A stretch of 64,000 nucleotides of DNA, taken from the NCBI GenBank assembly GCA_944341445.1, contig CALVLZ010000009.1, positions 10,062-74,061 on the forward strand. Direction: 5' to 3'. Source of the stretch: an uncultured Clostridia bacterium. Lineage in GTDB: Bacteria > Bacillota > Clostridia > Christensenellales > UBA1242. Below, in pieces: positions 1-64,000 of this stretch. A model generated the notes under the pieces. That model worked only from the letters and a program-made list of their open reading frames with translations. It was not told where the DNA came from and did not search any database. The position numbers were made by a program, and so were the translations under genes. How positions within the stretch are numbered: position 1 is the first letter of the stretch; the number at the start of each line of letters is the position of its first letter.

Positions 1-318
1 ACTAACCCTGTTAGATTCCAACATCCTGTTGCAGGCATTTATAAAAAAGTTTGCACAGAAAAAGGCAAAAAATATTTTTCAGTTGCATCAGGTGGCGGAA
101 CAGGCAGAACATTGCACCCAGATAATATGCAAGCAGGTCCAGCTAGTTATGGTTTAACCGATACTATGGGACGTATGCACAGCGACGCACAATTTGCAGG
201 TTCTTCATCCGTTCCTGCTCACGTTGATATGATGGGCTTTATTGGAATGGGCAACAACCCAATGGTTGGCGCAACAGTTAGTTTAGCAGTTTCAGCATAC
301 ATTGCTTTAAACAAATAA
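1..318 (+). CDS. GGGtGRT-family protein, C-terminal part (5' end lies outside the window)
   Basis: Frame 1 is open from base 1. The translation ...KYFSVASGGGTGRTLHPDNMQAGPASYGLTDTMGRMHSD... carries the GGGTGRT signature that names the family. TAA at 316-318 is followed by a hairpin terminator. Confidence 0.6.
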   Translation, partial: TNPVRFQHPVAGIYKKVCTEKGKKYFSVASGGGTGRTLHPDNMQAGPASYGLTDTMGRMHSDAQFAGSSSVPAHVDMMGFIGMGNNPMVGATVSLAVSAYIALNK

Positions 319-325
319 AAATAAA

Positions 326-360
326 AAAGAACTTTCGTAAAAGAAAGTTCTTTTTGTTTT
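326..360. terminator. Bidirectional rho-independent terminator between convergent genes
   Basis: Perfect 11-bp stem aaagaactttc (326-336) / gaagttcttt-type arm gaaagttcttt (343-353) with a 6-nt loop. A T-run follows on the plus strand and an A-run precedes it, giving a T-run on the minus strand. Confidence 0.8.
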
Positions 361-362
361 TA

Positions 363-1945
<1,583 letters not shown>

Positions 1946-2023
1946 ATATACCTCTACTAAGGTTGATTATATCATAAATTTAGTAAAATAACAATTAACA
2001 TAGTATTATAAAATTATATAAAA

Positions 2024-4198
<2,175 letters not shown>

Positions 4199-4274
4199 AT
4201 TAAACTCCTTTTTAATATTGTTGCCAATTTTGCATTTAATATAAAAGAAATAAAAAAGATTGCTTAGCGCAATC

Positions 4275-5168
4275 TTAAAACATATTATAAAATTCAATTT
4301 TATCATTTAACGCATTAATTTCACTTCTTTCAACAGGCTTTCCCGCTCTAAAAATTAAAGTTTTTCTTGTGTTAAAAATCATAGATAAAATTAAAAACAC
4401 AACAAAACTAATCCACAAAATTAAATGTGCGTAAAATGGCATTTTTAAATTTAATATTAAACATAAAGAACTTCCAATAGCGCATAGCAACGCAATTAAA
4501 AAACTTGTAATTGATATTATGCTGTTTTTATAGTAATCCTTGGTTTTTTCAACAAACAAAGGATTAACTTTTTCACGAGAGTCAACTTGCAAATGCACAA
4601 TATCTGTTGAATAACCAACAAAAGAATCTAAAGTTCTTAATTGTCTGCTTTTTTCTGGCAATTGGTTTAATGTTAAAACAACGTCATTATCAAGTAATTG
4701 AATATCGTTCTCTGCCAAATTATCTTTATATACTCCAAGCATTTTAATACCCAATTTATAAATTCCATTAGAAATTGCTCTCGTGCATTTTTTAATACCT
4801 GTGTAAACTTTTTTCAAATAAACAATTTTATATCCAGCTTGCCAACTTGTGATAAATGCTTTAACAACATCTGAATTAACTTCTTCTTTAGAAGAATAAA
4901 TTATTGTTGCATCGTAATTCACACATTTCTTTAAAGCAACAGAGATAAGCATATGTTCATCCACAGACCTATCAACCATAAATGCTTTAACTTTTGAAGC
5001 ATCACTAAATGCACCACGAATTTTGGTGAAAACAACATTTAATTTTGCATTAATAGCAAAAATAACATCAAAATCAACACCACATTCTGTGCAAGATTTA
5101 TCTATAGTTTCATATGCTTTATTAAAATCTATATCCGCTAAAATCGGAATAACAACACCAATCTTCAT
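4275..5168 (-). CDS. Putative family-2 (GT-A) glycosyltransferase with C-terminal TM helices
   Basis: 297 aa. The N-terminal KIGVVIPI...DVIFAIN region looks like a GT-A fold, and two hydrophobic helices sit at the C-terminus (GtrB/DPM1-like layout). The similarity is weak by eye. Confidence 0.4.
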   Translation of the reverse strand: MKIGVVIPILADIDFNKAYETIDKSCTECGVDFDVIFAINAKLNVVFTKIRGAFSDASKVKAFMVDRSVDEHMLISVALKKCVNYDATIIYSSKEEVNSDVVKAFITSWQAGYKIVYLKKVYTGIKKCTRAISNGIYKLGIKMLGVYKDNLAENDIQLLDNDVVLTLNQLPEKSRQLRTLDSFVGYSTDIVHLQVDSREKVNPLFVEKTKDYYKNSIISITSFLIALLCAIGSSLCLILNLKMPFYAHLILWISFVVFLILSMIFNTRKTLIFRAGKPVERSEINALNDKIEFYNMF

Positions 5169-5334
5169 AAAAACCCTACTTTTTATTACTATTTATTTAA
5201 TATTATATAAAATTTATGTAAAAAACACAAACAAATATTTTATTATATAAAATCAAACTTTGTAATATTTTATAACTTAATATTGAGTGTTAAAAATAAA
5301 AAGTCACACAAATTTTGTGCAACTTTTTATTTTT

Positions 5335-5583
5335 TTATTCTTCATCAATAAATTGTTTTATTTCAAGAAGATTATCATATGTTAATTCTGGAGAATTAAG
5401 TTCTTCATAGGCTTCAACAAAAGCATTTTTAACTTCTTCAGAATATTCTTTATTCTTTAAAGCAATATCTTTCATTTTTTCTGCCACTTTAACAACTTCT
5501 TCTTTTGTTTTAAAATCAACTGATTTAATTATTTTTTCAATAACGCTAAATCTGTTAATAGAAACATTACTTTTCTTAGCCAT
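5335..5583 (-). CDS. Small helical, mildly acidic hypothetical protein
   Basis: 82 aa, no TM, K/E-rich. RBS is taaggagtttgtt-ATG. It lies 90 nt downstream of the giant gene with no hairpin in between, so it is probably co-transcribed. Confidence 0.5.
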   Translation of the reverse strand: MAKKSNVSINRFSVIEKIIKSVDFKTKEEVVKVAEKMKDIALKNKEYSEEVKNAFVEAYEELNSPELTYDNLLEIKQFIDEE

Positions 5584-5673
5584 AACAAACTCCTTAACAA
5601 CTTTATAGTATAAGAATAAACTATTTTCATTAAAAAATCAATATTTATTAATAATTAATTTATATTTTAATCA

Positions 5674-8600
5674 TTACCTGGGAGGCAACACTGATGAATC
5701 TTTAGCTTCTTTTTTCGATTTATCTTCTTCTTTATTTACCACCTTTTCGCCAACTTTTTTAGCCAATTCTTCAATGCCTTTCTTTATTTCCTCTTCAGAT
5801 TTTCCAGCTAGATCAAAAATTGCATCATTAACAATTGCCATAGCCAACTTATCATCTTCTTTTTCAGGATCTTTTAATAAGTTTTGTATATGCTCGCTCC
5901 ATCCCTTCTTTTGTTCATCATCAAGCTTATCCCAAGATTCTGCTACTTCTGAGATTTTACCAACATATTGAATAACTGATCCTTTTTTACTAACTTCATC
6001 AATTTTTTTAATTTCTTTACTTTCAGCTATATTTCGAATTACTTCTTTACTTTCTTTTTCTTTTATTCTGCTTACAAATTCTTCAACAGTAGCTGGTTTT
6101 TTAGCTTTAGATTCTTCTTTTTCCTCAGTGTTTTCTTCTGTTTTTTCTTCAGGCTTACTTTCTTTACTTTCTGTTTCATCTTCTCCCTTTGATTTATCAG
6201 GATCCTCTACAACAGCATGAACTCTTTCTGGATCTGAAGTTTCTCGAACGCTATTAACACTTTCTCTTGTTTTAACTTCTGGATATTCAGGAGCAATTGT
6301 TCTTGGATTGTATGGAGGGATCTTAGATAATGTGTATTTTATGTAATCTAAAGAATACTCTCCTGCAATTTTCTTATTTAATACTTCATCAATTATTGAT
6401 TGATAATCAACATCTGGTCCATATATATGACTTACAACTGCTGGTGCCACATCATTAACAATTCTATTTGCTAAATCAATAGTATATTTAGTTTTTTCAG
6501 GATTTGCAGAATCTTTAACTGAATCAATTAATTCATCTTTTGCACATTCAAAGAATTTTTCAGCTTGGTCTCTAGCAAAGCCAGGTCTAACAACGCCTTC
6601 TCTACCAATAAATTTACATTGTCTATCTAAAATTCTATTTATTCTATTTTCTGTTGACTTTCTAATTGTGTTTAAATATGTCAATTTTTGTTCATCAGCC
6701 ATTTTGTCAAAAGTTTCAGGTTCTATAAATACAACGTCTTCTTCTACTGCACTTGCATAAGGACTTGAAATATACTCATTATAAACTTCATTATATTGTT
6801 CACTTGCAACTTCACCAATTCTTTCAGCATTTTCATCTTTGTGAATTTCTTTTTTTGCAAGATCAATAGCTAATTGAATTGTTTGCAATGCAACATATGC
6901 TTTAATATCATTACCCATTTCTTTTTTGAACTTCATCAATTCACTATCGCTCTCTTCATAAATTCTTGTCCTTGTTGCAGATTCTCTAACAACTGCTTCT
7001 CTATCTTCTGTTTCAGTTGCTTCAGGTTCTGTTTTAGGAGCAACTGTTGTTTCTTTACCTTCTGCGGTTTCAGTAGCTTCAGTATGTTCACTTGCAGACT
7101 TCTCTGCAGCCTTATCTTTTTCAGACAACTTGCCATCAAGTAATTTTTTAGCATCTTCTTTGCTTATTTCTTTTTTACTTTCACCATCTGCAACAAATAG
7201 CTTACCATCTTCAGACATCTCAACACCTAAATCTTTAAGTGCGTTCGCAATTGTTTTTAATTTATCAATATCAACAGATTCCTCAGTTGCTTTATCAGAA
7301 TCAGCACTAGGTTCTGACTCATCGCCATAAATAGCATTAACTATAGCAATATCTTTCTTTGTTGCATTAATAATTTCTTTAGCTTCTTCTTTGGAAACTT
7401 CTGTAACTTTTCCATCTTTATCTGTTGTGATTAATTTTCCAGATTCATCAAATCTTAAGCCACTAACTTCTAAAGCATTTACAACATCTTTATCTGGAGT
7501 TACATCATCACCATATATAAATTTGTGTAAATCTTCAACTTTAACAGCATTAACCTTTTCTTTTTCATCTTTGCTTGGCTCTGGATTTTTTTCTTCAACC
7601 TTTTCTTCAGGTTTTATTTCAGCATTTACAACAGTTTCCTCTTTTTCTTTGTTCTCAATGCTTGTTTTTAAAATGTTTTCAACATCACCTTTAGAAACTG
7701 CATAGAAAGAACTATCAACAAATTGCTCTCCAATTTTTGTAATTCCTGCTTGTTGTAAAGCTTTTTCTTCAAAATCAATCATACTATTATTAACACTTTG
7801 TTTATCGATTTCTTTTTTAGAATCTTTATCAAAGTATTTTCCATCTTCCCCTTTCTCAATATTTAATTTACCTAAAATATATTCTTCTGATAAAACAAAA
7901 TTGTATTCTGGTTCAGTATTTTTCTTTTCTTTTCTTGTAAATTTTTCTTTAACTTTTGCAACAGCACTTTCAAACTTAGTTTTAAATTTCTTTAATTTTG
8001 AATTAACGTTCTCGTCAACTTTTGCAGATTTATCTTCAACCTTGTCTTCAACAACTTTATCGTTTTCAACTTCTGCACTTGTTGCTGCTTTTTCATCTTT
8101 TTTAGGTGTATATAATCCATTGTCAACATAATATTTAACTGATTCTTCAACCTTTTTATCTGCTCTTCCTTTAGCATTCAACAACGCATTGTTAACTTTT
8201 TCAAATTTTGGATCTTTTGATAATTTAGATTCCAAATCTGTTGAAAAGTCGAAGACTTCACCATCTTTAACAATACTTCTTAAATATTCAACTTCTTCAT
8301 CATCTAATTCCTTATCATTAACAACATATTGATGAGTGTTGTTATATTTGTAATCAACTTCAGTTTTGCCAACATTAGCATATTTCTTAGGTTTAGAGCC
8401 TTTTCCAACAATATTTCTAATTAATCCACTTTCTTCTAAAGCTGTAACAAATTCTTCATTATATCTTTTATTTAAATCTTTTCTTTTCTCTTCTTTAACA
8501 GTATTAATAATTTGATTTTTCTCTTCTTCAACTTTAACAATCTCTTGAATTTGTTCATCAACCAAAGATTTAACACCTGACACAGATTTAAAATCACTTT

Positions 8601-11487
8601 CAAATTTTTTAGGAATTAAAATTGTTTTAACTTCATCTTTTTCTTTATATTGAACTTCAACAAGTTCCATATCTTTGCCAGCATTTTTTTCAATAATTTT
8701 TTTACTAGCTTCAACTATGAACAACAATTTAGAATCAATTTCATCAACATATTCTTCTAACATTGATTTTTTCTCTGCATCAACTTCATCTGCAATTTTA
8801 CTAGTATTATCATCTTTATTTTTAACAGCATTAGTTATACGTTCATATTTTTCATCTGAAGCAATTCTTGCAACTCTATGAACTTCTTGCTCTAAAATAT
8901 AATTTTGCAACTGCAATTTTACTAATGCTTTGTTTTCATTCATTTTTTGAATTTCTTCACTAGTAGCTTTTCCATTCTTAGCTTTAAATTCAATACTTCT
9001 AATTTCTAAACACTTTGTTGTAAGATCTTCAATTAACTCAGGATTATTCTTAATAATATTTAAGCATTCTTTGCTTTTAAATATCCTACGTTTTCCAACT
9101 TTTTTAACATAATCACTATCTGTTTCAATAGATATAATTGAAGAAACCAATTCGTCATAAGATTTATCTTTTACATCTTTTTTGCTATTAGCTGAATAAT
9201 AATCTTTTCTTGTGTTTTCTTCAGAATCATAATACACTGCTAATTGATCAACTATAGAATTTCTAATTTGGAATCTTAATATACCATTTCTAATTCTGCC
9301 ACCTTTCATAATAGCAGCATTTTCTATTTCGCTTACTTTATAGTTTAAACCTCTTTCTATAATCTTAGCACGTTTTTCAACTGCAGATTTATAAGTTGCT
9401 TCAATTTCTTCAAATTCAGCAAAATTTTCGTCTTTCTTTGTTTTAGGGTCATCGCTAACAAATTTATCATAAGATTCACTTGGGAATTTCTCAGTATGTG
9501 TTTTTTTCCATTCGCTTTCAAAGTATCTTTTTTTGCCGTTTGCAACGTTTTGTTCAACCACATACTCGTATGCATCTTTAACAGTTTTGTTTAAATTAGC
9601 ATTTTCTTCATCTAACAATTGATCTATAAAGTCAACTCTAAAGTTTCCATCTTCTAAATCTGGTAGATTATTTAACACTTTGCCAAATACTTCAACAATT
9701 TTAGATTTATCTTCTGCATATTTTTTAGAAACTGTATAACCATAAGTTTTTTGTTTGCCCTTAACTTCAACATCAACACTAAAATCAGTTTTAGTTTTAT
9801 CATCAATTCTTGTTAAATAGCCACTATTTTCTAAAAATTTTAAGAAGTCACGTTTAGCAAATGATTTTCTTAAATCTGCATTATCCTTAGATTTCAAACT
9901 AAACTCTTTTAAAACATCTAGTTCTGCAAAAACTTTTGCTTGTTCATGAATATCTTCTTTAGTTAAATTTAAGTAAAAATCTCTTTCATCTGGTTTTAAA
10001 TAATAGATATTTGAAACATCTTCTGGTTTAGCTGAAATTAATGAGTTAAACATATCAGAAGTTAAGTTGTAAGGATTTTCTTGTCTTAACTTTTTAGTAT
10101 CATTATAAATTCTTCTTCTATATCTTAAATCTTCTTTTAATTTTTTAAATTTACTTGATGTGTAATCTTTAATACCAGACAAAACATCTGAAGCAACATT
10201 AACAGCCTTTTCAAAACCCTTTGCAATTTTAGATTTTTCTTTGCTTTTTGCTTGTTCTTCAGCAAATTTTTCGTCTTCTCTTTTTATTGCAGCTTCATTT
10301 TCTTCTCTCTTTATGCTTGCAATTCTTTCTTCAACAATTTTAGTTGAAGAATTTCTTGCTTCTTTAAACACTGCATTTACTTCTTTAAATTCTGGTTTAA
10401 GTTTAGAATCTAAATCTGAACCAATTTCAAAAATTTCGTCATCGCTTAACAAACTCTTTAAATATTTTGTTTGCTCATCACCTAATGATTCGTTTTGTAA
10501 AGTATCACTATTAATTATGTAACTTTTTCCACCAAAAATGAATTCTTGAGGTTTGAATTTTCTCATGGTCTTTTTACCAGTTGCACCATTTAAATTCATA
10601 ACCCTTTCATCGTTTTTGTTATCATTAACTCTAATAATACCTTTTTCTTCTAAAACTTTTACGAAGTTATTTTTATAATCGTCATTCATCTCTTTTTGTT
10701 CATTTTTAATTCTATCACTAATTTTTCTTTCTGTATCAGTAGGAATATATTCAGACACAGGAGATTTTTCGCCATTAACAATTCTATTTAAATCCTCTTC
10801 AGACACTAAATCAGTTGTTCCATCGTAGTAATACTTTCCGTTTATACTAGTAATACCCTTTTCCAACAATTTTTTTTCAAAATCTTTGGCTTCTTGCTCT
10901 TTTCTTTGTTTTTCTTCTTCTTTCTTGTTTTGTCTTTCTTCTTTCCACTTGTTATATTTATTTGTTAAATTAGTTCTAACATTGTTAAGTTCATCACCAA
11001 TTTTATTAATAGCTTTTAATACAAAATCATAAAAAGAAGCTTCATCTTTAGATTCAACAGATTCAACAGGTTTAACAACTTTGGTCTTTTTAGGAGCGTT
11101 TTGTTCTTTAAATTTTGTAGATGCATTTTCAACTGCTTTTCTAAGAATGTCATTTTCAATGGAATACTTTTTACCATCTTCAAGCACACTTAACATATCT
11201 TCAGGATAGCCTTTATCTCTCATTTGCTCCAACATATCTTCAACATATAATCTTGAATCTGAACCTTTTGCACGTTTAACAACAAATTGTTTGTTATTGT
11301 TTTTGTTTACTTTGAACACCACATCTTTATTCTTTTTTGCAGTGCTTGGTTTCTTATAACTTGCACCTTTTTGTCCTCTTAAACTTTTAACCAAACCAGC
11401 AGATTCTAACTCACTATAAAGCAACTCTTCAAATGTTTTTTTACTATTTCTAGTTGTTTTTTTTGTTGATTTTTTGGTTGTACTCAT
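5674..11487 (-). CDS. Giant (1937 aa) K/E/D-rich modular protein without signal peptide
   Basis: Uninterrupted 5.8-kb ORF with a basic N-terminus (MSTTKKSTKKTTRNSKK). No TM or signal sequence. It has recurring LExxG[ILV] modules and a less biased region near the C-terminus. I recognise no catalytic motif. Confidence 0.8.
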   Translation of the reverse strand: MSTTKKSTKKTTRNSKKTFEELLYSELESAGLVKSLRGQKGASYKKPSTAKKNKDVVFKVNKNNNKQFVVKRAKGSDSRLYVEDMLEQMRDKGYPEDMLSVLEDGKKYSIENDILRKAVENASTKFKEQNAPKKTKVVKPVESVESKDEASFYDFVLKAINKIGDELNNVRTNLTNKYNKWKEERQNKKEEEKQRKEQEAKDFEKKLLEKGITSINGKYYYDGTTDLVSEEDLNRIVNGEKSPVSEYIPTDTERKISDRIKNEQKEMNDDYKNNFVKVLEEKGIIRVNDNKNDERVMNLNGATGKKTMRKFKPQEFIFGGKSYIINSDTLQNESLGDEQTKYLKSLLSDDEIFEIGSDLDSKLKPEFKEVNAVFKEARNSSTKIVEERIASIKREENEAAIKREDEKFAEEQAKSKEKSKIAKGFEKAVNVASDVLSGIKDYTSSKFKKLKEDLRYRRRIYNDTKKLRQENPYNLTSDMFNSLISAKPEDVSNIYYLKPDERDFYLNLTKEDIHEQAKVFAELDVLKEFSLKSKDNADLRKSFAKRDFLKFLENSGYLTRIDDKTKTDFSVDVEVKGKQKTYGYTVSKKYAEDKSKIVEVFGKVLNNLPDLEDGNFRVDFIDQLLDEENANLNKTVKDAYEYVVEQNVANGKKRYFESEWKKTHTEKFPSESYDKFVSDDPKTKKDENFAEFEEIEATYKSAVEKRAKIIERGLNYKVSEIENAAIMKGGRIRNGILRFQIRNSIVDQLAVYYDSEENTRKDYYSANSKKDVKDKSYDELVSSIISIETDSDYVKKVGKRRIFKSKECLNIIKNNPELIEDLTTKCLEIRSIEFKAKNGKATSEEIQKMNENKALVKLQLQNYILEQEVHRVARIASDEKYERITNAVKNKDDNTSKIADEVDAEKKSMLEEYVDEIDSKLLFIVEASKKIIEKNAGKDMELVEVQYKEKDEVKTILIPKKFESDFKSVSGVKSLVDEQIQEIVKVEEEKNQIINTVKEEKRKDLNKRYNEEFVTALEESGLIRNIVGKGSKPKKYANVGKTEVDYKYNNTHQYVVNDKELDDEEVEYLRSIVKDGEVFDFSTDLESKLSKDPKFEKVNNALLNAKGRADKKVEESVKYYVDNGLYTPKKDEKAATSAEVENDKVVEDKVEDKSAKVDENVNSKLKKFKTKFESAVAKVKEKFTRKEKKNTEPEYNFVLSEEYILGKLNIEKGEDGKYFDKDSKKEIDKQSVNNSMIDFEEKALQQAGITKIGEQFVDSSFYAVSKGDVENILKTSIENKEKEETVVNAEIKPEEKVEEKNPEPSKDEKEKVNAVKVEDLHKFIYGDDVTPDKDVVNALEVSGLRFDESGKLITTDKDGKVTEVSKEEAKEIINATKKDIAIVNAIYGDESEPSADSDKATEESVDIDKLKTIANALKDLGVEMSEDGKLFVADGESKKEISKEDAKKLLDGKLSEKDKAAEKSASEHTEATETAEGKETTVAPKTEPEATETEDREAVVRESATRTRIYEESDSELMKFKKEMGNDIKAYVALQTIQLAIDLAKKEIHKDENAERIGEVASEQYNEVYNEYISSPYASAVEEDVVFIEPETFDKMADEQKLTYLNTIRKSTENRINRILDRQCKFIGREGVVRPGFARDQAEKFFECAKDELIDSVKDSANPEKTKYTIDLANRIVNDVAPAVVSHIYGPDVDYQSIIDEVLNKKIAGEYSLDYIKYTLSKIPPYNPRTIAPEYPEVKTRESVNSVRETSDPERVHAVVEDPDKSKGEDETESKESKPEEKTEENTEEKEESKAKKPATVEEFVSRIKEKESKEVIRNIAESKEIKKIDEVSKKGSVIQYVGKISEVAESWDKLDDEQKKGWSEHIQNLLKDPEKEDDKLAMAIVNDAIFDLAGKSEEEIKKGIEELAKKVGEKVVNKEEDKSKKEAKDSSVLPPR
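7120..7488 (-). repeat. Tandem intragenic module pair in the giant K/E-rich gene
   Basis: Residues about 1334-1456. NALEVSGLRFDESGKLITTDKDGKVTEVSKEEAKEIIN aligns with NALKDLGVEMSEDGKLFVADGESKKEISKEDAKKLLD. Confidence 0.7.
8143..8451 (-). repeat. Copy B of a ~105-aa intragenic duplication (partner at 10327-10665)
   Basis: FVTALEESGLIRN...YVVNDKELDDEEVEYLRSIVKDGEVFDFSTDLESKLSKDPKFEKVNNALLNAKGRADKKVEE aligns with copy A at the protein level. Confidence 0.7.
10327..10665 (-). repeat. Copy A of a ~105-aa intragenic duplication (partner at 8143-8451)
   Basis: FVKVLEEKGIIRV...YIINSDTLQNESLGDEQTKYLKSLLSDDEIFEIGSDLDSKLKPEFKEVNAVFKEARNSSTKIVEE. Confidence 0.7.
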
Positions 11488-11575
11488 TTCTCACACTCTC
11501 TTTATAAAAATTTTGAACAATAATTTGAAAATTTAAGATATAGCAATAATTGCATTGTTCTTTTAATTACTTAAT

Positions 11576-11604
11576 ATTTTACCATATTTCGCCAAAAATT
11601 GCAA
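11576..11604 (-). promoter_or_regulatory. Candidate sigma-A-type promoter of the giant K/E-rich gene
   Basis: On the minus strand: TTGCAA (11604-11599), 17-nt spacer, TGg-TAAAAT extended -10 (11581-11576). It lies about 90 nt upstream of the ATG. Such matches are frequent in AT-rich DNA. Confidence 0.4.
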
Positions 11605-11833
11605 TACACTAAACAATATTAGTTAGCATTTATATATAATATTTTAGTATTTATTCATATAAAACTTAGAATTTATATCTAAAATTCTCAATTACGATTG
11701 TTAAAAATTTAAAATACAAATTTCTAAATATTTAAATTAAAAAAGTAAAAACTTAATTCATTTTTAAATTAAACATATTTTAAATTTGTTTTCTATAATA
11801 GTATTTGCAAATACAAAGTTTTAAATAAAAAAA

Positions 11834-11857
11834 ATAAAAGATTTTGCAATCTTTTAT
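11834..11857 (-). terminator. Rho-independent terminator of the VirB4-like gene
   Basis: 10-bp stem ataaaagatt / aatcttttat with loop ttgc, immediately after the stop at 11860-11862. A T-run of 8 follows on the minus strand. Confidence 0.7.
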
Positions 11858-11859
11858 TT

Positions 11860-14583
11860 TTACATTTCGTCCAAACTTTTTAAGAAATCACTTAAATTGT
11901 CTTTATTTTCTTCTTCCAACTCTGAAGCATCTTTTGTATAGTCGTGTTCAAACAAATCTCTAACAAGTGGCAATGCTTCAATATGAACTGTTGTTCTTTG
12001 TGTTGCACTAACAACCAAGAAACATGTTCCCTTATCAGCTGTAACAATTGCATCTTGTTCTTCTTTGTTTATACCACCAGCATTTCTATATAATGCAATT
12101 AAGTCTGTCATATCATTTGGAGCAAGTGAGAATATTAAAGAATATTGACTTGCGTTTATTATTGCAGTACTTTGCTGAGCAATTTCTTCAGAACCAACAA
12201 AGTCTTTAATGTTTTGTGTTGCAATAATTTGCATTCCGTGGTATTTACGAATACGTTTTGCCATACGAGTCATAAACTCAAGTGATGTTGGGAATTTTTT
12301 ATTAATAAATTCGTGCGCTTCATCAACTGCAATTATAACTCTTCTATACTCCAATTCTTCCAAATTTGGTTTATAATATTTATCATTAAAGTCTTTGTTT
12401 TTTGTTATTTCATTATTTAAGAATTTGAAAACTAACAACATTTGAGCATTTGTGATTAATGGGTTGTTATTTCCTAATAAGTTACGGAAATTGAAACAGA
12501 TAAAGTTTTCATTAGTTACGATACTTGTAGGTCCATTCCACAAGTTACTATATCTACCACCAGAAGCAAATTTTTCTATATAAGTTCTAACAGTAAGTAA
12601 AGATTTCATTCTGTATGGTTCAGTTTCTTCTTTAATTTGATCTTTTATAATTTTTAACAAATCATCAAATATTGGATAATCTTCTGGTTCTAAAGTGCTT
12701 AAGTCTGTGTTTTCTGTTATGTTTTTAGATTTATATACTTCAATCAACAAACTGTTCAATGTTTCAAAACTATCAGAATCAATTCCAGGCAAGATAATTC
12801 TAAAAAATTGTTCCAAAAATTGCAAATGCGCACTATAAGAAGAACTTAAATCACCCTCATCTTCTTTCAAATCTGTGAATATATGGAATGGGTTAAAAAT
12901 ACCGTGAATATTTGAACCAACATCAATAATTTTACCATTCAAGTTATTACAAATAACTTCATATTCGTTTTCTGGGTCTAGTATAAATATTCTTGTTTGG
13001 TCTGCAGCAAAGTTTGTTAATAATGTTTTAGTTGCGAAAGATTTACCAGCACCAGATTTTCCCATAACAACCATGTTGCTATTCATTCTATCTTTATCTC
13101 TTGAGAAGAAGTTGATGAACATCGGATATTCACTCCAACCAATATAAATACCATGGTCATCTTGCATCATACTGCTAATAAATGGAAACATTGCAGCAAG
13201 TGAACTTGTGTGTATTCCACGCTCATACATTTTTAAAGTATCTAATCTTGAAATATTTGCACTTACAAATGCATCTATTTGCCTTCCAAAATTTTCAGCA
13301 AATCTAAAACCATTTTGTTTTAAAAGTGACCTTACTTCTTTTTTATTCTCATCCAATGTAACAATGTGAATATTTGTGTTATACAAAGTTTCACCATTAT
13401 TTTTTAAACTTGTTAACAATTCTCTTAATGTGTCATAGTGTGTTTGATTTTCAATTTGTTGACTTGTTTTTGCTGTTTTATTAAGTTTAATTTCCATTTC
13501 CATCAAACTTTTATCAAGCAATTTTTCAGCTTTAAATCTATCCATTTGCTCAATATTAACAACAACTCTTGTGTCTGGCAACATAAATATTGGATACAAC
13601 CACGCATTAGGAACTTCCAATGGATATTCTGAAATTGTGAATGTTCTATACAACTTTTTGTCAATTTGTGTAGTCATACTCTTGAATTGAACATTATCTG
13701 GGAAAGCCCATTTAACTTTTTCTTCGCCATTCAAATTTTTCAATTCTCTTTCATCAAAATAATCTGTAAATGTGCTTTTTAAGAAAACCAACAATTCATC
13801 ACCAACTAAAATTTTAGAATATATTGGTGTGACACTTGAAGATAAAGAAGCAGACATACCTTTTATTGTTGATTCAAGCATTTCGCGGTCTGTATCATAA
13901 ACAACAATATAATAATGCTCTTTTAAAATTCTATCATAGTTGTTAAAAATATTTATATTTCTTAAACGTTCTTCAAAAATTGGTGCACGTAAATCAAGTT
14001 CTTCTTGTGAATATAATCCTTTAGAACTCATTTCCTGAAGTTTTGTGTATCTATAGTCCTCATATTGTTCCATTTCATCCAAAACTTCAGCCTTTTTAAT
14101 TTTAACCACACTCATCTTTTGATTTTTATTCAAACGTGTTATTGCATTACCAAATGTATTTATTGCAACTTCTTGTTTTTCTTCATCTAATAAGAAAAAG
14201 TCTATTGGAAAAATTTCCAAAACCATTGCATAATACTCACCAAAACTAATGTATTGATTCCTATTTAATCCTTCAAATGGAATAATTCTTTTAATATTTT
14301 CATTTTGTTTAACAAAGTTTTTAAAATATTTTTTCTTATAAGCAAAAAACTTAAAAGCCAAAACAACACTAAAATATAATTTAACACCATCAGAAACAGG
14401 AACAAATAACATAACCCAAAGTGATGCAACAGCAATACCCAAGTATATGTTATATGGTATGTTACTAGCAAAAACCATAACTGCAGCAACTAAACCAATT
14501 AGTGCTATTATACAGTCTAAAAAAGTAAAATTTTTAAATACTTCTGTTTTAATTTTTGCCTTTCTTGGAATAAATTTAGACAT
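11860..14583 (-). CDS. VirB4/TrbE/TraE-type T4SS ATPase with fused N-terminal VirB3/PrgI-like membrane segment
   Basis: 907 aa. Residues about 1-90 form hydrophobic helices. Walker A is GKSGAGKS (about 13039-13063), Walker B is IIAVDEAHEF, and a GMQIIATQN motif typical of VirB4-family ATPases is present. AAGGGAGAA RBS. Confidence 0.8.
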   Translation of the reverse strand: MSKFIPRKAKIKTEVFKNFTFLDCIIALIGLVAAVMVFASNIPYNIYLGIAVASLWVMLFVPVSDGVKLYFSVVLAFKFFAYKKKYFKNFVKQNENIKRIIPFEGLNRNQYISFGEYYAMVLEIFPIDFFLLDEEKQEVAINTFGNAITRLNKNQKMSVVKIKKAEVLDEMEQYEDYRYTKLQEMSSKGLYSQEELDLRAPIFEERLRNINIFNNYDRILKEHYYIVVYDTDREMLESTIKGMSASLSSSVTPIYSKILVGDELLVFLKSTFTDYFDERELKNLNGEEKVKWAFPDNVQFKSMTTQIDKKLYRTFTISEYPLEVPNAWLYPIFMLPDTRVVVNIEQMDRFKAEKLLDKSLMEMEIKLNKTAKTSQQIENQTHYDTLRELLTSLKNNGETLYNTNIHIVTLDENKKEVRSLLKQNGFRFAENFGRQIDAFVSANISRLDTLKMYERGIHTSSLAAMFPFISSMMQDDHGIYIGWSEYPMFINFFSRDKDRMNSNMVVMGKSGAGKSFATKTLLTNFAADQTRIFILDPENEYEVICNNLNGKIIDVGSNIHGIFNPFHIFTDLKEDEGDLSSSYSAHLQFLEQFFRIILPGIDSDSFETLNSLLIEVYKSKNITENTDLSTLEPEDYPIFDDLLKIIKDQIKEETEPYRMKSLLTVRTYIEKFASGGRYSNLWNGPTSIVTNENFICFNFRNLLGNNNPLITNAQMLLVFKFLNNEITKNKDFNDKYYKPNLEELEYRRVIIAVDEAHEFINKKFPTSLEFMTRMAKRIRKYHGMQIIATQNIKDFVGSEEIAQQSTAIINASQYSLIFSLAPNDMTDLIALYRNAGGINKEEQDAIVTADKGTCFLVVSATQRTTVHIEALPLVRDLFEHDYTKDASELEEENKDNLSDFLKSLDEM

Positions 14584-14850
14584 TTTGATTCTCCCTTTTT
14601 ATTATGTGCACATATTTACATATTATAATTACAATAAGTATATTATAAAAAATAAAAAATTCAAAACAATATGATAAGAAAATAAATTGATTTTTGAAAA
14701 AAAATTAATAATAAATTAAAGCAACATAGCAATTTATTTGTTTGTTATAATGAACTTAAATTTATAAATTATGGCTTTATTAAAGCATAAAAACAATATT
14801 TGAATAGTACTTTATGATTAAATTAATGAACATATAAAAAACAAAGAATA

Positions 14851-14870
14851 AAAGTGATTAAAATCACTTT
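14851..14870 (-). terminator. Probable terminator after the VirB6-like pair
   Basis: Inverted repeat aaagtgatt / aatcacttt abutting the stop codon at 14870-14872. A T-rich tract follows on the minus strand. The loop is very short, so the effective stem is shorter. Confidence 0.5.
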
Positions 14871-17098
14871 TATTCTTTATCTTCACTATATTTTTTATAT
14901 CTTGCCGTCCTATCAAAATTATGTCCAAATAAAGTATTGTTTTGACTTTTCTGTTGAGCATTTAAATATTTTGAATTTGCTTTATTAACTCTTTTTTCAG
15001 ATTTAGCTAAAGCCTTTACATCCCTCTCAGATTCTTTGTCAGATCTATGATATCCTGCAACATTTTTTTGTGCCTCATCCCTTTCATTCTCTGCATCTTT
15101 CAGATTTCTACTCATTCTTTCGTATTTTTCATCTAGCCTATCTTGTTTTTCAGAAGCACGTCTATCTTGATAATATTGTCTTGAAGTTAAACCTTCTTCT
15201 TGATATTTCTTCTTAACTTCTTTATCTCTTTCTTTTAAGGATCTAAAATTTTTTTGCTGTGCTTCAAACTTTTCTTCTTTTTTCTTAGCTCTCTCAGCTT
15301 TTTTAGGATTTACAGGTTTGTTTTTAGGATCTCTCATCTGTATACCCAAACCAGCACCCAATTGTTTACCTATTGCATTTCTTTTTACCCTAAAGTTTGC
15401 CATTGATTGAGAAGTTTTTTGATCTAATTTATTTGCTAAATCTCTTGCTCGTCCACGGTTTCTTATTTGCCTATTACTTGTTGTTTTACCCATTTTTGCA
15501 TCAATTTTATCACCAATTTTGGCACCAGCTTTTAAAGCAAGTGAAGCTCCTTTGGCTATAGCTGCCTTTGCCAAAGCACCAGCCCCTGTTGCAATAGTCG
15601 CCGCATTAACTACTGTATTACCAACTCTTTTAGCCATATCGCTACCAGCAGAAAGAGCATCATCAGCACCAATTAATTTTGAAATTAGTGTTCCGCCCTC
15701 TTTAACAGTTATTAATCCTGTTATAACTAAAATTAGTCTCATTAAACTATTTTGAAAACTCAAATTAATACCTTTGATTGCATTACCAGAATTGAAAAAA
15801 TCTATAGATTGAAAAAATGGCAACATTAAGAAAAATAAATTTAAAGCAATAATAGTTCCGTAAGCACCTATAATATTTCCAATAAAAGCTTTTCTCCATT
15901 CTCCAAAAGCGTTTCCTCCATCTAGTGGCATTAAACCAACAATAGGAGGTGCTACAACATAAAGCATCACGCTTTTAAACAATCTCATAACAATGCCTAT
16001 CGCAGACATTAGCATTATATAAGCACAAATAAATGTTCCAAAAGCAAGTATTACATAGTTTATGCTGTTTGTATCATAGAACTGAACCGCTAAATTACCA
16101 TTGGTTGCATCAAAAACATTTAGTTTTATGGTTCCATCTGCTTGTTTTTCACCAACCAAATATCTTCCATCAGAACTTAAAGTTAACTTTAAATCTGCTT
16201 TTGTTGCAAATCTATAAGCCATAGAATCTTTTGATATATAAATCTCGTTATTAAATAACTCTTCTTCACTTTCTGCAACAATTATATAATAACCAGACGA
16301 AAAACAATTGTTTATTATACTTGCCATATTTTGTTCATAAGAAACAGATTCTGTTACATCTGTTATTGGTGTAGATGGTATTTGTTGCAAACTAATAGTA
16401 TCACTTGTTGAGTTAATTTTATATCCTAGAAAAACTTGACCAGATGTAGAATTATTATGTTTGTAATTCCAAACAACAGTATTTTCTGAAACAATTGGAT
16501 TTAGCTGCTTATCTTTATCTTTGCTATTAACTATTAATTTATTAGCTGATGAACAAGACGCGCTAAAAACTGAATTTGATATTTTAGCCGAATTCACTTT
16601 TGTTGTTGCAGAATCTAATGCTTGCAATAAAAACTGAGATAATATAATCCCCATTGCAACTGCAATTGGTACTATTGCAAACATAGCCATACTCTTTAAT
16701 GAGTTTTTAAAAATTGCACTTTTATTATTTTCTGCTTTTTCTGTTGTGTATTCACTTCTTATAATTTGAATTATAGTTGCTATAAACATAATTACAATAG
16801 CAAGAACGGTTAAAGCAACAAACACATCCATTACTTGAGACGATGTTATTAATGCCAGTACGATATCATTATTTGAAGCAGTATCTCCTATCCATACTGT
16901 ATCTAAGCCAACTAATCTTTTAAATAAACTTTGGAAAAAGTCAACAAAATATAGAACTTTTAAAATCAAGCCAAAAATTATTTCACCAACTAAAGCAATA
17001 ATAGCGTTCATTATTTTTGTAACAATATCAATAAGTAAATTACTTAAAAACGTTATTAAACCTTCAAATATGTTTGCTAAAAACATTGACATATACAT
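14870..17098 (-). CDS. Polytopic membrane protein, VirB6/TrbL-like (paralog A) with charged C-terminal tail
   Basis: 742 aa with about 8 predicted TM helices, a ~200-aa loop between TM4 and TM5, and a Gly/Ala-rich segment. A K/E/R/Q-rich tail occupies about 14870-15481. It shares IIQIIRSEYTTE and PPIVGLMPLDGG with the adjacent paralog. AAGGAG RBS. The call rests on topology and context. Confidence 0.55.
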   Translation of the reverse strand: MYMSMFLANIFEGLITFLSNLLIDIVTKIMNAIIALVGEIIFGLILKVLYFVDFFQSLFKRLVGLDTVWIGDTASNNDIVLALITSSQVMDVFVALTVLAIVIMFIATIIQIIRSEYTTEKAENNKSAIFKNSLKSMAMFAIVPIAVAMGIILSQFLLQALDSATTKVNSAKISNSVFSASCSSANKLIVNSKDKDKQLNPIVSENTVVWNYKHNNSTSGQVFLGYKINSTSDTISLQQIPSTPITDVTESVSYEQNMASIINNCFSSGYYIIVAESEEELFNNEIYISKDSMAYRFATKADLKLTLSSDGRYLVGEKQADGTIKLNVFDATNGNLAVQFYDTNSINYVILAFGTFICAYIMLMSAIGIVMRLFKSVMLYVVAPPIVGLMPLDGGNAFGEWRKAFIGNIIGAYGTIIALNLFFLMLPFFQSIDFFNSGNAIKGINLSFQNSLMRLILVITGLITVKEGGTLISKLIGADDALSAGSDMAKRVGNTVVNAATIATGAGALAKAAIAKGASLALKAGAKIGDKIDAKMGKTTSNRQIRNRGRARDLANKLDQKTSQSMANFRVKRNAIGKQLGAGLGIQMRDPKNKPVNPKKAERAKKKEEKFEAQQKNFRSLKERDKEVKKKYQEEGLTSRQYYQDRRASEKQDRLDEKYERMSRNLKDAENERDEAQKNVAGYHRSDKESERDVKALAKSEKRVNKANSKYLNAQQKSQNNTLFGHNFDRTARYKKYSEDKE

Positions 17099-17131
17099 TT
17101 ATCTCCTTTTTATATTTGTTGACTTTTAAAT

Positions 17132-19621
17132 TTATTTTTTTGAACTATTGTTCTTTTTTTCTGCTTGCTCTTGAATTTTAGAAAACTCACGATGCATATT
17201 TGTACCTTTTTCATTTATGCCTTGATTAATTTTACCAGCCGCAATCTGACTTGTATTGTTATTTGTTGATTCGTTTAAAATTTTCTTATTTTCCTTCACT
17301 CCGGCCTTATAAATTTTATCAATATCTTTATTTTCCTTTTCTAATTCTCGAATCTGTGCTTTCAAATTATCAATTCTTGCTAATGATAAAGGATCCCCTT
17401 TTTCTTTTGCTTTTTTAATATCTTCTTTAAGTTCTTTGATCCTACTACTATTTTCAATTCTAGTTCTCTCAAGACCATTATTACTCATTTCTTCACGAGC
17501 AATGGCTCTTGCATATTTAGCATTTTCATATCTATTTTTTGTTCTATTAATTATATTGTCTGATAAAGTTTGTTTTAATGTTCTATGAAGCTCTAAATTT
17601 CCATCCTTGTCAAATCCAATCTTTCTAGAACTCATAATATTTGACATTTGAGAATTGTATTTATCTTGTATTTCTTTAATTTTTGGTGCAAGTTCTTTAT
17701 CAACTGCTTTCTTTTGCTCTTCAGATAAATTTTTATAATCTTTATCTTTATATAACTTGCCAATTTCACCTTGCATTTGCTTTCTTAAAGTTTCAGAAGC
17801 AATACTCTTTTCTGATGTTTTTTGTGTTGCATAATCTAATGAAGATTGATATGGTCTAAACACTTTATTCATGCTACCTATAAGACCTGTATCTTTTGCT
17901 CTAATTCTGTCCATTATAGAGCCTTTACCTTCTTTAACTCTCTTTCTACTTGCAGCAACAGACTTGTCCTTTTTTGGTTTTTCTGCTGAAGGAATAGAAG
18001 TAATACCTGTTGCCTTTTTAACTTGTTCAGTTAAAACGTTATTATGGGATTTTCTTTGTTGTTTATGATATTCTGCTTGTGCATTTAATTGTTTAACTCT
18101 ATCTGAATCACCTGTCATATAACCTGTGGCAATTGCTCTACCCTTATTAACTATAGATGCAACACCATGTCCAGCTGCAGCCATACCATGACCAACATTT
18201 GAAACAGTTCTGCCAACACTTTTCATTGTGCTTGCACCTGTGCTAATAGCATCACCAGCGCCAATCAATCCTCCAATTAATTTTGGAGTATCTTTAACCA
18301 TTAAACAACCAACTATAATAAATATTAATTGTGCTAACAAATTTGCTGTTTCATCTGTGGTTGCTGGATCAAAAATATTAATACTTTGTAACATTGGAAG
18401 CAATAAAAAGAAAATATTTAATGAAACAACAACACCATAAGCCATCAAAACTTCGCTAATAAATGTTTTCTTCCAAGTTCCAAAAGCTTTCCCACCATCC
18501 AATGGCATCATACCAACAATAGGTGGTGAAATTAATATAAGCAATACAGCCTTAAACATACGTTTTGCCATTCCAAATGCTGCAGTAAACAAGGCATAAA
18601 TACAAAAGAAACATCCAAAAAATAGAATAACAAAATTCATATTACTTGTTTTGTAAAACATTTTAACAAGGCTACCATTAGTATAAGTATAAACAGAGTC
18701 TATTCTTATAATTGTTGAACCATCTTTTAATGCATTTATGTTGGCTTCTTCAAGAAACTCTTCAGCACCAGGACCTTCTGCCCAAACATAATACCCACCT
18801 TTGAATAGCAAGTCAATTAAATCTGCTGCGTTATATGTTCCAGATGCCGTTACATCTTCTGTGTTTTCTGTTATATTATTTAATCTATCAATATATTTTG
18901 GTTGAGGGTCTTCTGGTCTATACTTATATCCAATTTTTATGTCTTCGTTTTTAAATTTCCAAGTTATAGAACCATCTTTACCATCAATATGCATTGATAA
19001 ATCACCAAAAGCTGCTTGCGTTTTCGAATCTTCAAGGTCACTTTCTGTAGGAGTTCTAAAACAATTTGCATTATATGCACTGGCAATAAAAATACTATTT
19101 GATATATTTGAAGTTTTTCCCACTTGTGTTGCAGCATCAATAGCTCTCAATAAGAAATTTGAAAGAATTATTCCCATAACAGAAAATAATGGAACTATAA
19201 AAAACATAACCAAACTTTTAATAGATGTTGCAAATATTGTAGCTTTTGTATTTTTTGCACCTTCAGTTGTATACTCACTTCTTATAATTTGAATAATGGT
19301 TGCAATCATAACAATGCAAACACTTAAAATTGATAGTGCTAATAAAACATCCAAAACATTTCGTTGAAATAACATCTGCAAAATCAAATCACTAGAATTT
19401 GATTCAATGCCGCTGTATGATGTATCTAAACCTGCAAGAATCCTAAAAATGTTTTGTGAAAAATCAATTAAAGACATCAGTTGCGCACCAATGCCAAACA
19501 ATACTCCACCCAATACATTTTGAATTAAAAACATTATTACATCAACTAACCATAAAAAGAGTTCAGTGATTTTTTCTATTAACCAATCTAAAACACCTAA
19601 ATTCATAGAAATAAAATGCAT
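17132..19621 (-). CDS. Polytopic membrane protein, VirB6/TrbL-like (paralog B) with long charged C-terminal tail
   Basis: The ORF track starts at TTG 19633. The ATG at 19619-19621 is preceded by GGAGG with a 5-nt spacer. 829 aa. Architecture matches paralog A (IIQIIRSEYTTE, PPIVGMMPLDGG at 18491-18526). The ~320-aa tail is coiled-coil-like and spans about 17132-18106. Confidence 0.55.
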   Translation of the reverse strand: MHFISMNLGVLDWLIEKITELFLWLVDVIMFLIQNVLGGVLFGIGAQLMSLIDFSQNIFRILAGLDTSYSGIESNSSDLILQMLFQRNVLDVLLALSILSVCIVMIATIIQIIRSEYTTEGAKNTKATIFATSIKSLVMFFIVPLFSVMGIILSNFLLRAIDAATQVGKTSNISNSIFIASAYNANCFRTPTESDLEDSKTQAAFGDLSMHIDGKDGSITWKFKNEDIKIGYKYRPEDPQPKYIDRLNNITENTEDVTASGTYNAADLIDLLFKGGYYVWAEGPGAEEFLEEANINALKDGSTIIRIDSVYTYTNGSLVKMFYKTSNMNFVILFFGCFFCIYALFTAAFGMAKRMFKAVLLILISPPIVGMMPLDGGKAFGTWKKTFISEVLMAYGVVVSLNIFFLLLPMLQSINIFDPATTDETANLLAQLIFIIVGCLMVKDTPKLIGGLIGAGDAISTGASTMKSVGRTVSNVGHGMAAAGHGVASIVNKGRAIATGYMTGDSDRVKQLNAQAEYHKQQRKSHNNVLTEQVKKATGITSIPSAEKPKKDKSVAASRKRVKEGKGSIMDRIRAKDTGLIGSMNKVFRPYQSSLDYATQKTSEKSIASETLRKQMQGEIGKLYKDKDYKNLSEEQKKAVDKELAPKIKEIQDKYNSQMSNIMSSRKIGFDKDGNLELHRTLKQTLSDNIINRTKNRYENAKYARAIAREEMSNNGLERTRIENSSRIKELKEDIKKAKEKGDPLSLARIDNLKAQIRELEKENKDIDKIYKAGVKENKKILNESTNNNTSQIAAGKINQGINEKGTNMHREFSKIQEQAEKKNNSSKK

Positions 19622-19893
19622 ATATTCCTCCAATCAAAAATAGTTGAATAATAATTCGATTCAGCAACTTCTTATAATTATATTATCTAACAATAATTAT
19701 ATAATATTACAACAGAAAAATCAAATATATTAATAAACAAAAAAACAATAAATGCACATTTGTTTATATTAAAATTTGCACAAATAAACAATTAAAACAA
19801 AAAGGACATTATAAAAATATAAATTGGAAAAACATTCCTATGAAAAATTAATCTGTCTGATTTAATGGAAACAAAAATAATTTTCTATAATTA

Positions 19894-19928
19894 AAAACAT
19901 GTGTTTTTGTCACAAAAACACATGTTTT
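19894..19928. repeat. Perfect 16-bp inverted repeat (hairpin) in the spacer between the pilin-like gene and the VirB6-like pair
   Basis: aaaacatgtgtttttg (19894-19909) / caaaaacacatgtttt (19913-19928) with loop tca. It may be a second terminator or an operator. Confidence 0.6.
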
Positions 19929-19960
19929 ATTACCGCTTAAATTGTATTCAGAAAACAAAA

Positions 19961-19980
19961 AAAGCTTCAATTGAAGCTTT
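19961..19980 (-). terminator. Rho-independent terminator of the pilin-like gene
   Basis: aaagcttc-aatt-gaagcttt hairpin directly after the stop at 19981-19983. A T-run of 7 follows on the minus strand. Confidence 0.7.
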
Positions 19981-20442
19981 TTAATATGTTAATACACCAA
20001 ATGTTCTACCAACTGCACATGCCATAGTTTTTAACATGCCAATTGAACTATCTTCTTCAGCAGCTTTTCCTCCGTTCCAACCATAACCAGATACTAAATT
20101 TGCAATATTTGGAGCATATTTAACAAATAATGCTAAAAGTGCCATTAACGCAAGCATTGCAATTATACCAATAACTGCATTTATTAAGCGTTTTTTAGCT
20201 TCTTCACGAGCATCTGAACTTTCTGCTCTTGAATATTTAACACCTAATATAATTGCATAAATTGAACCAGCAGTTCCAACTAAAATTAACAAAGGAACTA
20301 TCATCATATTTAAAACTTCTATAATAGGTTCAAATATGCTTTTATACCAGTCTTGTGTTGTAACATCTCCAGTTGTACCAGTACTTTCTGCATCTTCAGC
20401 TAAAAACTTAGAAAAGCCCATAATTAAATTCATTAAAGACAT
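19981..20442 (-). CDS. Small two-helix membrane protein, TrbC/VirB2-like (pilin-like conjugal transfer protein)
   Basis: 153 aa. Two hydrophobic helices are separated by a charged loop (KYSRAESSDAREEAKKR). GGGAGAG RBS. It has its own promoter-like element and terminator. The assignment rests on size, topology and context. Confidence 0.5.
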   Translation of the reverse strand: MSLMNLIMGFSKFLAEDAESTGTTGDVTTQDWYKSIFEPIIEVLNMMIVPLLILVGTAGSIYAIILGVKYSRAESSDAREEAKKRLINAVIGIIAMLALMALLALFVKYAPNIANLVSGYGWNGGKAAEEDSSIGMLKTMACAVGRTFGVLTY

Positions 20443-20486
20443 CGTTTTTCTCTCCCTTAAAACTTAAATCGTATTTATTTGACTTT

Positions 20487-20515
20487 ATATTATCACAACA
20501 AATTTTTTTTAACAA
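20487..20515 (-). promoter_or_regulatory. Candidate promoter of the pilin-like gene
   Basis: On the minus strand: TTGTTA (20515-20510), 17-nt spacer, TGa-TAATAT extended -10 (20492-20487). It lies about 45 nt upstream of the ATG. Confidence 0.4.
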
Positions 20516-20714
20516 ACATTTTTTAACATATTTTGATAAAAAAAACATTTTTTTACAAAAATTATTTTCTAAAAATAAGTTTATTAATATTATTTCACAA
20601 ATTAATAAAAAAATAACCAATAGAACATTAAAAATAAATAATAAACAACATTATTTAAAAATTTAATTTATTGCAAGTTTTTAGATTAATTTTTTTTTGT
20701 TGCAACTTAATTCA

Positions 20715-20763
20715 CACTAATCAACTACCCAATTTCTTTTAAATCAAATTAGTGATTAGTGAT
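20715..20763. repeat. 9-bp inverted repeat plus tandem heptamer in the divergent control region
   Basis: cactaatca (20715-20723) and tgattagtg (20753-20761) are separated by 29 nt. tagtgat occurs twice in tandem (20750-20763). Confidence 0.45.
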
Positions 20764-20809
20764 TGATTTGTTAATTAATGTTGAATAATATAAATATAAT
20801 AATTTTTAT

Positions 20810-20838
20810 TTTACAAATTTAAAATAAATATTTATAAT
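20810..20838 (+). promoter_or_regulatory. Candidate sigma-A-type promoter of the VirD4-like gene
   Basis: TTTACA (20810-20815), 17-nt spacer, consensus TATAAT (20833-20838). The GGGAGG RBS is at 20855-20860 and the ATG at 20863. Confidence 0.45.
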
Positions 20839-20862
20839 GTTTGTAACATATCTAGGGAGGCT

Positions 20863-22980
20863 ATGATGGCAGACGAACAAAATAAGAAAAAGAAATCATT
20901 TACAACAAAAGTTATTTTTTTATTAGCTTTTATAGTTGTATCATTTATTATTTCATTAGCAGTTGCTGGTTATTTGGAATACAACGAAATTAAATTTGAT
21001 ACAGCATTAATATCTACACCAGGTTTTTTTATTCCTTTTGCTGTTTTAATAGGAGGTTTAATTTTTGTTACCTATTCCGTATTAAAAAAACCAGCAGATA
21101 AAAAGCCTAAATCTGAAATTAAAACAGAAAATAATATTAAAAAGTTTTACGATTCTCATTTTTTAACATTAGATGAGTTACGAAAACAAAAAAATTTTAT
21201 GTTCCATTATTGGGAAGAACTTAAAACTTTAAAAATTAAGAAAAGTCCATATGGAAAAAAATCAGATTTTATTCCTTGTGGAATACCAATTCGAGGAGAA
21301 TTGATTAATAATAGACTAGAAGTCAATATGTACTCTGCAGATACCCACGCACTTATAGTTGGTACTTCTGGTTCTGGTAAATCTTCAAGACTTGTTGAAC
21401 CAACAATTCATATTTTAAGTGAAACAGGCGTTAAACCTCACTTGGTTATAACAGACCCAAAAGGTGAATTATTCCACGATACAAGTGAATCTTTGAAGAA
21501 AAAAGGCTACAACGTAATAGTTTTTGATATTGACGATCCTTATTCCAGCACACGTTGGAATCCACTATCCAGCATCTATAGGATGTATAGAAAAGCTCAA
21601 ACCTTACGTGATTTAGTTAAGGTTCACAGAGGAGATAATCCAAAAACTTTAAATTTAAAATGTCCACAACGCGAATATTACAATGAATGGTATGAATTAG
21701 ATGGTTATGCTCTAGCCGATAAACAAAGTTTGGAAGATTTTATTATTTCAACAAAACAACAATTGGAATCAAGATGTGTTGAAGAGTTAAAAGATGTTGC
21801 AAGTGTTATTGTTCCAGAAAGCAAATCTAACGACCCATATTGGGAAAACTCTGCTAGAAGTTTTATTCAAGCAATAATGACTGCAATGTTAGAAGATTCT
21901 AACGACCCAGAACTTGAAATGACTGAAGATAAATTTAATTTCTACAACGTAAATCAAATTGCAAACTTGGTTGACGTTGACAGTATGGGAACAAACCCAT
22001 ATAAATCAATTTGCAAATATTTTAATGATAGAGATAACTTTTCTCAAGCAAAAATTTTAGCAAGTAACGTTGTTAATAATAGAATTGAAACACAACAAAA
22101 CTTATTTGGTACAATCACTGAAAAATTAAGTATGTTTAACGATATGGGCATGTGTTATGTTACAAGTGCGAACGAAATGAATTTAAACAACTTTGACGAA
22201 CAACCAAGTGCACTATACTTAAGAATTCCAGACCAAAAAGTCAACCGTTATCCAATTGCAATAATGTTTATAACACAGTTATATAAACAGTTAGTTGAAA
22301 TTGCAAACACTAAAGAAGGATTACTTGATAGACCTTGTTATTTCATAATGGATGAGTTTGCAAATATGCCTCAAATACCTAACTTTAAAACAGTTATAAC
22401 AGTTTCTCGTGGTAGAAGAATATTCTTTATGCTTATTGTTCAATCTTATGTTCAGTTAAAAATTGCATATGGTGAAGATGTTGCAACAACAATTGAAGAC
22501 AACTGTAACGTTGTTCTATTCTTAGCAACAAACGACCAAGCAACTGCACAAAAAATTTCTGAAAAATGTGGAACAATTTCTTTTAAAACCACAACAACAA
22601 GTTATAGTTCAAATAAAAGCAATAACAAAGAAGATAAAGGTGGCGAAAGCAAAAATGAAAGTGTTGCTATTGACACTAGACCGTTAATATATAAAGAGGA
22701 ATTATCAACAATTCAAAAAAATGGTCAAGTTTTAATTTTATTCCAAAAAGACTTCCCTGCTAAAAGCAAATTTACATCTGCTTACGACCCTGCAATGAGT
22801 AAATTCTATGACAGGACCCCTGCAAGACAATTGCCAAGCATCCCTAAAAGATTAAACATTGAACAAATAACTTATGATATTAGAAAAATCAATCAATTAA
22901 AAGATGAAAAAAGCAGAAAAAACAATTCATCTGCTAACAACTCAAATTTTGGCGGTTTTGATAGTTTTAACTTATTTTAA
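20863..22980 (+). CDS. VirD4/TraG/TraD-type type IV coupling protein (T4CP)
   Basis: 705 aa with two N-terminal TM helices. Walker A is GTSGSGKSS (21361-21387) and Walker B is YFIMDEFANM. The RGRRIFFMLIVQSYVQL segment is typical of TraG/VirD4 family ATPases. Confidence 0.85.
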   Translation: MMADEQNKKKKSFTTKVIFLLAFIVVSFIISLAVAGYLEYNEIKFDTALISTPGFFIPFAVLIGGLIFVTYSVLKKPADKKPKSEIKTENNIKKFYDSHFLTLDELRKQKNFMFHYWEELKTLKIKKSPYGKKSDFIPCGIPIRGELINNRLEVNMYSADTHALIVGTSGSGKSSRLVEPTIHILSETGVKPHLVITDPKGELFHDTSESLKKKGYNVIVFDIDDPYSSTRWNPLSSIYRMYRKAQTLRDLVKVHRGDNPKTLNLKCPQREYYNEWYELDGYALADKQSLEDFIISTKQQLESRCVEELKDVASVIVPESKSNDPYWENSARSFIQAIMTAMLEDSNDPELEMTEDKFNFYNVNQIANLVDVDSMGTNPYKSICKYFNDRDNFSQAKILASNVVNNRIETQQNLFGTITEKLSMFNDMGMCYVTSANEMNLNNFDEQPSALYLRIPDQKVNRYPIAIMFITQLYKQLVEIANTKEGLLDRPCYFIMDEFANMPQIPNFKTVITVSRGRRIFFMLIVQSYVQLKIAYGEDVATTIEDNCNVVLFLATNDQATAQKISEKCGTISFKTTTTSYSSNKSNNKEDKGGESKNESVAIDTRPLIYKEELSTIQKNGQVLILFQKDFPAKSKFTSAYDPAMSKFYDRTPARQLPSIPKRLNIEQITYDIRKINQLKDEKSRKNNSSANNSNFGGFDSFNLF

Positions 22981-23010
22981 ACTTGGAATCACATTCCAAG
23001 TTTATTTTTT
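22981..23010 (+). terminator. Rho-independent terminator of the VirD4-like gene
   Basis: acttggaat-cac-attccaagt 9-bp stem immediately after the TAA, followed by ttatttttt. Confidence 0.75.
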
Positions 23011-23513
23011 ATTAATAAAATTTAAACTTATTTTTATGTTCATTTTTTACAATTTTAACAATTTTAATTATTATGCAAACTTGTTAATTATGCCTATATT
23101 TTAGGTGTTTTATAGAAACATGCATAGCACATAGAAGTTAAATTATTATATAAAATTTTTAATTAAAATTTTATTTAAACTACAACAAAAGAACGATTGA
23201 TTAAAAAAATTTTTGAAAATTAAAAATTATTAATTTTCTTTTTTTTCCCCGTTTCATATGAAAAAATATTTTACAATTTATATAATTACAAACGCAGCAT
23301 TATAAATAAATTATTAAATTTATTTTGTTTTAACTTAACTTAAATGTTGAATAAAAGTATATGATTATGATAAAGAATATAAATTAAATAATTATATAAA
23401 ATATATATAATATATAATAAACAAATTAAAATTATTTTGTTAATTTTTTATTGTGTGATAAAATATTCGTAAATGAATTATTAAATATGGAAAATCATTT
23501 TAGGAGATTTAAA

Positions 23514-26500
23514 ATGCAAAAGATTAAAAAGTTGTGGATTTTTAGTTTTATATCTATGGCAATAGCCCTTTTCACTGTTTGGGGAATTTTTTCTATTATA
23601 AAATCAACAAGCAAAGTAAATGCAGACCAGTTGCCTGAAGGCGTTGAATATGCTGCTTATATCGATAAGAGCGTTAGTTTCACTGAATATTCAGAAGATA
23701 CTGGTTATGTGTATGCAGAAGGCACTAGAAAATACGTTACCAAAAATGAAATAATTTCAGACGTAAATGGCAAATATGTTGAAATGCTTGAAAATAATGA
23801 AAATGGAGCAATTCAAAACACAAACTTTAACATTTTAAGAAATAGCCACGATAGTTATGTAACAAGTGGAATTGCAGAAAACTTCTACTTTACAATTGGA
23901 ACTGCCGTAAGCGGACCTGATGCAACATTGGACCCAAGCAAAACATATTTAACAGCTTTGCAAATTAATATGTTTTTAAATGGAAAAATGTTATATATTA
24001 ATCCAAGAAATTCAACAAATGTTATGGTTGACAACAAAGAAACAAGCATTGACTATTGGTATCAATATATAGACTTAACTAATATGTATTATTCGTTAGA
24101 TAACGACCCAAACCAAAAAGGTGAAAAAGTTGAAAATCCACAAGGAACATTTACATTAACATTCCAATTCTCAACAGTTAAAAATAATCAAATTGGCAAT
24201 GCTGTTACATATCAAGTTTCCTACACTACACTTTCGCAAAAAACTTATAAAGATAATTTTCCATATTTTGAAAACACTTTAAAAAATGTTGACACTTCAA
24301 CATATTTCACAAGTGAAGGAAGTAGTTCACCTTTACAATATTATTACAACTTTAATAACAAAAATAATATAGTTGAAACCAAAAAAGTTTTACCATCTTA
24401 TGTTTTTGACGCAAAACTTTATGGTTTGAATATTACTAGACAATATAACGATTTAATTGAATACATAACAACTGAATTTAGTATTGATGAAAATCAAACA
24501 GGAAAATTAAATATAAATTATTGGAATGCTGACAAACAAACCCTAATAAAAAAGGATACTGTTACAATTCCTAACGATGGCGGAAAATATATTTACAAGT
24601 TGGAATTTGAAGATTTTGGTGTTTACACTGTTGAAAACTTTTATATGGTTGAAACAACAAAAGAAGGTTCAACAGCAACTCGAACATTCCAAATGGCAAC
24701 AGGCTCAAATGTTTTAGCAAATCCAACTGAAAGTTTGCAATATTTTAAAAATGTTGAAAAAGATGTTTCTGTTAGTGGCGATGCATATGGCAAAAACACA
24801 TTTATTTTAAACAATGTTGGTATTAAATCATTCTTTTTAGATTATTCAAAAGTAAATAAAGAAATTGATAACTATTCCGTTATTAAAGAAAACAATCAAA
24901 ATTACAGCGACACTAATTGGTTAACAGCTAACATTGCTTCTAAAATTGAAAGTAACACTGGTTCTTATAGTTTAACAAATTATTTAAACACTAGTTACAA
25001 CACTTCATTATTTAAAACTATATTTGGTGCAAACATTCAGACAGTTGAAGAATTCAATAACAACTTCCCTGTTTTAAACCAAGGCCCAATTAGTTTTGAA
25101 AGATTTGGAACAATTAATCAAACTAAAAGCAAATATAAAATTTACCCTACTTTTAATGATTTATTAAATGGCACAACAGATTCAAACATTGTTAAACAAG
25201 GTGTTATTACAAAAGACACAAAATTAACACAAGTTGGCTATTACGAAGTTTTAATTAATTATGAATATAATGGAATAGATTTTGCTCAAGCATTTATTTT
25301 CTGCATTGACAAAAGTTCTCCAACTTCAACTTTGTACACATACGATGCTGAAAATGGCAATAAAGAAATTTTAACAAAAAAATATACAAACAAGATTGTT
25401 GAATTTGAATTTCCTAAACAAACATATTTCCAAGCTCCAATCAGAGCAAGATATATTAGAACAGAATTAGGAACAGGTTTCTCAAACAATTTTGATGGTG
25501 TTGAATTTAATTACACATCAGGAACTCAATTAATAGATGATGGTAACTATAGCATTCAATTGGTATTTGGCGAAACAGATAGTTACTACATTGAACAATT
25601 TGTTATTGATACTTTAGATATTGATGGCATGAAATACTCACCTATTGATGCAGTTTACAATGAGAACAACCAAGTTATTGGCTACACATTAAAAAGTGAT
25701 ATTTCAACAAGCAACGCAAATTTAACAAGTCACCCATTTACATTCTTATTTAACGAAAAATTAAGTGATGCAAAAATAGAAGTTAAATATAAAAAATTTA
25801 ATTTTGAATTAATTTCAAGTTCTGGAAATTTATTAGATAATGTTACTGCACTTGAAACTAATAAATATGTAACAACAGGCTATAAATTAGTTAACAAAGT
25901 TTCCGCTTATTCAGATTACTTTGCGTTTGATAAAAATTCTTTAGAAGTTCCTGAAAAAAATGTATTTGTTGATAACACTAGCGGTTTATACATTTTTGAA
26001 CTTGTTGATGAAGCAGGCAACACTGCAACATTCTTTGTTATTTACGATTTAACAAAACCACAAGTTGTGTTTAACCCACAAATTGAAAACAAATATAACA
26101 TTGTTAACTCTGCAACAGATATCATTTGGGGACAAAGCAAAGCAACATTAGTTGAAAAAGTTAATGATGGAGATGAATCTTTTAATAACTTATTAAATGA
26201 CCCTGAAAGTAACTTCCAAAGTTATTTCTCACAAATTGAAAACAAAAATTATATGTCTGTTAAAAACTCAAACGTTGTTTTTGAATATTATTTAAATAAT
26301 GTATTACAAACAACAACTATTAATGTTGGAGCAACATCTGATGATTGGCACAAAACAATTTACCCAACACAAGAAGATGCACCACAAGGAACTTCAGAAC
26401 ATTTTATTGGTGAAAAAGATTACACTATAACAATAACACCATCGACAAACACAAATTACACAACTTCTTTAAACAACGATGTTAAATCAAAGTTTAACAT

Positions 26501-29500
26501 TTCAATGAACTTAGATTCTTCCATTGGAATATTTAATGGTTATTATGATGAACATTCTGATAACAGCACAGGTATTAGAATTTTAAAAGACACTTCAACT
26601 AACTCAAACAAACTTCGTTTTAGTTTAATCCCAAAACTTGACGAAGTTGAAGATCCTAACAGAGTTATTGAATTAAGTTATGAATACTACCCTGTTGCAG
26701 TTAGTGAATATGAAAACTTGCAAGATGGTTCTAGTTTAACAATTCAAGCTAACAGTGATGGAAAACCTAATGTATTATACCCTTTCAGCAAAAACCCAAC
26801 AATAACAAAAACATTAATTAGCAATGGCTCAATTGTTGATATGTCTTCATATTCAGACCCTGAAGACCCTGAAAGAGTTTTCTCAAACATAATTAACCCA
26901 ACCATAATTAATGGAGAAACATTCACACAAGAAGGTTTCTACATTTTCAAAAGAGTTTATGATGAAGAAAAGTTTGCAACCGTTGAAGATAGCAATGATA
27001 CTTTAATTAGATATTATGCAGTTTGCGTAACACGTGAAGGCATAATAAACATTTCAGATTCAATTTCAACAGGAAAAAATATTTCATTTAGTATGCCAAA
27101 TGGAAACAAAGAACCTGTTATATTCACTGCAGAAGATATTCAGAGTTATATTAGTGCAGGTGAAACAAATCTTTTCACAACTAATAAATTACCATTAAAA
27201 TTCACATTGCCAAATGATAAATATGATGCAGAAACAACTTTGAACAATATTTCTAATATTGATTCTGAATATTTAATAAATGCAATTAATTTAAATAACA
27301 GATTGTTTGGTTTAAAATTAACTTTAACAAACAAATATTTATTAAACAATGGTTACACAACTGAAAATGTTGTTGTTGATAACGTTGTTAATAGAAATTA
27401 CAACACTTATAAAATTTTTGATGATACCGGTTCTTTAATAAACCCATCAAGCGATACTCGTGTTAGAGAAAGTGGATTTAACAAAGCTGGAAGTTTTACT
27501 GTTACTATTAGTGATAGTTCTGGCATTGATAAGTTCCCAAGCAACACAACAACTTTTAATTACACAATATCCCACTACTCTCCTAATGGAAAATTTATTA
27601 ACAACAATTATTCTTATTCAGAAAGACCTTCCCAAACAGAAGCGAACAAAACAATTTTTAAAAGCACAAATCAGAAAGAAATTTATTTTTCATTTAACGA
27701 TAAAGGTGAAGTTGGCGGAATTAATGGAATTGATATGTTCAAAGCCGAAATTGACCCAACAAACATCGAAGTTAAACAAATATTGCCAAACGGAGCAGTT
27801 GGAAAAACATATACAATTAAAAACCAAGAACAACTTAACACTGCAATTGCAGAAGGATTAATTGAAAAAGTTAATTTTAACTCTGCAGGAGATGTTGTTG
27901 AAGATAACGACCCTGGCATTATTGCAACCAATTACATAATTCATATAACAAGCGAAACAAGTCCTGAAACAAGCATAATGAACGGAACAGGAACAGAAAG
28001 CACATATGAAGTTAAATTATGTTTTGTTGGAAATGAGAATGATTATATTGGAACATCTGCAAATGGCGAAACTGTTAATTATTTCTACAGAACTTTCTCA
28101 ATAACAGTTGATAGAACAAAACCTAGCGCAAATGTTAACAAATTAAAAGCAAATGATAAATTCACAGATTCTAGCTTCACCGCTAATTTAGAAAGTTATA
28201 TGTTTGCGGTAACAGATTTGCAACAAAGTTCTGCATTCTTTAAATTCACAAGAGAAAATAACAACGTAAATGAAAGTGATGAGATTTTTGCTAGGTACCT
28301 ATCTTCTCCATTAAATTATTTGCAAACAATAACTCCAGACAATCCAAATTACAAAAATTTAGTTGTTTACCCTAACAATCCAATGTTTGAAGAAGGCAAC
28401 AGTATTTATGTTAATTTACAAGGCTATAATGAAGAAGGTGTTATTAACCTTGAAACTTTGGGAGAAAGCGGTTATTATGAAATTATTGAACGTGATGAAG
28501 CTGGAAACTACATTGTTTATGTTGTACACTACGTTAAAGCATCTGATTTAGTTAACTATGTTCCTAATTTAAACATTAGTTACAACAATGTTAACTCAGA
28601 TACACCAATTGCTAAAGACATATCTGGCAATTATAATGATATTTTAACAACACAATACACAACTGAAATATTAGGTGAAAACTTCAGTATTAATAACATT
28701 AAAACTTATAATTATGTTGACTTGTTCCAAAAAGTTACAGTTAATATAAACAATCAACGTGAAAAAACATTTATAAGCACTGCAGAAGATAAACAACTTT
28801 CTAATTTAAATAGTTTCTTATCAGAAATTAATAGTTACATAAAAACTCAAACAGAATCAAGTTTGAAAAATGGTTACAAAGTAACAATAACCTTAACAAA
28901 CAGGTTCTTTGAAAATTATGTTATCACATACTTAATTGCAGGCGCTCAATTAGAACCAATTTATAACATTAACGAAACTAAACAAACAATTCAAATAACA
29001 ATTCCAAACGATAACGAAACAACAAAAATTGTTGCATTCAGAGTTTATAAATTCGAAAATGGTGCTTGGAAGTTATTAAATACAGATAACTCCTCACCTA
29101 ACCCAAAACCAATTATAACAAGCGCTGAATTAGTTGGAAGAGAATCTTTAGCTGGTGATACTTATAATTTTGGCGCTGGCGAATATCAATTTGAATTGAT
29201 TGATAATTTTGGAAGAGGTTTATCTGAAAATAACGAATCTTTCTTTAAAGGTGTTGGAATTAGTAACGTTGCATACTTTAGTGATTTTTACAATAATCAA
29301 CAACCTGCTGAAGGAGGAAATGTTGTTAACTACACTGCAAAGCCTTTCACATTCACATATCAATCTAACTACTATAATTTAAACATTTATTTACCAACAG
29401 AAAATGGAAATTTCTCAAAAACTCCAATAAACACAGCAAATAACCCAGATTGGTTAACACAATATTCTGCTCTTATTGAAGAATCTAGAGTTGTTGGTAG

Positions 29501-31496
29501 CATTATAACTTATAAATTTAAAAATAACGAAAATGCAGTTGAAAGAAAATTTAAAATTGAACTTGTTTACACAAGAGGAACAATTCAACAAATTCAAACT
29601 TACATTTTAAGTATTTATAACATCTTACCAGAAATTAATTTATATAATTTATCTGGAGCAATTTTGCCAAACAGCAACGATGAATTAAATCCAACAATTC
29701 TAACTCAACCATTTAGAATTAATTGGGAAACTGATAACTTTAACACTGTTGTTAATTTAACACGTGTTTATACTGATGATTTGGGAAGAACACAAACTGA
29801 AAACATTAACAACATTTCTCAAAATTACTTAATTGATAAACCAGGCTTCTACACTGCAAGCATAACTAACAAATTTGGTTATACTCACACTGAATACAAC
29901 AGATACTTTAAATATTTAGAAGATAATGTTGAATTGTATTCTGTTATTGCAGTGGAAAACGGAATGGATAAAACATTCTTGAAAAATGCTGATAATAATG
30001 AAGTTTATGTTGATGAACAAGGCAAGGAGCATCCATTAATTGTTTATTATGCAACAACAGATTTTGATGGTTCTAACAGCAATAAATATATTGAAATTAG
30101 GGTTAACACAGACCAACAACTACAATCTGAATCAATACCTAACCCTTCTGGAATAGAAGTTCCTAATGAAAAATATTACAAAATTTCTTCAATGGATGAA
30201 AACACTTCTTTCGGTTACATTAGATACATCAAAATTAAATTTATTAATGCTTCAACAAACTTTGCAGAGCCTCTAATTGAACAACCAAACAATGAAGGAA
30301 ACCTTGAAGCAGTTGACATTCCAAGCAATAACACAATTAAAACAATTAAGGATTATTTAAAAATTTCTTGGTCAATAAAAAATTCTGATGAAATTTTCGA
30401 TATTAATTCTGCATACAACAAAGTTAATATAACAGTTTTATATAGAGATGCTTTGAACAACTTAGTTAAATTATCACCTGCAATAACTATTGATGAAGAA
30501 AGTGCTAAAGCATATATCACTTTAACAAAAGCTGGAAAATATGTTATTTCCTTTTCAGATTTAGCAGGCAACACTCACCTATTCAATGGTTCTAGCAACT
30601 TAAATATAACAATTGCAAATGATGTATTGTTCACTGTTAACAACAATGAACCAATACAAAACCAATACTTTAATGATGAAGTTATAATAAAAGTTTTAAA
30701 AGATTCAACCTTGTATTATGGTGACCCTATTGTAACAGCAACAAGAAATGGCGAAACTTTTGAAATTGAAAAAGTTGAAAATACACTTGATTCTTATATA
30801 TTCAAATTACAAGGCTACTATCAAGTTACAATTTCAACAAAAATAACAATTAATGGTGAAATTGTTGATTTAATCACAATTTATTCATTCACAATAATTA
30901 ATAACAATCAATCAAATTTATGTTTCAACATTCCAGAAAGTTATAATTTCAGAATTGTTGAAGTTATAAAAAATGAAAATGAAAATATAACAGATAGTTT
31001 TGATTCTTTAAATTCTTTATGGTTATCACCTGCAGACACAGGAAATGGTATTTATGATATAACATTATTATATGATGATGTTGTTAATGGAATAAAACAA
31101 ACATTCTCATTTAGTGTTTGGATTGGCGACGAACAACCTGTTCTAATTTCAAATTATGAATTTGGAACAAGCACAAATAAAGAAATAACAATAACTTATA
31201 ATCCACAAGCAATCTATTCTCAAATTGGTGAATCTTATATTAAAATATCTGGCTTTAAAGATATTGAAATTAATAGCGAATCACCTAACACTCAAGCAAA
31301 TGTTGTGTTAAAAGAAAACAGAGAATATTGGATTAGAATAACAAGCAAAGATGGAAAAATTATAACTTCATATAAAATAACAAAAGTTGAACCACTAAAC
31401 ACAACTGCAATAATTATAATTGTTGTTGTTTGTGTGTTAGTTGTTGCATTAACAGTTGTATTCATAATCTTGCGTAAACATATTAAATTTAGATAA
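23514..31496 (+). CDS. Giant (2660 aa) secreted surface protein with C-terminal membrane anchor
   Basis: The ORF opens at TTG 23451, but the ATG at 23514 is preceded by AGGAG. The N-terminal signal-like segment is MQKIKKLWIFSFISMAIALFTVWGIFSIIKSTSKVNA. The body is N/T/Y-rich with Ig-like module boundary signatures (D-x-AGN ... D-[KRL]-[ST]-[KS]-P). A C-terminal TM helix (31407-31472) is followed by RKHIKFR. There is no LPXTG. Confidence 0.8.
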   Translation: MQKIKKLWIFSFISMAIALFTVWGIFSIIKSTSKVNADQLPEGVEYAAYIDKSVSFTEYSEDTGYVYAEGTRKYVTKNEIISDVNGKYVEMLENNENGAIQNTNFNILRNSHDSYVTSGIAENFYFTIGTAVSGPDATLDPSKTYLTALQINMFLNGKMLYINPRNSTNVMVDNKETSIDYWYQYIDLTNMYYSLDNDPNQKGEKVENPQGTFTLTFQFSTVKNNQIGNAVTYQVSYTTLSQKTYKDNFPYFENTLKNVDTSTYFTSEGSSSPLQYYYNFNNKNNIVETKKVLPSYVFDAKLYGLNITRQYNDLIEYITTEFSIDENQTGKLNINYWNADKQTLIKKDTVTIPNDGGKYIYKLEFEDFGVYTVENFYMVETTKEGSTATRTFQMATGSNVLANPTESLQYFKNVEKDVSVSGDAYGKNTFILNNVGIKSFFLDYSKVNKEIDNYSVIKENNQNYSDTNWLTANIASKIESNTGSYSLTNYLNTSYNTSLFKTIFGANIQTVEEFNNNFPVLNQGPISFERFGTINQTKSKYKIYPTFNDLLNGTTDSNIVKQGVITKDTKLTQVGYYEVLINYEYNGIDFAQAFIFCIDKSSPTSTLYTYDAENGNKEILTKKYTNKIVEFEFPKQTYFQAPIRARYIRTELGTGFSNNFDGVEFNYTSGTQLIDDGNYSIQLVFGETDSYYIEQFVIDTLDIDGMKYSPIDAVYNENNQVIGYTLKSDISTSNANLTSHPFTFLFNEKLSDAKIEVKYKKFNFELISSSGNLLDNVTALETNKYVTTGYKLVNKVSAYSDYFAFDKNSLEVPEKNVFVDNTSGLYIFELVDEAGNTATFFVIYDLTKPQVVFNPQIENKYNIVNSATDIIWGQSKATLVEKVNDGDESFNNLLNDPESNFQSYFSQIENKNYMSVKNSNVVFEYYLNNVLQTTTINVGATSDDWHKTIYPTQEDAPQGTSEHFIGEKDYTITITPSTNTNYTTSLNNDVKSKFNISMNLDSSIGIFNGYYDEHSDNSTGIRILKDTSTNSNKLRFSLIPKLDEVEDPNRVIELSYEYYPVAVSEYENLQDGSSLTIQANSDGKPNVLYPFSKNPTITKTLISNGSIVDMSSYSDPEDPERVFSNIINPTIINGETFTQEGFYIFKRVYDEEKFATVEDSNDTLIRYYAVCVTREGIINISDSISTGKNISFSMPNGNKEPVIFTAEDIQSYISAGETNLFTTNKLPLKFTLPNDKYDAETTLNNISNIDSEYLINAINLNNRLFGLKLTLTNKYLLNNGYTTENVVVDNVVNRNYNTYKIFDDTGSLINPSSDTRVRESGFNKAGSFTVTISDSSGIDKFPSNTTTFNYTISHYSPNGKFINNNYSYSERPSQTEANKTIFKSTNQKEIYFSFNDKGEVGGINGIDMFKAEIDPTNIEVKQILPNGAVGKTYTIKNQEQLNTAIAEGLIEKVNFNSAGDVVEDNDPGIIATNYIIHITSETSPETSIMNGTGTESTYEVKLCFVGNENDYIGTSANGETVNYFYRTFSITVDRTKPSANVNKLKANDKFTDSSFTANLESYMFAVTDLQQSSAFFKFTRENNNVNESDEIFARYLSSPLNYLQTITPDNPNYKNLVVYPNNPMFEEGNSIYVNLQGYNEEGVINLETLGESGYYEIIERDEAGNYIVYVVHYVKASDLVNYVPNLNISYNNVNSDTPIAKDISGNYNDILTTQYTTEILGENFSINNIKTYNYVDLFQKVTVNINNQREKTFISTAEDKQLSNLNSFLSEINSYIKTQTESSLKNGYKVTITLTNRFFENYVITYLIAGAQLEPIYNINETKQTIQITIPNDNETTKIVAFRVYKFENGAWKLLNTDNSSPNPKPIITSAELVGRESLAGDTYNFGAGEYQFELIDNFGRGLSENNESFFKGVGISNVAYFSDFYNNQQPAEGGNVVNYTAKPFTFTYQSNYYNLNIYLPTENGNFSKTPINTANNPDWLTQYSALIEESRVVGSIITYKFKNNENAVERKFKIELVYTRGTIQQIQTYILSIYNILPEINLYNLSGAILPNSNDELNPTILTQPFRINWETDNFNTVVNLTRVYTDDLGRTQTENINNISQNYLIDKPGFYTASITNKFGYTHTEYNRYFKYLEDNVELYSVIAVENGMDKTFLKNADNNEVYVDEQGKEHPLIVYYATTDFDGSNSNKYIEIRVNTDQQLQSESIPNPSGIEVPNEKYYKISSMDENTSFGYIRYIKIKFINASTNFAEPLIEQPNNEGNLEAVDIPSNNTIKTIKDYLKISWSIKNSDEIFDINSAYNKVNITVLYRDALNNLVKLSPAITIDEESAKAYITLTKAGKYVISFSDLAGNTHLFNGSSNLNITIANDVLFTVNNNEPIQNQYFNDEVIIKVLKDSTLYYGDPIVTATRNGETFEIEKVENTLDSYIFKLQGYYQVTISTKITINGEIVDLITIYSFTIINNNQSNLCFNIPESYNFRIVEVIKNENENITDSFDSLNSLWLSPADTGNGIYDITLLYDDVVNGIKQTFSFSVWIGDEQPVLISNYEFGTSTNKEITITYNPQAIYSQIGESYIKISGFKDIEINSESPNTQANVVLKENREYWIRITSKDGKIITSYKITKVEPLNTTAIIIIVVVCVLVVALTVVFIILRKHIKFR

Positions 31497-31500
31497 AAAA

Positions 31501-31527
31501 ATAACGGCAATCGCCGTTATTTTTTTG
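31501..31527. terminator. Bidirectional rho-independent terminator between the giant surface gene and the rho-like gene
   Basis: ataacggc-aatc-gccgttat hairpin with a G/C core. A T-run follows on the plus strand and an A-run precedes it. Confidence 0.8.
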
Positions 31528-39828: not shown

Positions 39829-41780
39829 ACCTCTGTTCCACTAGGAATATCTTTTAATGTTGTTACAAGTGTTAACAAGCCTTTTTCATCATCTGCTGCA
39901 CACAATATCATTCCAGAACTTAAAATACCTTTTAATTTTATTGGTTTTAAGTTTGTAACAACCACAACATTTTTGTTAATTATATCTTCTGGCTTATAGA
40001 ATTTTGAAATACCACTAACAATTGTTCTAACTTCGTTTCCAATTTGAACTGTGTTTTTTAATAACTTATCAGAATTTTCCACTTTAACACTATCAATAAC
40101 TTTTCCAATTTTTAATTCAATTTTATCAAAATCATCAATAGTTATTTCTGCTTTTTTAACTTCTTGTTTTGTTTCTTCCACTTTTTTATCTGCACCTTTG
40201 TTTTCATTATTCTTCATTAAATTTTCAATTTTAGTTAACTCTTCTTCAACTTTAACACGTTTGAATAATGGTTCACCTTTAACAACAACATTTCCACTTA
40301 AATTATTATTAAATTTTGCTATTGAATCAAAAGTTTTAAGTTCAGAATTTGTTATTCCAAGTTGATTAAACATTTTTTCTGCAGTTTCTGGAATAAATGC
40401 TTGCAAACAAACAGCAACAACTCTTAAAGTTTCATACAAATTATACATAACAGTTTGCAATCTTTCTATATTTTGTTCTTTATATAAAACCCAAGGAGTA
40501 GTTATGTCAATATATTTATTAGCGCTTCTTACTAATTCAATAATTTTATTTAAGCACAAATCAACTCTATAATCACTTATTAAATTTTTAAGTTCTTTAA
40601 TTAAGTTTTCACTTTGTTTAACTAAATCATAATCCTCATTTGTTAAGCTATTAGCCTTTGGAACAATTCCTCCAAAATATTGAGTTATCATTGCACAAGT
40701 ACGGCTTAACAAGTTACCTAAATCGTTAGCCAAATCACTGTTATATGTGTTTAAAAATTTTTCTGTTGAATAAGGAACGTCTTTAACAATTGGACCTTCT
40801 TTTAAAGCATAATATCTAATAGAATCAACACCATAATTAGAAAGAATGTTGATATCCATACAATTGCCTTTGCTTTTGCTTATTTTTTCACCAGAGTTTG
40901 TTACAAACCAACCGTGTGAATGAATATGTTTTGGAAGTTCCAAATTTAATGCTTTTAACAAAATTGGCCAAATTGTTGCGTGGAACCTTGTTATATCTCT
41001 TCCAACAAATTGAACATTTGCTGGCCAATATTCTTTAAACAATGTTTCATCTTCTGTGCCATACCCTAAAGCTGAAATATAGTTTAAAAGTGCGTCCACC
41101 CAAACATAAACAACATGTTTTTCATCAAAAGGAACTTTTATGCCCCAATCAAAAGTTGTTCTTGAAACACAAAGGTCTGTTAATTTTGCTTCAACAAAGT
41201 TTTTGTATATTTCATTTTTTCTGCTTTCTGGAACTAACCAATTTTCTTTATTTTTAAAAACATCTTCAATGAAATTTTGATATTTGCTTAGTTTAAAAAA
41301 GTAACTTTCTTCTTTTGCTTTTTCAACAGGTCTTCCACAATCTGGGCATTTGCCATTAACAAGTTGTGCTTCGCTAAAAAAAGTTTCGCAAGGAACGCAA
41401 TATAAACCTTCATATTCAGATTTGTAAATATCATCATTTTCTTTTAGTTTAGTTAAAACTTTTTGAACTAATTTAACATGTGCTTCATCTGTTGTTCTAA
41501 TATATTTGTCATATGAAATATTTAATAATTTCCACAAATCTTTAAATTTAACATCAATTTTATCAACAAATTGTTTTGGTGTTAAACCAGCTTTTTCTGC
41601 ATTTCTTTCAATTTTTTGACCATGTTCATCTGCACCTGTTAAAAATAAAACATCATAGCCATCTAATCTTTTAAATCTTGCAACAGCATCTGCAATAATG
41701 CTTGTGTAAGCATGACCAATATGTAAATCTCCGCTTGCATAATATATTGGAGTTGTAACAAAAAATTTTTCTTTTTTCAT
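39822..41780 (-). CDS. metG: Methionine--tRNA ligase with C-terminal tRNA-binding (EMAP-like) domain
   Basis: 652 aa with a HIGH-type motif (HIGHAYT), KISKS and a CPDCG zinc knuckle. The C-terminal OB domain contains LKNTVQIGNEVRTIVSGI. Confidence 0.95.
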   Translation of the reverse strand: MKKEKFFVTTPIYYASGDLHIGHAYTSIIADAVARFKRLDGYDVLFLTGADEHGQKIERNAEKAGLTPKQFVDKIDVKFKDLWKLLNISYDKYIRTTDEAHVKLVQKVLTKLKENDDIYKSEYEGLYCVPCETFFSEAQLVNGKCPDCGRPVEKAKEESYFFKLSKYQNFIEDVFKNKENWLVPESRKNEIYKNFVEAKLTDLCVSRTTFDWGIKVPFDEKHVVYVWVDALLNYISALGYGTEDETLFKEYWPANVQFVGRDITRFHATIWPILLKALNLELPKHIHSHGWFVTNSGEKISKSKGNCMDINILSNYGVDSIRYYALKEGPIVKDVPYSTEKFLNTYNSDLANDLGNLLSRTCAMITQYFGGIVPKANSLTNEDYDLVKQSENLIKELKNLISDYRVDLCLNKIIELVRSANKYIDITTPWVLYKEQNIERLQTVMYNLYETLRVVAVCLQAFIPETAEKMFNQLGITNSELKTFDSIAKFNNNLSGNVVVKGEPLFKRVKVEEELTKIENLMKNNENKGADKKVEETKQEVKKAEITIDDFDKIELKIGKVIDSVKVENSDKLLKNTVQIGNEVRTIVSGISKFYKPEDIINKNVVVVTNLKPIKLKGILSSGMILCAADDEKGLLTLVTTLKDIPSGTEVC

Positions 41781-41950
41781 ATCTTCACCACTTTTAATAA
41801 TACTACCTAGAATTATAACAAAGTACGCAGTAATTGTAAAGTGCTATAAATTAATAATAATTAATATATAAAGGCTTATGGTGCCATTTTTACAATTTTT
41901 ATAACATATACACACAAATATTTTCATAAATATATTTTAAAGGAATTTTT

Positions 41951-42517
41951 ATGAATATTATTTGGACAAGTTTAACTATAATTTGCTTATGTGTTTTGCT
42001 AGTAACAAACCCCAATTTAGCATTTAATGCGTTAATTGATGGAAGTGAAAAAGCAATTAATCTTGGCATTAAACTTTGGGCAATTTATGCAGTTTGGCTT
42101 GGAATATTGCAAATTATTGAAGATACACAATTAGATAAAAAAATTGCAAATTTATTAAACCCGCTTATTAAATATTTAATGGGCAATCAGCACCCAGAAA
42201 CCAACAAACAAATTGCAATTAACATAACAGCAAATTTTTTAGGAATGGGCAATGCCTGCACTCCAAGTGGAATAAAATCAATAAACCTATTATTAAAAAA
42301 CAAAAAGAAAGCAACAAACGCATCCATTATGTTTTTAATTTTAAACACAACAAGTTTGCAATTGTTACCAACAACTGTTATTGGTTTAAGGTTGTTAAAT
42401 AACAGCACTAACGCAACAAGCATTATTTTGCCGTGCTTTATTGCAACTTTATGCAGCACAGTTATTGGAATTATTCTTTGCAAAATATGTAGCAAATTTT
42501 ATAAGGACGAAAATTAA
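41951..42517 (+). CDS. spmA: Spore maturation protein A (nucleoside-recognition-domain membrane protein)
   Basis: 188 aa, polytopic, with a Gate/nucleoside-recognition-like segment (ANFLGMGNACTPSG). It is directly followed by spmB. Confidence 0.75.
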   Translation: MNIIWTSLTIICLCVLLVTNPNLAFNALIDGSEKAINLGIKLWAIYAVWLGILQIIEDTQLDKKIANLLNPLIKYLMGNQHPETNKQIAINITANFLGMGNACTPSGIKSINLLLKNKKKATNASIMFLILNTTSLQLLPTTVIGLRLLNNSTNATSIILPCFIATLCSTVIGIILCKICSKFYKDEN

Positions 42518-42518
42518 T

Positions 42519-43028
42519 ATGATTTCAGATTATATTGTTCCTGCTTTTATTATTGCAATCATTTTATACTCTATTTTTAAAAAAAATAACACCTATAATT
42601 CTTTTATAACAGGTGCTAAAAGTTCTTTTGATTTAATTATAACCACAATTCCATATTTAGTGGCAATATTTATTTTAATTGAAGTTTTCACAATCTCTGG
42701 TTTGTCTAACAACATTTCAAACGCATTATCACCAATTTTAAGTGTGTTTGGAATACCAAAAGAATTAAGTGAGTTAATAATATTAAAACCCTTTTCTGGA
42801 AGTGGCAGTTTGGCTGTTTTAGAAAATATTTTTAATACATATGGTGTTGATAGTTACATTTCAAAATGTGCGTGTGCAGTTGTTTCTAGCGGTGAAACAA
42901 TATTTTTTGTTAGCGCAGTTTATTTTTCACAAACCAAAATTAAAAATTTAAAATACGGAATTCCTGTTGCTCTAATAGCAAATTTTTTAGGAGCCGTTGT
43001 TGGTTGCTTTTTTTGTAGGTTTATTTAG
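42519..43028 (+). CDS. spmB: Spore maturation protein B
   Basis: The ATG at 42519 follows an AAGGA RBS, 1 nt after the spmA stop. 169 aa, polytopic, with the KPFSGSGSLAV motif typical of SpmB. Confidence 0.75.
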   Translation: MISDYIVPAFIIAIILYSIFKKNNTYNSFITGAKSSFDLIITTIPYLVAIFILIEVFTISGLSNNISNALSPILSVFGIPKELSELIILKPFSGSGSLAVLENIFNTYGVDSYISKCACAVVSSGETIFFVSAVYFSQTKIKNLKYGIPVALIANFLGAVVGCFFCRFI

Positions 43029-43824
43029 ATAATTGTGTTGCCTCTTTATAAACCTCACTTTTTTTAATGTTTCTTTCTTTTGCAACAATTTTTATTGCAT
43101 CATTTTTTGAAAAACCTAAATTAATGTAATGTTGAATATGTTCAGCAATTGTTAAATTTTCAAATTCATTTGTTCCGTTATTTCCTTCCACAACTAAAAC
43201 AAACTCGCCTTTAACAACACCAGAATATCCATCTTTTAATGTTGTGAAATTAACTTCTTCAAAAGCTTTTGTTAACTCACGAGTTACTGCAACTTTTCTG
43301 TTGCCCAACACTTCAAACATAACTTTAAAATTTTCTTCTATGTTATGTGGAGAAACATAAAAAATTAATGTGCTTTTATAATCTTTAACTTCTTTTAACA
43401 AATTCATTGTTTCTTGTTTTTTGTTTGGCAAAAATCCAATAAAAGTGAATGGAACATTAAAGCCACTTAAAACAAAAGCCATCAATCCCGCACTTGCACC
43501 TGGAATAACTGTGTATTCAAGTTTTTCTTTTATAACTTCTTGTAATAACACAAAGCCTGGGTCTGATATGCAAGGCATTCCAGCATCTGATATAACACAA
43601 ATATTTTTGTTATCTTTTAAATCACTAACCACTTTATTTTTTTGTTGTTGTTCATTAAATTTATGATAAGAATATAGTGGTTTATTTATATCGTAATGTT
43701 TTAATAAAACAGAACTAGTTCTTGTGTCTTCACACAAAATATAATCACAATTTTTTAAAACTTCAATTGCCCTAAAAGTTATATCTTTTAAATTGCCAAT
43801 TGGAGTTGCAACAAAATATAACAT
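43021..43824 (-). CDS. rsmI: 16S rRNA (cytidine1402-2'-O)-methyltransferase RsmI
   Basis: 267 aa. N-terminus is MLYFVATPIGNLKDIT. It has the tetrapyrrole-methylase fold motifs CEDTR and DAGMPCISDPG. Confidence 0.9.
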   Translation of the reverse strand: MLYFVATPIGNLKDITFRAIEVLKNCDYILCEDTRTSSVLLKHYDINKPLYSYHKFNEQQQKNKVVSDLKDNKNICVISDAGMPCISDPGFVLLQEVIKEKLEYTVIPGASAGLMAFVLSGFNVPFTFIGFLPNKKQETMNLLKEVKDYKSTLIFYVSPHNIEENFKVMFEVLGNRKVAVTRELTKAFEEVNFTTLKDGYSGVVKGEFVLVVEGNNGTNEFENLTIAEHIQHYINLGFSKNDAIKIVAKERNIKKSEVYKEATQLSK

Positions 43825-43861
43825 ACAACACTCCCACTACTATGCAAAGTATAATTTAATA

Positions 43862-44521
43862 CTATTCAAAATCAATTTTTAAGCCTTTTTTAGCGCCTTT
43901 TTGTGCTTCAACTAAAACTCTAACAGTTTTGCCTTTTAAAAACTTTAAACGTTTTGCTTCTATTCCATACTTTGTTAACAAACTTAAAATTTCAGCTAAT
44001 CTTTCAGCCTTATGAACCATATAAAATTTACCACCAAACTTTAAAAGTTTTTGACTTTCTTTTATTATATCTTCCAAAGTTACTAAAATTTCATGTCTGC
44101 AAATTGCAATTTCTTCACTTTCATTTTTAACCTGTTTGTTCTCTTCATACGGAGGATTAACTGTTATTGTGCTAGCAAAGTTAGCACCAATTTTTTTATA
44201 AACATTTTGTAATGCACTATTAACAACAACCACACTTTCTTCTAGTTTGTTATATTGAACACTACGCTCTGCCATATCTGCTAATTCTTGTTGAACTTCA
44301 ACTAAAATAACTTTTTTAGCTTGCGTTTTTTTCAAAGCCAAAATTCCAACCACTCCACTTCCAGAGCACAAATCAACAATTACACCATTTTTTTCACACT
44401 TGCAAAAATTTGCAAGAGCAACTGCGTCAGATGTAAAACAATATTTTTTAGGGTTTTGAATTAAAAATAAATTTTTAAATTGCAAATCGTCTAATCTTTC
44501 TTCTTCTTTAATTAAACTCAT
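43862..44521 (-). CDS. SAM-dependent N6-adenine methyltransferase, YabB/TrmN6-like
   Basis: 219 aa with a DLCSGSG SAM motif and an NPPY catalytic motif. Its position between rsmI and ricT matches Bacillus yabB. Confidence 0.7.
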   Translation of the reverse strand: MSLIKEEERLDDLQFKNLFLIQNPKKYCFTSDAVALANFCKCEKNGVIVDLCSGSGVVGILALKKTQAKKVILVEVQQELADMAERSVQYNKLEESVVVVNSALQNVYKKIGANFASTITVNPPYEENKQVKNESEEIAICRHEILVTLEDIIKESQKLLKFGGKFYMVHKAERLAEILSLLTKYGIEAKRLKFLKGKTVRVLVEAQKGAKKGLKIDFE

Positions 44522-45492
44522 TATTTTTTCTTCTTTTTAAATTTCTTTTTAAACTTTTTATCCTCAGACTTTTTGTTTGTTTTTGTATTCAAATTTTCTG
44601 CATTTTCTTCAAATTTTTCAATCACAGTTTCTTCTTTAATTTCTTTTGCGTTAACATCTTCTTGTTTTTCTCTTTTTAAAGCTGGAACTTCAAATTTAAC
44701 ATCACTTAAGTTATAAACATTTAATTTAACATTTTCATTTTCGCCAACTTTAACAGTAACTTTTTCACTTAAAACATCGTTATATTGAACAAGGCCTTTG
44801 CCATCTGGAGTTATAACACAAGAATTTAATTTTGGCATTTTTGAAAGTGTTTCGGCATAATGCTCGTTTTCATATGCCAAACAGCACATCAATCTTCCAC
44901 ACACGCCACTAATTTTAGTTGGGTTAAGTGATAAGCCTTGATTCTTTGCCATTTTAATGCTAACTTTATCAAATTCGCACAAATATCTTTTGCAACAAGT
45001 TACTTGCCCACAAGCACCAATTGCACCAACAATTTTTGCTTGGTCTCTAATTCCAATTTGCTTTAATTCAATTCTTAATTTTAATTTGTTTGCTAATTCT
45101 TTAACTAAATCTCTAAAATCAACACGGTCTTCGCAAACAAAACTAATAATCACTTTGTTATCATCCAAAGTGAATTCAATATCAACCAACTTCATATTTA
45201 AGTTAAACTTGTTAATAAGGTCATTGGTTACATTTTTAACTTCATCATATCTTTTGTTTAAGTCTTCCATTTTTTGCAAATCTTCTTTAGTTGCAATTCT
45301 AACAACGTTTTGCAAATTTTCAATTTGTTCATTTTTATCTAACTGTTTTTCACTTCCAACAACAATGCCTATTTCTTTACCTCTAGAAGTTTCAACAACC
45401 ACTTTTTCGTTTTCTTTTAAAGTTAAACCATTTGTTGAAAATGAATACACTTTACCGCCATCTTTAAATTTTATTCCAATTATTGTTTGCAT
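44521..45492 (-). CDS. ricT: PSP1-domain protein RicT/YaaT
   Basis: 323 aa with a PSP1 domain carrying a Cys cluster (GACGQVTCCKRYL...GVCGRLMCCL). It lies downstream of holB as in Bacillus and has a K-rich tail. Confidence 0.85.
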   Translation of the reverse strand: MQTIIGIKFKDGGKVYSFSTNGLTLKENEKVVVETSRGKEIGIVVGSEKQLDKNEQIENLQNVVRIATKEDLQKMEDLNKRYDEVKNVTNDLINKFNLNMKLVDIEFTLDDNKVIISFVCEDRVDFRDLVKELANKLKLRIELKQIGIRDQAKIVGAIGACGQVTCCKRYLCEFDKVSIKMAKNQGLSLNPTKISGVCGRLMCCLAYENEHYAETLSKMPKLNSCVITPDGKGLVQYNDVLSEKVTVKVGENENVKLNVYNLSDVKFEVPALKREKQEDVNAKEIKEETVIEKFEENAENLNTKTNKKSEDKKFKKKFKKKKK

Positions 45493-46463
45493 TTATATTT
45501 AGCCTCCAAAATATTCATTAAAAGAGAATCTACCACACTTTGAATGTTGCAATTAGATTGCAACTTTAAATTTGCTTCATTAATTTGTTCAACAATTTTA
45601 TTAAGCATTTTAATATTATATATGTTTAAAATGTTTTCTAATCTTTTTTGTGCGTGCTTGTTTATTATTGTATTTTGTTTACCATTTTTTAGCATTGCAA
45701 TATCGTATGCAACATTAATTAAATTTTCAAGCAAAGTTTGAATGTGTGCACTAAAACTAATAAACTTATAACTATATTCTAAAACTTGTGAACTATTGAT
45801 TAAACTTTCAAAAACACTAATTGCTAATTCATTAATTTTAAAAATTTCTTCATTTTCGCTTAATTCAATTGCTTTTGTTAAGTTGCCAACTGAAATATTA
45901 GAAATAACATCTGCTTTATCAATGTTTTTTTCTTTTAAAAACAAATTTATGTTTTCTTTACTAACGTTTCCAACAAATATTTTTTTGCATCTGCTTAAAA
46001 TTGTATTTAAAACTTTGTTAGAGTTTTTAGTGTTAATTAAAAAAACAACACAACCATTTGGCTCTTCAATTGTTTTTAATAGTTTGTTTTGTGCTTGAAT
46101 TGTTGCATTTTCAAAGTTGTTAATTATATATATTTTCTTTTCATTTTCATATGGTTTAATTAAACAATCATCAACAATTGCATTAGCATCTTCAACCACA
46201 AAGTTTTTATTTTTTTCTGGATGAATTTTAATATCAACACAATTGCTATGTGAAATTTTTTTGCAAGTTACACATTCATCACAAGGTGCATCATCATTTC
46301 CACACAAAATATGCTTTGCAATTTCAACGCAAAAAAACTTATTAAGTGCATCATCATCTCCACTTAACAAATACGCGTGATTTAACATATTGTTTTGAAT
46401 ATCTTTATTTATTATTGTATAAGCAAAACTGCTTTTATATATATTATTTAAAACACTTTTCAT
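45480..46463 (-). CDS. holB: DNA polymerase III subunit delta'
   Basis: 327 aa with an AAA+-like fold. It has a zinc module (CDECVTCKKISHSNCVD) and the LLKTIEEP and SRC motifs. Confidence 0.8.
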   Translation of the reverse strand: MKSVLNNIYKSSFAYTIINKDIQNNMLNHAYLLSGDDDALNKFFCVEIAKHILCGNDDAPCDECVTCKKISHSNCVDIKIHPEKNKNFVVEDANAIVDDCLIKPYENEKKIYIINNFENATIQAQNKLLKTIEEPNGCVVFLINTKNSNKVLNTILSRCKKIFVGNVSKENINLFLKEKNIDKADVISNISVGNLTKAIELSENEEIFKINELAISVFESLINSSQVLEYSYKFISFSAHIQTLLENLINVAYDIAMLKNGKQNTIINKHAQKRLENILNIYNIKMLNKIVEQINEANLKLQSNCNIQSVVDSLLMNILEAKYKCKQ

Positions 46464-46544
46464 ATTAATTATTTTAACATACTAAATAAAATTTAACAAA
46501 TATTTAAAAATTATAAATACGTATTATTTTTTATTAAACAAAAA

Positions 46545-46567
46545 AACGAGGAAATATTACCCTCGTT
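46545..46567 (-). terminator. Rho-independent terminator of the MFS gene
   Basis: aacgagg / cctcgtt stem with a 9-nt loop, adjacent to the stop codon. A T-run follows on the minus strand. Confidence 0.65.
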
Positions 46568-47887
46568 TTATTTTTCTTCATTAATTTTGTTCTCACTGAT
46601 TTCGTTGCTTTCAACATTATTTTCAACTTTAACATTCTTTTTTGGAACAATAACAAAAGCAAAAACAACTAAAGCAATAATCATAAATATTGTTGCATAT
46701 GGGAAATACGCTTGCAAACCAATTTTATCAAACACAAAACCAATTAAAATTGGAGTTATGCTTTGTGCAATTTGGCTTGCACTATAATATGCACCAGTGT
46801 ATTTTCCAACATTTTTGCAACTAGCAAGTTCCACAAACATTGGATATGAATTAACATTTATAATTGCCCAACCAGCACCTGCAATAATAAACAACAAAAC
46901 TAACCAAAAATTAAATTGTTTTATAATGCAAGCCATTCCTAAGCTAAATATCATTAAGCCTAAGCCCAAAATTATGCTTGTTTTTCTTCCTAATTTATTG
47001 GATATAAGAATACTTGGCATAAAGGTTATTAAGCTTGAAATTGCTAAAATTGCGGTTAAAATTCCCCACTTATCTGTTTTTAGCACTTGCGTGCCATAAA
47101 TTGAACCAAAAGTTTCAACAGCATTAAATGCAAAATACCACAAAAATACACTGAAAATTAATAAAATTAAATTGCGTTTATCTAATTTGCTAAGAGGTTT
47201 ATCAGGAATTATCTCTTCATTAGTTTCGCTTAATTTTTCACCTAATTCAAGTTCCTCTTTCATGCTTTCAACAATTTTATTTTCTCTAATTTTTAAAACT
47301 AAAACAATTAATGCAACAGCCATAAAAATTGAAGTTATAACAAACGGCCAAATTAAACTTTGTGGATTTTTTATTGAAAAAATCATTGTTAAAACGCTTC
47401 CAATTATAGCGCCAATATAACCCACAAAATTAATAATTGCATTTGCTTTGCTTCTTAATGGCTTTGGTGTTATGTCTGGCATTAAAGCAACTGCTGGAGA
47501 TCTATAAACATTCATTGCAATTAATATTATTGCCATCATTAAAATAACACCAACTAAGGAATTTTTTAAAAATAAAAATGGAATAAATGGAAAAGCAATT
47601 AATGAAATAATTGTTCCAACAATAATATAAGGCATTCGTTTGCCCATTTTTGATTTTGTTCTATCAGATAAAGAACCAAAAATTGGTAACATAAACAATG
47701 CTAACACATTATCTAAAGCCATTATTAAACCAATTATGTAATGATAGTCACTATCTCCCTTGTATGTTTTTAGCAAAGATTCCAAAAACAAAGGACAATA
47801 ATAATTATACACTTGCCAAAGCATTAAAATTGTAAAAAAAGCAAATCCAACTAAAAAAGTTCTCTTATTATTTAATTTTAAATTCAT
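46568..47887 (-). CDS. MFS transporter
   Basis: 439 aa with about 12 TM helices and a central hydrophilic loop. It carries the MFS-like motif GSLSDRTKSKMGKRMP. Confidence 0.8.
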   Translation of the reverse strand: MNLKLNNKRTFLVGFAFFTILMLWQVYNYYCPLFLESLLKTYKGDSDYHYIIGLIMALDNVLALFMLPIFGSLSDRTKSKMGKRMPYIIVGTIISLIAFPFIPFLFLKNSLVGVILMMAIILIAMNVYRSPAVALMPDITPKPLRSKANAIINFVGYIGAIIGSVLTMIFSIKNPQSLIWPFVITSIFMAVALIVLVLKIRENKIVESMKEELELGEKLSETNEEIIPDKPLSKLDKRNLILLIFSVFLWYFAFNAVETFGSIYGTQVLKTDKWGILTAILAISSLITFMPSILISNKLGRKTSIILGLGLMIFSLGMACIIKQFNFWLVLLFIIAGAGWAIINVNSYPMFVELASCKNVGKYTGAYYSASQIAQSITPILIGFVFDKIGLQAYFPYATIFMIIALVVFAFVIVPKKNVKVENNVESNEISENKINEEK

Positions 47888-47960
47888 TACGCATCTCTTT
47901 AATTAATAATCATTAATTTATAATATCAAATACAAAAAAATAAGTAAAATAAATAAAAAA

Positions 47961-47982
47961 AGTTCTGCATTCTAGCAGAACT
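47961..47982 (-). terminator. Rho-independent terminator of greA
   Basis: agttctgc / gcagaact stem with a 6-nt loop. A T-run follows on the minus strand. Confidence 0.7.
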
Positions 47983-47987
47983 TTTAA

Positions 47988-48461
47988 TTAATTTTTAATG
48001 TCTTTAACTTTTAATTTCATTTTGCTAACAGGAGTTTTAATTTCAACAATATCGCCTTTCTTTGCACCGATTAATGCTTTGCCGATTGGACTTTCATTGC
48101 TAATTAAACCTTTTGTTGGGTCACTTTCAAAACTACCCATAATTTTAAAAGACAAAGTTTCTTTAAACTCTAAATCTTCAACAACAACAGTTGCCCCAAC
48201 AGAAACTTGAGAAGTATCAACTTTGCTTTTGCTTATTATTTTTGCTGTTCTTAAAGTGTTTTCAATTTGAGCAATTTCTTGTTGAAGAGCAGATTCTTCT
48301 TCACGTGCAGCATCGTATTCACTGTTTTCACTAATATCACCAAAACTTCTTGCAACTTCAATTTTGTTTGCAATTTCAATTCTCTTTTCACTTTTTAGGT
48401 ATTGAAGTTTGTTCTCTAATTCCTTATATGCTTCTTTTGTTAAAAAAACTTCGTTTTCCAT
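47988..48461 (-). CDS. greA: Transcription elongation factor GreA
   Basis: 157 aa with a coiled-coil N-terminal domain containing the acidic tip (GDISENSEYDAAREE). The C-terminal domain ends in SPIGKALIGAKKGD. Confidence 0.95.
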   Translation of the reverse strand: MENEVFLTKEAYKELENKLQYLKSEKRIEIANKIEVARSFGDISENSEYDAAREEESALQQEIAQIENTLRTAKIISKSKVDTSQVSVGATVVVEDLEFKETLSFKIMGSFESDPTKGLISNESPIGKALIGAKKGDIVEIKTPVSKMKLKVKDIKN

Positions 48462-48677
48462 AATTATAACCTCTCCTATTTATTTTTGTTTGCTGATTAA
48501 TAAAAAAATAACAGATTTCCTGCTACTATTACATTTCATATATGCAGATGATATACCTTTTAAGGCAAAAAGTCAAACAATTAAAAAAAATTTATATTTT
48601 TATATATATGCTTTTTTATTTCTTTTATGTTATTATATTATAAATAAATCATAACATATAGTATTGGAGTTTTTTTA

Positions 48678-48935
48678 ATGAAGATTTGGGCAAAAGTTAT
48701 TCGTGATAATAAAATTGTAAAAGATTACATATTTAAAACAGACAAACCTTTTGAAATACAGGATTTTTTTGATTATATGAACGATATTTGCTATAACCTA
48801 AACCTTGGAACACCAATTATTGTTGCAAAGCATATAAGCAATTTTATTATGTTTAGATCCGTTAGATTTATGCCTGATAATTTTATTGAATCTTGTAACT
48901 TTGATTATTTGCAATTAGTTAATATAACAGAATAA
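48678..48935 (+). CDS. Hypothetical small protein
   Basis: 85-aa ORF preceded by ggag. I recognise no family. Confidence 0.4.
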   Translation: MKIWAKVIRDNKIVKDYIFKTDKPFEIQDFFDYMNDICYNLNLGTPIIVAKHISNFIMFRSVRFMPDNFIESCNFDYLQLVNITE

Positions 48936-48988
48936 TTTTGAATACTTTTTTTATTTTTACACAAACTAAAATAAAAAAAGGAGAAGTT

Positions 48989-49381
48989 ATGATTACTTTA
49001 AGTGCTTTTATATTAACTATTGTTGGATGCATTAATTGGTTTTGTATTGCTATTTTCCAATATGACTTTGTTGCAGGATTATTTGGTTCACAAGCAAGCA
49101 TTTTCAGCCGATTAATTTATGGAATTATTGGAATTGCTGCACTTCTTATGGTTTATGCTAGTTTTAAAAGCAAAGGTAAAATTGTTTTAAACGGAAAAAA
49201 ACAAACAGATAAAGAAATGCTTGGAATTAAGTTAAAATCTAAAAACAAAATTAAAGAAGAAAAATTAGCAACAAACACAGAAAGCGCAAAAGATAATGAC
49301 ATGCACAATTGTTCACATGAAAATAAGAAAAATTGTTCATGTGATAATATGCACCACCCAAAAAATGATAGACATAAATAA
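48989..49381 (+). CDS. DUF378-family membrane protein with His/Cys-rich C-terminal extension
   Basis: The ATG at 48989 is preceded by AAGGAG. 130 aa. Two TM helices carry the DUF378-like INWFCIAIFQYDFVAGLFG segment. The tail reads HNCSHENKKNCSCDNMHHPKNDRH. Confidence 0.65.
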   Translation: MITLSAFILTIVGCINWFCIAIFQYDFVAGLFGSQASIFSRLIYGIIGIAALLMVYASFKSKGKIVLNGKKQTDKEMLGIKLKSKNKIKEEKLATNTESAKDNDMHNCSHENKKNCSCDNMHHPKNDRHK

Positions 49382-49393
49382 AAAAAACAAAAA

Positions 49394-49418
49394 ACGCATA
49401 GTACTATGCGTTTTTTTA
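49394..49418 (+). terminator. Rho-independent terminator (also faces the dnaE end)
   Basis: acgcatag-ta-ctatgcgt palindrome followed by a T-run of 7. Confidence 0.7.
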
Positions 49419-49450
49419 TTTTGGCTTGTTTTTTATTGTTTTAATGAATT

Positions 49451-52400
49451 TTATATAACTTTTATAAATTCATCTTCAATGTAAGCATGAAGTTCACTAA
49501 TTAAGAAACTATCAGTGTTAACTTTTATGTTTAACTTGAATGCTTTGTTTTGTTTTGTGCATTTAACAATAACTTCTGAATTTCCCGGATATGATTTTAA
49601 TGTTTGGAATATATCGTTTGATAATTCACTATTTGTTAAATCATATTTTAAACATAATGTTTTAGTTTTGTTTACAATTGGGCTTTGAACTTTATCGCTA
49701 GTTGAATTATTTTCTTCATCTTTCCACAAAGTAACATTATCAACAATAACACAAGGAGATTCACCATCTCTAAAGTTTAACTTTCCTGAAATTGTTACAA
49801 GTTCATCTTCAACTAATAATTTTTTAAATTTTGCGTATGCTCTTGGGAACACTATACACTCAATTGTTCCATACAAATCTTCAATTGTAACAAATCCCAT
49901 TTCTTCATTTTTCTTAGTCATTGAACGCTTTAAGTATGTAATCATACCACCACAAGTAACACGCATACCTTCAGTTAATCCATTATCGTTCATAACAGAA
50001 TCTTCAAGCATTTGACCTTCTTCCATTCCTTCTTCGTCATCACTATCGTTGTTAACTTTAATCATATCACTTTTTAAGTTAAAGCCATTATACTTATCAA
50101 TATACTTGCTAAGTGGGTGACCTGAAACATAAATACCAACAACTTCTTTTTCTAGTTTTAACTTTTCTGTTTCATCAAATTCTGGAATATTTGGATATTC
50201 AACATCATTAATTGCATCGTCTTTTAAAATTGTGTCAAACATAGAAATTTGTCCACGTTCAACAACTTTTCTATCTGCAGATGCTCTGTTAACAATAGTA
50301 GGATAAACTCTCATTAGTTGTGAACGAGTTTTTCCAAAACAATCAAAAGCACCACTTAAAATCATACTTTCAATACATCTTTTGTTTAAAACTTTTGCAT
50401 CCATTCGATTTATAAAATCTTCTAAAGATTTAAAGTTACCATTTTTGTTTCTTTCTTCACAAATTAAATCACAAACACCAATTCCAACATTTTTTAAAGC
50501 TGCAAGTCCAAAACGAATTTCTTTATTTTTTGTTGTGAAATAAGTTTCACTTTTATTAATATCTGGTGGCAATACTTTAATTTTTTCTTCTCTTGCATAT
50601 GTTATGTAATCTGAAACTTCATCTGAAGTTGTTATTCTATTATTTAAAACACTTGTTAAAAATTCTGTTTCATAATAACACTTTAAATATGCAGTTTGAT
50701 ATGTTACACAAGAATATGCTGCAGCGTGTGACTTATTAAACGCATATTTAGCAAACTCTTTCATTTGGTCCCAAATATCTTTTGCAATTTCTTCTGGAAC
50801 GCCTCTTTTAATTGCACCATCAACAGCAGCCTTGCCATCTGAATCATCTTTACCATATAAGAATACTTCACGTTCTAGTTCCATATCCTTAATTTTCTTT
50901 TTACCCATCATCTTTCTAACAAGGTCCGCACGTCCTAAAGTGTAACCTGCAAGTTTTTGGCATATTTGCATAACTTGTTCTTGATAAACAATACATCCAT
51001 ATGTTACTTCCAAAATTTGTTTTAATTCTGGAACAGCATATGTAACATCTTGAGGATTATGTTTGTTGTGAACATATTTTGGAATACTATCCATAGGACC
51101 TGGTCTATACAAAGAAACACCCGCAACAATATCTTCTAAACAAGTTGGTTGCAAATCTTTCATAAACTTTTGGAAGCCACCACTTTCAAGCTGAAATATC
51201 GCTTTAGTGTTACCTGACGCAATTAATTTAAACACGTTAGGGTCGTCATATGTGCAGTTTGAAAAATCAATATCAACTCCGTAATTTTCTTTTATATAAA
51301 TTTTCGCTTTGTTAATATCGTTTAAGTTTCGCAAGCCCAAAAAGTCCATTTTTAAGTGGCCTAATTCCTCTAAATCTCCACCTTCATATTGAGTTGTTAT
51401 ATCTTCGCCGTTTCTAGCAAGTGGTATAAACTTTTCTAACGCGTCCATACCAATAACAACACCACAAGCATGAGTTCCTGGCTGCCTTGGCATACCTTCG
51501 CATTGAATCGCCAAGTCAACAAGTCTTTTAATTTGAGGGTCTGTGTTATACATATCCACCAAATCTTGAATTAAAAAGTCTTCTCTTTTTTCACCTTTTT
51601 CAACATCTGGTTCATACAAACCAAACCATTTTAAAAGCATATTTGTGTCTTTAGTTGCAACATTTGGCATTAATTTTGTTAATTTATTAACTTCTGCAAA
51701 AGGTATTTTTAAAACCCTTGCAACGTCTTTAATTGCGCCTTTTGCTTTCATTCTGCCAATAATAACAATTTTAACAACACGTGGGTCTCCATATTTTTTT
51801 CTAACATATTGAATAACATCGGCACGTCTATCATCGGCAAAGTCAATATCAAAATCGGGTGCACTAACACGTTCTGCATTCAAAAATCTTTCAAAGAATA
51901 GGTCATATTTTAGCGGGTCAATATCTGTTATTCTAATTGCATAAGCAACAATTGAACCTGCACCACTACCACGTCCTGGTCCAACTGGAATTCCCATTGA
52001 TTTTGCAGCATTAATATAATCCCAAACTGTTAAGAAATAGTTAACGAAACCTTGTTTTATAATAACACCAAGTTCCATATCGGCACGGTCTCTAATTTCT
52101 TTTGTTACTGTGCCATATCTTTTAACTAAACCCTCGTCTATTAACTGTTTTAAATATTCAGTTGTATCCATTCCATTTGGAGCATCATATTTTGGCAATA
52201 AGTAATGTCCAAAAACAAAATCAAAATTACATTTTTCCGCAATTTCCAAAGTATTTAATAGTGCTTCTTCTTCAGCTGGAAAAACTTGCAACATTTCATC
52301 ATATGATTTAACATAAAATTCATCTGTATCAAATTTTAATCTATCTGGGTCATCTAAACTTTTACCCATTGCAACACACATTAAAACATCTTGCATTTCT

Positions 52401-53038
52401 GCATCTTTTTTATCAATATAGTGTGCGTCGTTTGTTGCAACAAGTTTTATGTTAAATTTCTTTGAATATTCTTTTAATTTTGTGTATACTTCTAGTTCTT
52501 CTGTTAAACCGTGGTTTTGTATTTCTAAATAAAAATCATCTTTAAACCTTTCTTTAAACCACAAAATTAATCTTTCTGCTTCTTCATAATCTCTGTTTAA
52601 AATTGCTTGTGGAATATCACCAGCAATGCAGGCAGACAATGCAATAACACCTTCTGTGTGTTTTTCCAAAGTTTCTAAATCAATTCTTGGTTTTCCATTA
52701 TAATAACCATCTCTAAACGCAATAGTATTTAACCTTGCAATATTCATATAGCCTTCATCATTTTTTGCAAGCAAAATTAAATGCGCAAGTTTAGGACGTC
52801 CAACTTTATAATGCAAATCTTTTGCAACATAAAATTCACAGCCAAGTATTGGTTTTATACCTGCTTTTTTACACGCTTTATAAAAATGAATTGCTCCGTA
52901 CATATTTCCGTGGTCAGTCATAGCAACAGCAGGCATACCAAGTGCTTTAACTTTTTTAACAAGTTGTGGTATTTTTGCCGCACCATCTAACATACTAAAT
53001 TCAGTGTGAACATGTAAGTGAACAAAATTTTTATCCAT
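49451..53038 (-). CDS. dnaE: DNA polymerase III alpha subunit DnaE
   Basis: 1195 aa with an N-terminal PHP domain (FVHLHVHTEFSMLDG) and polymerase core motifs (GPGRGSGAGS, DFDIDF). A C-terminal OB region is present. Confidence 0.95.
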   Translation of the reverse strand: MDKNFVHLHVHTEFSMLDGAAKIPQLVKKVKALGMPAVAMTDHGNMYGAIHFYKACKKAGIKPILGCEFYVAKDLHYKVGRPKLAHLILLAKNDEGYMNIARLNTIAFRDGYYNGKPRIDLETLEKHTEGVIALSACIAGDIPQAILNRDYEEAERLILWFKERFKDDFYLEIQNHGLTEELEVYTKLKEYSKKFNIKLVATNDAHYIDKKDAEMQDVLMCVAMGKSLDDPDRLKFDTDEFYVKSYDEMLQVFPAEEEALLNTLEIAEKCNFDFVFGHYLLPKYDAPNGMDTTEYLKQLIDEGLVKRYGTVTKEIRDRADMELGVIIKQGFVNYFLTVWDYINAAKSMGIPVGPGRGSGAGSIVAYAIRITDIDPLKYDLFFERFLNAERVSAPDFDIDFADDRRADVIQYVRKKYGDPRVVKIVIIGRMKAKGAIKDVARVLKIPFAEVNKLTKLMPNVATKDTNMLLKWFGLYEPDVEKGEKREDFLIQDLVDMYNTDPQIKRLVDLAIQCEGMPRQPGTHACGVVIGMDALEKFIPLARNGEDITTQYEGGDLEELGHLKMDFLGLRNLNDINKAKIYIKENYGVDIDFSNCTYDDPNVFKLIASGNTKAIFQLESGGFQKFMKDLQPTCLEDIVAGVSLYRPGPMDSIPKYVHNKHNPQDVTYAVPELKQILEVTYGCIVYQEQVMQICQKLAGYTLGRADLVRKMMGKKKIKDMELEREVFLYGKDDSDGKAAVDGAIKRGVPEEIAKDIWDQMKEFAKYAFNKSHAAAYSCVTYQTAYLKCYYETEFLTSVLNNRITTSDEVSDYITYAREEKIKVLPPDINKSETYFTTKNKEIRFGLAALKNVGIGVCDLICEERNKNGNFKSLEDFINRMDAKVLNKRCIESMILSGAFDCFGKTRSQLMRVYPTIVNRASADRKVVERGQISMFDTILKDDAINDVEYPNIPEFDETEKLKLEKEVVGIYVSGHPLSKYIDKYNGFNLKSDMIKVNNDSDDEEGMEEGQMLEDSVMNDNGLTEGMRVTCGGMITYLKRSMTKKNEEMGFVTIEDLYGTIECIVFPRAYAKFKKLLVEDELVTISGKLNFRDGESPCVIVDNVTLWKDEENNSTSDKVQSPIVNKTKTLCLKYDLTNSELSNDIFQTLKSYPGNSEVIVKCTKQNKAFKLNIKVNTDSFLISELHAYIEDEFIKVI

Positions 53039-53050
53039 ATGTACTTCCCT

Positions 53051-54037
53051 TTATTGATTTTTCTTTAATTGTTCTGCAATTTTTTCTAACTTTTTAAACC
53101 TATGGTTTATTCCACTTTTAGAAATATTTTCAGAATATAGTTTTGTTAAATTTTCTAAATTTTCTTCTGGGTTTGCAAGCCTAATTAAACACAATTCATA
53201 TAGCCCTGAATTTAAATTTTCAATTCCAATTGTGTTTTGAATTGTTTTTATTGCTTCTAGTTGTTTAACGGCAGCATTAACAGTTTTGTTTAAGTTTGCA
53301 TTAAAACAATTAACTTGTCTGTTAACGTTGTTTCTAACATCTCTAATTGCTGCTTCATTTTGCAAAAGTAAAACAGCCTTGTTTGCCCCAACTAAAGCTA
53401 ACGCATCACAGATTAACTGATATTCCTTTAAATAAACAATTGGAGAATTTTTTCTAATTGTTATTTTTGCTGGAATTTCAAAAAATTTTAATAGTTCAAC
53501 AAAATCTTCTGCTAATTTTTCAAAATTGAAAACAAATTCTAAGTGATAGCCACTTGTGTTTTTTTGATTTAATGAATTGCTATAATTTTTTATAACTATA
53601 TTGCTTGTTGCACACGCTAAAAAAGCACCTCTTATGTAAGAACGTTTGCAACAGTCACTTTCAATTATAAATGGCATAATTCCATTATAAAAACTAACTG
53701 TGCCATCTGATAATATTTCTGTTAGTCCTAAGTCTTCAAGCAACCTATCCGTAACTAAGTATGGAATTATAATTTTATAATGTTTTTGTTTGGTTGAAAT
53801 TTCATCTTTAACTTCTTCAAAGTTAGCTTCACAACCATAATATTGTTCTAAAATTTCGTTTATTTTTGGATATAGTGCAACAATTTCGGTTGTTATTTCA
53901 ATATATCTTTTGCCATTAGTTAAATTCAAATTGCCACTACATTTTATTATAGCGCTTAAAAAAGCCATTGCACAGCAATCGTTTTGAATTGTTTCACTTA
54001 ATGCTTCCATTTTTGCACTCATAACAAAAGATGCCAT
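53051..54037 (-). CDS. whiA: DNA-binding protein WhiA
   Basis: 328 aa with a degenerate LAGLIDADG-like N-terminal region (IRGAFLACA) and a C-terminal HTH (ISKSGINHRFKKL). GGAGG RBS. Confidence 0.9.
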   Translation of the reverse strand: MASFVMSAKMEALSETIQNDCCAMAFLSAIIKCSGNLNLTNGKRYIEITTEIVALYPKINEILEQYYGCEANFEEVKDEISTKQKHYKIIIPYLVTDRLLEDLGLTEILSDGTVSFYNGIMPFIIESDCCKRSYIRGAFLACATSNIVIKNYSNSLNQKNTSGYHLEFVFNFEKLAEDFVELLKFFEIPAKITIRKNSPIVYLKEYQLICDALALVGANKAVLLLQNEAAIRDVRNNVNRQVNCFNANLNKTVNAAVKQLEAIKTIQNTIGIENLNSGLYELCLIRLANPEENLENLTKLYSENISKSGINHRFKKLEKIAEQLKKNQ

Positions 54038-54049
54038 TATAATAACCTC

Positions 54050-54808
54050 CTAATTTTTATTGTTAAAATTTTTTAAAACAGGTATTTTATCCAAATTTGC
54101 AACTTGCTCATGTGGAATTTTATATTTTTCAATAATATTAAATGCTCTGTTGTTTTCCCCCACTCTTTCAGGTGAATGAGCATCTGAGTTAATAATAAAT
54201 TTAACACCTGTTTTAATCATATCTTTAATTTGTTGGTCTGAGAATTTTATTCTTTTTCCGTTTAACTCTATATATGTGTTATATTCTTTAGCCACTTTTG
54301 CAATTTCAACAGGGTCAACAGTGCAACCTTCTGCACTTAAATGTGCCAAAATATCTATTTTGTTATTTTTTATTGCATTAATATATGCCATTGTGTTTTT
54401 TTGCACTCTTTTTTTGCTTTGCTTAAAAATTTTAAAAGTGTTAGGCAAAAAGAAAGTGAAAAAATCTTTTAAACTGCTTGGTTTAAAACTTTTATGATAT
54501 CCAACAACAATAACATCAAACATATCTTGTTCTTCTTTAGTTACGTCAATTTTGCCGTCTATTGACATTATGTTGCTTTCAATTCCTAACAAAATATCTA
54601 TATCGTATATCTTTTTTAATCTTTCAATTTCTGCTCTCATAACCGGCACATCTTTGCGTTTTATTCCATATGCCATATGAGAAAAACTATGTTCACAAAT
54701 AGCAATTTGTTTTAAGCCTTTTTTCACTGCCCACTTAACATTATCTTCAATGGTTCCTTTGCCATGTGTGAATACTGTGTGAGTGTGATAATCACCGTAT
54801 ATAATCAT
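54050..54808 (-). CDS. PHP-domain phosphoesterase (histidinol-phosphatase-like)
   Basis: 252 aa with GDYHTHT and CEHS motifs and SDAHSPERVG at the C-terminus. The start overlaps the murB end by 17 nt. Confidence 0.75.
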   Translation of the reverse strand: MIIYGDYHTHTVFTHGKGTIEDNVKWAVKKGLKQIAICEHSFSHMAYGIKRKDVPVMRAEIERLKKIYDIDILLGIESNIMSIDGKIDVTKEEQDMFDVIVVGYHKSFKPSSLKDFFTFFLPNTFKIFKQSKKRVQKNTMAYINAIKNNKIDILAHLSAEGCTVDPVEIAKVAKEYNTYIELNGKRIKFSDQQIKDMIKTGVKFIINSDAHSPERVGENNRAFNIIEKYKIPHEQVANLDKIPVLKNFNNKN

Positions 54809-55724
54809 TAAAATCTCCTAAATAAACAATTTCTTCTTGAAGTTTTATACTATAATTTTCATAGATTCTTTTCTTTATATAATTAATTAAGTTTGCAACA
54901 TCTGTTGCTGTTGCATTGCCTAAATTCACAATAAATCCTGCATGTTTTTCACTTACACACGCATCATTAATATTATAACCTTTTAATCTATCTTTATCAA
55001 GCAACTTTGACACAATGATGTTATCCAATTTTTTGAAAACACTTCCCGCACTTGGAAATTCCAAAGGCTGTTTTAATCTTCTTAAATTCATAATTTCGTT
55101 CATATTTTGTTCAATTTCTTTAGAATTTCCATATTTTAATTCTAATTCAACCATTAAAACTATTGCGTTTTTCATTTCTTTTAATTTTGAATATCTATAT
55201 CCAAAGTTTAATTCATCTTTTGTTAAATAATTAACTTTGTTATTAAAATACACATATGCACATTTTACCAAATCACCAATTTGCGTTCCATATGCACCAG
55301 CATTCATATAACACGCACCACCAATAGTTCCAGGGATGCCAAACAAATTTTCCATACCTGATAGACCTTTTAATTTGCAAACCGCACAAACTTTATTTAT
55401 GCTAGCACCAGCATAAGCACAAACAACATTATTCTTAACTTCAACATCTGCAAATTTATTGCTTAATTTAATTATAAAACCATCAAAACCATTATCGCTT
55501 GCTAAAACATTTGTGCCGTTTCCTAAAACAAAATATTTTGCCTTATATTTTTCTAGCACTTTTAATGAATAAAAAACGTCTTCTAAATTTTCAACCGTAA
55601 TAACATACTTGGCTATTCCACCAATTTTAAAACTAGTTAAAGTTTTTAAAAAAACATTTTCTAAAATTTTATTTTTTAATTTTCTTTTTAAAATTTTATA
55701 AACTTTTTTATAATCGCTTTTCAT
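54792..55724 (-). CDS. murB: UDP-N-acetylenolpyruvoylglucosamine reductase
   Basis: The ATG at 55722-55724 is preceded by AGGAG. 310 aa with an FAD-binding segment (TSFKIGG, LGNGTNVL), the catalytic-region motif PSAGSVFK and GFIVN. Confidence 0.9.
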   Translation of the reverse strand: MKSDYKKVYKILKRKLKNKILENVFLKTLTSFKIGGIAKYVITVENLEDVFYSLKVLEKYKAKYFVLGNGTNVLASDNGFDGFIIKLSNKFADVEVKNNVVCAYAGASINKVCAVCKLKGLSGMENLFGIPGTIGGACYMNAGAYGTQIGDLVKCAYVYFNNKVNYLTKDELNFGYRYSKLKEMKNAIVLMVELELKYGNSKEIEQNMNEIMNLRRLKQPLEFPSAGSVFKKLDNIIVSKLLDKDRLKGYNINDACVSEKHAGFIVNLGNATATDVANLINYIKKRIYENYSIKLQEEIVYLGDFNDYIR

Positions 55725-55805
55725 ATAATCTCCTAACAAAAAAACAATTACAAAAAATGTAATTGTTTATATTAATAATTTATTATTAAAAAATTATGCT
55801 TTATG

Positions 55806-57638
55806 TTAATTTTTATGAAAATAATTATAAATGTTGTTCGCAAGTTTATCTCCAATATTAGGAGTCGATTTTAATTCTTCAACACTTGCATTTTTAATTT
55901 TTTCAATGCTTTTAAAATGTGTTAATAATTCTTTTGATTTTTTATTTCCAAGCAATGGAATATTCTTTAACTCACTAAACAAACTTTGCTTTTGTCTTAA
56001 ATTTTTATGAAATGTTATTGCAAATCTATGAGATTCATCTCTAACATTTTGTAAAAGTTTTAACGCATAATCGCTTCTTTCTAAAACAACAGGAACGTTG
56101 GAATTTGGTTTATAAATTTCTTCAAATCTTTCTGCTAAAGAAATCATATTTGTGGTTACTCCACTATTAAGCATTGCTTCATATGCATATTTTAATTGTC
56201 CCATTCCGCCATCAATTAAAATTAAATCTGGCAAATTTTTAAAACTTTCATCTTCACCTTTTTTATATTCTTCAAACCTTCTTTTTAAGGTTTCTTTCAT
56301 GCTTGCAAAATCGTTTATTCCTTCAACTGTTTTTATTTTAAATTTTCTGTAATGACTTTTTTTAGGAAGTCCATTTTCAAACACAACCATACTAGAAACC
56401 TTATTCGTTCCAAAAGTGTTTGAAATATCAAAACCCTCAATTCTTTTAGGAAGATTTGTTAAGTTTAATATATTTTTCAATCTTTCCATTGCACCAAAAG
56501 TTTTTAATTCTGCAATTTTTTCTTTTGCCAAATTTTTTTCTAAATATTCTTTTGCGTTATTTTCTGCCATTGTTAATAATTTTTTCTTAACACCTTTATT
56601 TGGCATAACTAACTCAACTTTATGCTCTGCATTTAAAGTTAACCATTTTTTTAGCTCGTCAAAATTTTCAACATTGTTAACAATTATTGTTTTAGGTATA
56701 AGATTATTGCTTAAATAAAATTGCATTATAAAATTTTGAATATTTTCACTTTCTGCATTTCCTGTTTCTATAATGCTATAATTTGTTGCACCAAGAACTT
56801 TTCCATTTCTAACACTGATAACACAAATATCTGCATAAATGCCATTTGTTGAATATCCAAAAACATCAATAGTTTCATCTTTAACAAGTTCTGTTATAAT
56901 TTGCTCGCCCAATTTTTCAATTTGTTTAATATAATCTCTATATAATCTTGCTCGTTCAAATTGCAAATTATCTGCACATATTTGCATTTTTTTGGTTAAC
57001 ACTTCTTTTGCATATTTTAAATCTCCGTTTAAAAATGCAATAACTTTGTTTATTTCTTGCAAATATTCTTGTTTTGAAACTTTACCTGTACAAGGAGCCA
57101 AGCATTCATTAATAAAATAACTTAAGCACTCCCTTTTAATTGTTTTACCCTCTTTTATACTTAAAGAGCAATTTCTAATTCCAAAAGTGCAATTAATTAT
57201 ATCTAACAAATCTCTGGCATTAATACTTCCAAAAAAAGGTCCAAAATATTTTGCGCCATCTTTTTTTAGTTTTCTTGTTAGTTCAACAACAGGAAAATCC
57301 TGTTTTAAATTAATTTTTAAAAATGGATGAGCTTTACCATCCTTTAACAAAATATTATAAAAGGGCTGATTTTTTTTAATTAAATTTGCCTCTAAATTTA
57401 AAGCCTCTAGTTCTGAATTAACAATAATATAATCAAAATCATAAACATGTTCAACCATCTGTTTAACTTTTTCTGGTTTGTGATTGTTAATAAAATATTG
57501 GCTTACTCTGTTTTTTATTTTTTTTGCTTTTCCAACATAAATAATATTGCCATATAGGTCTTTCATAATGTAAACACCTGGCAATAATGGCAAATCTTTA
57601 ACTTTTAACTTAATTCTTTCAATAATATTTTTATCCAT
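55806..57638 (-). CDS. uvrC: Excinuclease ABC subunit C
   Basis: 610 aa with an N-terminal GIY-YIG motif (GVYIMKD...IYVGKA), a UvrBC-interaction region, an endonuclease V-like domain and a C-terminal HhH. Confidence 0.95.
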   Translation of the reverse strand: MDKNIIERIKLKVKDLPLLPGVYIMKDLYGNIIYVGKAKKIKNRVSQYFINNHKPEKVKQMVEHVYDFDYIIVNSELEALNLEANLIKKNQPFYNILLKDGKAHPFLKINLKQDFPVVELTRKLKKDGAKYFGPFFGSINARDLLDIINCTFGIRNCSLSIKEGKTIKRECLSYFINECLAPCTGKVSKQEYLQEINKVIAFLNGDLKYAKEVLTKKMQICADNLQFERARLYRDYIKQIEKLGEQIITELVKDETIDVFGYSTNGIYADICVISVRNGKVLGATNYSIIETGNAESENIQNFIMQFYLSNNLIPKTIIVNNVENFDELKKWLTLNAEHKVELVMPNKGVKKKLLTMAENNAKEYLEKNLAKEKIAELKTFGAMERLKNILNLTNLPKRIEGFDISNTFGTNKVSSMVVFENGLPKKSHYRKFKIKTVEGINDFASMKETLKRRFEEYKKGEDESFKNLPDLILIDGGMGQLKYAYEAMLNSGVTTNMISLAERFEEIYKPNSNVPVVLERSDYALKLLQNVRDESHRFAITFHKNLRQKQSLFSELKNIPLLGNKKSKELLTHFKSIEKIKNASVEELKSTPNIGDKLANNIYNYFHKN

Positions 57639-57683
57639 ATAATTATTATAAACTAAAAATTAAAAATATTAAATAAAAAAATA

Positions 57684-58025
57684 TTAATTTGCAAGTAAAT
57701 AATCAACTCCATTAAGCATAACATCGTTAATTGATGGGTTTGAAATGCTGTAATATATTATTTTTCCTTCTCTTCTGCTTTTAACTGCCCCGTTTGTTTT
57801 TAAAAACTTTAATTGGTGGCTAACAGTTGTTTGATTAATGTTTAAAACAACACTAATATCATTAACACACATTTCGCACAAGCATAAAGCTGTTAAAATT
57901 TTAATTCTAGTATAATCAGCAAAAACACTAAAAAAAGATGCAAGTTTATTTAAAGTGTTGTCTGTTGGCATATATGTATTAATATCATTTTGTTGTTTTT
58001 GTTGTAATAAAATAATTTTTTCCAT
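57684..58025 (-). CDS. ArsR/SmtB-family transcriptional regulator
   Basis: Of the two ATGs, the one at 58025 has proper spacing from GGAGA. 113 aa with a winged HTH (VSHQLKFLK) and a Cys-containing alpha3 segment (LCLCEMCVNDI). Confidence 0.8.
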   Translation of the reverse strand: MEKIILLQQKQQNDINTYMPTDNTLNKLASFFSVFADYTRIKILTALCLCEMCVNDISVVLNINQTTVSHQLKFLKTNGAVKSRREGKIIYYSISNPSINDVMLNGVDYLLAN

Positions 58026-58150
58026 AATCATTCTCCTTTAAATTTATATAAATATTTTAAAATAAATAAAAAATTAAATAAATTTTGCACAATAACTTAT
58101 TTTGTAGCATATTAGTTTATAATAAAGTTTTTTGTTGAAAGGAGAGATAA

Positions 58151-58342
58151 ATGAACATATCAAATGACATTTTGTTAATTTTGCTTTTAAGCATATTTAC
58201 AAATGCTGCAGATGTTGACTTGAACACTAACACAAACTTTTTGTTATTGCTTCTATTAGTTCTTGCTAACGACACAAATAATTCTGGTTGCGGATGTAAT
58301 TGCAGAAATTGCAACAGAAATTGTCCGTTTGCTAATCAATAA
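58151..58342 (+). CDS. Small hydrophobic Cys-rich peptide (63 aa)
   Basis: Strong RBS AAAGGAGAG at 58138-58146, ATG at 58151. It has two Leu-rich hydrophobic stretches and a C-terminal GCGCNCRNCNRNC. A hairpin terminator follows. It is divergent from the ArsR-type gene. Confidence 0.5.
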   Translation: MNISNDILLILLLSIFTNAADVDLNTNTNFLLLLLLVLANDTNNSGCGCNCRNCNRNCPFANQ

Positions 58343-58345
58343 AAA

Positions 58346-58373
58346 AATGTGGAGATATATTCCACATTTTTTT
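58346..58373. terminator. Bidirectional terminator between the Cys-rich peptide gene and trpS
   Basis: aatgtgga (58346-58353) / tccacatt (58361-58368) with a 7-nt loop, flanked by an A-run and a T-run. Confidence 0.7.
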
Positions 58374-59364
58374 AAATTCTATCAACTAATCCTAACTTTT
58401 CATAAACATCTTTAAGTTTATTTTCTGCTAATTTTCTAGCTTTCTCAGCGCCCTTTTTCATAATTTCAAATAAATATTCTTTATTGTTTAATAATTCCAA
58501 ATATTTAGCACGCAAAGGTGAAATAAATTCAATAACACAATTAGCCACTTCACTTTTTAAAGTGCCATAATTTGCGTTTTTAAAACGTTCTTCAGCACTT
58601 TCAATTGATATATTTTTTAGGCACGCATAAATAGTTAATAAGTTGCTAACACCTGGTTTGTTTTCCACATCATATTTAACAAAATTATCACTATCTGTAA
58701 CGGCTTTTTTAATTTTCTTAATTATTGTTTCATCACTATCTTCTAAGAATATTGTTCCTGTGTCTCCATTAACACTTTTGCTCATTTTCTTTGTTGGGTC
58801 GTTTAATCCTGTTATTTTAAAACCAACTTTGTTTAATTGTGGTTCTGGAATTGCAAAAGTTTCTCCAACTTTGTTGTTAAACCTGATTGCAATGTTTCTT
58901 GCAAGTTCAACGTGTTGTTTTTGGTCAATTCCAACAGGAACTATTTCAGCATCATATAACAAAATATCTCCAGCCATTAATATTGGGTAGCAAAATAATC
59001 CACAGTTAATATTTTTGCTTTTTGCTTGATAATCTTTAAATTGTGTCATTCTAGATGCTTCACCAAATTGCGTAAAGTTATTTAAAACCCACGCCATTTC
59101 TGCGTGTTGTGGAACTTGGCTTTGCATATATAACAAACACTTATCTGGGTCCAACCCCAAACTTAAATAAAACGCAAATATGCTATATGAATTAGAATTT
59201 AATTCTTCTTTTGGCATATTAATTGTTAATGCGTGCAAATCTGCAACACAAATAATGCTGTTATAATCTTCTTGCATTTGTTTTAAAGAATTTCCAACAC
59301 CAATAATATTTCCTAAGGTTATTCTTCCTGTTGGTTTAATTGCTGTGTATAATGTTTTTTTCAT
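58372..59364 (-). CDS. trpS: Tryptophan--tRNA ligase
   Basis: 330 aa of class I type with a HIGH-equivalent segment (TGRITLGN), KMSKS, and GIDQKQHVELARNIA. Confidence 0.95.
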   Translation of the reverse strand: MKKTLYTAIKPTGRITLGNIIGVGNSLKQMQEDYNSIICVADLHALTINMPKEELNSNSYSIFAFYLSLGLDPDKCLLYMQSQVPQHAEMAWVLNNFTQFGEASRMTQFKDYQAKSKNINCGLFCYPILMAGDILLYDAEIVPVGIDQKQHVELARNIAIRFNNKVGETFAIPEPQLNKVGFKITGLNDPTKKMSKSVNGDTGTIFLEDSDETIIKKIKKAVTDSDNFVKYDVENKPGVSNLLTIYACLKNISIESAEERFKNANYGTLKSEVANCVIEFISPLRAKYLELLNNKEYLFEIMKKGAEKARKLAENKLKDVYEKLGLVDRI

Positions 59365-59375
59365 ATTAACTCCAA

Positions 59376-64000: not shown

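Follow-up and report, generated by a model that had tools for sequence, protein, structure and literature searches.

Little is understood of monoderm T4SSs, and hardly any of them has a known protein substrate. It is established T4SS biology that a coupling protein without a relaxase points to a protein substrate. A small acidic partner encoded beside a large secreted protein is the classic layout of a substrate and its chaperone, as in VirE2/VirE1 and in type III and type VII secretion.

The mycoplasma ICEs encode the nearest positional analogue of the protein described here. In these clusters the order is that of our locus, a pilin-like gene, an Mbov_0396-type membrane protein and VirB4, and the gene for CDS19/Mbov_0399 comes after the Mbov_0397-type VirB4 (CDS17). 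CDS19 proteins are very large (1210-1821 aa), and they have been reported with predicted transmembrane domains (PMC6813540). CDS19 is the least conserved ICE core protein, with 14-28% identity between elements (PMC7648426, PMC6813540). ICEA transfer depends on it, and proteomics has shown the protein to be present (PMC6030558, PMC12228374).

A different use of such machines has been proposed in Patescibacteria. The MPF-FATA-type T4SS of this group is chromosomal, usually relaxase-less and presumed to have been co-opted for a non-conjugative function (PMC12102498). Relaxase-less chromosomal T4SSs have lately been linked with the epibiotic lifestyle of this phylum.

The T4SS Locus and Its Chromosomal Setting

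The window, by which we mean the whole 64-kb stretch of DNA that was analysed, contains the following T4SS genes and a second gene for a very large protein:

11860-14583, minus strand: VirB3/VirB4-type ATPase of the Mbov_0397 (Mollicutes ICE) type; its N-terminal part has two transmembrane segments
14870-17098, minus strand: p742, polytopic membrane protein of the Mbov_0396/MMCAP2_0566 family, VirB6-like, paralogue of p833
17132-19633, minus strand: p833, polytopic membrane protein of the Mbov_0396/MMCAP2_0566 family, VirB6-like, paralogue of p742
19981-20442, minus strand: pilin-like protein of the PF18895/Mbov_0395 family
20863-22980, plus strand: VirD4 coupling protein of the CD1115 family, divergently transcribed
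23451-31496, plus strand: second giant protein, 2681 aa, N/T/S-rich, with a signal peptide and a C-terminal transmembrane anchor

The VirB4 protein scores 585.9 bits with the NF045975 model, which has a cut-off of 590 bits, and VirB3 and VirB4 appear to be fused. GAPDH and MnmA lie to one side of the locus, and Rho, SpoIIR, SleB and YpeB to the other. This chromosomal neighbourhood (p165-MnmA or Frag1-M29-GAPDH) persists in relatives whose MnmA is about 70% identical. No integrase, transposase, tRNA gene or Rfam family was found in the 64-kb window, and no relaxase either; the locus is a chromosomally fixed T4SS of the Mollicutes ICE type and not a mobile element. The presence of a coupling protein without a nearby relaxase gene suggests a protein substrate.

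A Giant Soluble Protein Encoded after VirB4

Which gene of the locus might encode such a substrate? The initial annotation had drawn attention to a giant protein next to the T4SS ATPase, and this link is borne out by the gene order: the giant gene is the next one after the VirB3/VirB4-type ATPase, in a locus that also has the pilin-like gene, two VirB6-like genes and the divergent VirD4. The gene and the segments of its protein that are discussed below are as follows:

5674-11487, minus strand: giant ORF, ATG start, 1937 aa, a single intact frame
11128-11487, minus strand: basic N-terminal segment, aa 1-120, pI 9.8, including a Lys/Thr-rich tail and the first 'LExxG[IL]' module
10198-10770, minus strand: internal duplication, copy 1, aa ~240-430, from local alignment with copy 2
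8068-8610, minus strand: internal duplication, copy 2, aa ~960-1140, from local alignment with copy 1
6103-7062, minus strand: variable cassette, aa 1476-1795, with three allele classes and an invariant core at aa 1701-1750

The single 5.8-kb ORF was recovered exactly as first described, and so were the general properties of its product. The protein has a mass of 222 kDa, a pI of 5.3 and a net charge of -49. Its content of K (15.1%), E (13.3%) and D (7.9%) is indeed extreme, all three values lying above those of the neighbour proteins (8.2%, 6.5% and 5.4%). The N-terminus is basic, as had been noted, with a net charge of +12 over the first 100 aa. The claim that the protein has no hydrophobic segment or export signal also stands: the peak 19-residue Kyte-Doolittle mean is 0.81, so that no transmembrane or signal-peptide-like segment is present. 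An ER/K-type stretch is found at aa 179-210, and the whole protein contains just 10 His and 4 Cys. Searches for Walker A, HUH, HExxH, DEAD, CxxC and LPXTG motifs were negative, and together with Pfam, NCBIfam, PHROGs and PADLOC they support the earlier statement that no catalytic motif can be recognised.

Is this ORF a real gene? Three full-length strain copies keep the frame open at 1937, 1936 and 1925 aa, despite in-frame length differences. The dN/dS ratio between strains is 0.47-0.60 for the giant gene, compared with 0.02-0.14 for the flanking enzyme genes and 0.02-0.04 for VirB4, and it is below 1 wherever it could be estimated. The giant ORF is a real gene.

Homology searches with the giant protein were negative in Pfam, PHROGs and PADLOC, in PDB sequences (phmmer) and in plasmids (tblastn), and the NCBIfam scan gave a spurious CymR match only. 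A clear match to a known unrelated family, which would have spoken against a T4SS role, was thus not found in Pfam, NCBIfam, PHROGs, PADLOC or PDB sequences. When the whole protein was used as query, a word-indexed search of 5.8 billion proteins returned two strain variants only; when aa 738-1937 were compared exhaustively by HMMER with 1.84 billion representatives, only the protein's own cluster came back. By these searches the giant appears to be an orphan, with no detectable homologue outside its own species. Two specific identities were considered and rejected. An SMC/Rad50-like coiled-coil ATPase would have a Walker A motif, and there is no such motif and no Pfam or PADLOC match in the giant; a conjugative relaxase (MOB families) is rejected because the protein has neither an HUH motif nor a Pfam or NCBIfam relaxase domain.

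Structure prediction, which the initial annotation had recommended, was carried out and gave poor models. AlphaFold2 with 3-sequence alignments of the whole protein reached a mean pLDDT of 45. The low-confidence models consist mainly of long helices and small hairpin modules, and the best Foldseek match in the PDB had an E value of 0.6, so that no fold could be assigned.

The protein is modular. Nine modules of about 45 aa share the pattern F..xLExxG[IL] followed by a hairpin, and the two copies of the internal duplication align with a local score of 134 (shuffle null: mean 42, sd 10). At the DNA level, only trivial tandem repeats were found inside the gene. Residues 16-46 give sub-threshold matches to Rrf2 (E 0.022 and 0.025) and a match to CymR in NCBIfam (E 0.0017, 18.5 bits against a cut-off of 195 bits), and one further module matches MarR at a sub-threshold E of 0.067. 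The winged-helix hint in the repeated modules is sub-threshold and was not reproduced. The module profile retrieved no winged-helix protein from the PDB, and the modules have no counterpart of the first two helices of a winged-helix domain.

The less biased region that had been pointed out near the C-terminus (nt 6208-6990) does exist. It corresponds to aa 1500-1760 and holds the quoted RQCKFIGREGVV...EKFFECAKDE block. This region is the strain-variable part of the giant and not its most conserved part. In comparison with strain L057, dS is 0.30 in the cassette and 0.01-0.02 in the rest of the gene; the dN/dS of the cassette is 0.40. Across eight contigs, inter-allele identity is 78-99% in the cassette and at least 92%, mostly at least 96%, in its flanks, while the N-terminal three quarters of the protein are near-invariant among strains. 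The giant evolves fast and as a mosaic. L057 is the one strain with a divergent cassette, and the envelope-exposed parts of its machine, the pilin and the membrane proteins, are divergent too.

Transcription Signals and the p82 Gene

Downstream of the giant gene lies a small gene, which was not noticed in the initial annotation. It is listed here together with the transcription signals around the giant gene:

11830-11861, minus strand: A/U-rich hairpin and U run just past the VirB4 stop codon, a weak or partial terminator
11576-11604, minus strand: promoter-like TTGCAA-N17-TAAAAT with an upstream TG, about 90 nt before the giant ATG
5335-5583, minus strand: p82, an 82-aa acidic protein, pI 5.0, helical by sequence pattern
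5292-5334, minus strand: intrinsic terminator closing the giant-p82 unit, a 20-bp stem followed by a U run

The giant gene had been placed behind a VirB4 terminator. A hairpin with a U run was found there, with a 14-bp A/U stem and a dG of -11.1 kcal/mol (z -4.66; 0 of 200 shuffles fold as well), and at this strength it is a weak or partial terminator. It was missed by a consensus terminator scan because its stem is A/U-rich. A promoter-like element of the giant's own had also been proposed. The element is present, but it cannot be told from chance: 34 such matches were found in this AT-rich DNA and 36.8 were expected from shuffles, so the promoter is merely plausible. The terminator past p82 is stronger (dG -19.3 kcal/mol, z -6.85), and no comparable hairpin was found between the giant gene and p82. 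The two genes are predicted to form one transcription unit, with a strong terminator only beyond p82.

An AAGGAG ribosome-binding site precedes the p82 gene, which is separated by 90 nt from the giant gene upstream. Its product is 100% identical across strains, including strains that differ in the giant cassette. No known family was matched by p82 in Pfam, NCBIfam or the PDB. A ribbon-helix-helix fold was considered and set aside, as the family alignment, checked by eye, lacks such a pattern and there is no Pfam or PDB match.

Related Loci and Positional Counterparts

Do related loci have a similar protein in this position? Among the 60 related loci with at least 2 kb of sequence downstream of VirB4, there are 43 in which the gene directly following VirB4 is a large ORF with neither transmembrane segments nor a signal peptide. 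The lineage of the locus is represented by gut MAGs from human, ruminant, rabbit and other sources. The initial annotation had suggested that homologues of the giant be checked for co-occurrence with T4SS genes. The search was run and found homologues in the giant's own species only; co-occurrence with VirB4 was seen for positional counterparts, not for homologues, and it holds by construction, since all related loci were recruited with VirB4 as bait. A VirB4 scan of JGI metagenomes brought up no closer bridging relatives (best identity 61%).

Across the related loci, identity to the window is about 70% for MnmA, 50-62% for VirB4, 38-41% for VirD4 and 22-32% for the membrane proteins, and it is undetectable for the giant. 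Of all genes of the locus, the giant diverges fastest by a wide margin, and the cytoplasmic ATPases are the slowest. A family of 24 soluble post-VirB4 proteins from related Clostridia MAGs could be defined here. Its members are charged, 600-1540 aa long and without transmembrane segment or signal peptide, and their genes stand after VirB4 and before a p82 homologue; the family shares a conserved N-terminal region of ~600 aa, followed by variable C-terminal parts. A Pfam scan of seven positional counterparts found no domain and, in particular, no toxin domain.

The giant, too, is a large soluble ORF with VirB4 on one side and p82 on the other, all on the same strand, but it is longer than the members of the 24-member family and has its own internal modules. 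Comparison with the counterparts by phmmer, including --max and seven segments, gave nothing below E 0.01. Clustering by jackhmmer did not join the giant to them, and hhalign of the 24-member family against the giant gave a P of about 0.5, with no detectable profile similarity. An 'ELExAG[FL]' resemblance at the N-terminus is not long enough to be taken as homology. Because homology could not be shown, any transfer of function from the counterparts to the giant is by position alone.

The small partner can be followed much further. Homologues of p82 were found in about 40 related loci (E 4.5e-19 to 1.5e-3). In every related locus that extends far enough, a p82 homologue stands after the large soluble post-VirB4 ORF, usually 14-70 nt downstream, and p82 is missing wherever this ORF is missing or replaced by a membrane-type gene. 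Across related loci, the large soluble ORF and the p82 homologue are present together or absent together. This pairing is a new observation. Whereas p82 is conserved across species, the large post-VirB4 ORFs diverge beyond recognition; p82 is a far better search handle than the giant, which sequence searches cannot follow.

Role of the Giant Protein

On the strength of synteny, the giant is probably a cargo or an accessory of the T4SS. Our preferred reading, held tentatively, is that it is a dedicated, fast-evolving exported cargo of a fixed, relaxase-less-looking T4SS, with a chaperone-like partner. The giant gene would be transcribed together with p82, and p82 would serve as its cytoplasmic chaperone or adaptor. 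The pair would be passed to the VirD4 coupling protein, and the giant, which is long, mostly helical and modular, would be pushed out without a Sec signal through a channel of VirB3/4, the two VirB6-like proteins and the pilin-like protein. Outside the cell, it might act on a partner cell or stay at the surface. The steps of p82 binding, VirD4 recognition, export and extracellular activity are ones that we infer.

The giant is linked to a T4SS with a coupling protein and lacks a Sec signal, as a substrate would. Since it has no Sec signal, transmembrane segment or LPXTG motif, any export would have to go via the T4SS. Surface exposure, as proposed, would explain both the fastest divergence in the locus and the recombining cassette. 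A size of 222 kDa is large for a T4SS substrate and counts against a cargo. No recognisable translocation signal was found in the giant, and its C-terminus (…KEAKDSSVLPPR) is unlike known VirB/D4 signals; to our knowledge, no consensus signal exists for monoderm T4SS substrates. As dN/dS is below 1 throughout, diversifying selection is not proven, and the same pattern could arise if a low-complexity helical protein were under weak constraint. Instead of a chaperone, p82 could itself be a subunit of the machine.

A cytoplasmic machine accessory is nearly as likely as an exported cargo. Specifically, the giant might be a scaffold or tether that docks with p82 on the cytoplasmic face of VirB4/VirD4, organises or gates the machine and is never exported. 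This reading is consistent with a highly hydrophilic and charged protein without export signal, with the long helices and small hairpin modules of the low-confidence models, with the ER/K-type stretch at aa 179-210, with the fixed order VirB4 - giant - p82 and with the near-invariance of the N-terminal three quarters among strains. Yet the giant is the fastest-diverging gene while its would-be contacts, the cytoplasmic ATPases, are the slowest, and a recombining allelic cassette would be unusual in an internal scaffold, even if cytoplasmic scaffold proteins can evolve quickly too. Moreover, a soluble equivalent is absent from the Mollicutes clusters and, as far as we know, characterised monoderm T4SSs need no such component.

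Might the giant instead handle DNA or RNA, replacing the missing relaxase or accessory factors, with its basic N-terminus and modules binding nucleic acid that the T4SS exports or imports? The first 120 aa have a pI of 9.8, residues 16-46 show sub-threshold similarity to the recognition helix and wing of Rrf2/CymR, another module resembles MarR (E 0.067), and all nine ~45-aa modules share the F..xLExxG[IL] and hairpin pattern. In addition, no relaxase is encoded nearby, and a related chromosomal cluster in M. hyopneumoniae adjoins dprA. The Pfam and NCBIfam matches are far under their cut-offs, however, the module profile retrieves no winged-helix protein from PDB sequences, and the modules lack winged-helix helices 1 and 2. 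Neither motifs nor domains of the HUH, Walker, primase, nuclease or recombinase kind are present. The initial annotation had named three roles, a translocated substrate, a cytoplasmic scaffold and a nucleic-acid coat; the last is the least favoured, because the giant is acidic overall (net -49, pI 5.3) and only the first ~120 aa are basic. A nucleic-acid-handling role is unlikely.

Less probable still is that the giant has no functional relation to the T4SS and is a lineage-specific ORF under weak constraint, standing after VirB4 by chance. Its orphan sequence, its relatively high dN/dS and a composition that tracks the drift of the AT-rich genome to K, E, N and I would fit this idea. On the other hand, the 5.8-kb frame is open in three strains despite in-frame length differences, its dN/dS is clearly below 1, and a large soluble ORF and a p82 homologue share the slot in dozens of species and are lost together. 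Least probable is a polymorphic-toxin-like effector with a conserved trafficking region, a variable toxic domain and p82 as immunity protein: discrete cassette alleles inside an otherwise conserved protein, the N-terminally conserved (~600 aa), C-terminally variable 24-member family and the small gene directly downstream recall such systems, but the cassette (aa 1476-1795) is internal and not C-terminal, no Pfam toxin domain occurs in the giant or the seven counterparts, and p82, identical in strains with different cassettes and conserved across species unlike the large proteins, behaves in the opposite way to an immunity gene.

To return to the exported cargo, what would it mean for the locus? 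The candidate cargo is a two-gene module, in which the giant soluble protein is hypervariable and its 82-aa partner conserved. If exported, giant and p82 would define a substrate-chaperone system for a Gram-positive T4SS and would hint at the use that abundant uncultured gut bacteria make of a conjugation-derived machine. If not exported, the giant would be a new cytoplasmic T4SS component. A more far-reaching version, which we regard as speculative and rather unlikely in full, is that the two genes form an undescribed T4SS cargo module, in which a Sec-independent, rod-like, hypervariable protein with a conserved small chaperone is exported by a conjugation machine that has been domesticated and for which searches found no relaxase. 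The machine would have been inherited vertically across an entire order-level lineage of uncultured gut Clostridia. Instead of transferring plasmids, it would serve cell-to-cell interaction, for example by attaching to or manipulating partner bacteria or the host. The lineage of this machine is labelled Christensenellales-like in MAG records.

Comparison with Known Systems

The initial annotation knew of no T4SS component with this architecture, and the comparison with CDS19/Mbov_0399 agrees with it. This nearest positional analogue shares the giant's position and its very large size, but it differs in topology and has no sequence similarity. Mbov_0399 of M. hyopneumoniae has a signal-like N-terminus and a C-terminal anchor, with a peak hydropathy of 2.38 against 0.81 in the giant, and it is therefore the topological match of the second giant (23451-31496) and not of the soluble giant. 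The second giant is a predicted surface adhesin-like protein. When Mbov_0399 of M. hyopneumoniae was used as a phmmer --max query against a set including the giant, the giant was not matched at E<=10, and other soluble counterparts appeared only at E values of at least 0.3; the NCBIfam Mbov_0399 model has no match in the giant. The Mbov_0399 gene is followed by rpsT in M. hyopneumoniae, and no p82-like gene follows. On the topology of this member and the absent sequence similarity, mycoplasma CDS19 was rejected as an orthologue of the giant.

In its layout, the pair resembles VirE2/VirE1 of Agrobacterium, where a large hydrophilic protein without Sec signal is likewise encoded beside a small acidic partner at a locus with VirD4. 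There is no sequence or fold similarity, and the giant, about three times the size of VirE2, is acidic, whereas VirE2 binds single-stranded DNA; unlike that of VirE2/VirE1, the host of the giant is monoderm.

The T4SS of Patescibacteria offers a parallel at the level of the whole machine. The window differs in its spore-forming Clostridia host, in the apparent fusion of VirB3 and VirB4 and in the adjacent VirD4, and a giant soluble protein with a p82-like partner is not described for Patescibacteria in the section consulted of PMC12102498. The Patescibacteria T4SS is, like that of the window, of the monoderm type, equipped with a PF18895 pilin-like gene and fixed in the chromosome (PMC12102498). 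The locus described here would represent the same kind of domestication in a spore-forming, uncultured lineage of gut Clostridia.

The T4SS locus and its chromosomal surroundings

What kind of secretion system surrounds the 1937-aa charged protein (here called the giant)? The minus-strand operon runs from a pilin-like gene through two membrane proteins, VirB4 and the giant to p82, a small acidic protein.

Features of the locus
19981-20442, minus: pilin-like gene (PF18895 / Mbov_0395 family), first in the operon
17132-19633, minus: polytopic membrane protein, Mbov_0396/MMCAP2_0566 family, paralogue 1
14870-17098, minus: polytopic membrane protein, Mbov_0396/MMCAP2_0566 family, paralogue 2
11860-14583, minus: VirB4 (NCBIfam 'VirB4_plasma / Mbov_0397'), two N-terminal transmembrane segments
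5674-11487, minus: giant ORF, one single frame with an ATG start, 1937 aa
5335-5583, minus: p82
20863-22980, plus: VirD4 coupling protein, divergent to the operon
23451-31496, plus: second giant, 2681 aa, N/T/S-rich, signal peptide and C-terminal membrane anchor, adjoining VirD4

VirB4 scores 585.9 bits against its NCBIfam model, just under the 590-bit cut-off. The second giant looks like a surface adhesin and matches nothing in Pfam, NCBIfam, PHROGs or PADLOC. Recognisable homologues occupy the same position in two related loci (L003 and L006), and in most others this position holds large ORFs without detectable similarity.

The remaining identifiable genes in the 64 kb are housekeeping genes: GAPDH, MnmA, M29 peptidase, Rho-like, YpeB, SleB, SpoIIR, KsgA, MetRS, DnaE, WhiA, UvrC, TrpRS, RF1, MurB and MurC. 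No relaxase, integrase, transposase, tRNA or Rfam match was found within the window. Given Mollicutes-ICE-type genes in housekeeping surroundings devoid of mobility genes, this is a T4SS of the Mollicutes-ICE type within the core chromosome of a spore former among the Clostridia whose GC content is low (~28%).

Immediately upstream of mnmA lies p165 (1448-1945, minus), whose 165 aa include a zinc ribbon and transmembrane segments (weak TM2 match); its position is kept in most related loci and shows where the T4SS locus borders on the rest of the chromosome. The 404-aa Rho-like ORF (31540-32754, minus) may be a divergent or degenerate Rho, as Pfam lists the Rho RNA-binding domain alone at E<=1e-3, and not the ATPase domain. 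Two ORFs between SpoIIR and KsgA (35521-36969 and 37141-38061, both minus; 482 and 306 aa) have no Pfam match.

The giant protein

The giant is a real gene. The single K/E-rich ORF of the initial annotation is confirmed by full-length copies in two other assemblies, where the frame stays open over 1936 and 1925 aa at 98% and 94% identity, and by a dN/dS of 0.47-0.60, clearly below 1 though much higher than in the flanking enzyme genes (0.02-0.14). Its content of K (15.1%), E (13.3%) and D (7.9%) is about twice that of neighbouring proteins (8.2, 6.5 and 5.4%). The annotated lack of a hydrophobic segment or export signal holds, since peak hydropathy (19-residue mean) is only 0.81; there is thus neither a transmembrane segment nor a signal peptide. 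The protein has a mass of 222 kDa, a pI of 5.3, a net charge of -49 and a GRAVY of -0.96. Its start is indeed basic (pI 9.8 for the first 120 aa), its last third acidic. Regular-expression checks found no Walker A, HUH, HExxH, DEAD, CxxC or LPXTG motif, in agreement with the earlier failure to recognise a catalytic motif, and His and Cys are scarce (10 and 4 residues).

The terminator proposed after VirB4 is present as an A/U-rich hairpin and U run directly 3' of the stop codon (dG -11.1 kcal/mol, z -4.7). The promoter-like element claimed for the giant also exists (TTGCAA-17-TAAAAT with an upstream TG, ~90 nt 5' of the ATG), but its role as a promoter is only plausible because shuffled sequence gives equally many such matches.

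Does the giant have relatives? Nothing was found in Pfam, NCBIfam, PHROGs, PADLOC, PDB sequences or plasmids. An exhaustive HMMER scan of 1.84 billion cluster representatives, which covers aa 738-1937, returned only the giant's own cluster, and the whole protein, as query in a word-indexed search, retrieved two strain variants and nothing else. Negatives of the word-indexed search are untrustworthy for fragments of long proteins: the queries aa 1490-1770 and aa 1-740 gave zero matches, even to P0001 and P0002, which contain them at 92-100% identity.

AlphaFold2 models of both halves, built from 3-sequence alignments, have a mean pLDDT of 45. At this low confidence they consist mostly of long helices (e.g., aa 149-209, 365-470, and 843-934) broken by small hairpin modules, the sole parts at pLDDT 65-77; Foldseek against the PDB gave a best E of 0.6. 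There is an internal duplication (aa ~240-430 versus ~960-1140; score 134, null 42 ± 10), and a ~45-aa module occurs nine times, with F..xLExxG[IL], then a hairpin, then [IV]SKE[ED]. Sub-threshold matches of the first module to the Rrf2/CymR recognition helix and wing hint at a winged-helix nature. A module-by-module scan added only MarR (E 0.067), and a profile of the modules found no winged-helix protein in the PDB.

A conserved slot after VirB4

With VirB4 as bait, 56 loci were found in a set of one genome per GTDB species and 16 more in a JGI metagenome scan. Most are labelled as Clostridia, Christensenella or Christensenellales MAGs of animal and human guts, and their VirB4 proteins are 41-65% identical to that of the window, except for one weak 28% match per scan. 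As neither set holds a VirB4 more than 65% identical, the window's lineage is rare; its only records are one 77.9-kb contig at NCBI, two Logan assemblies and a handful of short contigs at ENA.

The layout is recurrent: VirD4 is encoded on the other strand, and the pilin gene(s), membrane protein(s), VirB4 and a large ORF lead up to p165-MnmA or Frag1-M29-GAPDH-p165-MnmA. The graded identities to the window (MnmA 67-72%, GAPDH 70%, VirB4 50-62%, VirD4 38-41%, and membrane proteins 22-32%) fit vertical inheritance of the whole T4SS locus.

Sixty loci, among which some metagenome loci duplicate genome loci, extend at least 2 kb downstream of VirB4. In 43 of the 60, VirB4 is immediately followed by a large ORF without a transmembrane segment or signal peptide (362-1537 aa, all but one at least 619 aa), typically after a gap of ~130 nt. 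A membrane- or signal-containing ORF follows in 13, most of which form a group of their own whose VirB4 is near 42% identical, and four have no ORF in the slot.

The post-VirB4 ORFs do not resemble the giant by phmmer, phmmer --max on segments, or hhalign. Iterative searching placed 24 of the soluble ORFs in one family with ~600 N-terminal residues in common and variable C-terminal parts; the giant and the ORFs from the loci closest by VirB4 are singletons. Seven positional counterparts have no meaningful Pfam domain (one sub-threshold BLOC1_2 match), and five have no NCBIfam match.

The p82 partner gene

Homologues of p82, unlike those of the giant, are found in ~40 related loci (E 4.5e-19 to 1.5e-3), always on the same strand and directly after the large soluble ORF, with a usual gap of 14-70 nt. 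They also accompany all the singleton and small-family soluble ORFs (L001, L003, L006, L008, L015, L026, L031, and L038). None occurs in any locus without a soluble ORF (L004, L007, L033, and L062) or where the slot gene is of the membrane or signal type (L029, L040, L041, L044, L049, L055, and L068-L072). Since p82 is present with a soluble ORF and absent without one, the unit under selection is a pair at the 3' end of the operon: a hypervariable large soluble protein and a conserved small acidic partner. The annotated genetic tie of the giant to VirB4 and the coupling protein is supported by the frequency of soluble ORFs in the slot, and this pairing, which adds strength, is the strongest evidence for functional membership in the T4SS. 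It suggests that the unrelated-looking slot ORFs are functional equivalents; they are probably orthologues diverged beyond recognition, which is plausible because even the membrane proteins fall to 22-32% identity.

In L033, VirB4 (end 8137) is followed straight by p165 and MnmA; the soluble ORF and p82 are both missing and look to have been lost jointly. In the membrane-type loci other than L029, a more distant clade (VirB4 ~42% identical), the slot holds a ~1700-2100-aa protein whose N-terminal region is Mbov_0396-like (shown for L040) and which has more transmembrane segments near the C-terminus. These loci represent an alternative architecture of the same operon.

In the window, p82 (82 aa, pI 5.0) is 100% identical among strains. 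It is preceded by an AAGGAG ribosome-binding site, no comparable hairpin lies between it and the giant, and a strong terminator follows (dG -19.3, z -6.9). The family alignment spans ~80 aa; its pattern is helix-like and its tail acidic. The family has no match in the PDB or Pfam apart from weak SAM_Exu hits in 11 of 35 members.

Variation within the species

Strain differences in the giant are concentrated in aa 1476-1795 (the cassette). Compared with L057, a strain with a divergent allele, the cassette has a dS of 0.30 and a dN/dS of 0.40; dS elsewhere in the giant is 0.01-0.02. With five more partial copies, recovered through p82, three allele classes are seen (78-99% identity inside, at least 92% and mostly at least 96% in the flanks). 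Conserved are a block at aa 1701-1750 (…DYQSIIDEVLNK.IAGEYSLDYIKYTLSKIPPYNPRTIAPEYPEVK…) and the core RQC.FIGR.GVV.PGFARDQAEKFFEC. The 'less biased' C-terminal region noted initially therefore exists, and it is where strains differ most even as its core blocks are conserved. The cassette resembles a folded domain that is kept by purifying selection and swaps its alleles through recombination.

The L057 pilin and both Mbov_0396-type membrane genes (L057:985-6717 versus window 14870-20442) are also strongly diverged, at 77-83% amino acid identity and dS 0.5-0.8; VirB4 next to them is 98.8% identical, and housekeeping genes exceed 99%. Envelope-exposed parts of the T4SS thus look to have been allelically replaced between strains.

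Possible functions of the giant

The 64-kb window encodes a coupling protein, yet no relaxase gene was found in it, a combination which suggests that the T4SS substrate is a protein. Substrates and their chaperones classically come as a large hydrophilic protein lacking a Sec signal and a small conserved acidic partner from the same transcript, and the giant and p82 have this layout. The giant also diverges faster than anything else in the locus and carries a recombining cassette, in a strain (L057) whose envelope-exposed machine parts diverge as well; both would fit a protein that meets the outside world. On these three grounds, the reading tentatively favoured is that the giant is exported cargo, with p82 as its chaperone or adaptor.

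Nearly as likely, the giant might be a cytoplasmic scaffold or gatekeeper, given that its export is inferred and that its dN/dS never exceeds 1. A nucleic-acid role is rather unlikely; the modules hint at one through their winged-helix matches, but the acidic charge of the protein and the lack of a winged-helix match for the module profile in the PDB weaken it. That the giant is irrelevant to the T4SS is improbable in view of the conserved giant-p82 gene pair, and a polymorphic toxin, contradicted by the invariant p82, is slightly more so.

Comparison with known systems

If exported cargo or an accessory, the giant would be of a type known for monoderm T4SS, itself without a described homologue, and its home is a domesticated chromosomal T4SS in a gut lineage of which little is known. 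VirB4 of mycoplasma ICEs (CDS17) is followed by CDS19, which encodes 1424-1821 aa (PMC6813540; PMC7648426). It is the least conserved ICE core protein, with 14-28% identity between elements (PMC7648426; PMC6813540), is essential for ICEA transfer and has been detected by proteomics (PMC6030558; PMC12228374).

A chromosomal cluster of Mesomycoplasma hyopneumoniae comprises, in this order, dprA, Mbov_0395, Mbov_0396, Mbov_0397 and an 'Mbov_0399 family ICE element protein'; eno/serS and rpsT lie on either side. This Mbov_0399 protein (1210 aa) is hydrophobic at its N-terminus, is anchored in the membrane by its C-terminus, and bears no similarity to the giant. CDS19 is therefore rejected as an orthologue and is a positional analogue only: it shares the place after VirB4 but differs in topology, which matches instead that of the 2681-aa surface protein, and the M. 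hyopneumoniae gene has no p82-like gene behind it. In that genome (L083; NZ_LR214993.1, 5610-15257), the minimal four-gene T4SS cluster lies directly after dprA with no VirD4 or transposase in view, and may be either a remnant that became fixed in the chromosome or a mycoplasma system put to a new use.

Patescibacteria are reported to have monoderm-type, chromosome-fixed T4SS that usually lack a relaxase and are presumed to be repurposed (PMC12102498), the same general phenomenon as the T4SS described here.

Follow-up and report, generated by a model that had tools for sequence, protein, structure and literature searches.

A giant membrane-anchored surface protein of uncultured gut Clostridia is related to small proteins encoded directly after virD4

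The window, a stretch of 64,000 nucleotides from an uncultured Clostridia bacterium, contains a gene of the forward strand (23514-31496, stop codon included) for a protein of 2660 aa which, judged from its sequence, is an expanded form of the small surface proteins, anchored at the C-terminus, whose genes follow virD4 in related T4SS clusters. We lean towards the view that this giant protein is derived from a T4SS and probably still serves it as a contact fibre, presumably by adhesion. Monoderm T4SSs are generally taken to depend on LPXTG adhesins or to do without adhesins. Here, homology and gene order tie a large unannotated family (about 500 clusters at 50% identity) to the post-virD4 slot of a T4SS that is chromosomal, vertically inherited, furnished with VirB2-like pilin genes and present in abundant uncultured gut Clostridia. 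If this link is functional, the family would be a new class of T4SS surface component, anchored by a transmembrane helix and able to grow from 300 to nearly 4800 aa. It would also name, and suggest a testable function for, some of the largest genes of these genomes and point to a resident T4SS, and such systems could be sought directly with the family HMM as a marker.

The reading frame is open over positions 23451-31496 and, from the ATG at 23514, which is preceded by an AGGAG 7 nt 5' of it (23502-23506), encodes a protein matching database protein P0001 at 100%. The first-pass annotation had described a signal-like N-terminus with a VNA/DQ site, a lone C-terminal transmembrane helix with a basic tail, the lack of an LPXTG signal and a body rich in N, T and Y and poor in Cys, and our scans agreed with each of these. 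Hydropathy in 19-aa windows (Kyte-Doolittle >1.6) delimited two regions only, the h-region at aa 4-31 and the C-terminal helix. The first belongs to a putative signal peptide or signal-anchor (aa 1-37; 23514-23624) made of MQKIKK, a 23-aa hydrophobic core and VNA/DQ, with predicted cleavage after A37, D38 starting at nt 23625; a hydrophobic segment at the N-terminus is also conserved in the consensus of the giant family. This signal (MQKIKKLWIF...KVNA/DQ) contains no Cys and therefore no lipobox cysteine. The C-terminal helix (aa 2631-2653; 31404-31472), which is also a helix in the AlphaFold2 model, is followed by the basic, predicted cytoplasmic tail RKHIKFR (31473-31493) at the end of the protein. 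The pattern of this tail, R..[KR].[KR].[RK], is conserved in the giants and in the small homologs (..RKNLRVR in the latter). A regex search of the giant protein found no LPXTG-type motif, the sole loose match being SPETS at aa 1483, and none of the NCBIfam LPXTG-anchor models matched. Compared with the other proteins of the window, N was enriched 1.5-fold, T 1.9-fold and Y 1.6-fold, while C was at 0.13 of their level.

Between signal and helix, conservation, indels, the structural model and strain differences delimit a variable ectodomain (aa 38-2378; 23625-30647), which is probably all-beta and composed of about 20 divergent beta-sandwich modules. A conserved membrane-proximal region follows (aa 2379-2630; 30648-31403), delimited by hhalign to the small post-VirD4 proteins; it comprises about three beta modules and ends in SYKITKVEPLNT. 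The D-x-AGN signatures noticed earlier proved to be far from chance, three being present (aa 832, 1661 and 2349; nt 26007, 28494 and 30558) when 0.03 were expected from composition, and their positions are invariant or almost so across the giant family. The first, DEAGN ... DLTKP (aa 832-849; 26007-26060), is an HYR/DUF5011-like strand motif followed by the start of the next module; D832 and G835 are invariant, and A834 and N836 are conserved in more than 90%. The most conserved stretch of the family, YYEIIERDEAGNYIVY (aa 1654-1669; 28473-28520), has eight residues that are 100% conserved (Y1654, Y1655, E1656, I1657, E1659, D1661, N1665 and Y1669). The third signature is DLAGN (aa 2349-2353; 30558-30572). 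The D[KR][ST][KS]P motifs proposed as domain starts are likewise conserved in the family as module-boundary motifs: P603 of DKSSP (aa 599-603; 25308-25322) in 97%, and D1533 and P1537 of DRTKP (aa 1533-1537; 28110-28124) in all of 64 sequences.

The proposal of stacked Ig-like modules held for the predicted fold and not for sequence repeats. AlphaFold2 modelled aa 1461-2660 as all-beta with one terminal helix (pLDDT 58.6), and the N-terminal half, from an eight-sequence alignment, with a pLDDT of 42.5; confidence is low in both models, and the second was too poor for a fold search. At least 100 Foldseek matches to the model of aa 1461-2660 were obtained at E ≤ 0.001, and those listed were multi-Ig or beta-sandwich proteins. 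Self-BLAST of the giant protein revealed no internal sequence repeats, and the Pfam HYR/DUF5011 models did not match it even at E ≤ 10. Its G-x-Y...D-x-AGN...V-x-V-D-x-T-x-P pattern is one that we take to resemble HYR or DUF5011-type Ig-like domains. With moderate confidence, based on the model, we regard the giant protein as built of stacked Ig-like modules. Searches with the single sequence and with profiles of 8, 56 and 61 sequences gave no match in Pfam, NCBIfam or PDB sequences, and domain searches of the giant protein (Pfam, E ≤ 10) revealed neither a lectin nor an adhesin or enzyme domain. Foldseek matched the C-terminal-half model best (E 5e-12) to the GhpA grappling-hook protein of Aureispira (PDB 9fly), which is also a long string of beta-sandwich modules; the resemblance is generic (TM-score 0.09-0.12, 10% identity), the two sequences are not homologous, and secretion route and anchoring differ.

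Comparison of profiles showed that aa ~2379-2660 of the giant protein are homologous to small post-VirD4 proteins over 232 columns reaching both C-termini (hhalign 99.2%, E 6e-20), and the homology persisted when the transmembrane helix and tail were removed (97.8%, E 1.3e-12). It is confined to the extreme C-terminal modules, the N-terminal half giving at most 13% hhalign probability, and the HMMs of the giants and of the small homologs matched each other reciprocally and exclusively. The small proteins (e.g. L138:11721-12803) have 300-710 aa, a signal peptide, a C-terminal anchor and a gene directly after virD4, and belong to no Pfam or NCBIfam family. They share with the giant protein the homologous C-terminal ~235-280 aa with three beta modules, the G-x-Y...D-x-AGN motif, the transmembrane helix with an R..[KR].[RK]V[RK] tail, the N-terminal signal and the slot after virD4 on the same strand. 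The giant protein has in addition ~2300 N-terminal residues that are without counterpart in the small proteins, several of which carry P-x-W-F repeats instead. It thus possesses the core, the signal, helix and tail, and the gene slot by which we define here a post-VirD4 family of C-terminally anchored Ig-like proteins. Because its membrane-proximal end is homologous to the small post-VirD4 proteins, the giant protein most likely represents, in enlarged form, the part of a chromosomal, non-mobile T4SS that makes contact with other cells. Other giant ORFs near virD4, in loci L107, L110-L112, L128 and L145, were considered as remote members of the family and were rejected by HMM.

The residues directly before the helix, PLNT, could be read with the helix and the basic tail as a sorting signal cut by a sortase-like enzyme, which would leave the mature protein linked to the wall or released. 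The tripartite layout, the basic cluster at the extreme C-terminus, the likeness to LPXTG and -CTERM signals and the conservation of the motif (P2627 invariant across 64 giants, L2628 and N2629 invariant in smaller family alignments) agree with such a signal. However, no known sorting-signal model of the sortase, exosortase or rhombosortase type matched the giant protein and no sortase-like gene was seen in any locus examined. The small homologs, moreover, carry N/D-x-[NS] at this position, and the motif is therefore not fixed across the wider family. We consider cleavage at PLNT highly improbable.

The T4SS genes of the window match known protein families. The VirD4-type coupling protein of the CD1115 family is encoded on the forward strand (20863-22980; T4SS-DNA_transf 6e-50; NF045973 291 bits, cutoff 250) and the remaining components on the reverse strand. 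These are a VirB2-like pilin of the PF18895 and Mbov_0395 families (19981-20442; 27.6 bits in Pfam for a cutoff of 26.6 and 40.5 bits in NCBIfam for a cutoff of 40, respectively), two paralogous VirB6-like polytopic membrane proteins of 742 and 833 aa (14870-19633; MMCAP2_0566/Mbov_0396 family, NCBIfam 117-122 bits, cutoff 90), and a VirB4 ATPase of the Mbov_0397 family, matched over its full length (11860-14583; NF045975 586 bits, cutoff 590). This VirB4 has 474 relatives at E ≤ 1e-60, the best 120 of which are 58-65% identical. The number of PF18895 pilin paralogs varies from 1 to 4 per locus. A second giant ORF in the window (5674-11487, 1937 aa), considered as a possible relative of the 2660-aa protein, is unrelated to it; its product is K/E-rich and has neither signal nor transmembrane segment.

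The first-pass annotation took this apparatus to be conjugative. On that reading the giant protein would belong to a mobile conjugative element (ICE) and act as its mating adhesin, binding recipient cells for self-transfer. The VirB4, VirD4, VirB6-like and pilin-like genes do match families named from mycoplasma and clostridial ICEs, and mating by these elements depends on surface proteins (PMC6030558, PMC12857230). The block has the VirB4 and the coupling protein of an ICE, but neither its relaxase or recombinase nor its variable location. Pfam searches of essentially all ORFs of at least 100 aa in the 64-kb window detected no relaxase, integrase or DDE transposase, the 1937-aa ORF, which has no Pfam match, being one that could conceal a novel relaxase or recombinase. 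The T4SS block is flanked by housekeeping genes only, these flanks recur across species, and its location is constant in many species. VirD4 distances were correlated with those of YpeB and SleB (Mantel r=0.76 and r=0.68, respectively; p ≤ 0.001, n=11), and distances between giants with those of YpeB (r=0.87). Since relaxase and integrase are lacking and the divergence of the block parallels that of YpeB and SleB, we conclude that it is vertically inherited and is not an ICE. Loci with a small homolog likewise have SerRS, Obg and PlsX-like genes as neighbours, and two small homologs, searched by tblastn, had no match on 72,556 plasmids. The block is not one that we recognise as a conjugative element, and an ICE adhesin is very unlikely. 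A T4SS that is chromosomal, vertically inherited and without a visible relaxase is more likely a resident machine than a self-transmissible element.

The second line of evidence for a T4SS-derived contact fibre is gene order. Of 61 virD4-seeded metagenome loci, 31 have a family member (15 giant and 16 small) as the next gene after virD4 on the same strand, and two further giants lie nearby. The virD4-giant order recurs across lineages of GC 0.28-0.49 and is kept in four loci (L087, L091, L096 and L104) where the pilin, VirB6 and VirB4 genes are not adjacent; in the clade of L038, L041, L046 and L059, only pilin and VirD4 genes precede the giant gene. When the giants are placed on an NJ tree, adjacency to T4SS genes appears in several deep branches. 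The link to the T4SS, which the first-pass annotation had proposed for a protein encoded downstream of the coupling protein, is therefore supported by C-terminal homology to the proteins of the post-virD4 slot together with recurrent gene order, that is, more strongly, as far as sequence comparison goes, than by adjacency alone.

We then weighed the possibility that the giant protein arose from a T4SS and is now an independent, general-purpose adhesin or fibril for mucus, plant fibre, cells or biofilm, its adjacency to virD4 being inherited; we hold this to be unlikely, although a reading to be taken seriously. Linkage to T4SS genes is only partial at the level of gene order, since, of about 37 giant-seeded loci whose upstream flank spans 8-10 kb, about 19 are free of T4SS genes within 10 kb. 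The neighbours of these unlinked giants include SpoIIID, YabP/YabQ/DivIC-like genes, an amidase, SpmA/B and FBA aldolase. Loci L043 and L061 have the order GAPDH-Frag1-aldolase-giant and lack the T4SS block, and L064 and L066 have a T4SS cluster with a housekeeping gene beside virD4 and no giant there. The most constant neighbour of the giant gene is not virD4 but a gene for a Rho-like protein with a degenerate ATPase according to domain searches, which adjoins it in 32 of 64 loci and converges with it in the window (31540-32754, reverse strand). In class A loci, synteny is complete from virB4 through giant-RhoL-YpeB-SleB-SpoIIR, so that the virD4-giant adjacency could there be passive.

The transcriptional arrangement also agrees with an independent adhesin. 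As had been noted, the giant gene has its own spacer of about 500 bp and a strong terminator. A hairpin terminator of virD4 (22978-23004, forward strand; 12-bp stem and T-run, RNAfold -12.5 kcal/mol) and an AT-rich spacer of 533 bp (22981-23513) precede it, which makes it a separate transcription unit in the window. It ends at a bidirectional hairpin terminator found by terminator scan and common to the convergent Rho-like gene (31494-31527; 15-bp stem, -17.0 kcal/mol, A-run on one side and T-run on the other). The gap after virD4 is 194-1039 bp in giant-type loci, whereas the small-type genes overlap or abut virD4 (-43 to +189 bp). A rapidly evolving N-terminus is, in addition, typical of exposed adhesins of any kind. 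Against independence, the virD4-giant order has survived across the GC range given above and through rearrangements that removed other T4SS genes, the conserved part of the giant protein is exactly the module common to the operonic post-VirD4 proteins, and a small and a giant homolog were never seen together in one locus. We therefore retain the T4SS-serving contact fibre as our preferred reading.

As such a fibre, the giant protein would be exported by Sec as a type I membrane protein, its N-terminal signal being either removed or retained as a second anchor. The lone C-terminal helix would hold it in the cytoplasmic membrane with the seven basic residues inside the cell, and ~2590 residues of divergent beta-sandwich (Ig/HYR-like) modules would cross the wall and project outward, forming, if extended, a fibre of the order of 100 nm. 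The slowly evolving membrane-proximal modules, helix and tail would probably dock near the T4SS channel (the VirB6-like proteins and VirD4), and the long, fast-evolving N-terminal part would probably contact, presumably by adhesion, a partner cell or surface. The T4SS served would more likely be a resident machine for cell-to-cell contact or transfer than a self-transmissible element.

PrgB, the aggregation substance of pCF10, resembles the giant protein in being a surface protein encoded with a monoderm T4SS and in having an N-terminal signal and Ig-like stalk modules. It has ~1300 aa, the giant protein being roughly twice as long or more. Unlike PrgB, the giant protein has a transmembrane-helix anchor and no LPXTG or polymer adhesin domain (glucan-binding, antigen I/II), is encoded on a chromosome without relaxase, and has no detectable sequence relationship to it. 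PrgB is needed for mating contact, and adhesins of its type are presumed to replace the conjugative pilus in contacting partner cells (PMC12857230), the same role that we presume for the giant protein. In mycoplasmas, mating requires the surface protein CDS14, whose loss can be made good in trans, even by the recipient (PMC6030558). The mycoplasma ICEs (ICEA/ICEB) have T4SS genes of the same NCBIfam families as the window (Mbov_0395, Mbov_0396 and Mbov_0397), but they are mobile by a DDE transposase, unlike the block described here. CDS14 is an N-terminally lipid-anchored lipoprotein, whereas the giant protein is C-terminally anchored, matches no NCBIfam mycoplasma-ICE model and differs in size by an order of magnitude.

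According to a review (PMC12857230), VirB2-like pilins do not occur in the T4SSs of Gram-positive bacteria, Patescibacteria excepted, and the resident T4SS of Patescibacteria is a chromosomal, relaxase-less cluster with such pilins (PMC12102498). This MPF-FATA-type system has VirB4, VirD4, VirB6-like proteins and PF18895 pilins, as does that of the window, and is likewise chromosomal and without a relaxase nearby; the likeness is one of gene content, and the host here is of a spore-forming Clostridia lineage. A broader and rather doubtful extension of our reading is that a whole clade of uncultured gut Clostridia that form spores and have a low GC (Christensenellales and relatives) has retained a T4SS which is domesticated, lacks a relaxase and has VirB2-like pilins, the giant protein being its ~100-nm contact fibre. 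Such a system might serve an obligate or habitual cell-cell interaction (feeding on neighbouring bacteria, killing them or exchanging material with them) rather than plasmid or ICE transfer, with the fast-evolving N-terminal tip setting partner specificity, and would be a Firmicute counterpart of that of Patescibacteria. Our literature search on a Christensenellales T4SS or on the giant protein family found nothing specific.

The giant family comprises 517 clusters (50% identity) at E ≤ 0.001 and 399 at E ≤ 1e-30, and in the 150 of the 517 matches that were listed the alignment reaches the C-terminus. Full-length members have about 2300-4800 aa and their hosts are uncultured gut Clostridia/Christensenellales. 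A scan with the pattern YYEIIERDEAGNYIVY recovered 56 GTDB species loci, one per assembly, which indicates a single-copy core gene. This status, the position among sporulation genes in several contexts and the presence of S-layer proteins (8opr EA1, 7ptp) among many multi-Ig Foldseek matches are compatible with a structural envelope protein without a role in cell contact, such as a wall-spanning spacer, an S-layer-like coat or a spore-surface component. The S-layer matches, however, were no better than those to titin, CEA and alpha-2-macroglobulin (TM-scores ~0.1), and no SLH or cell-wall-binding domains were found by domain searches of the giant protein and of 13 diverse family members. Identities of 25-35% between related species and lengths of 2400-4800 aa are unexpected for a lattice protein, and the homology to post-VirD4 proteins would be left unexplained, so that we see only a small chance for this reading.

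Conservation of the giants is highest at the C-terminus, and indels of 150-400 aa occur at the N-terminus; the large indels between members and most substitutions between strains fall in the ectodomain (aa 38-2378). The comparison of strains suggested by the first-pass annotation showed 2.63% residue differences in the giant protein, against 1.21% in VirB4 and 0.23% in YpeB, and 58 of the 70 differences lay within its first 1400 aa (chi-square p=4e-7). The giant protein is very long and fast-evolving, and is probably a surface fibre. Thirteen diverse members of the family, searched against Pfam, had no adhesin, lectin, enzymatic or polymer adhesin domain, and a CarboxypepD_reg domain is inserted in two members.

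The giant protein of 2660 residues is encoded in an open frame that spans positions 23451-31496, with its ATG at 23514, 7 nt after an AGGAG (23502-23506). The hydropathy scan over its full length showed only two hydrophobic segments: a signal-like N-terminus (MQKIKK, a 23-residue core and VNA/DQ, with a predicted mature start at nucleotide 23625) and a transmembrane (TM) helix at residues 2631-2653 (nucleotides 31404-31472), after which come RKHIKFR and the stop codon. These results agree with the first-pass annotation, which had described a signal with a VNA/DQ cleavage site and a single C-terminal TM helix with a basic tail. It had also reported that an LPXTG signal was absent, and the motif search of the giant protein found none. 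The protein is thus predicted to have a Sec-type signal, a single C-terminal TM helix and a basic tail of seven residues. The composition described as N/T/Y-rich and Cys-poor corresponds to a 1.5-fold (N), 1.9-fold (T), 1.6-fold (Y) and 0.13-fold (C) content when compared with the window's other proteins. D-x-AGN motifs had been noticed, and three were found in the positions given (residues 832, 1661 and 2349) when 0.03 were expected; the two D[KR][ST][KS]P motifs, DKSSP at residue 599 and DRTKP at residue 1533, likewise lie in their given positions. The spacer of about 500 bp attributed to the gene is an AT-rich stretch of 533 bp after virD4, which has its own terminator hairpin at 22978-23004, and the strong terminator is a 15-bp hairpin (31494-31527, -17 kcal/mol), with an A-run on one side and a T-run on the other, that closes both the giant gene and its convergent neighbour. 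All descriptive elements of the earlier observation hold.

The giant protein matched no family in Pfam, even at E≤10, or in NCBIfam; it had no match in the PDB by sequence, and no internal repeats were detected by self-BLAST. An AlphaFold2 model of residues 1461-2660, made from an 8-sequence alignment (pLDDT 58.6, a modest confidence), consisted entirely of beta strands except for a single helix at the end, where the TM segment is predicted; the model of the N-terminal part (pLDDT 42.5) was too low in confidence to use. Foldseek comparison of the C-terminal model with the PDB gave 100 matches at E≤0.001, and those listed were nearly all Ig-like or beta-sandwich strings (GhpA 9fly, CEA, titin, alpha-2-macroglobulins, contactins and the S-layer protein EA1). 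Since the TM-scores were about 0.1, this likeness to multi-Ig proteins is of a generic 'beads on a string' kind. The modelled all-beta ectodomain and these matches support, with moderate confidence, the stacked Ig-like modules that had been proposed; judging from module size, there would be about 20-25 of them, which when extended would measure on the order of 100 nm.

The word-indexed search returned seven relatives, all of 2663-3720 residues and 25-35% identity, and the exhaustive HMMER scan with the C-terminal 1200-residue profile returned 517 clusters at E≤0.001 (399 at E≤1e-30). Nearly all of the 150 matches listed span the greater part of the profile and reach the C-terminus of proteins of 2400-4800 residues, the shorter ones being fragments. 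When one genome was scanned for each GTDB species, 56 giant loci were recovered, one per assembly; they lie in MAGs of uncultured gut bacteria that carry the labels Clostridia, Christensenellales, 'Christensenella sp.' or Candidatus Onthoplasma, and in one 'Spirochaetales' bin. The last (L024, JBFXFT010000009.1) carries a complete T4SS-giant-Rho-like locus, and its label most probably reflects a mistake in binning or labelling, not a real transfer.

Family members are collinear. The C-terminal 300 residues or so, helix and tail included, are the best conserved, and the first 500 or so, with insertions of 150-400 residues, the least. The strongest motif, GYYEIIExDEAGNYxVY (residues 1653-1669), is invariant across 64 sequences. 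The closest relative (P0002 of locus L003, 35% identity) and one further member carry a CarboxypepD_reg-like beta-sandwich insert (Pfam, 8e-8), which indicates that the ectodomain gains modules. Two of the three near-identical strains on record differ at 70 of the 2660 residues of the giant (2.63%), compared with 11 of 907 in VirB4 and 1 of 443 in YpeB, and 58 of the 70 changes lie within the first 1400 residues (chi-square p=4e-7). The membrane-distal half thus evolves fastest both between strains and between species.

We then compared the giants with the small proteins (300-710 residues) encoded directly after virD4 in related T4SS clusters. Of 80 VirD4-seeded metagenome loci, 61 had enough sequence, and in 31 of these a family member, giant or small, comes next after virD4 on the same strand, including in lineages with a GC content of 0.36-0.49 and in loci that no longer have the pilin, VirB6 and VirB4 genes alongside. 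The member is small in 16 of the 31, its gene abutting or overlapping virD4 (-43 to +189 bp), and none of the loci examined has both types. The small proteins have an N-terminal signal peptide and end in G-x-Y-x-[IV]-T-A-T-D-x-A-G-N-x-x-x-Y-x-F-R-I...N-x-[SN], a TM helix and R-x-x-[KR]-x-[RK]-V-R; the giants end in the same layout (...SYKxTKxEPLNT, TM helix, LRKHIKFR or FRTRMKVR). When a profile built from 50 giant C-termini was aligned with a profile of the 16 small proteins, the probability was 99.2% (E 6e-20) over 232 columns, extending to both C-termini. The match persisted when the TM helix and tail were removed (97.8%, E 1.3e-12); with the whole C-terminal 1200-residue profile the extreme C-terminal modules matched best (96.3%) and the others reached at most 69%, while the N-terminal half gave nothing above 13%. 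The giant and small HMMs also match each other reciprocally and nothing else in the loci. These comparisons place the giant, as an enlarged form, in a family of membrane-anchored surface proteins of the virD4 neighbourhood; it has its conserved membrane-proximal modules in common with post-VirD4 proteins, and its distal part is variable. The small proteins matched no Pfam or NCBIfam family, the two that were searched against 72,556 plasmids matched none, and housekeeping genes (SerRS, Obg and a PlsX-like gene) border their clusters too. In several of them (L113, L116, L117, L124, L126, L131 and L147), tandem P-x-W-F/Y repeats (for example FPDWFYDLP..PVWFY..IPQWFY..IPDWFY) with proline-rich linkers precede the core; this module, absent from giants, might bind the wall or a ligand.

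The T4SS block comprises VirB4 (11860-14583, -), two VirB6-like polytopic proteins (14870-19633, -), a VirB2-like pilin (19981-20442, -) and VirD4 (20863-22980, +). VirD4 matches an NCBIfam family named from a clostridial element (CD1115), and T4SS proteins match families named from mycoplasma ICEs (Mbov_0395, Mbov_0396 and Mbov_0397). VirB4 is highly conserved, with 58-65% identity to the best 120 of its 474 relatives at E≤1e-60. Pfam scans of the 64-kb window turned up no relaxase, integrase or transposase, and the rest of the window is all housekeeping (MnmA, GAPDH, M29 peptidase, YpeB, SleB, SpoIIR, KsgA, TatD, MetRS, HolB, GreA, DnaE, WhiA, MurB, UvrC, PrfA, PrmC, MurC and a class-I tRNA synthetase, PF00579, of the Trp/Tyr type). 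The blocks of the window, L001, L045, L064 and L066 contain one to four PF18895 VirB2-like pilin paralogs and are chromosomal, with no relaxase nearby. The order virB4, VirB6-like and pilin genes (-), virD4 and giant (+), then Rho-like, ypeB, sleB and spoIIR (-) is repeated in many species. In the 11 loci carrying all the genes, pairwise identities of VirD4 correlated with those of YpeB (r=0.76) and SleB (r=0.68), and those of the giant with YpeB (r=0.87; Mantel p≤0.001 for all three); VirD4 tracks both housekeeping proteins as well as they track each other (0.76). The block is thus a resident, vertically inherited gene set rather than a mobile one.

Beside virB4 lies a K/E-rich ORF of 1937 residues (5674-11487, -) with no signal or TM segment, no Pfam match and no homolog in any of the loci compared; in the same position after virB4, L066 carries two ORFs of 1769 and 1247 residues, unrelated to it and likewise without Pfam matches. 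Such ORFs may encode cargo or accessory proteins of the T4SS that are specific to a lineage. Between the 1937-residue ORF and a Frag1-like gene, an acidic ORF of 82 residues (5335-5583, -) has a counterpart (81 residues, 51% identity) just past the T4SS block in L064 and L065, and may be a conserved small T4SS-associated gene.

The gene-order evidence tying the giant to the T4SS is mixed. Of about 37 giant-seeded loci with a sufficiently long upstream flank, 17 have T4SS genes beside the giant and about 19 do not; in the latter, SpoIIID, YabP/YabQ/DivIC-like genes, an amidase, SpmA/B or FBA aldolase lie there instead. L043 and L061 have the order GAPDH-Frag1-aldolase-giant, without the block that separates Frag1 from the giant in the window, and in the VirB4-seeded loci L064 and L066 virD4 adjoins housekeeping genes. 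On the neighbour-joining tree of giants, the T4SS-adjacent state occupies several deep branches and the unlinked state particular clades, which suggests that adjacency is ancestral. An adhesin derived from the T4SS and now independent of it is the less probable but serious alternative to a functional contact component of the T4SS, the reading that we favour by a modest degree of belief; an ICE adhesin, a structural envelope protein and a cleaved sorting signal share what little probability remains. Other giant ORFs occur near virD4 in other lineages (L107:12050-21955(-), L111:12108-22022(-), L110, L112, L128 and L145), convergent with it or a few genes away. They exceed 2100-3300 residues, are T/S/N/Y-rich and lack a C-terminal TM helix, and one has DLAGN; none was detectable by HMM as a family member. 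A conserved protein of about 160 residues directly follows virD4 in L110, L112, L128 and L145.

As a contact component, the giant would dock by its conserved base at or near the T4SS channel, and its fibre would cross the wall and present a fast-evolving tip that may touch a partner cell or surface, in a role like that of PrgB (PMC12857230) or mycoplasma CDS14 (PMC6030558) in mating-pair formation. Surface adhesins that accompany monoderm T4SSs are already known as a kind; the giant departs from them in its anchoring (TM rather than LPXTG or lipid), its size (up to nearly 4800 residues), its unannotated family and its host system, which is chromosomal, vertically inherited and equipped with VirB2-like pilins. 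Among described systems, its closest analogue belongs to Patescibacteria: a chromosomal T4SS, relaxase-less, related to MPF-FATA and with VirB2-like pilins (PMC12102498), the sole monoderm exception in a 2025 review to the absence of such pilins from Gram-positive T4SSs (PMC12857230).

The most constant neighbour of the giant is the Rho-like gene (31540-32754, -), convergent with it in 32 of 64 loci, including loci without T4SS genes. Its product of 404 residues has Rho_N and Rho RNA-binding domains and aligns with residues 59-342 of Thermotoga Rho (3l0o). The ATPase is degenerate, with GGRNILVLNKTNNN in place of ..PPKAGKT at Walker A, a D to N change at Walker B and a truncated C-terminus, and the Walker A motif is absent from 31 of 32 orthologs. 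That such a dead Rho could modulate termination inside the 8-11-kb giant gene is pure speculation. The Rho-like protein matches the giant in its pace of evolution (25-35% identity), and in L036 its gene lies directly upstream of the giant on the same strand.
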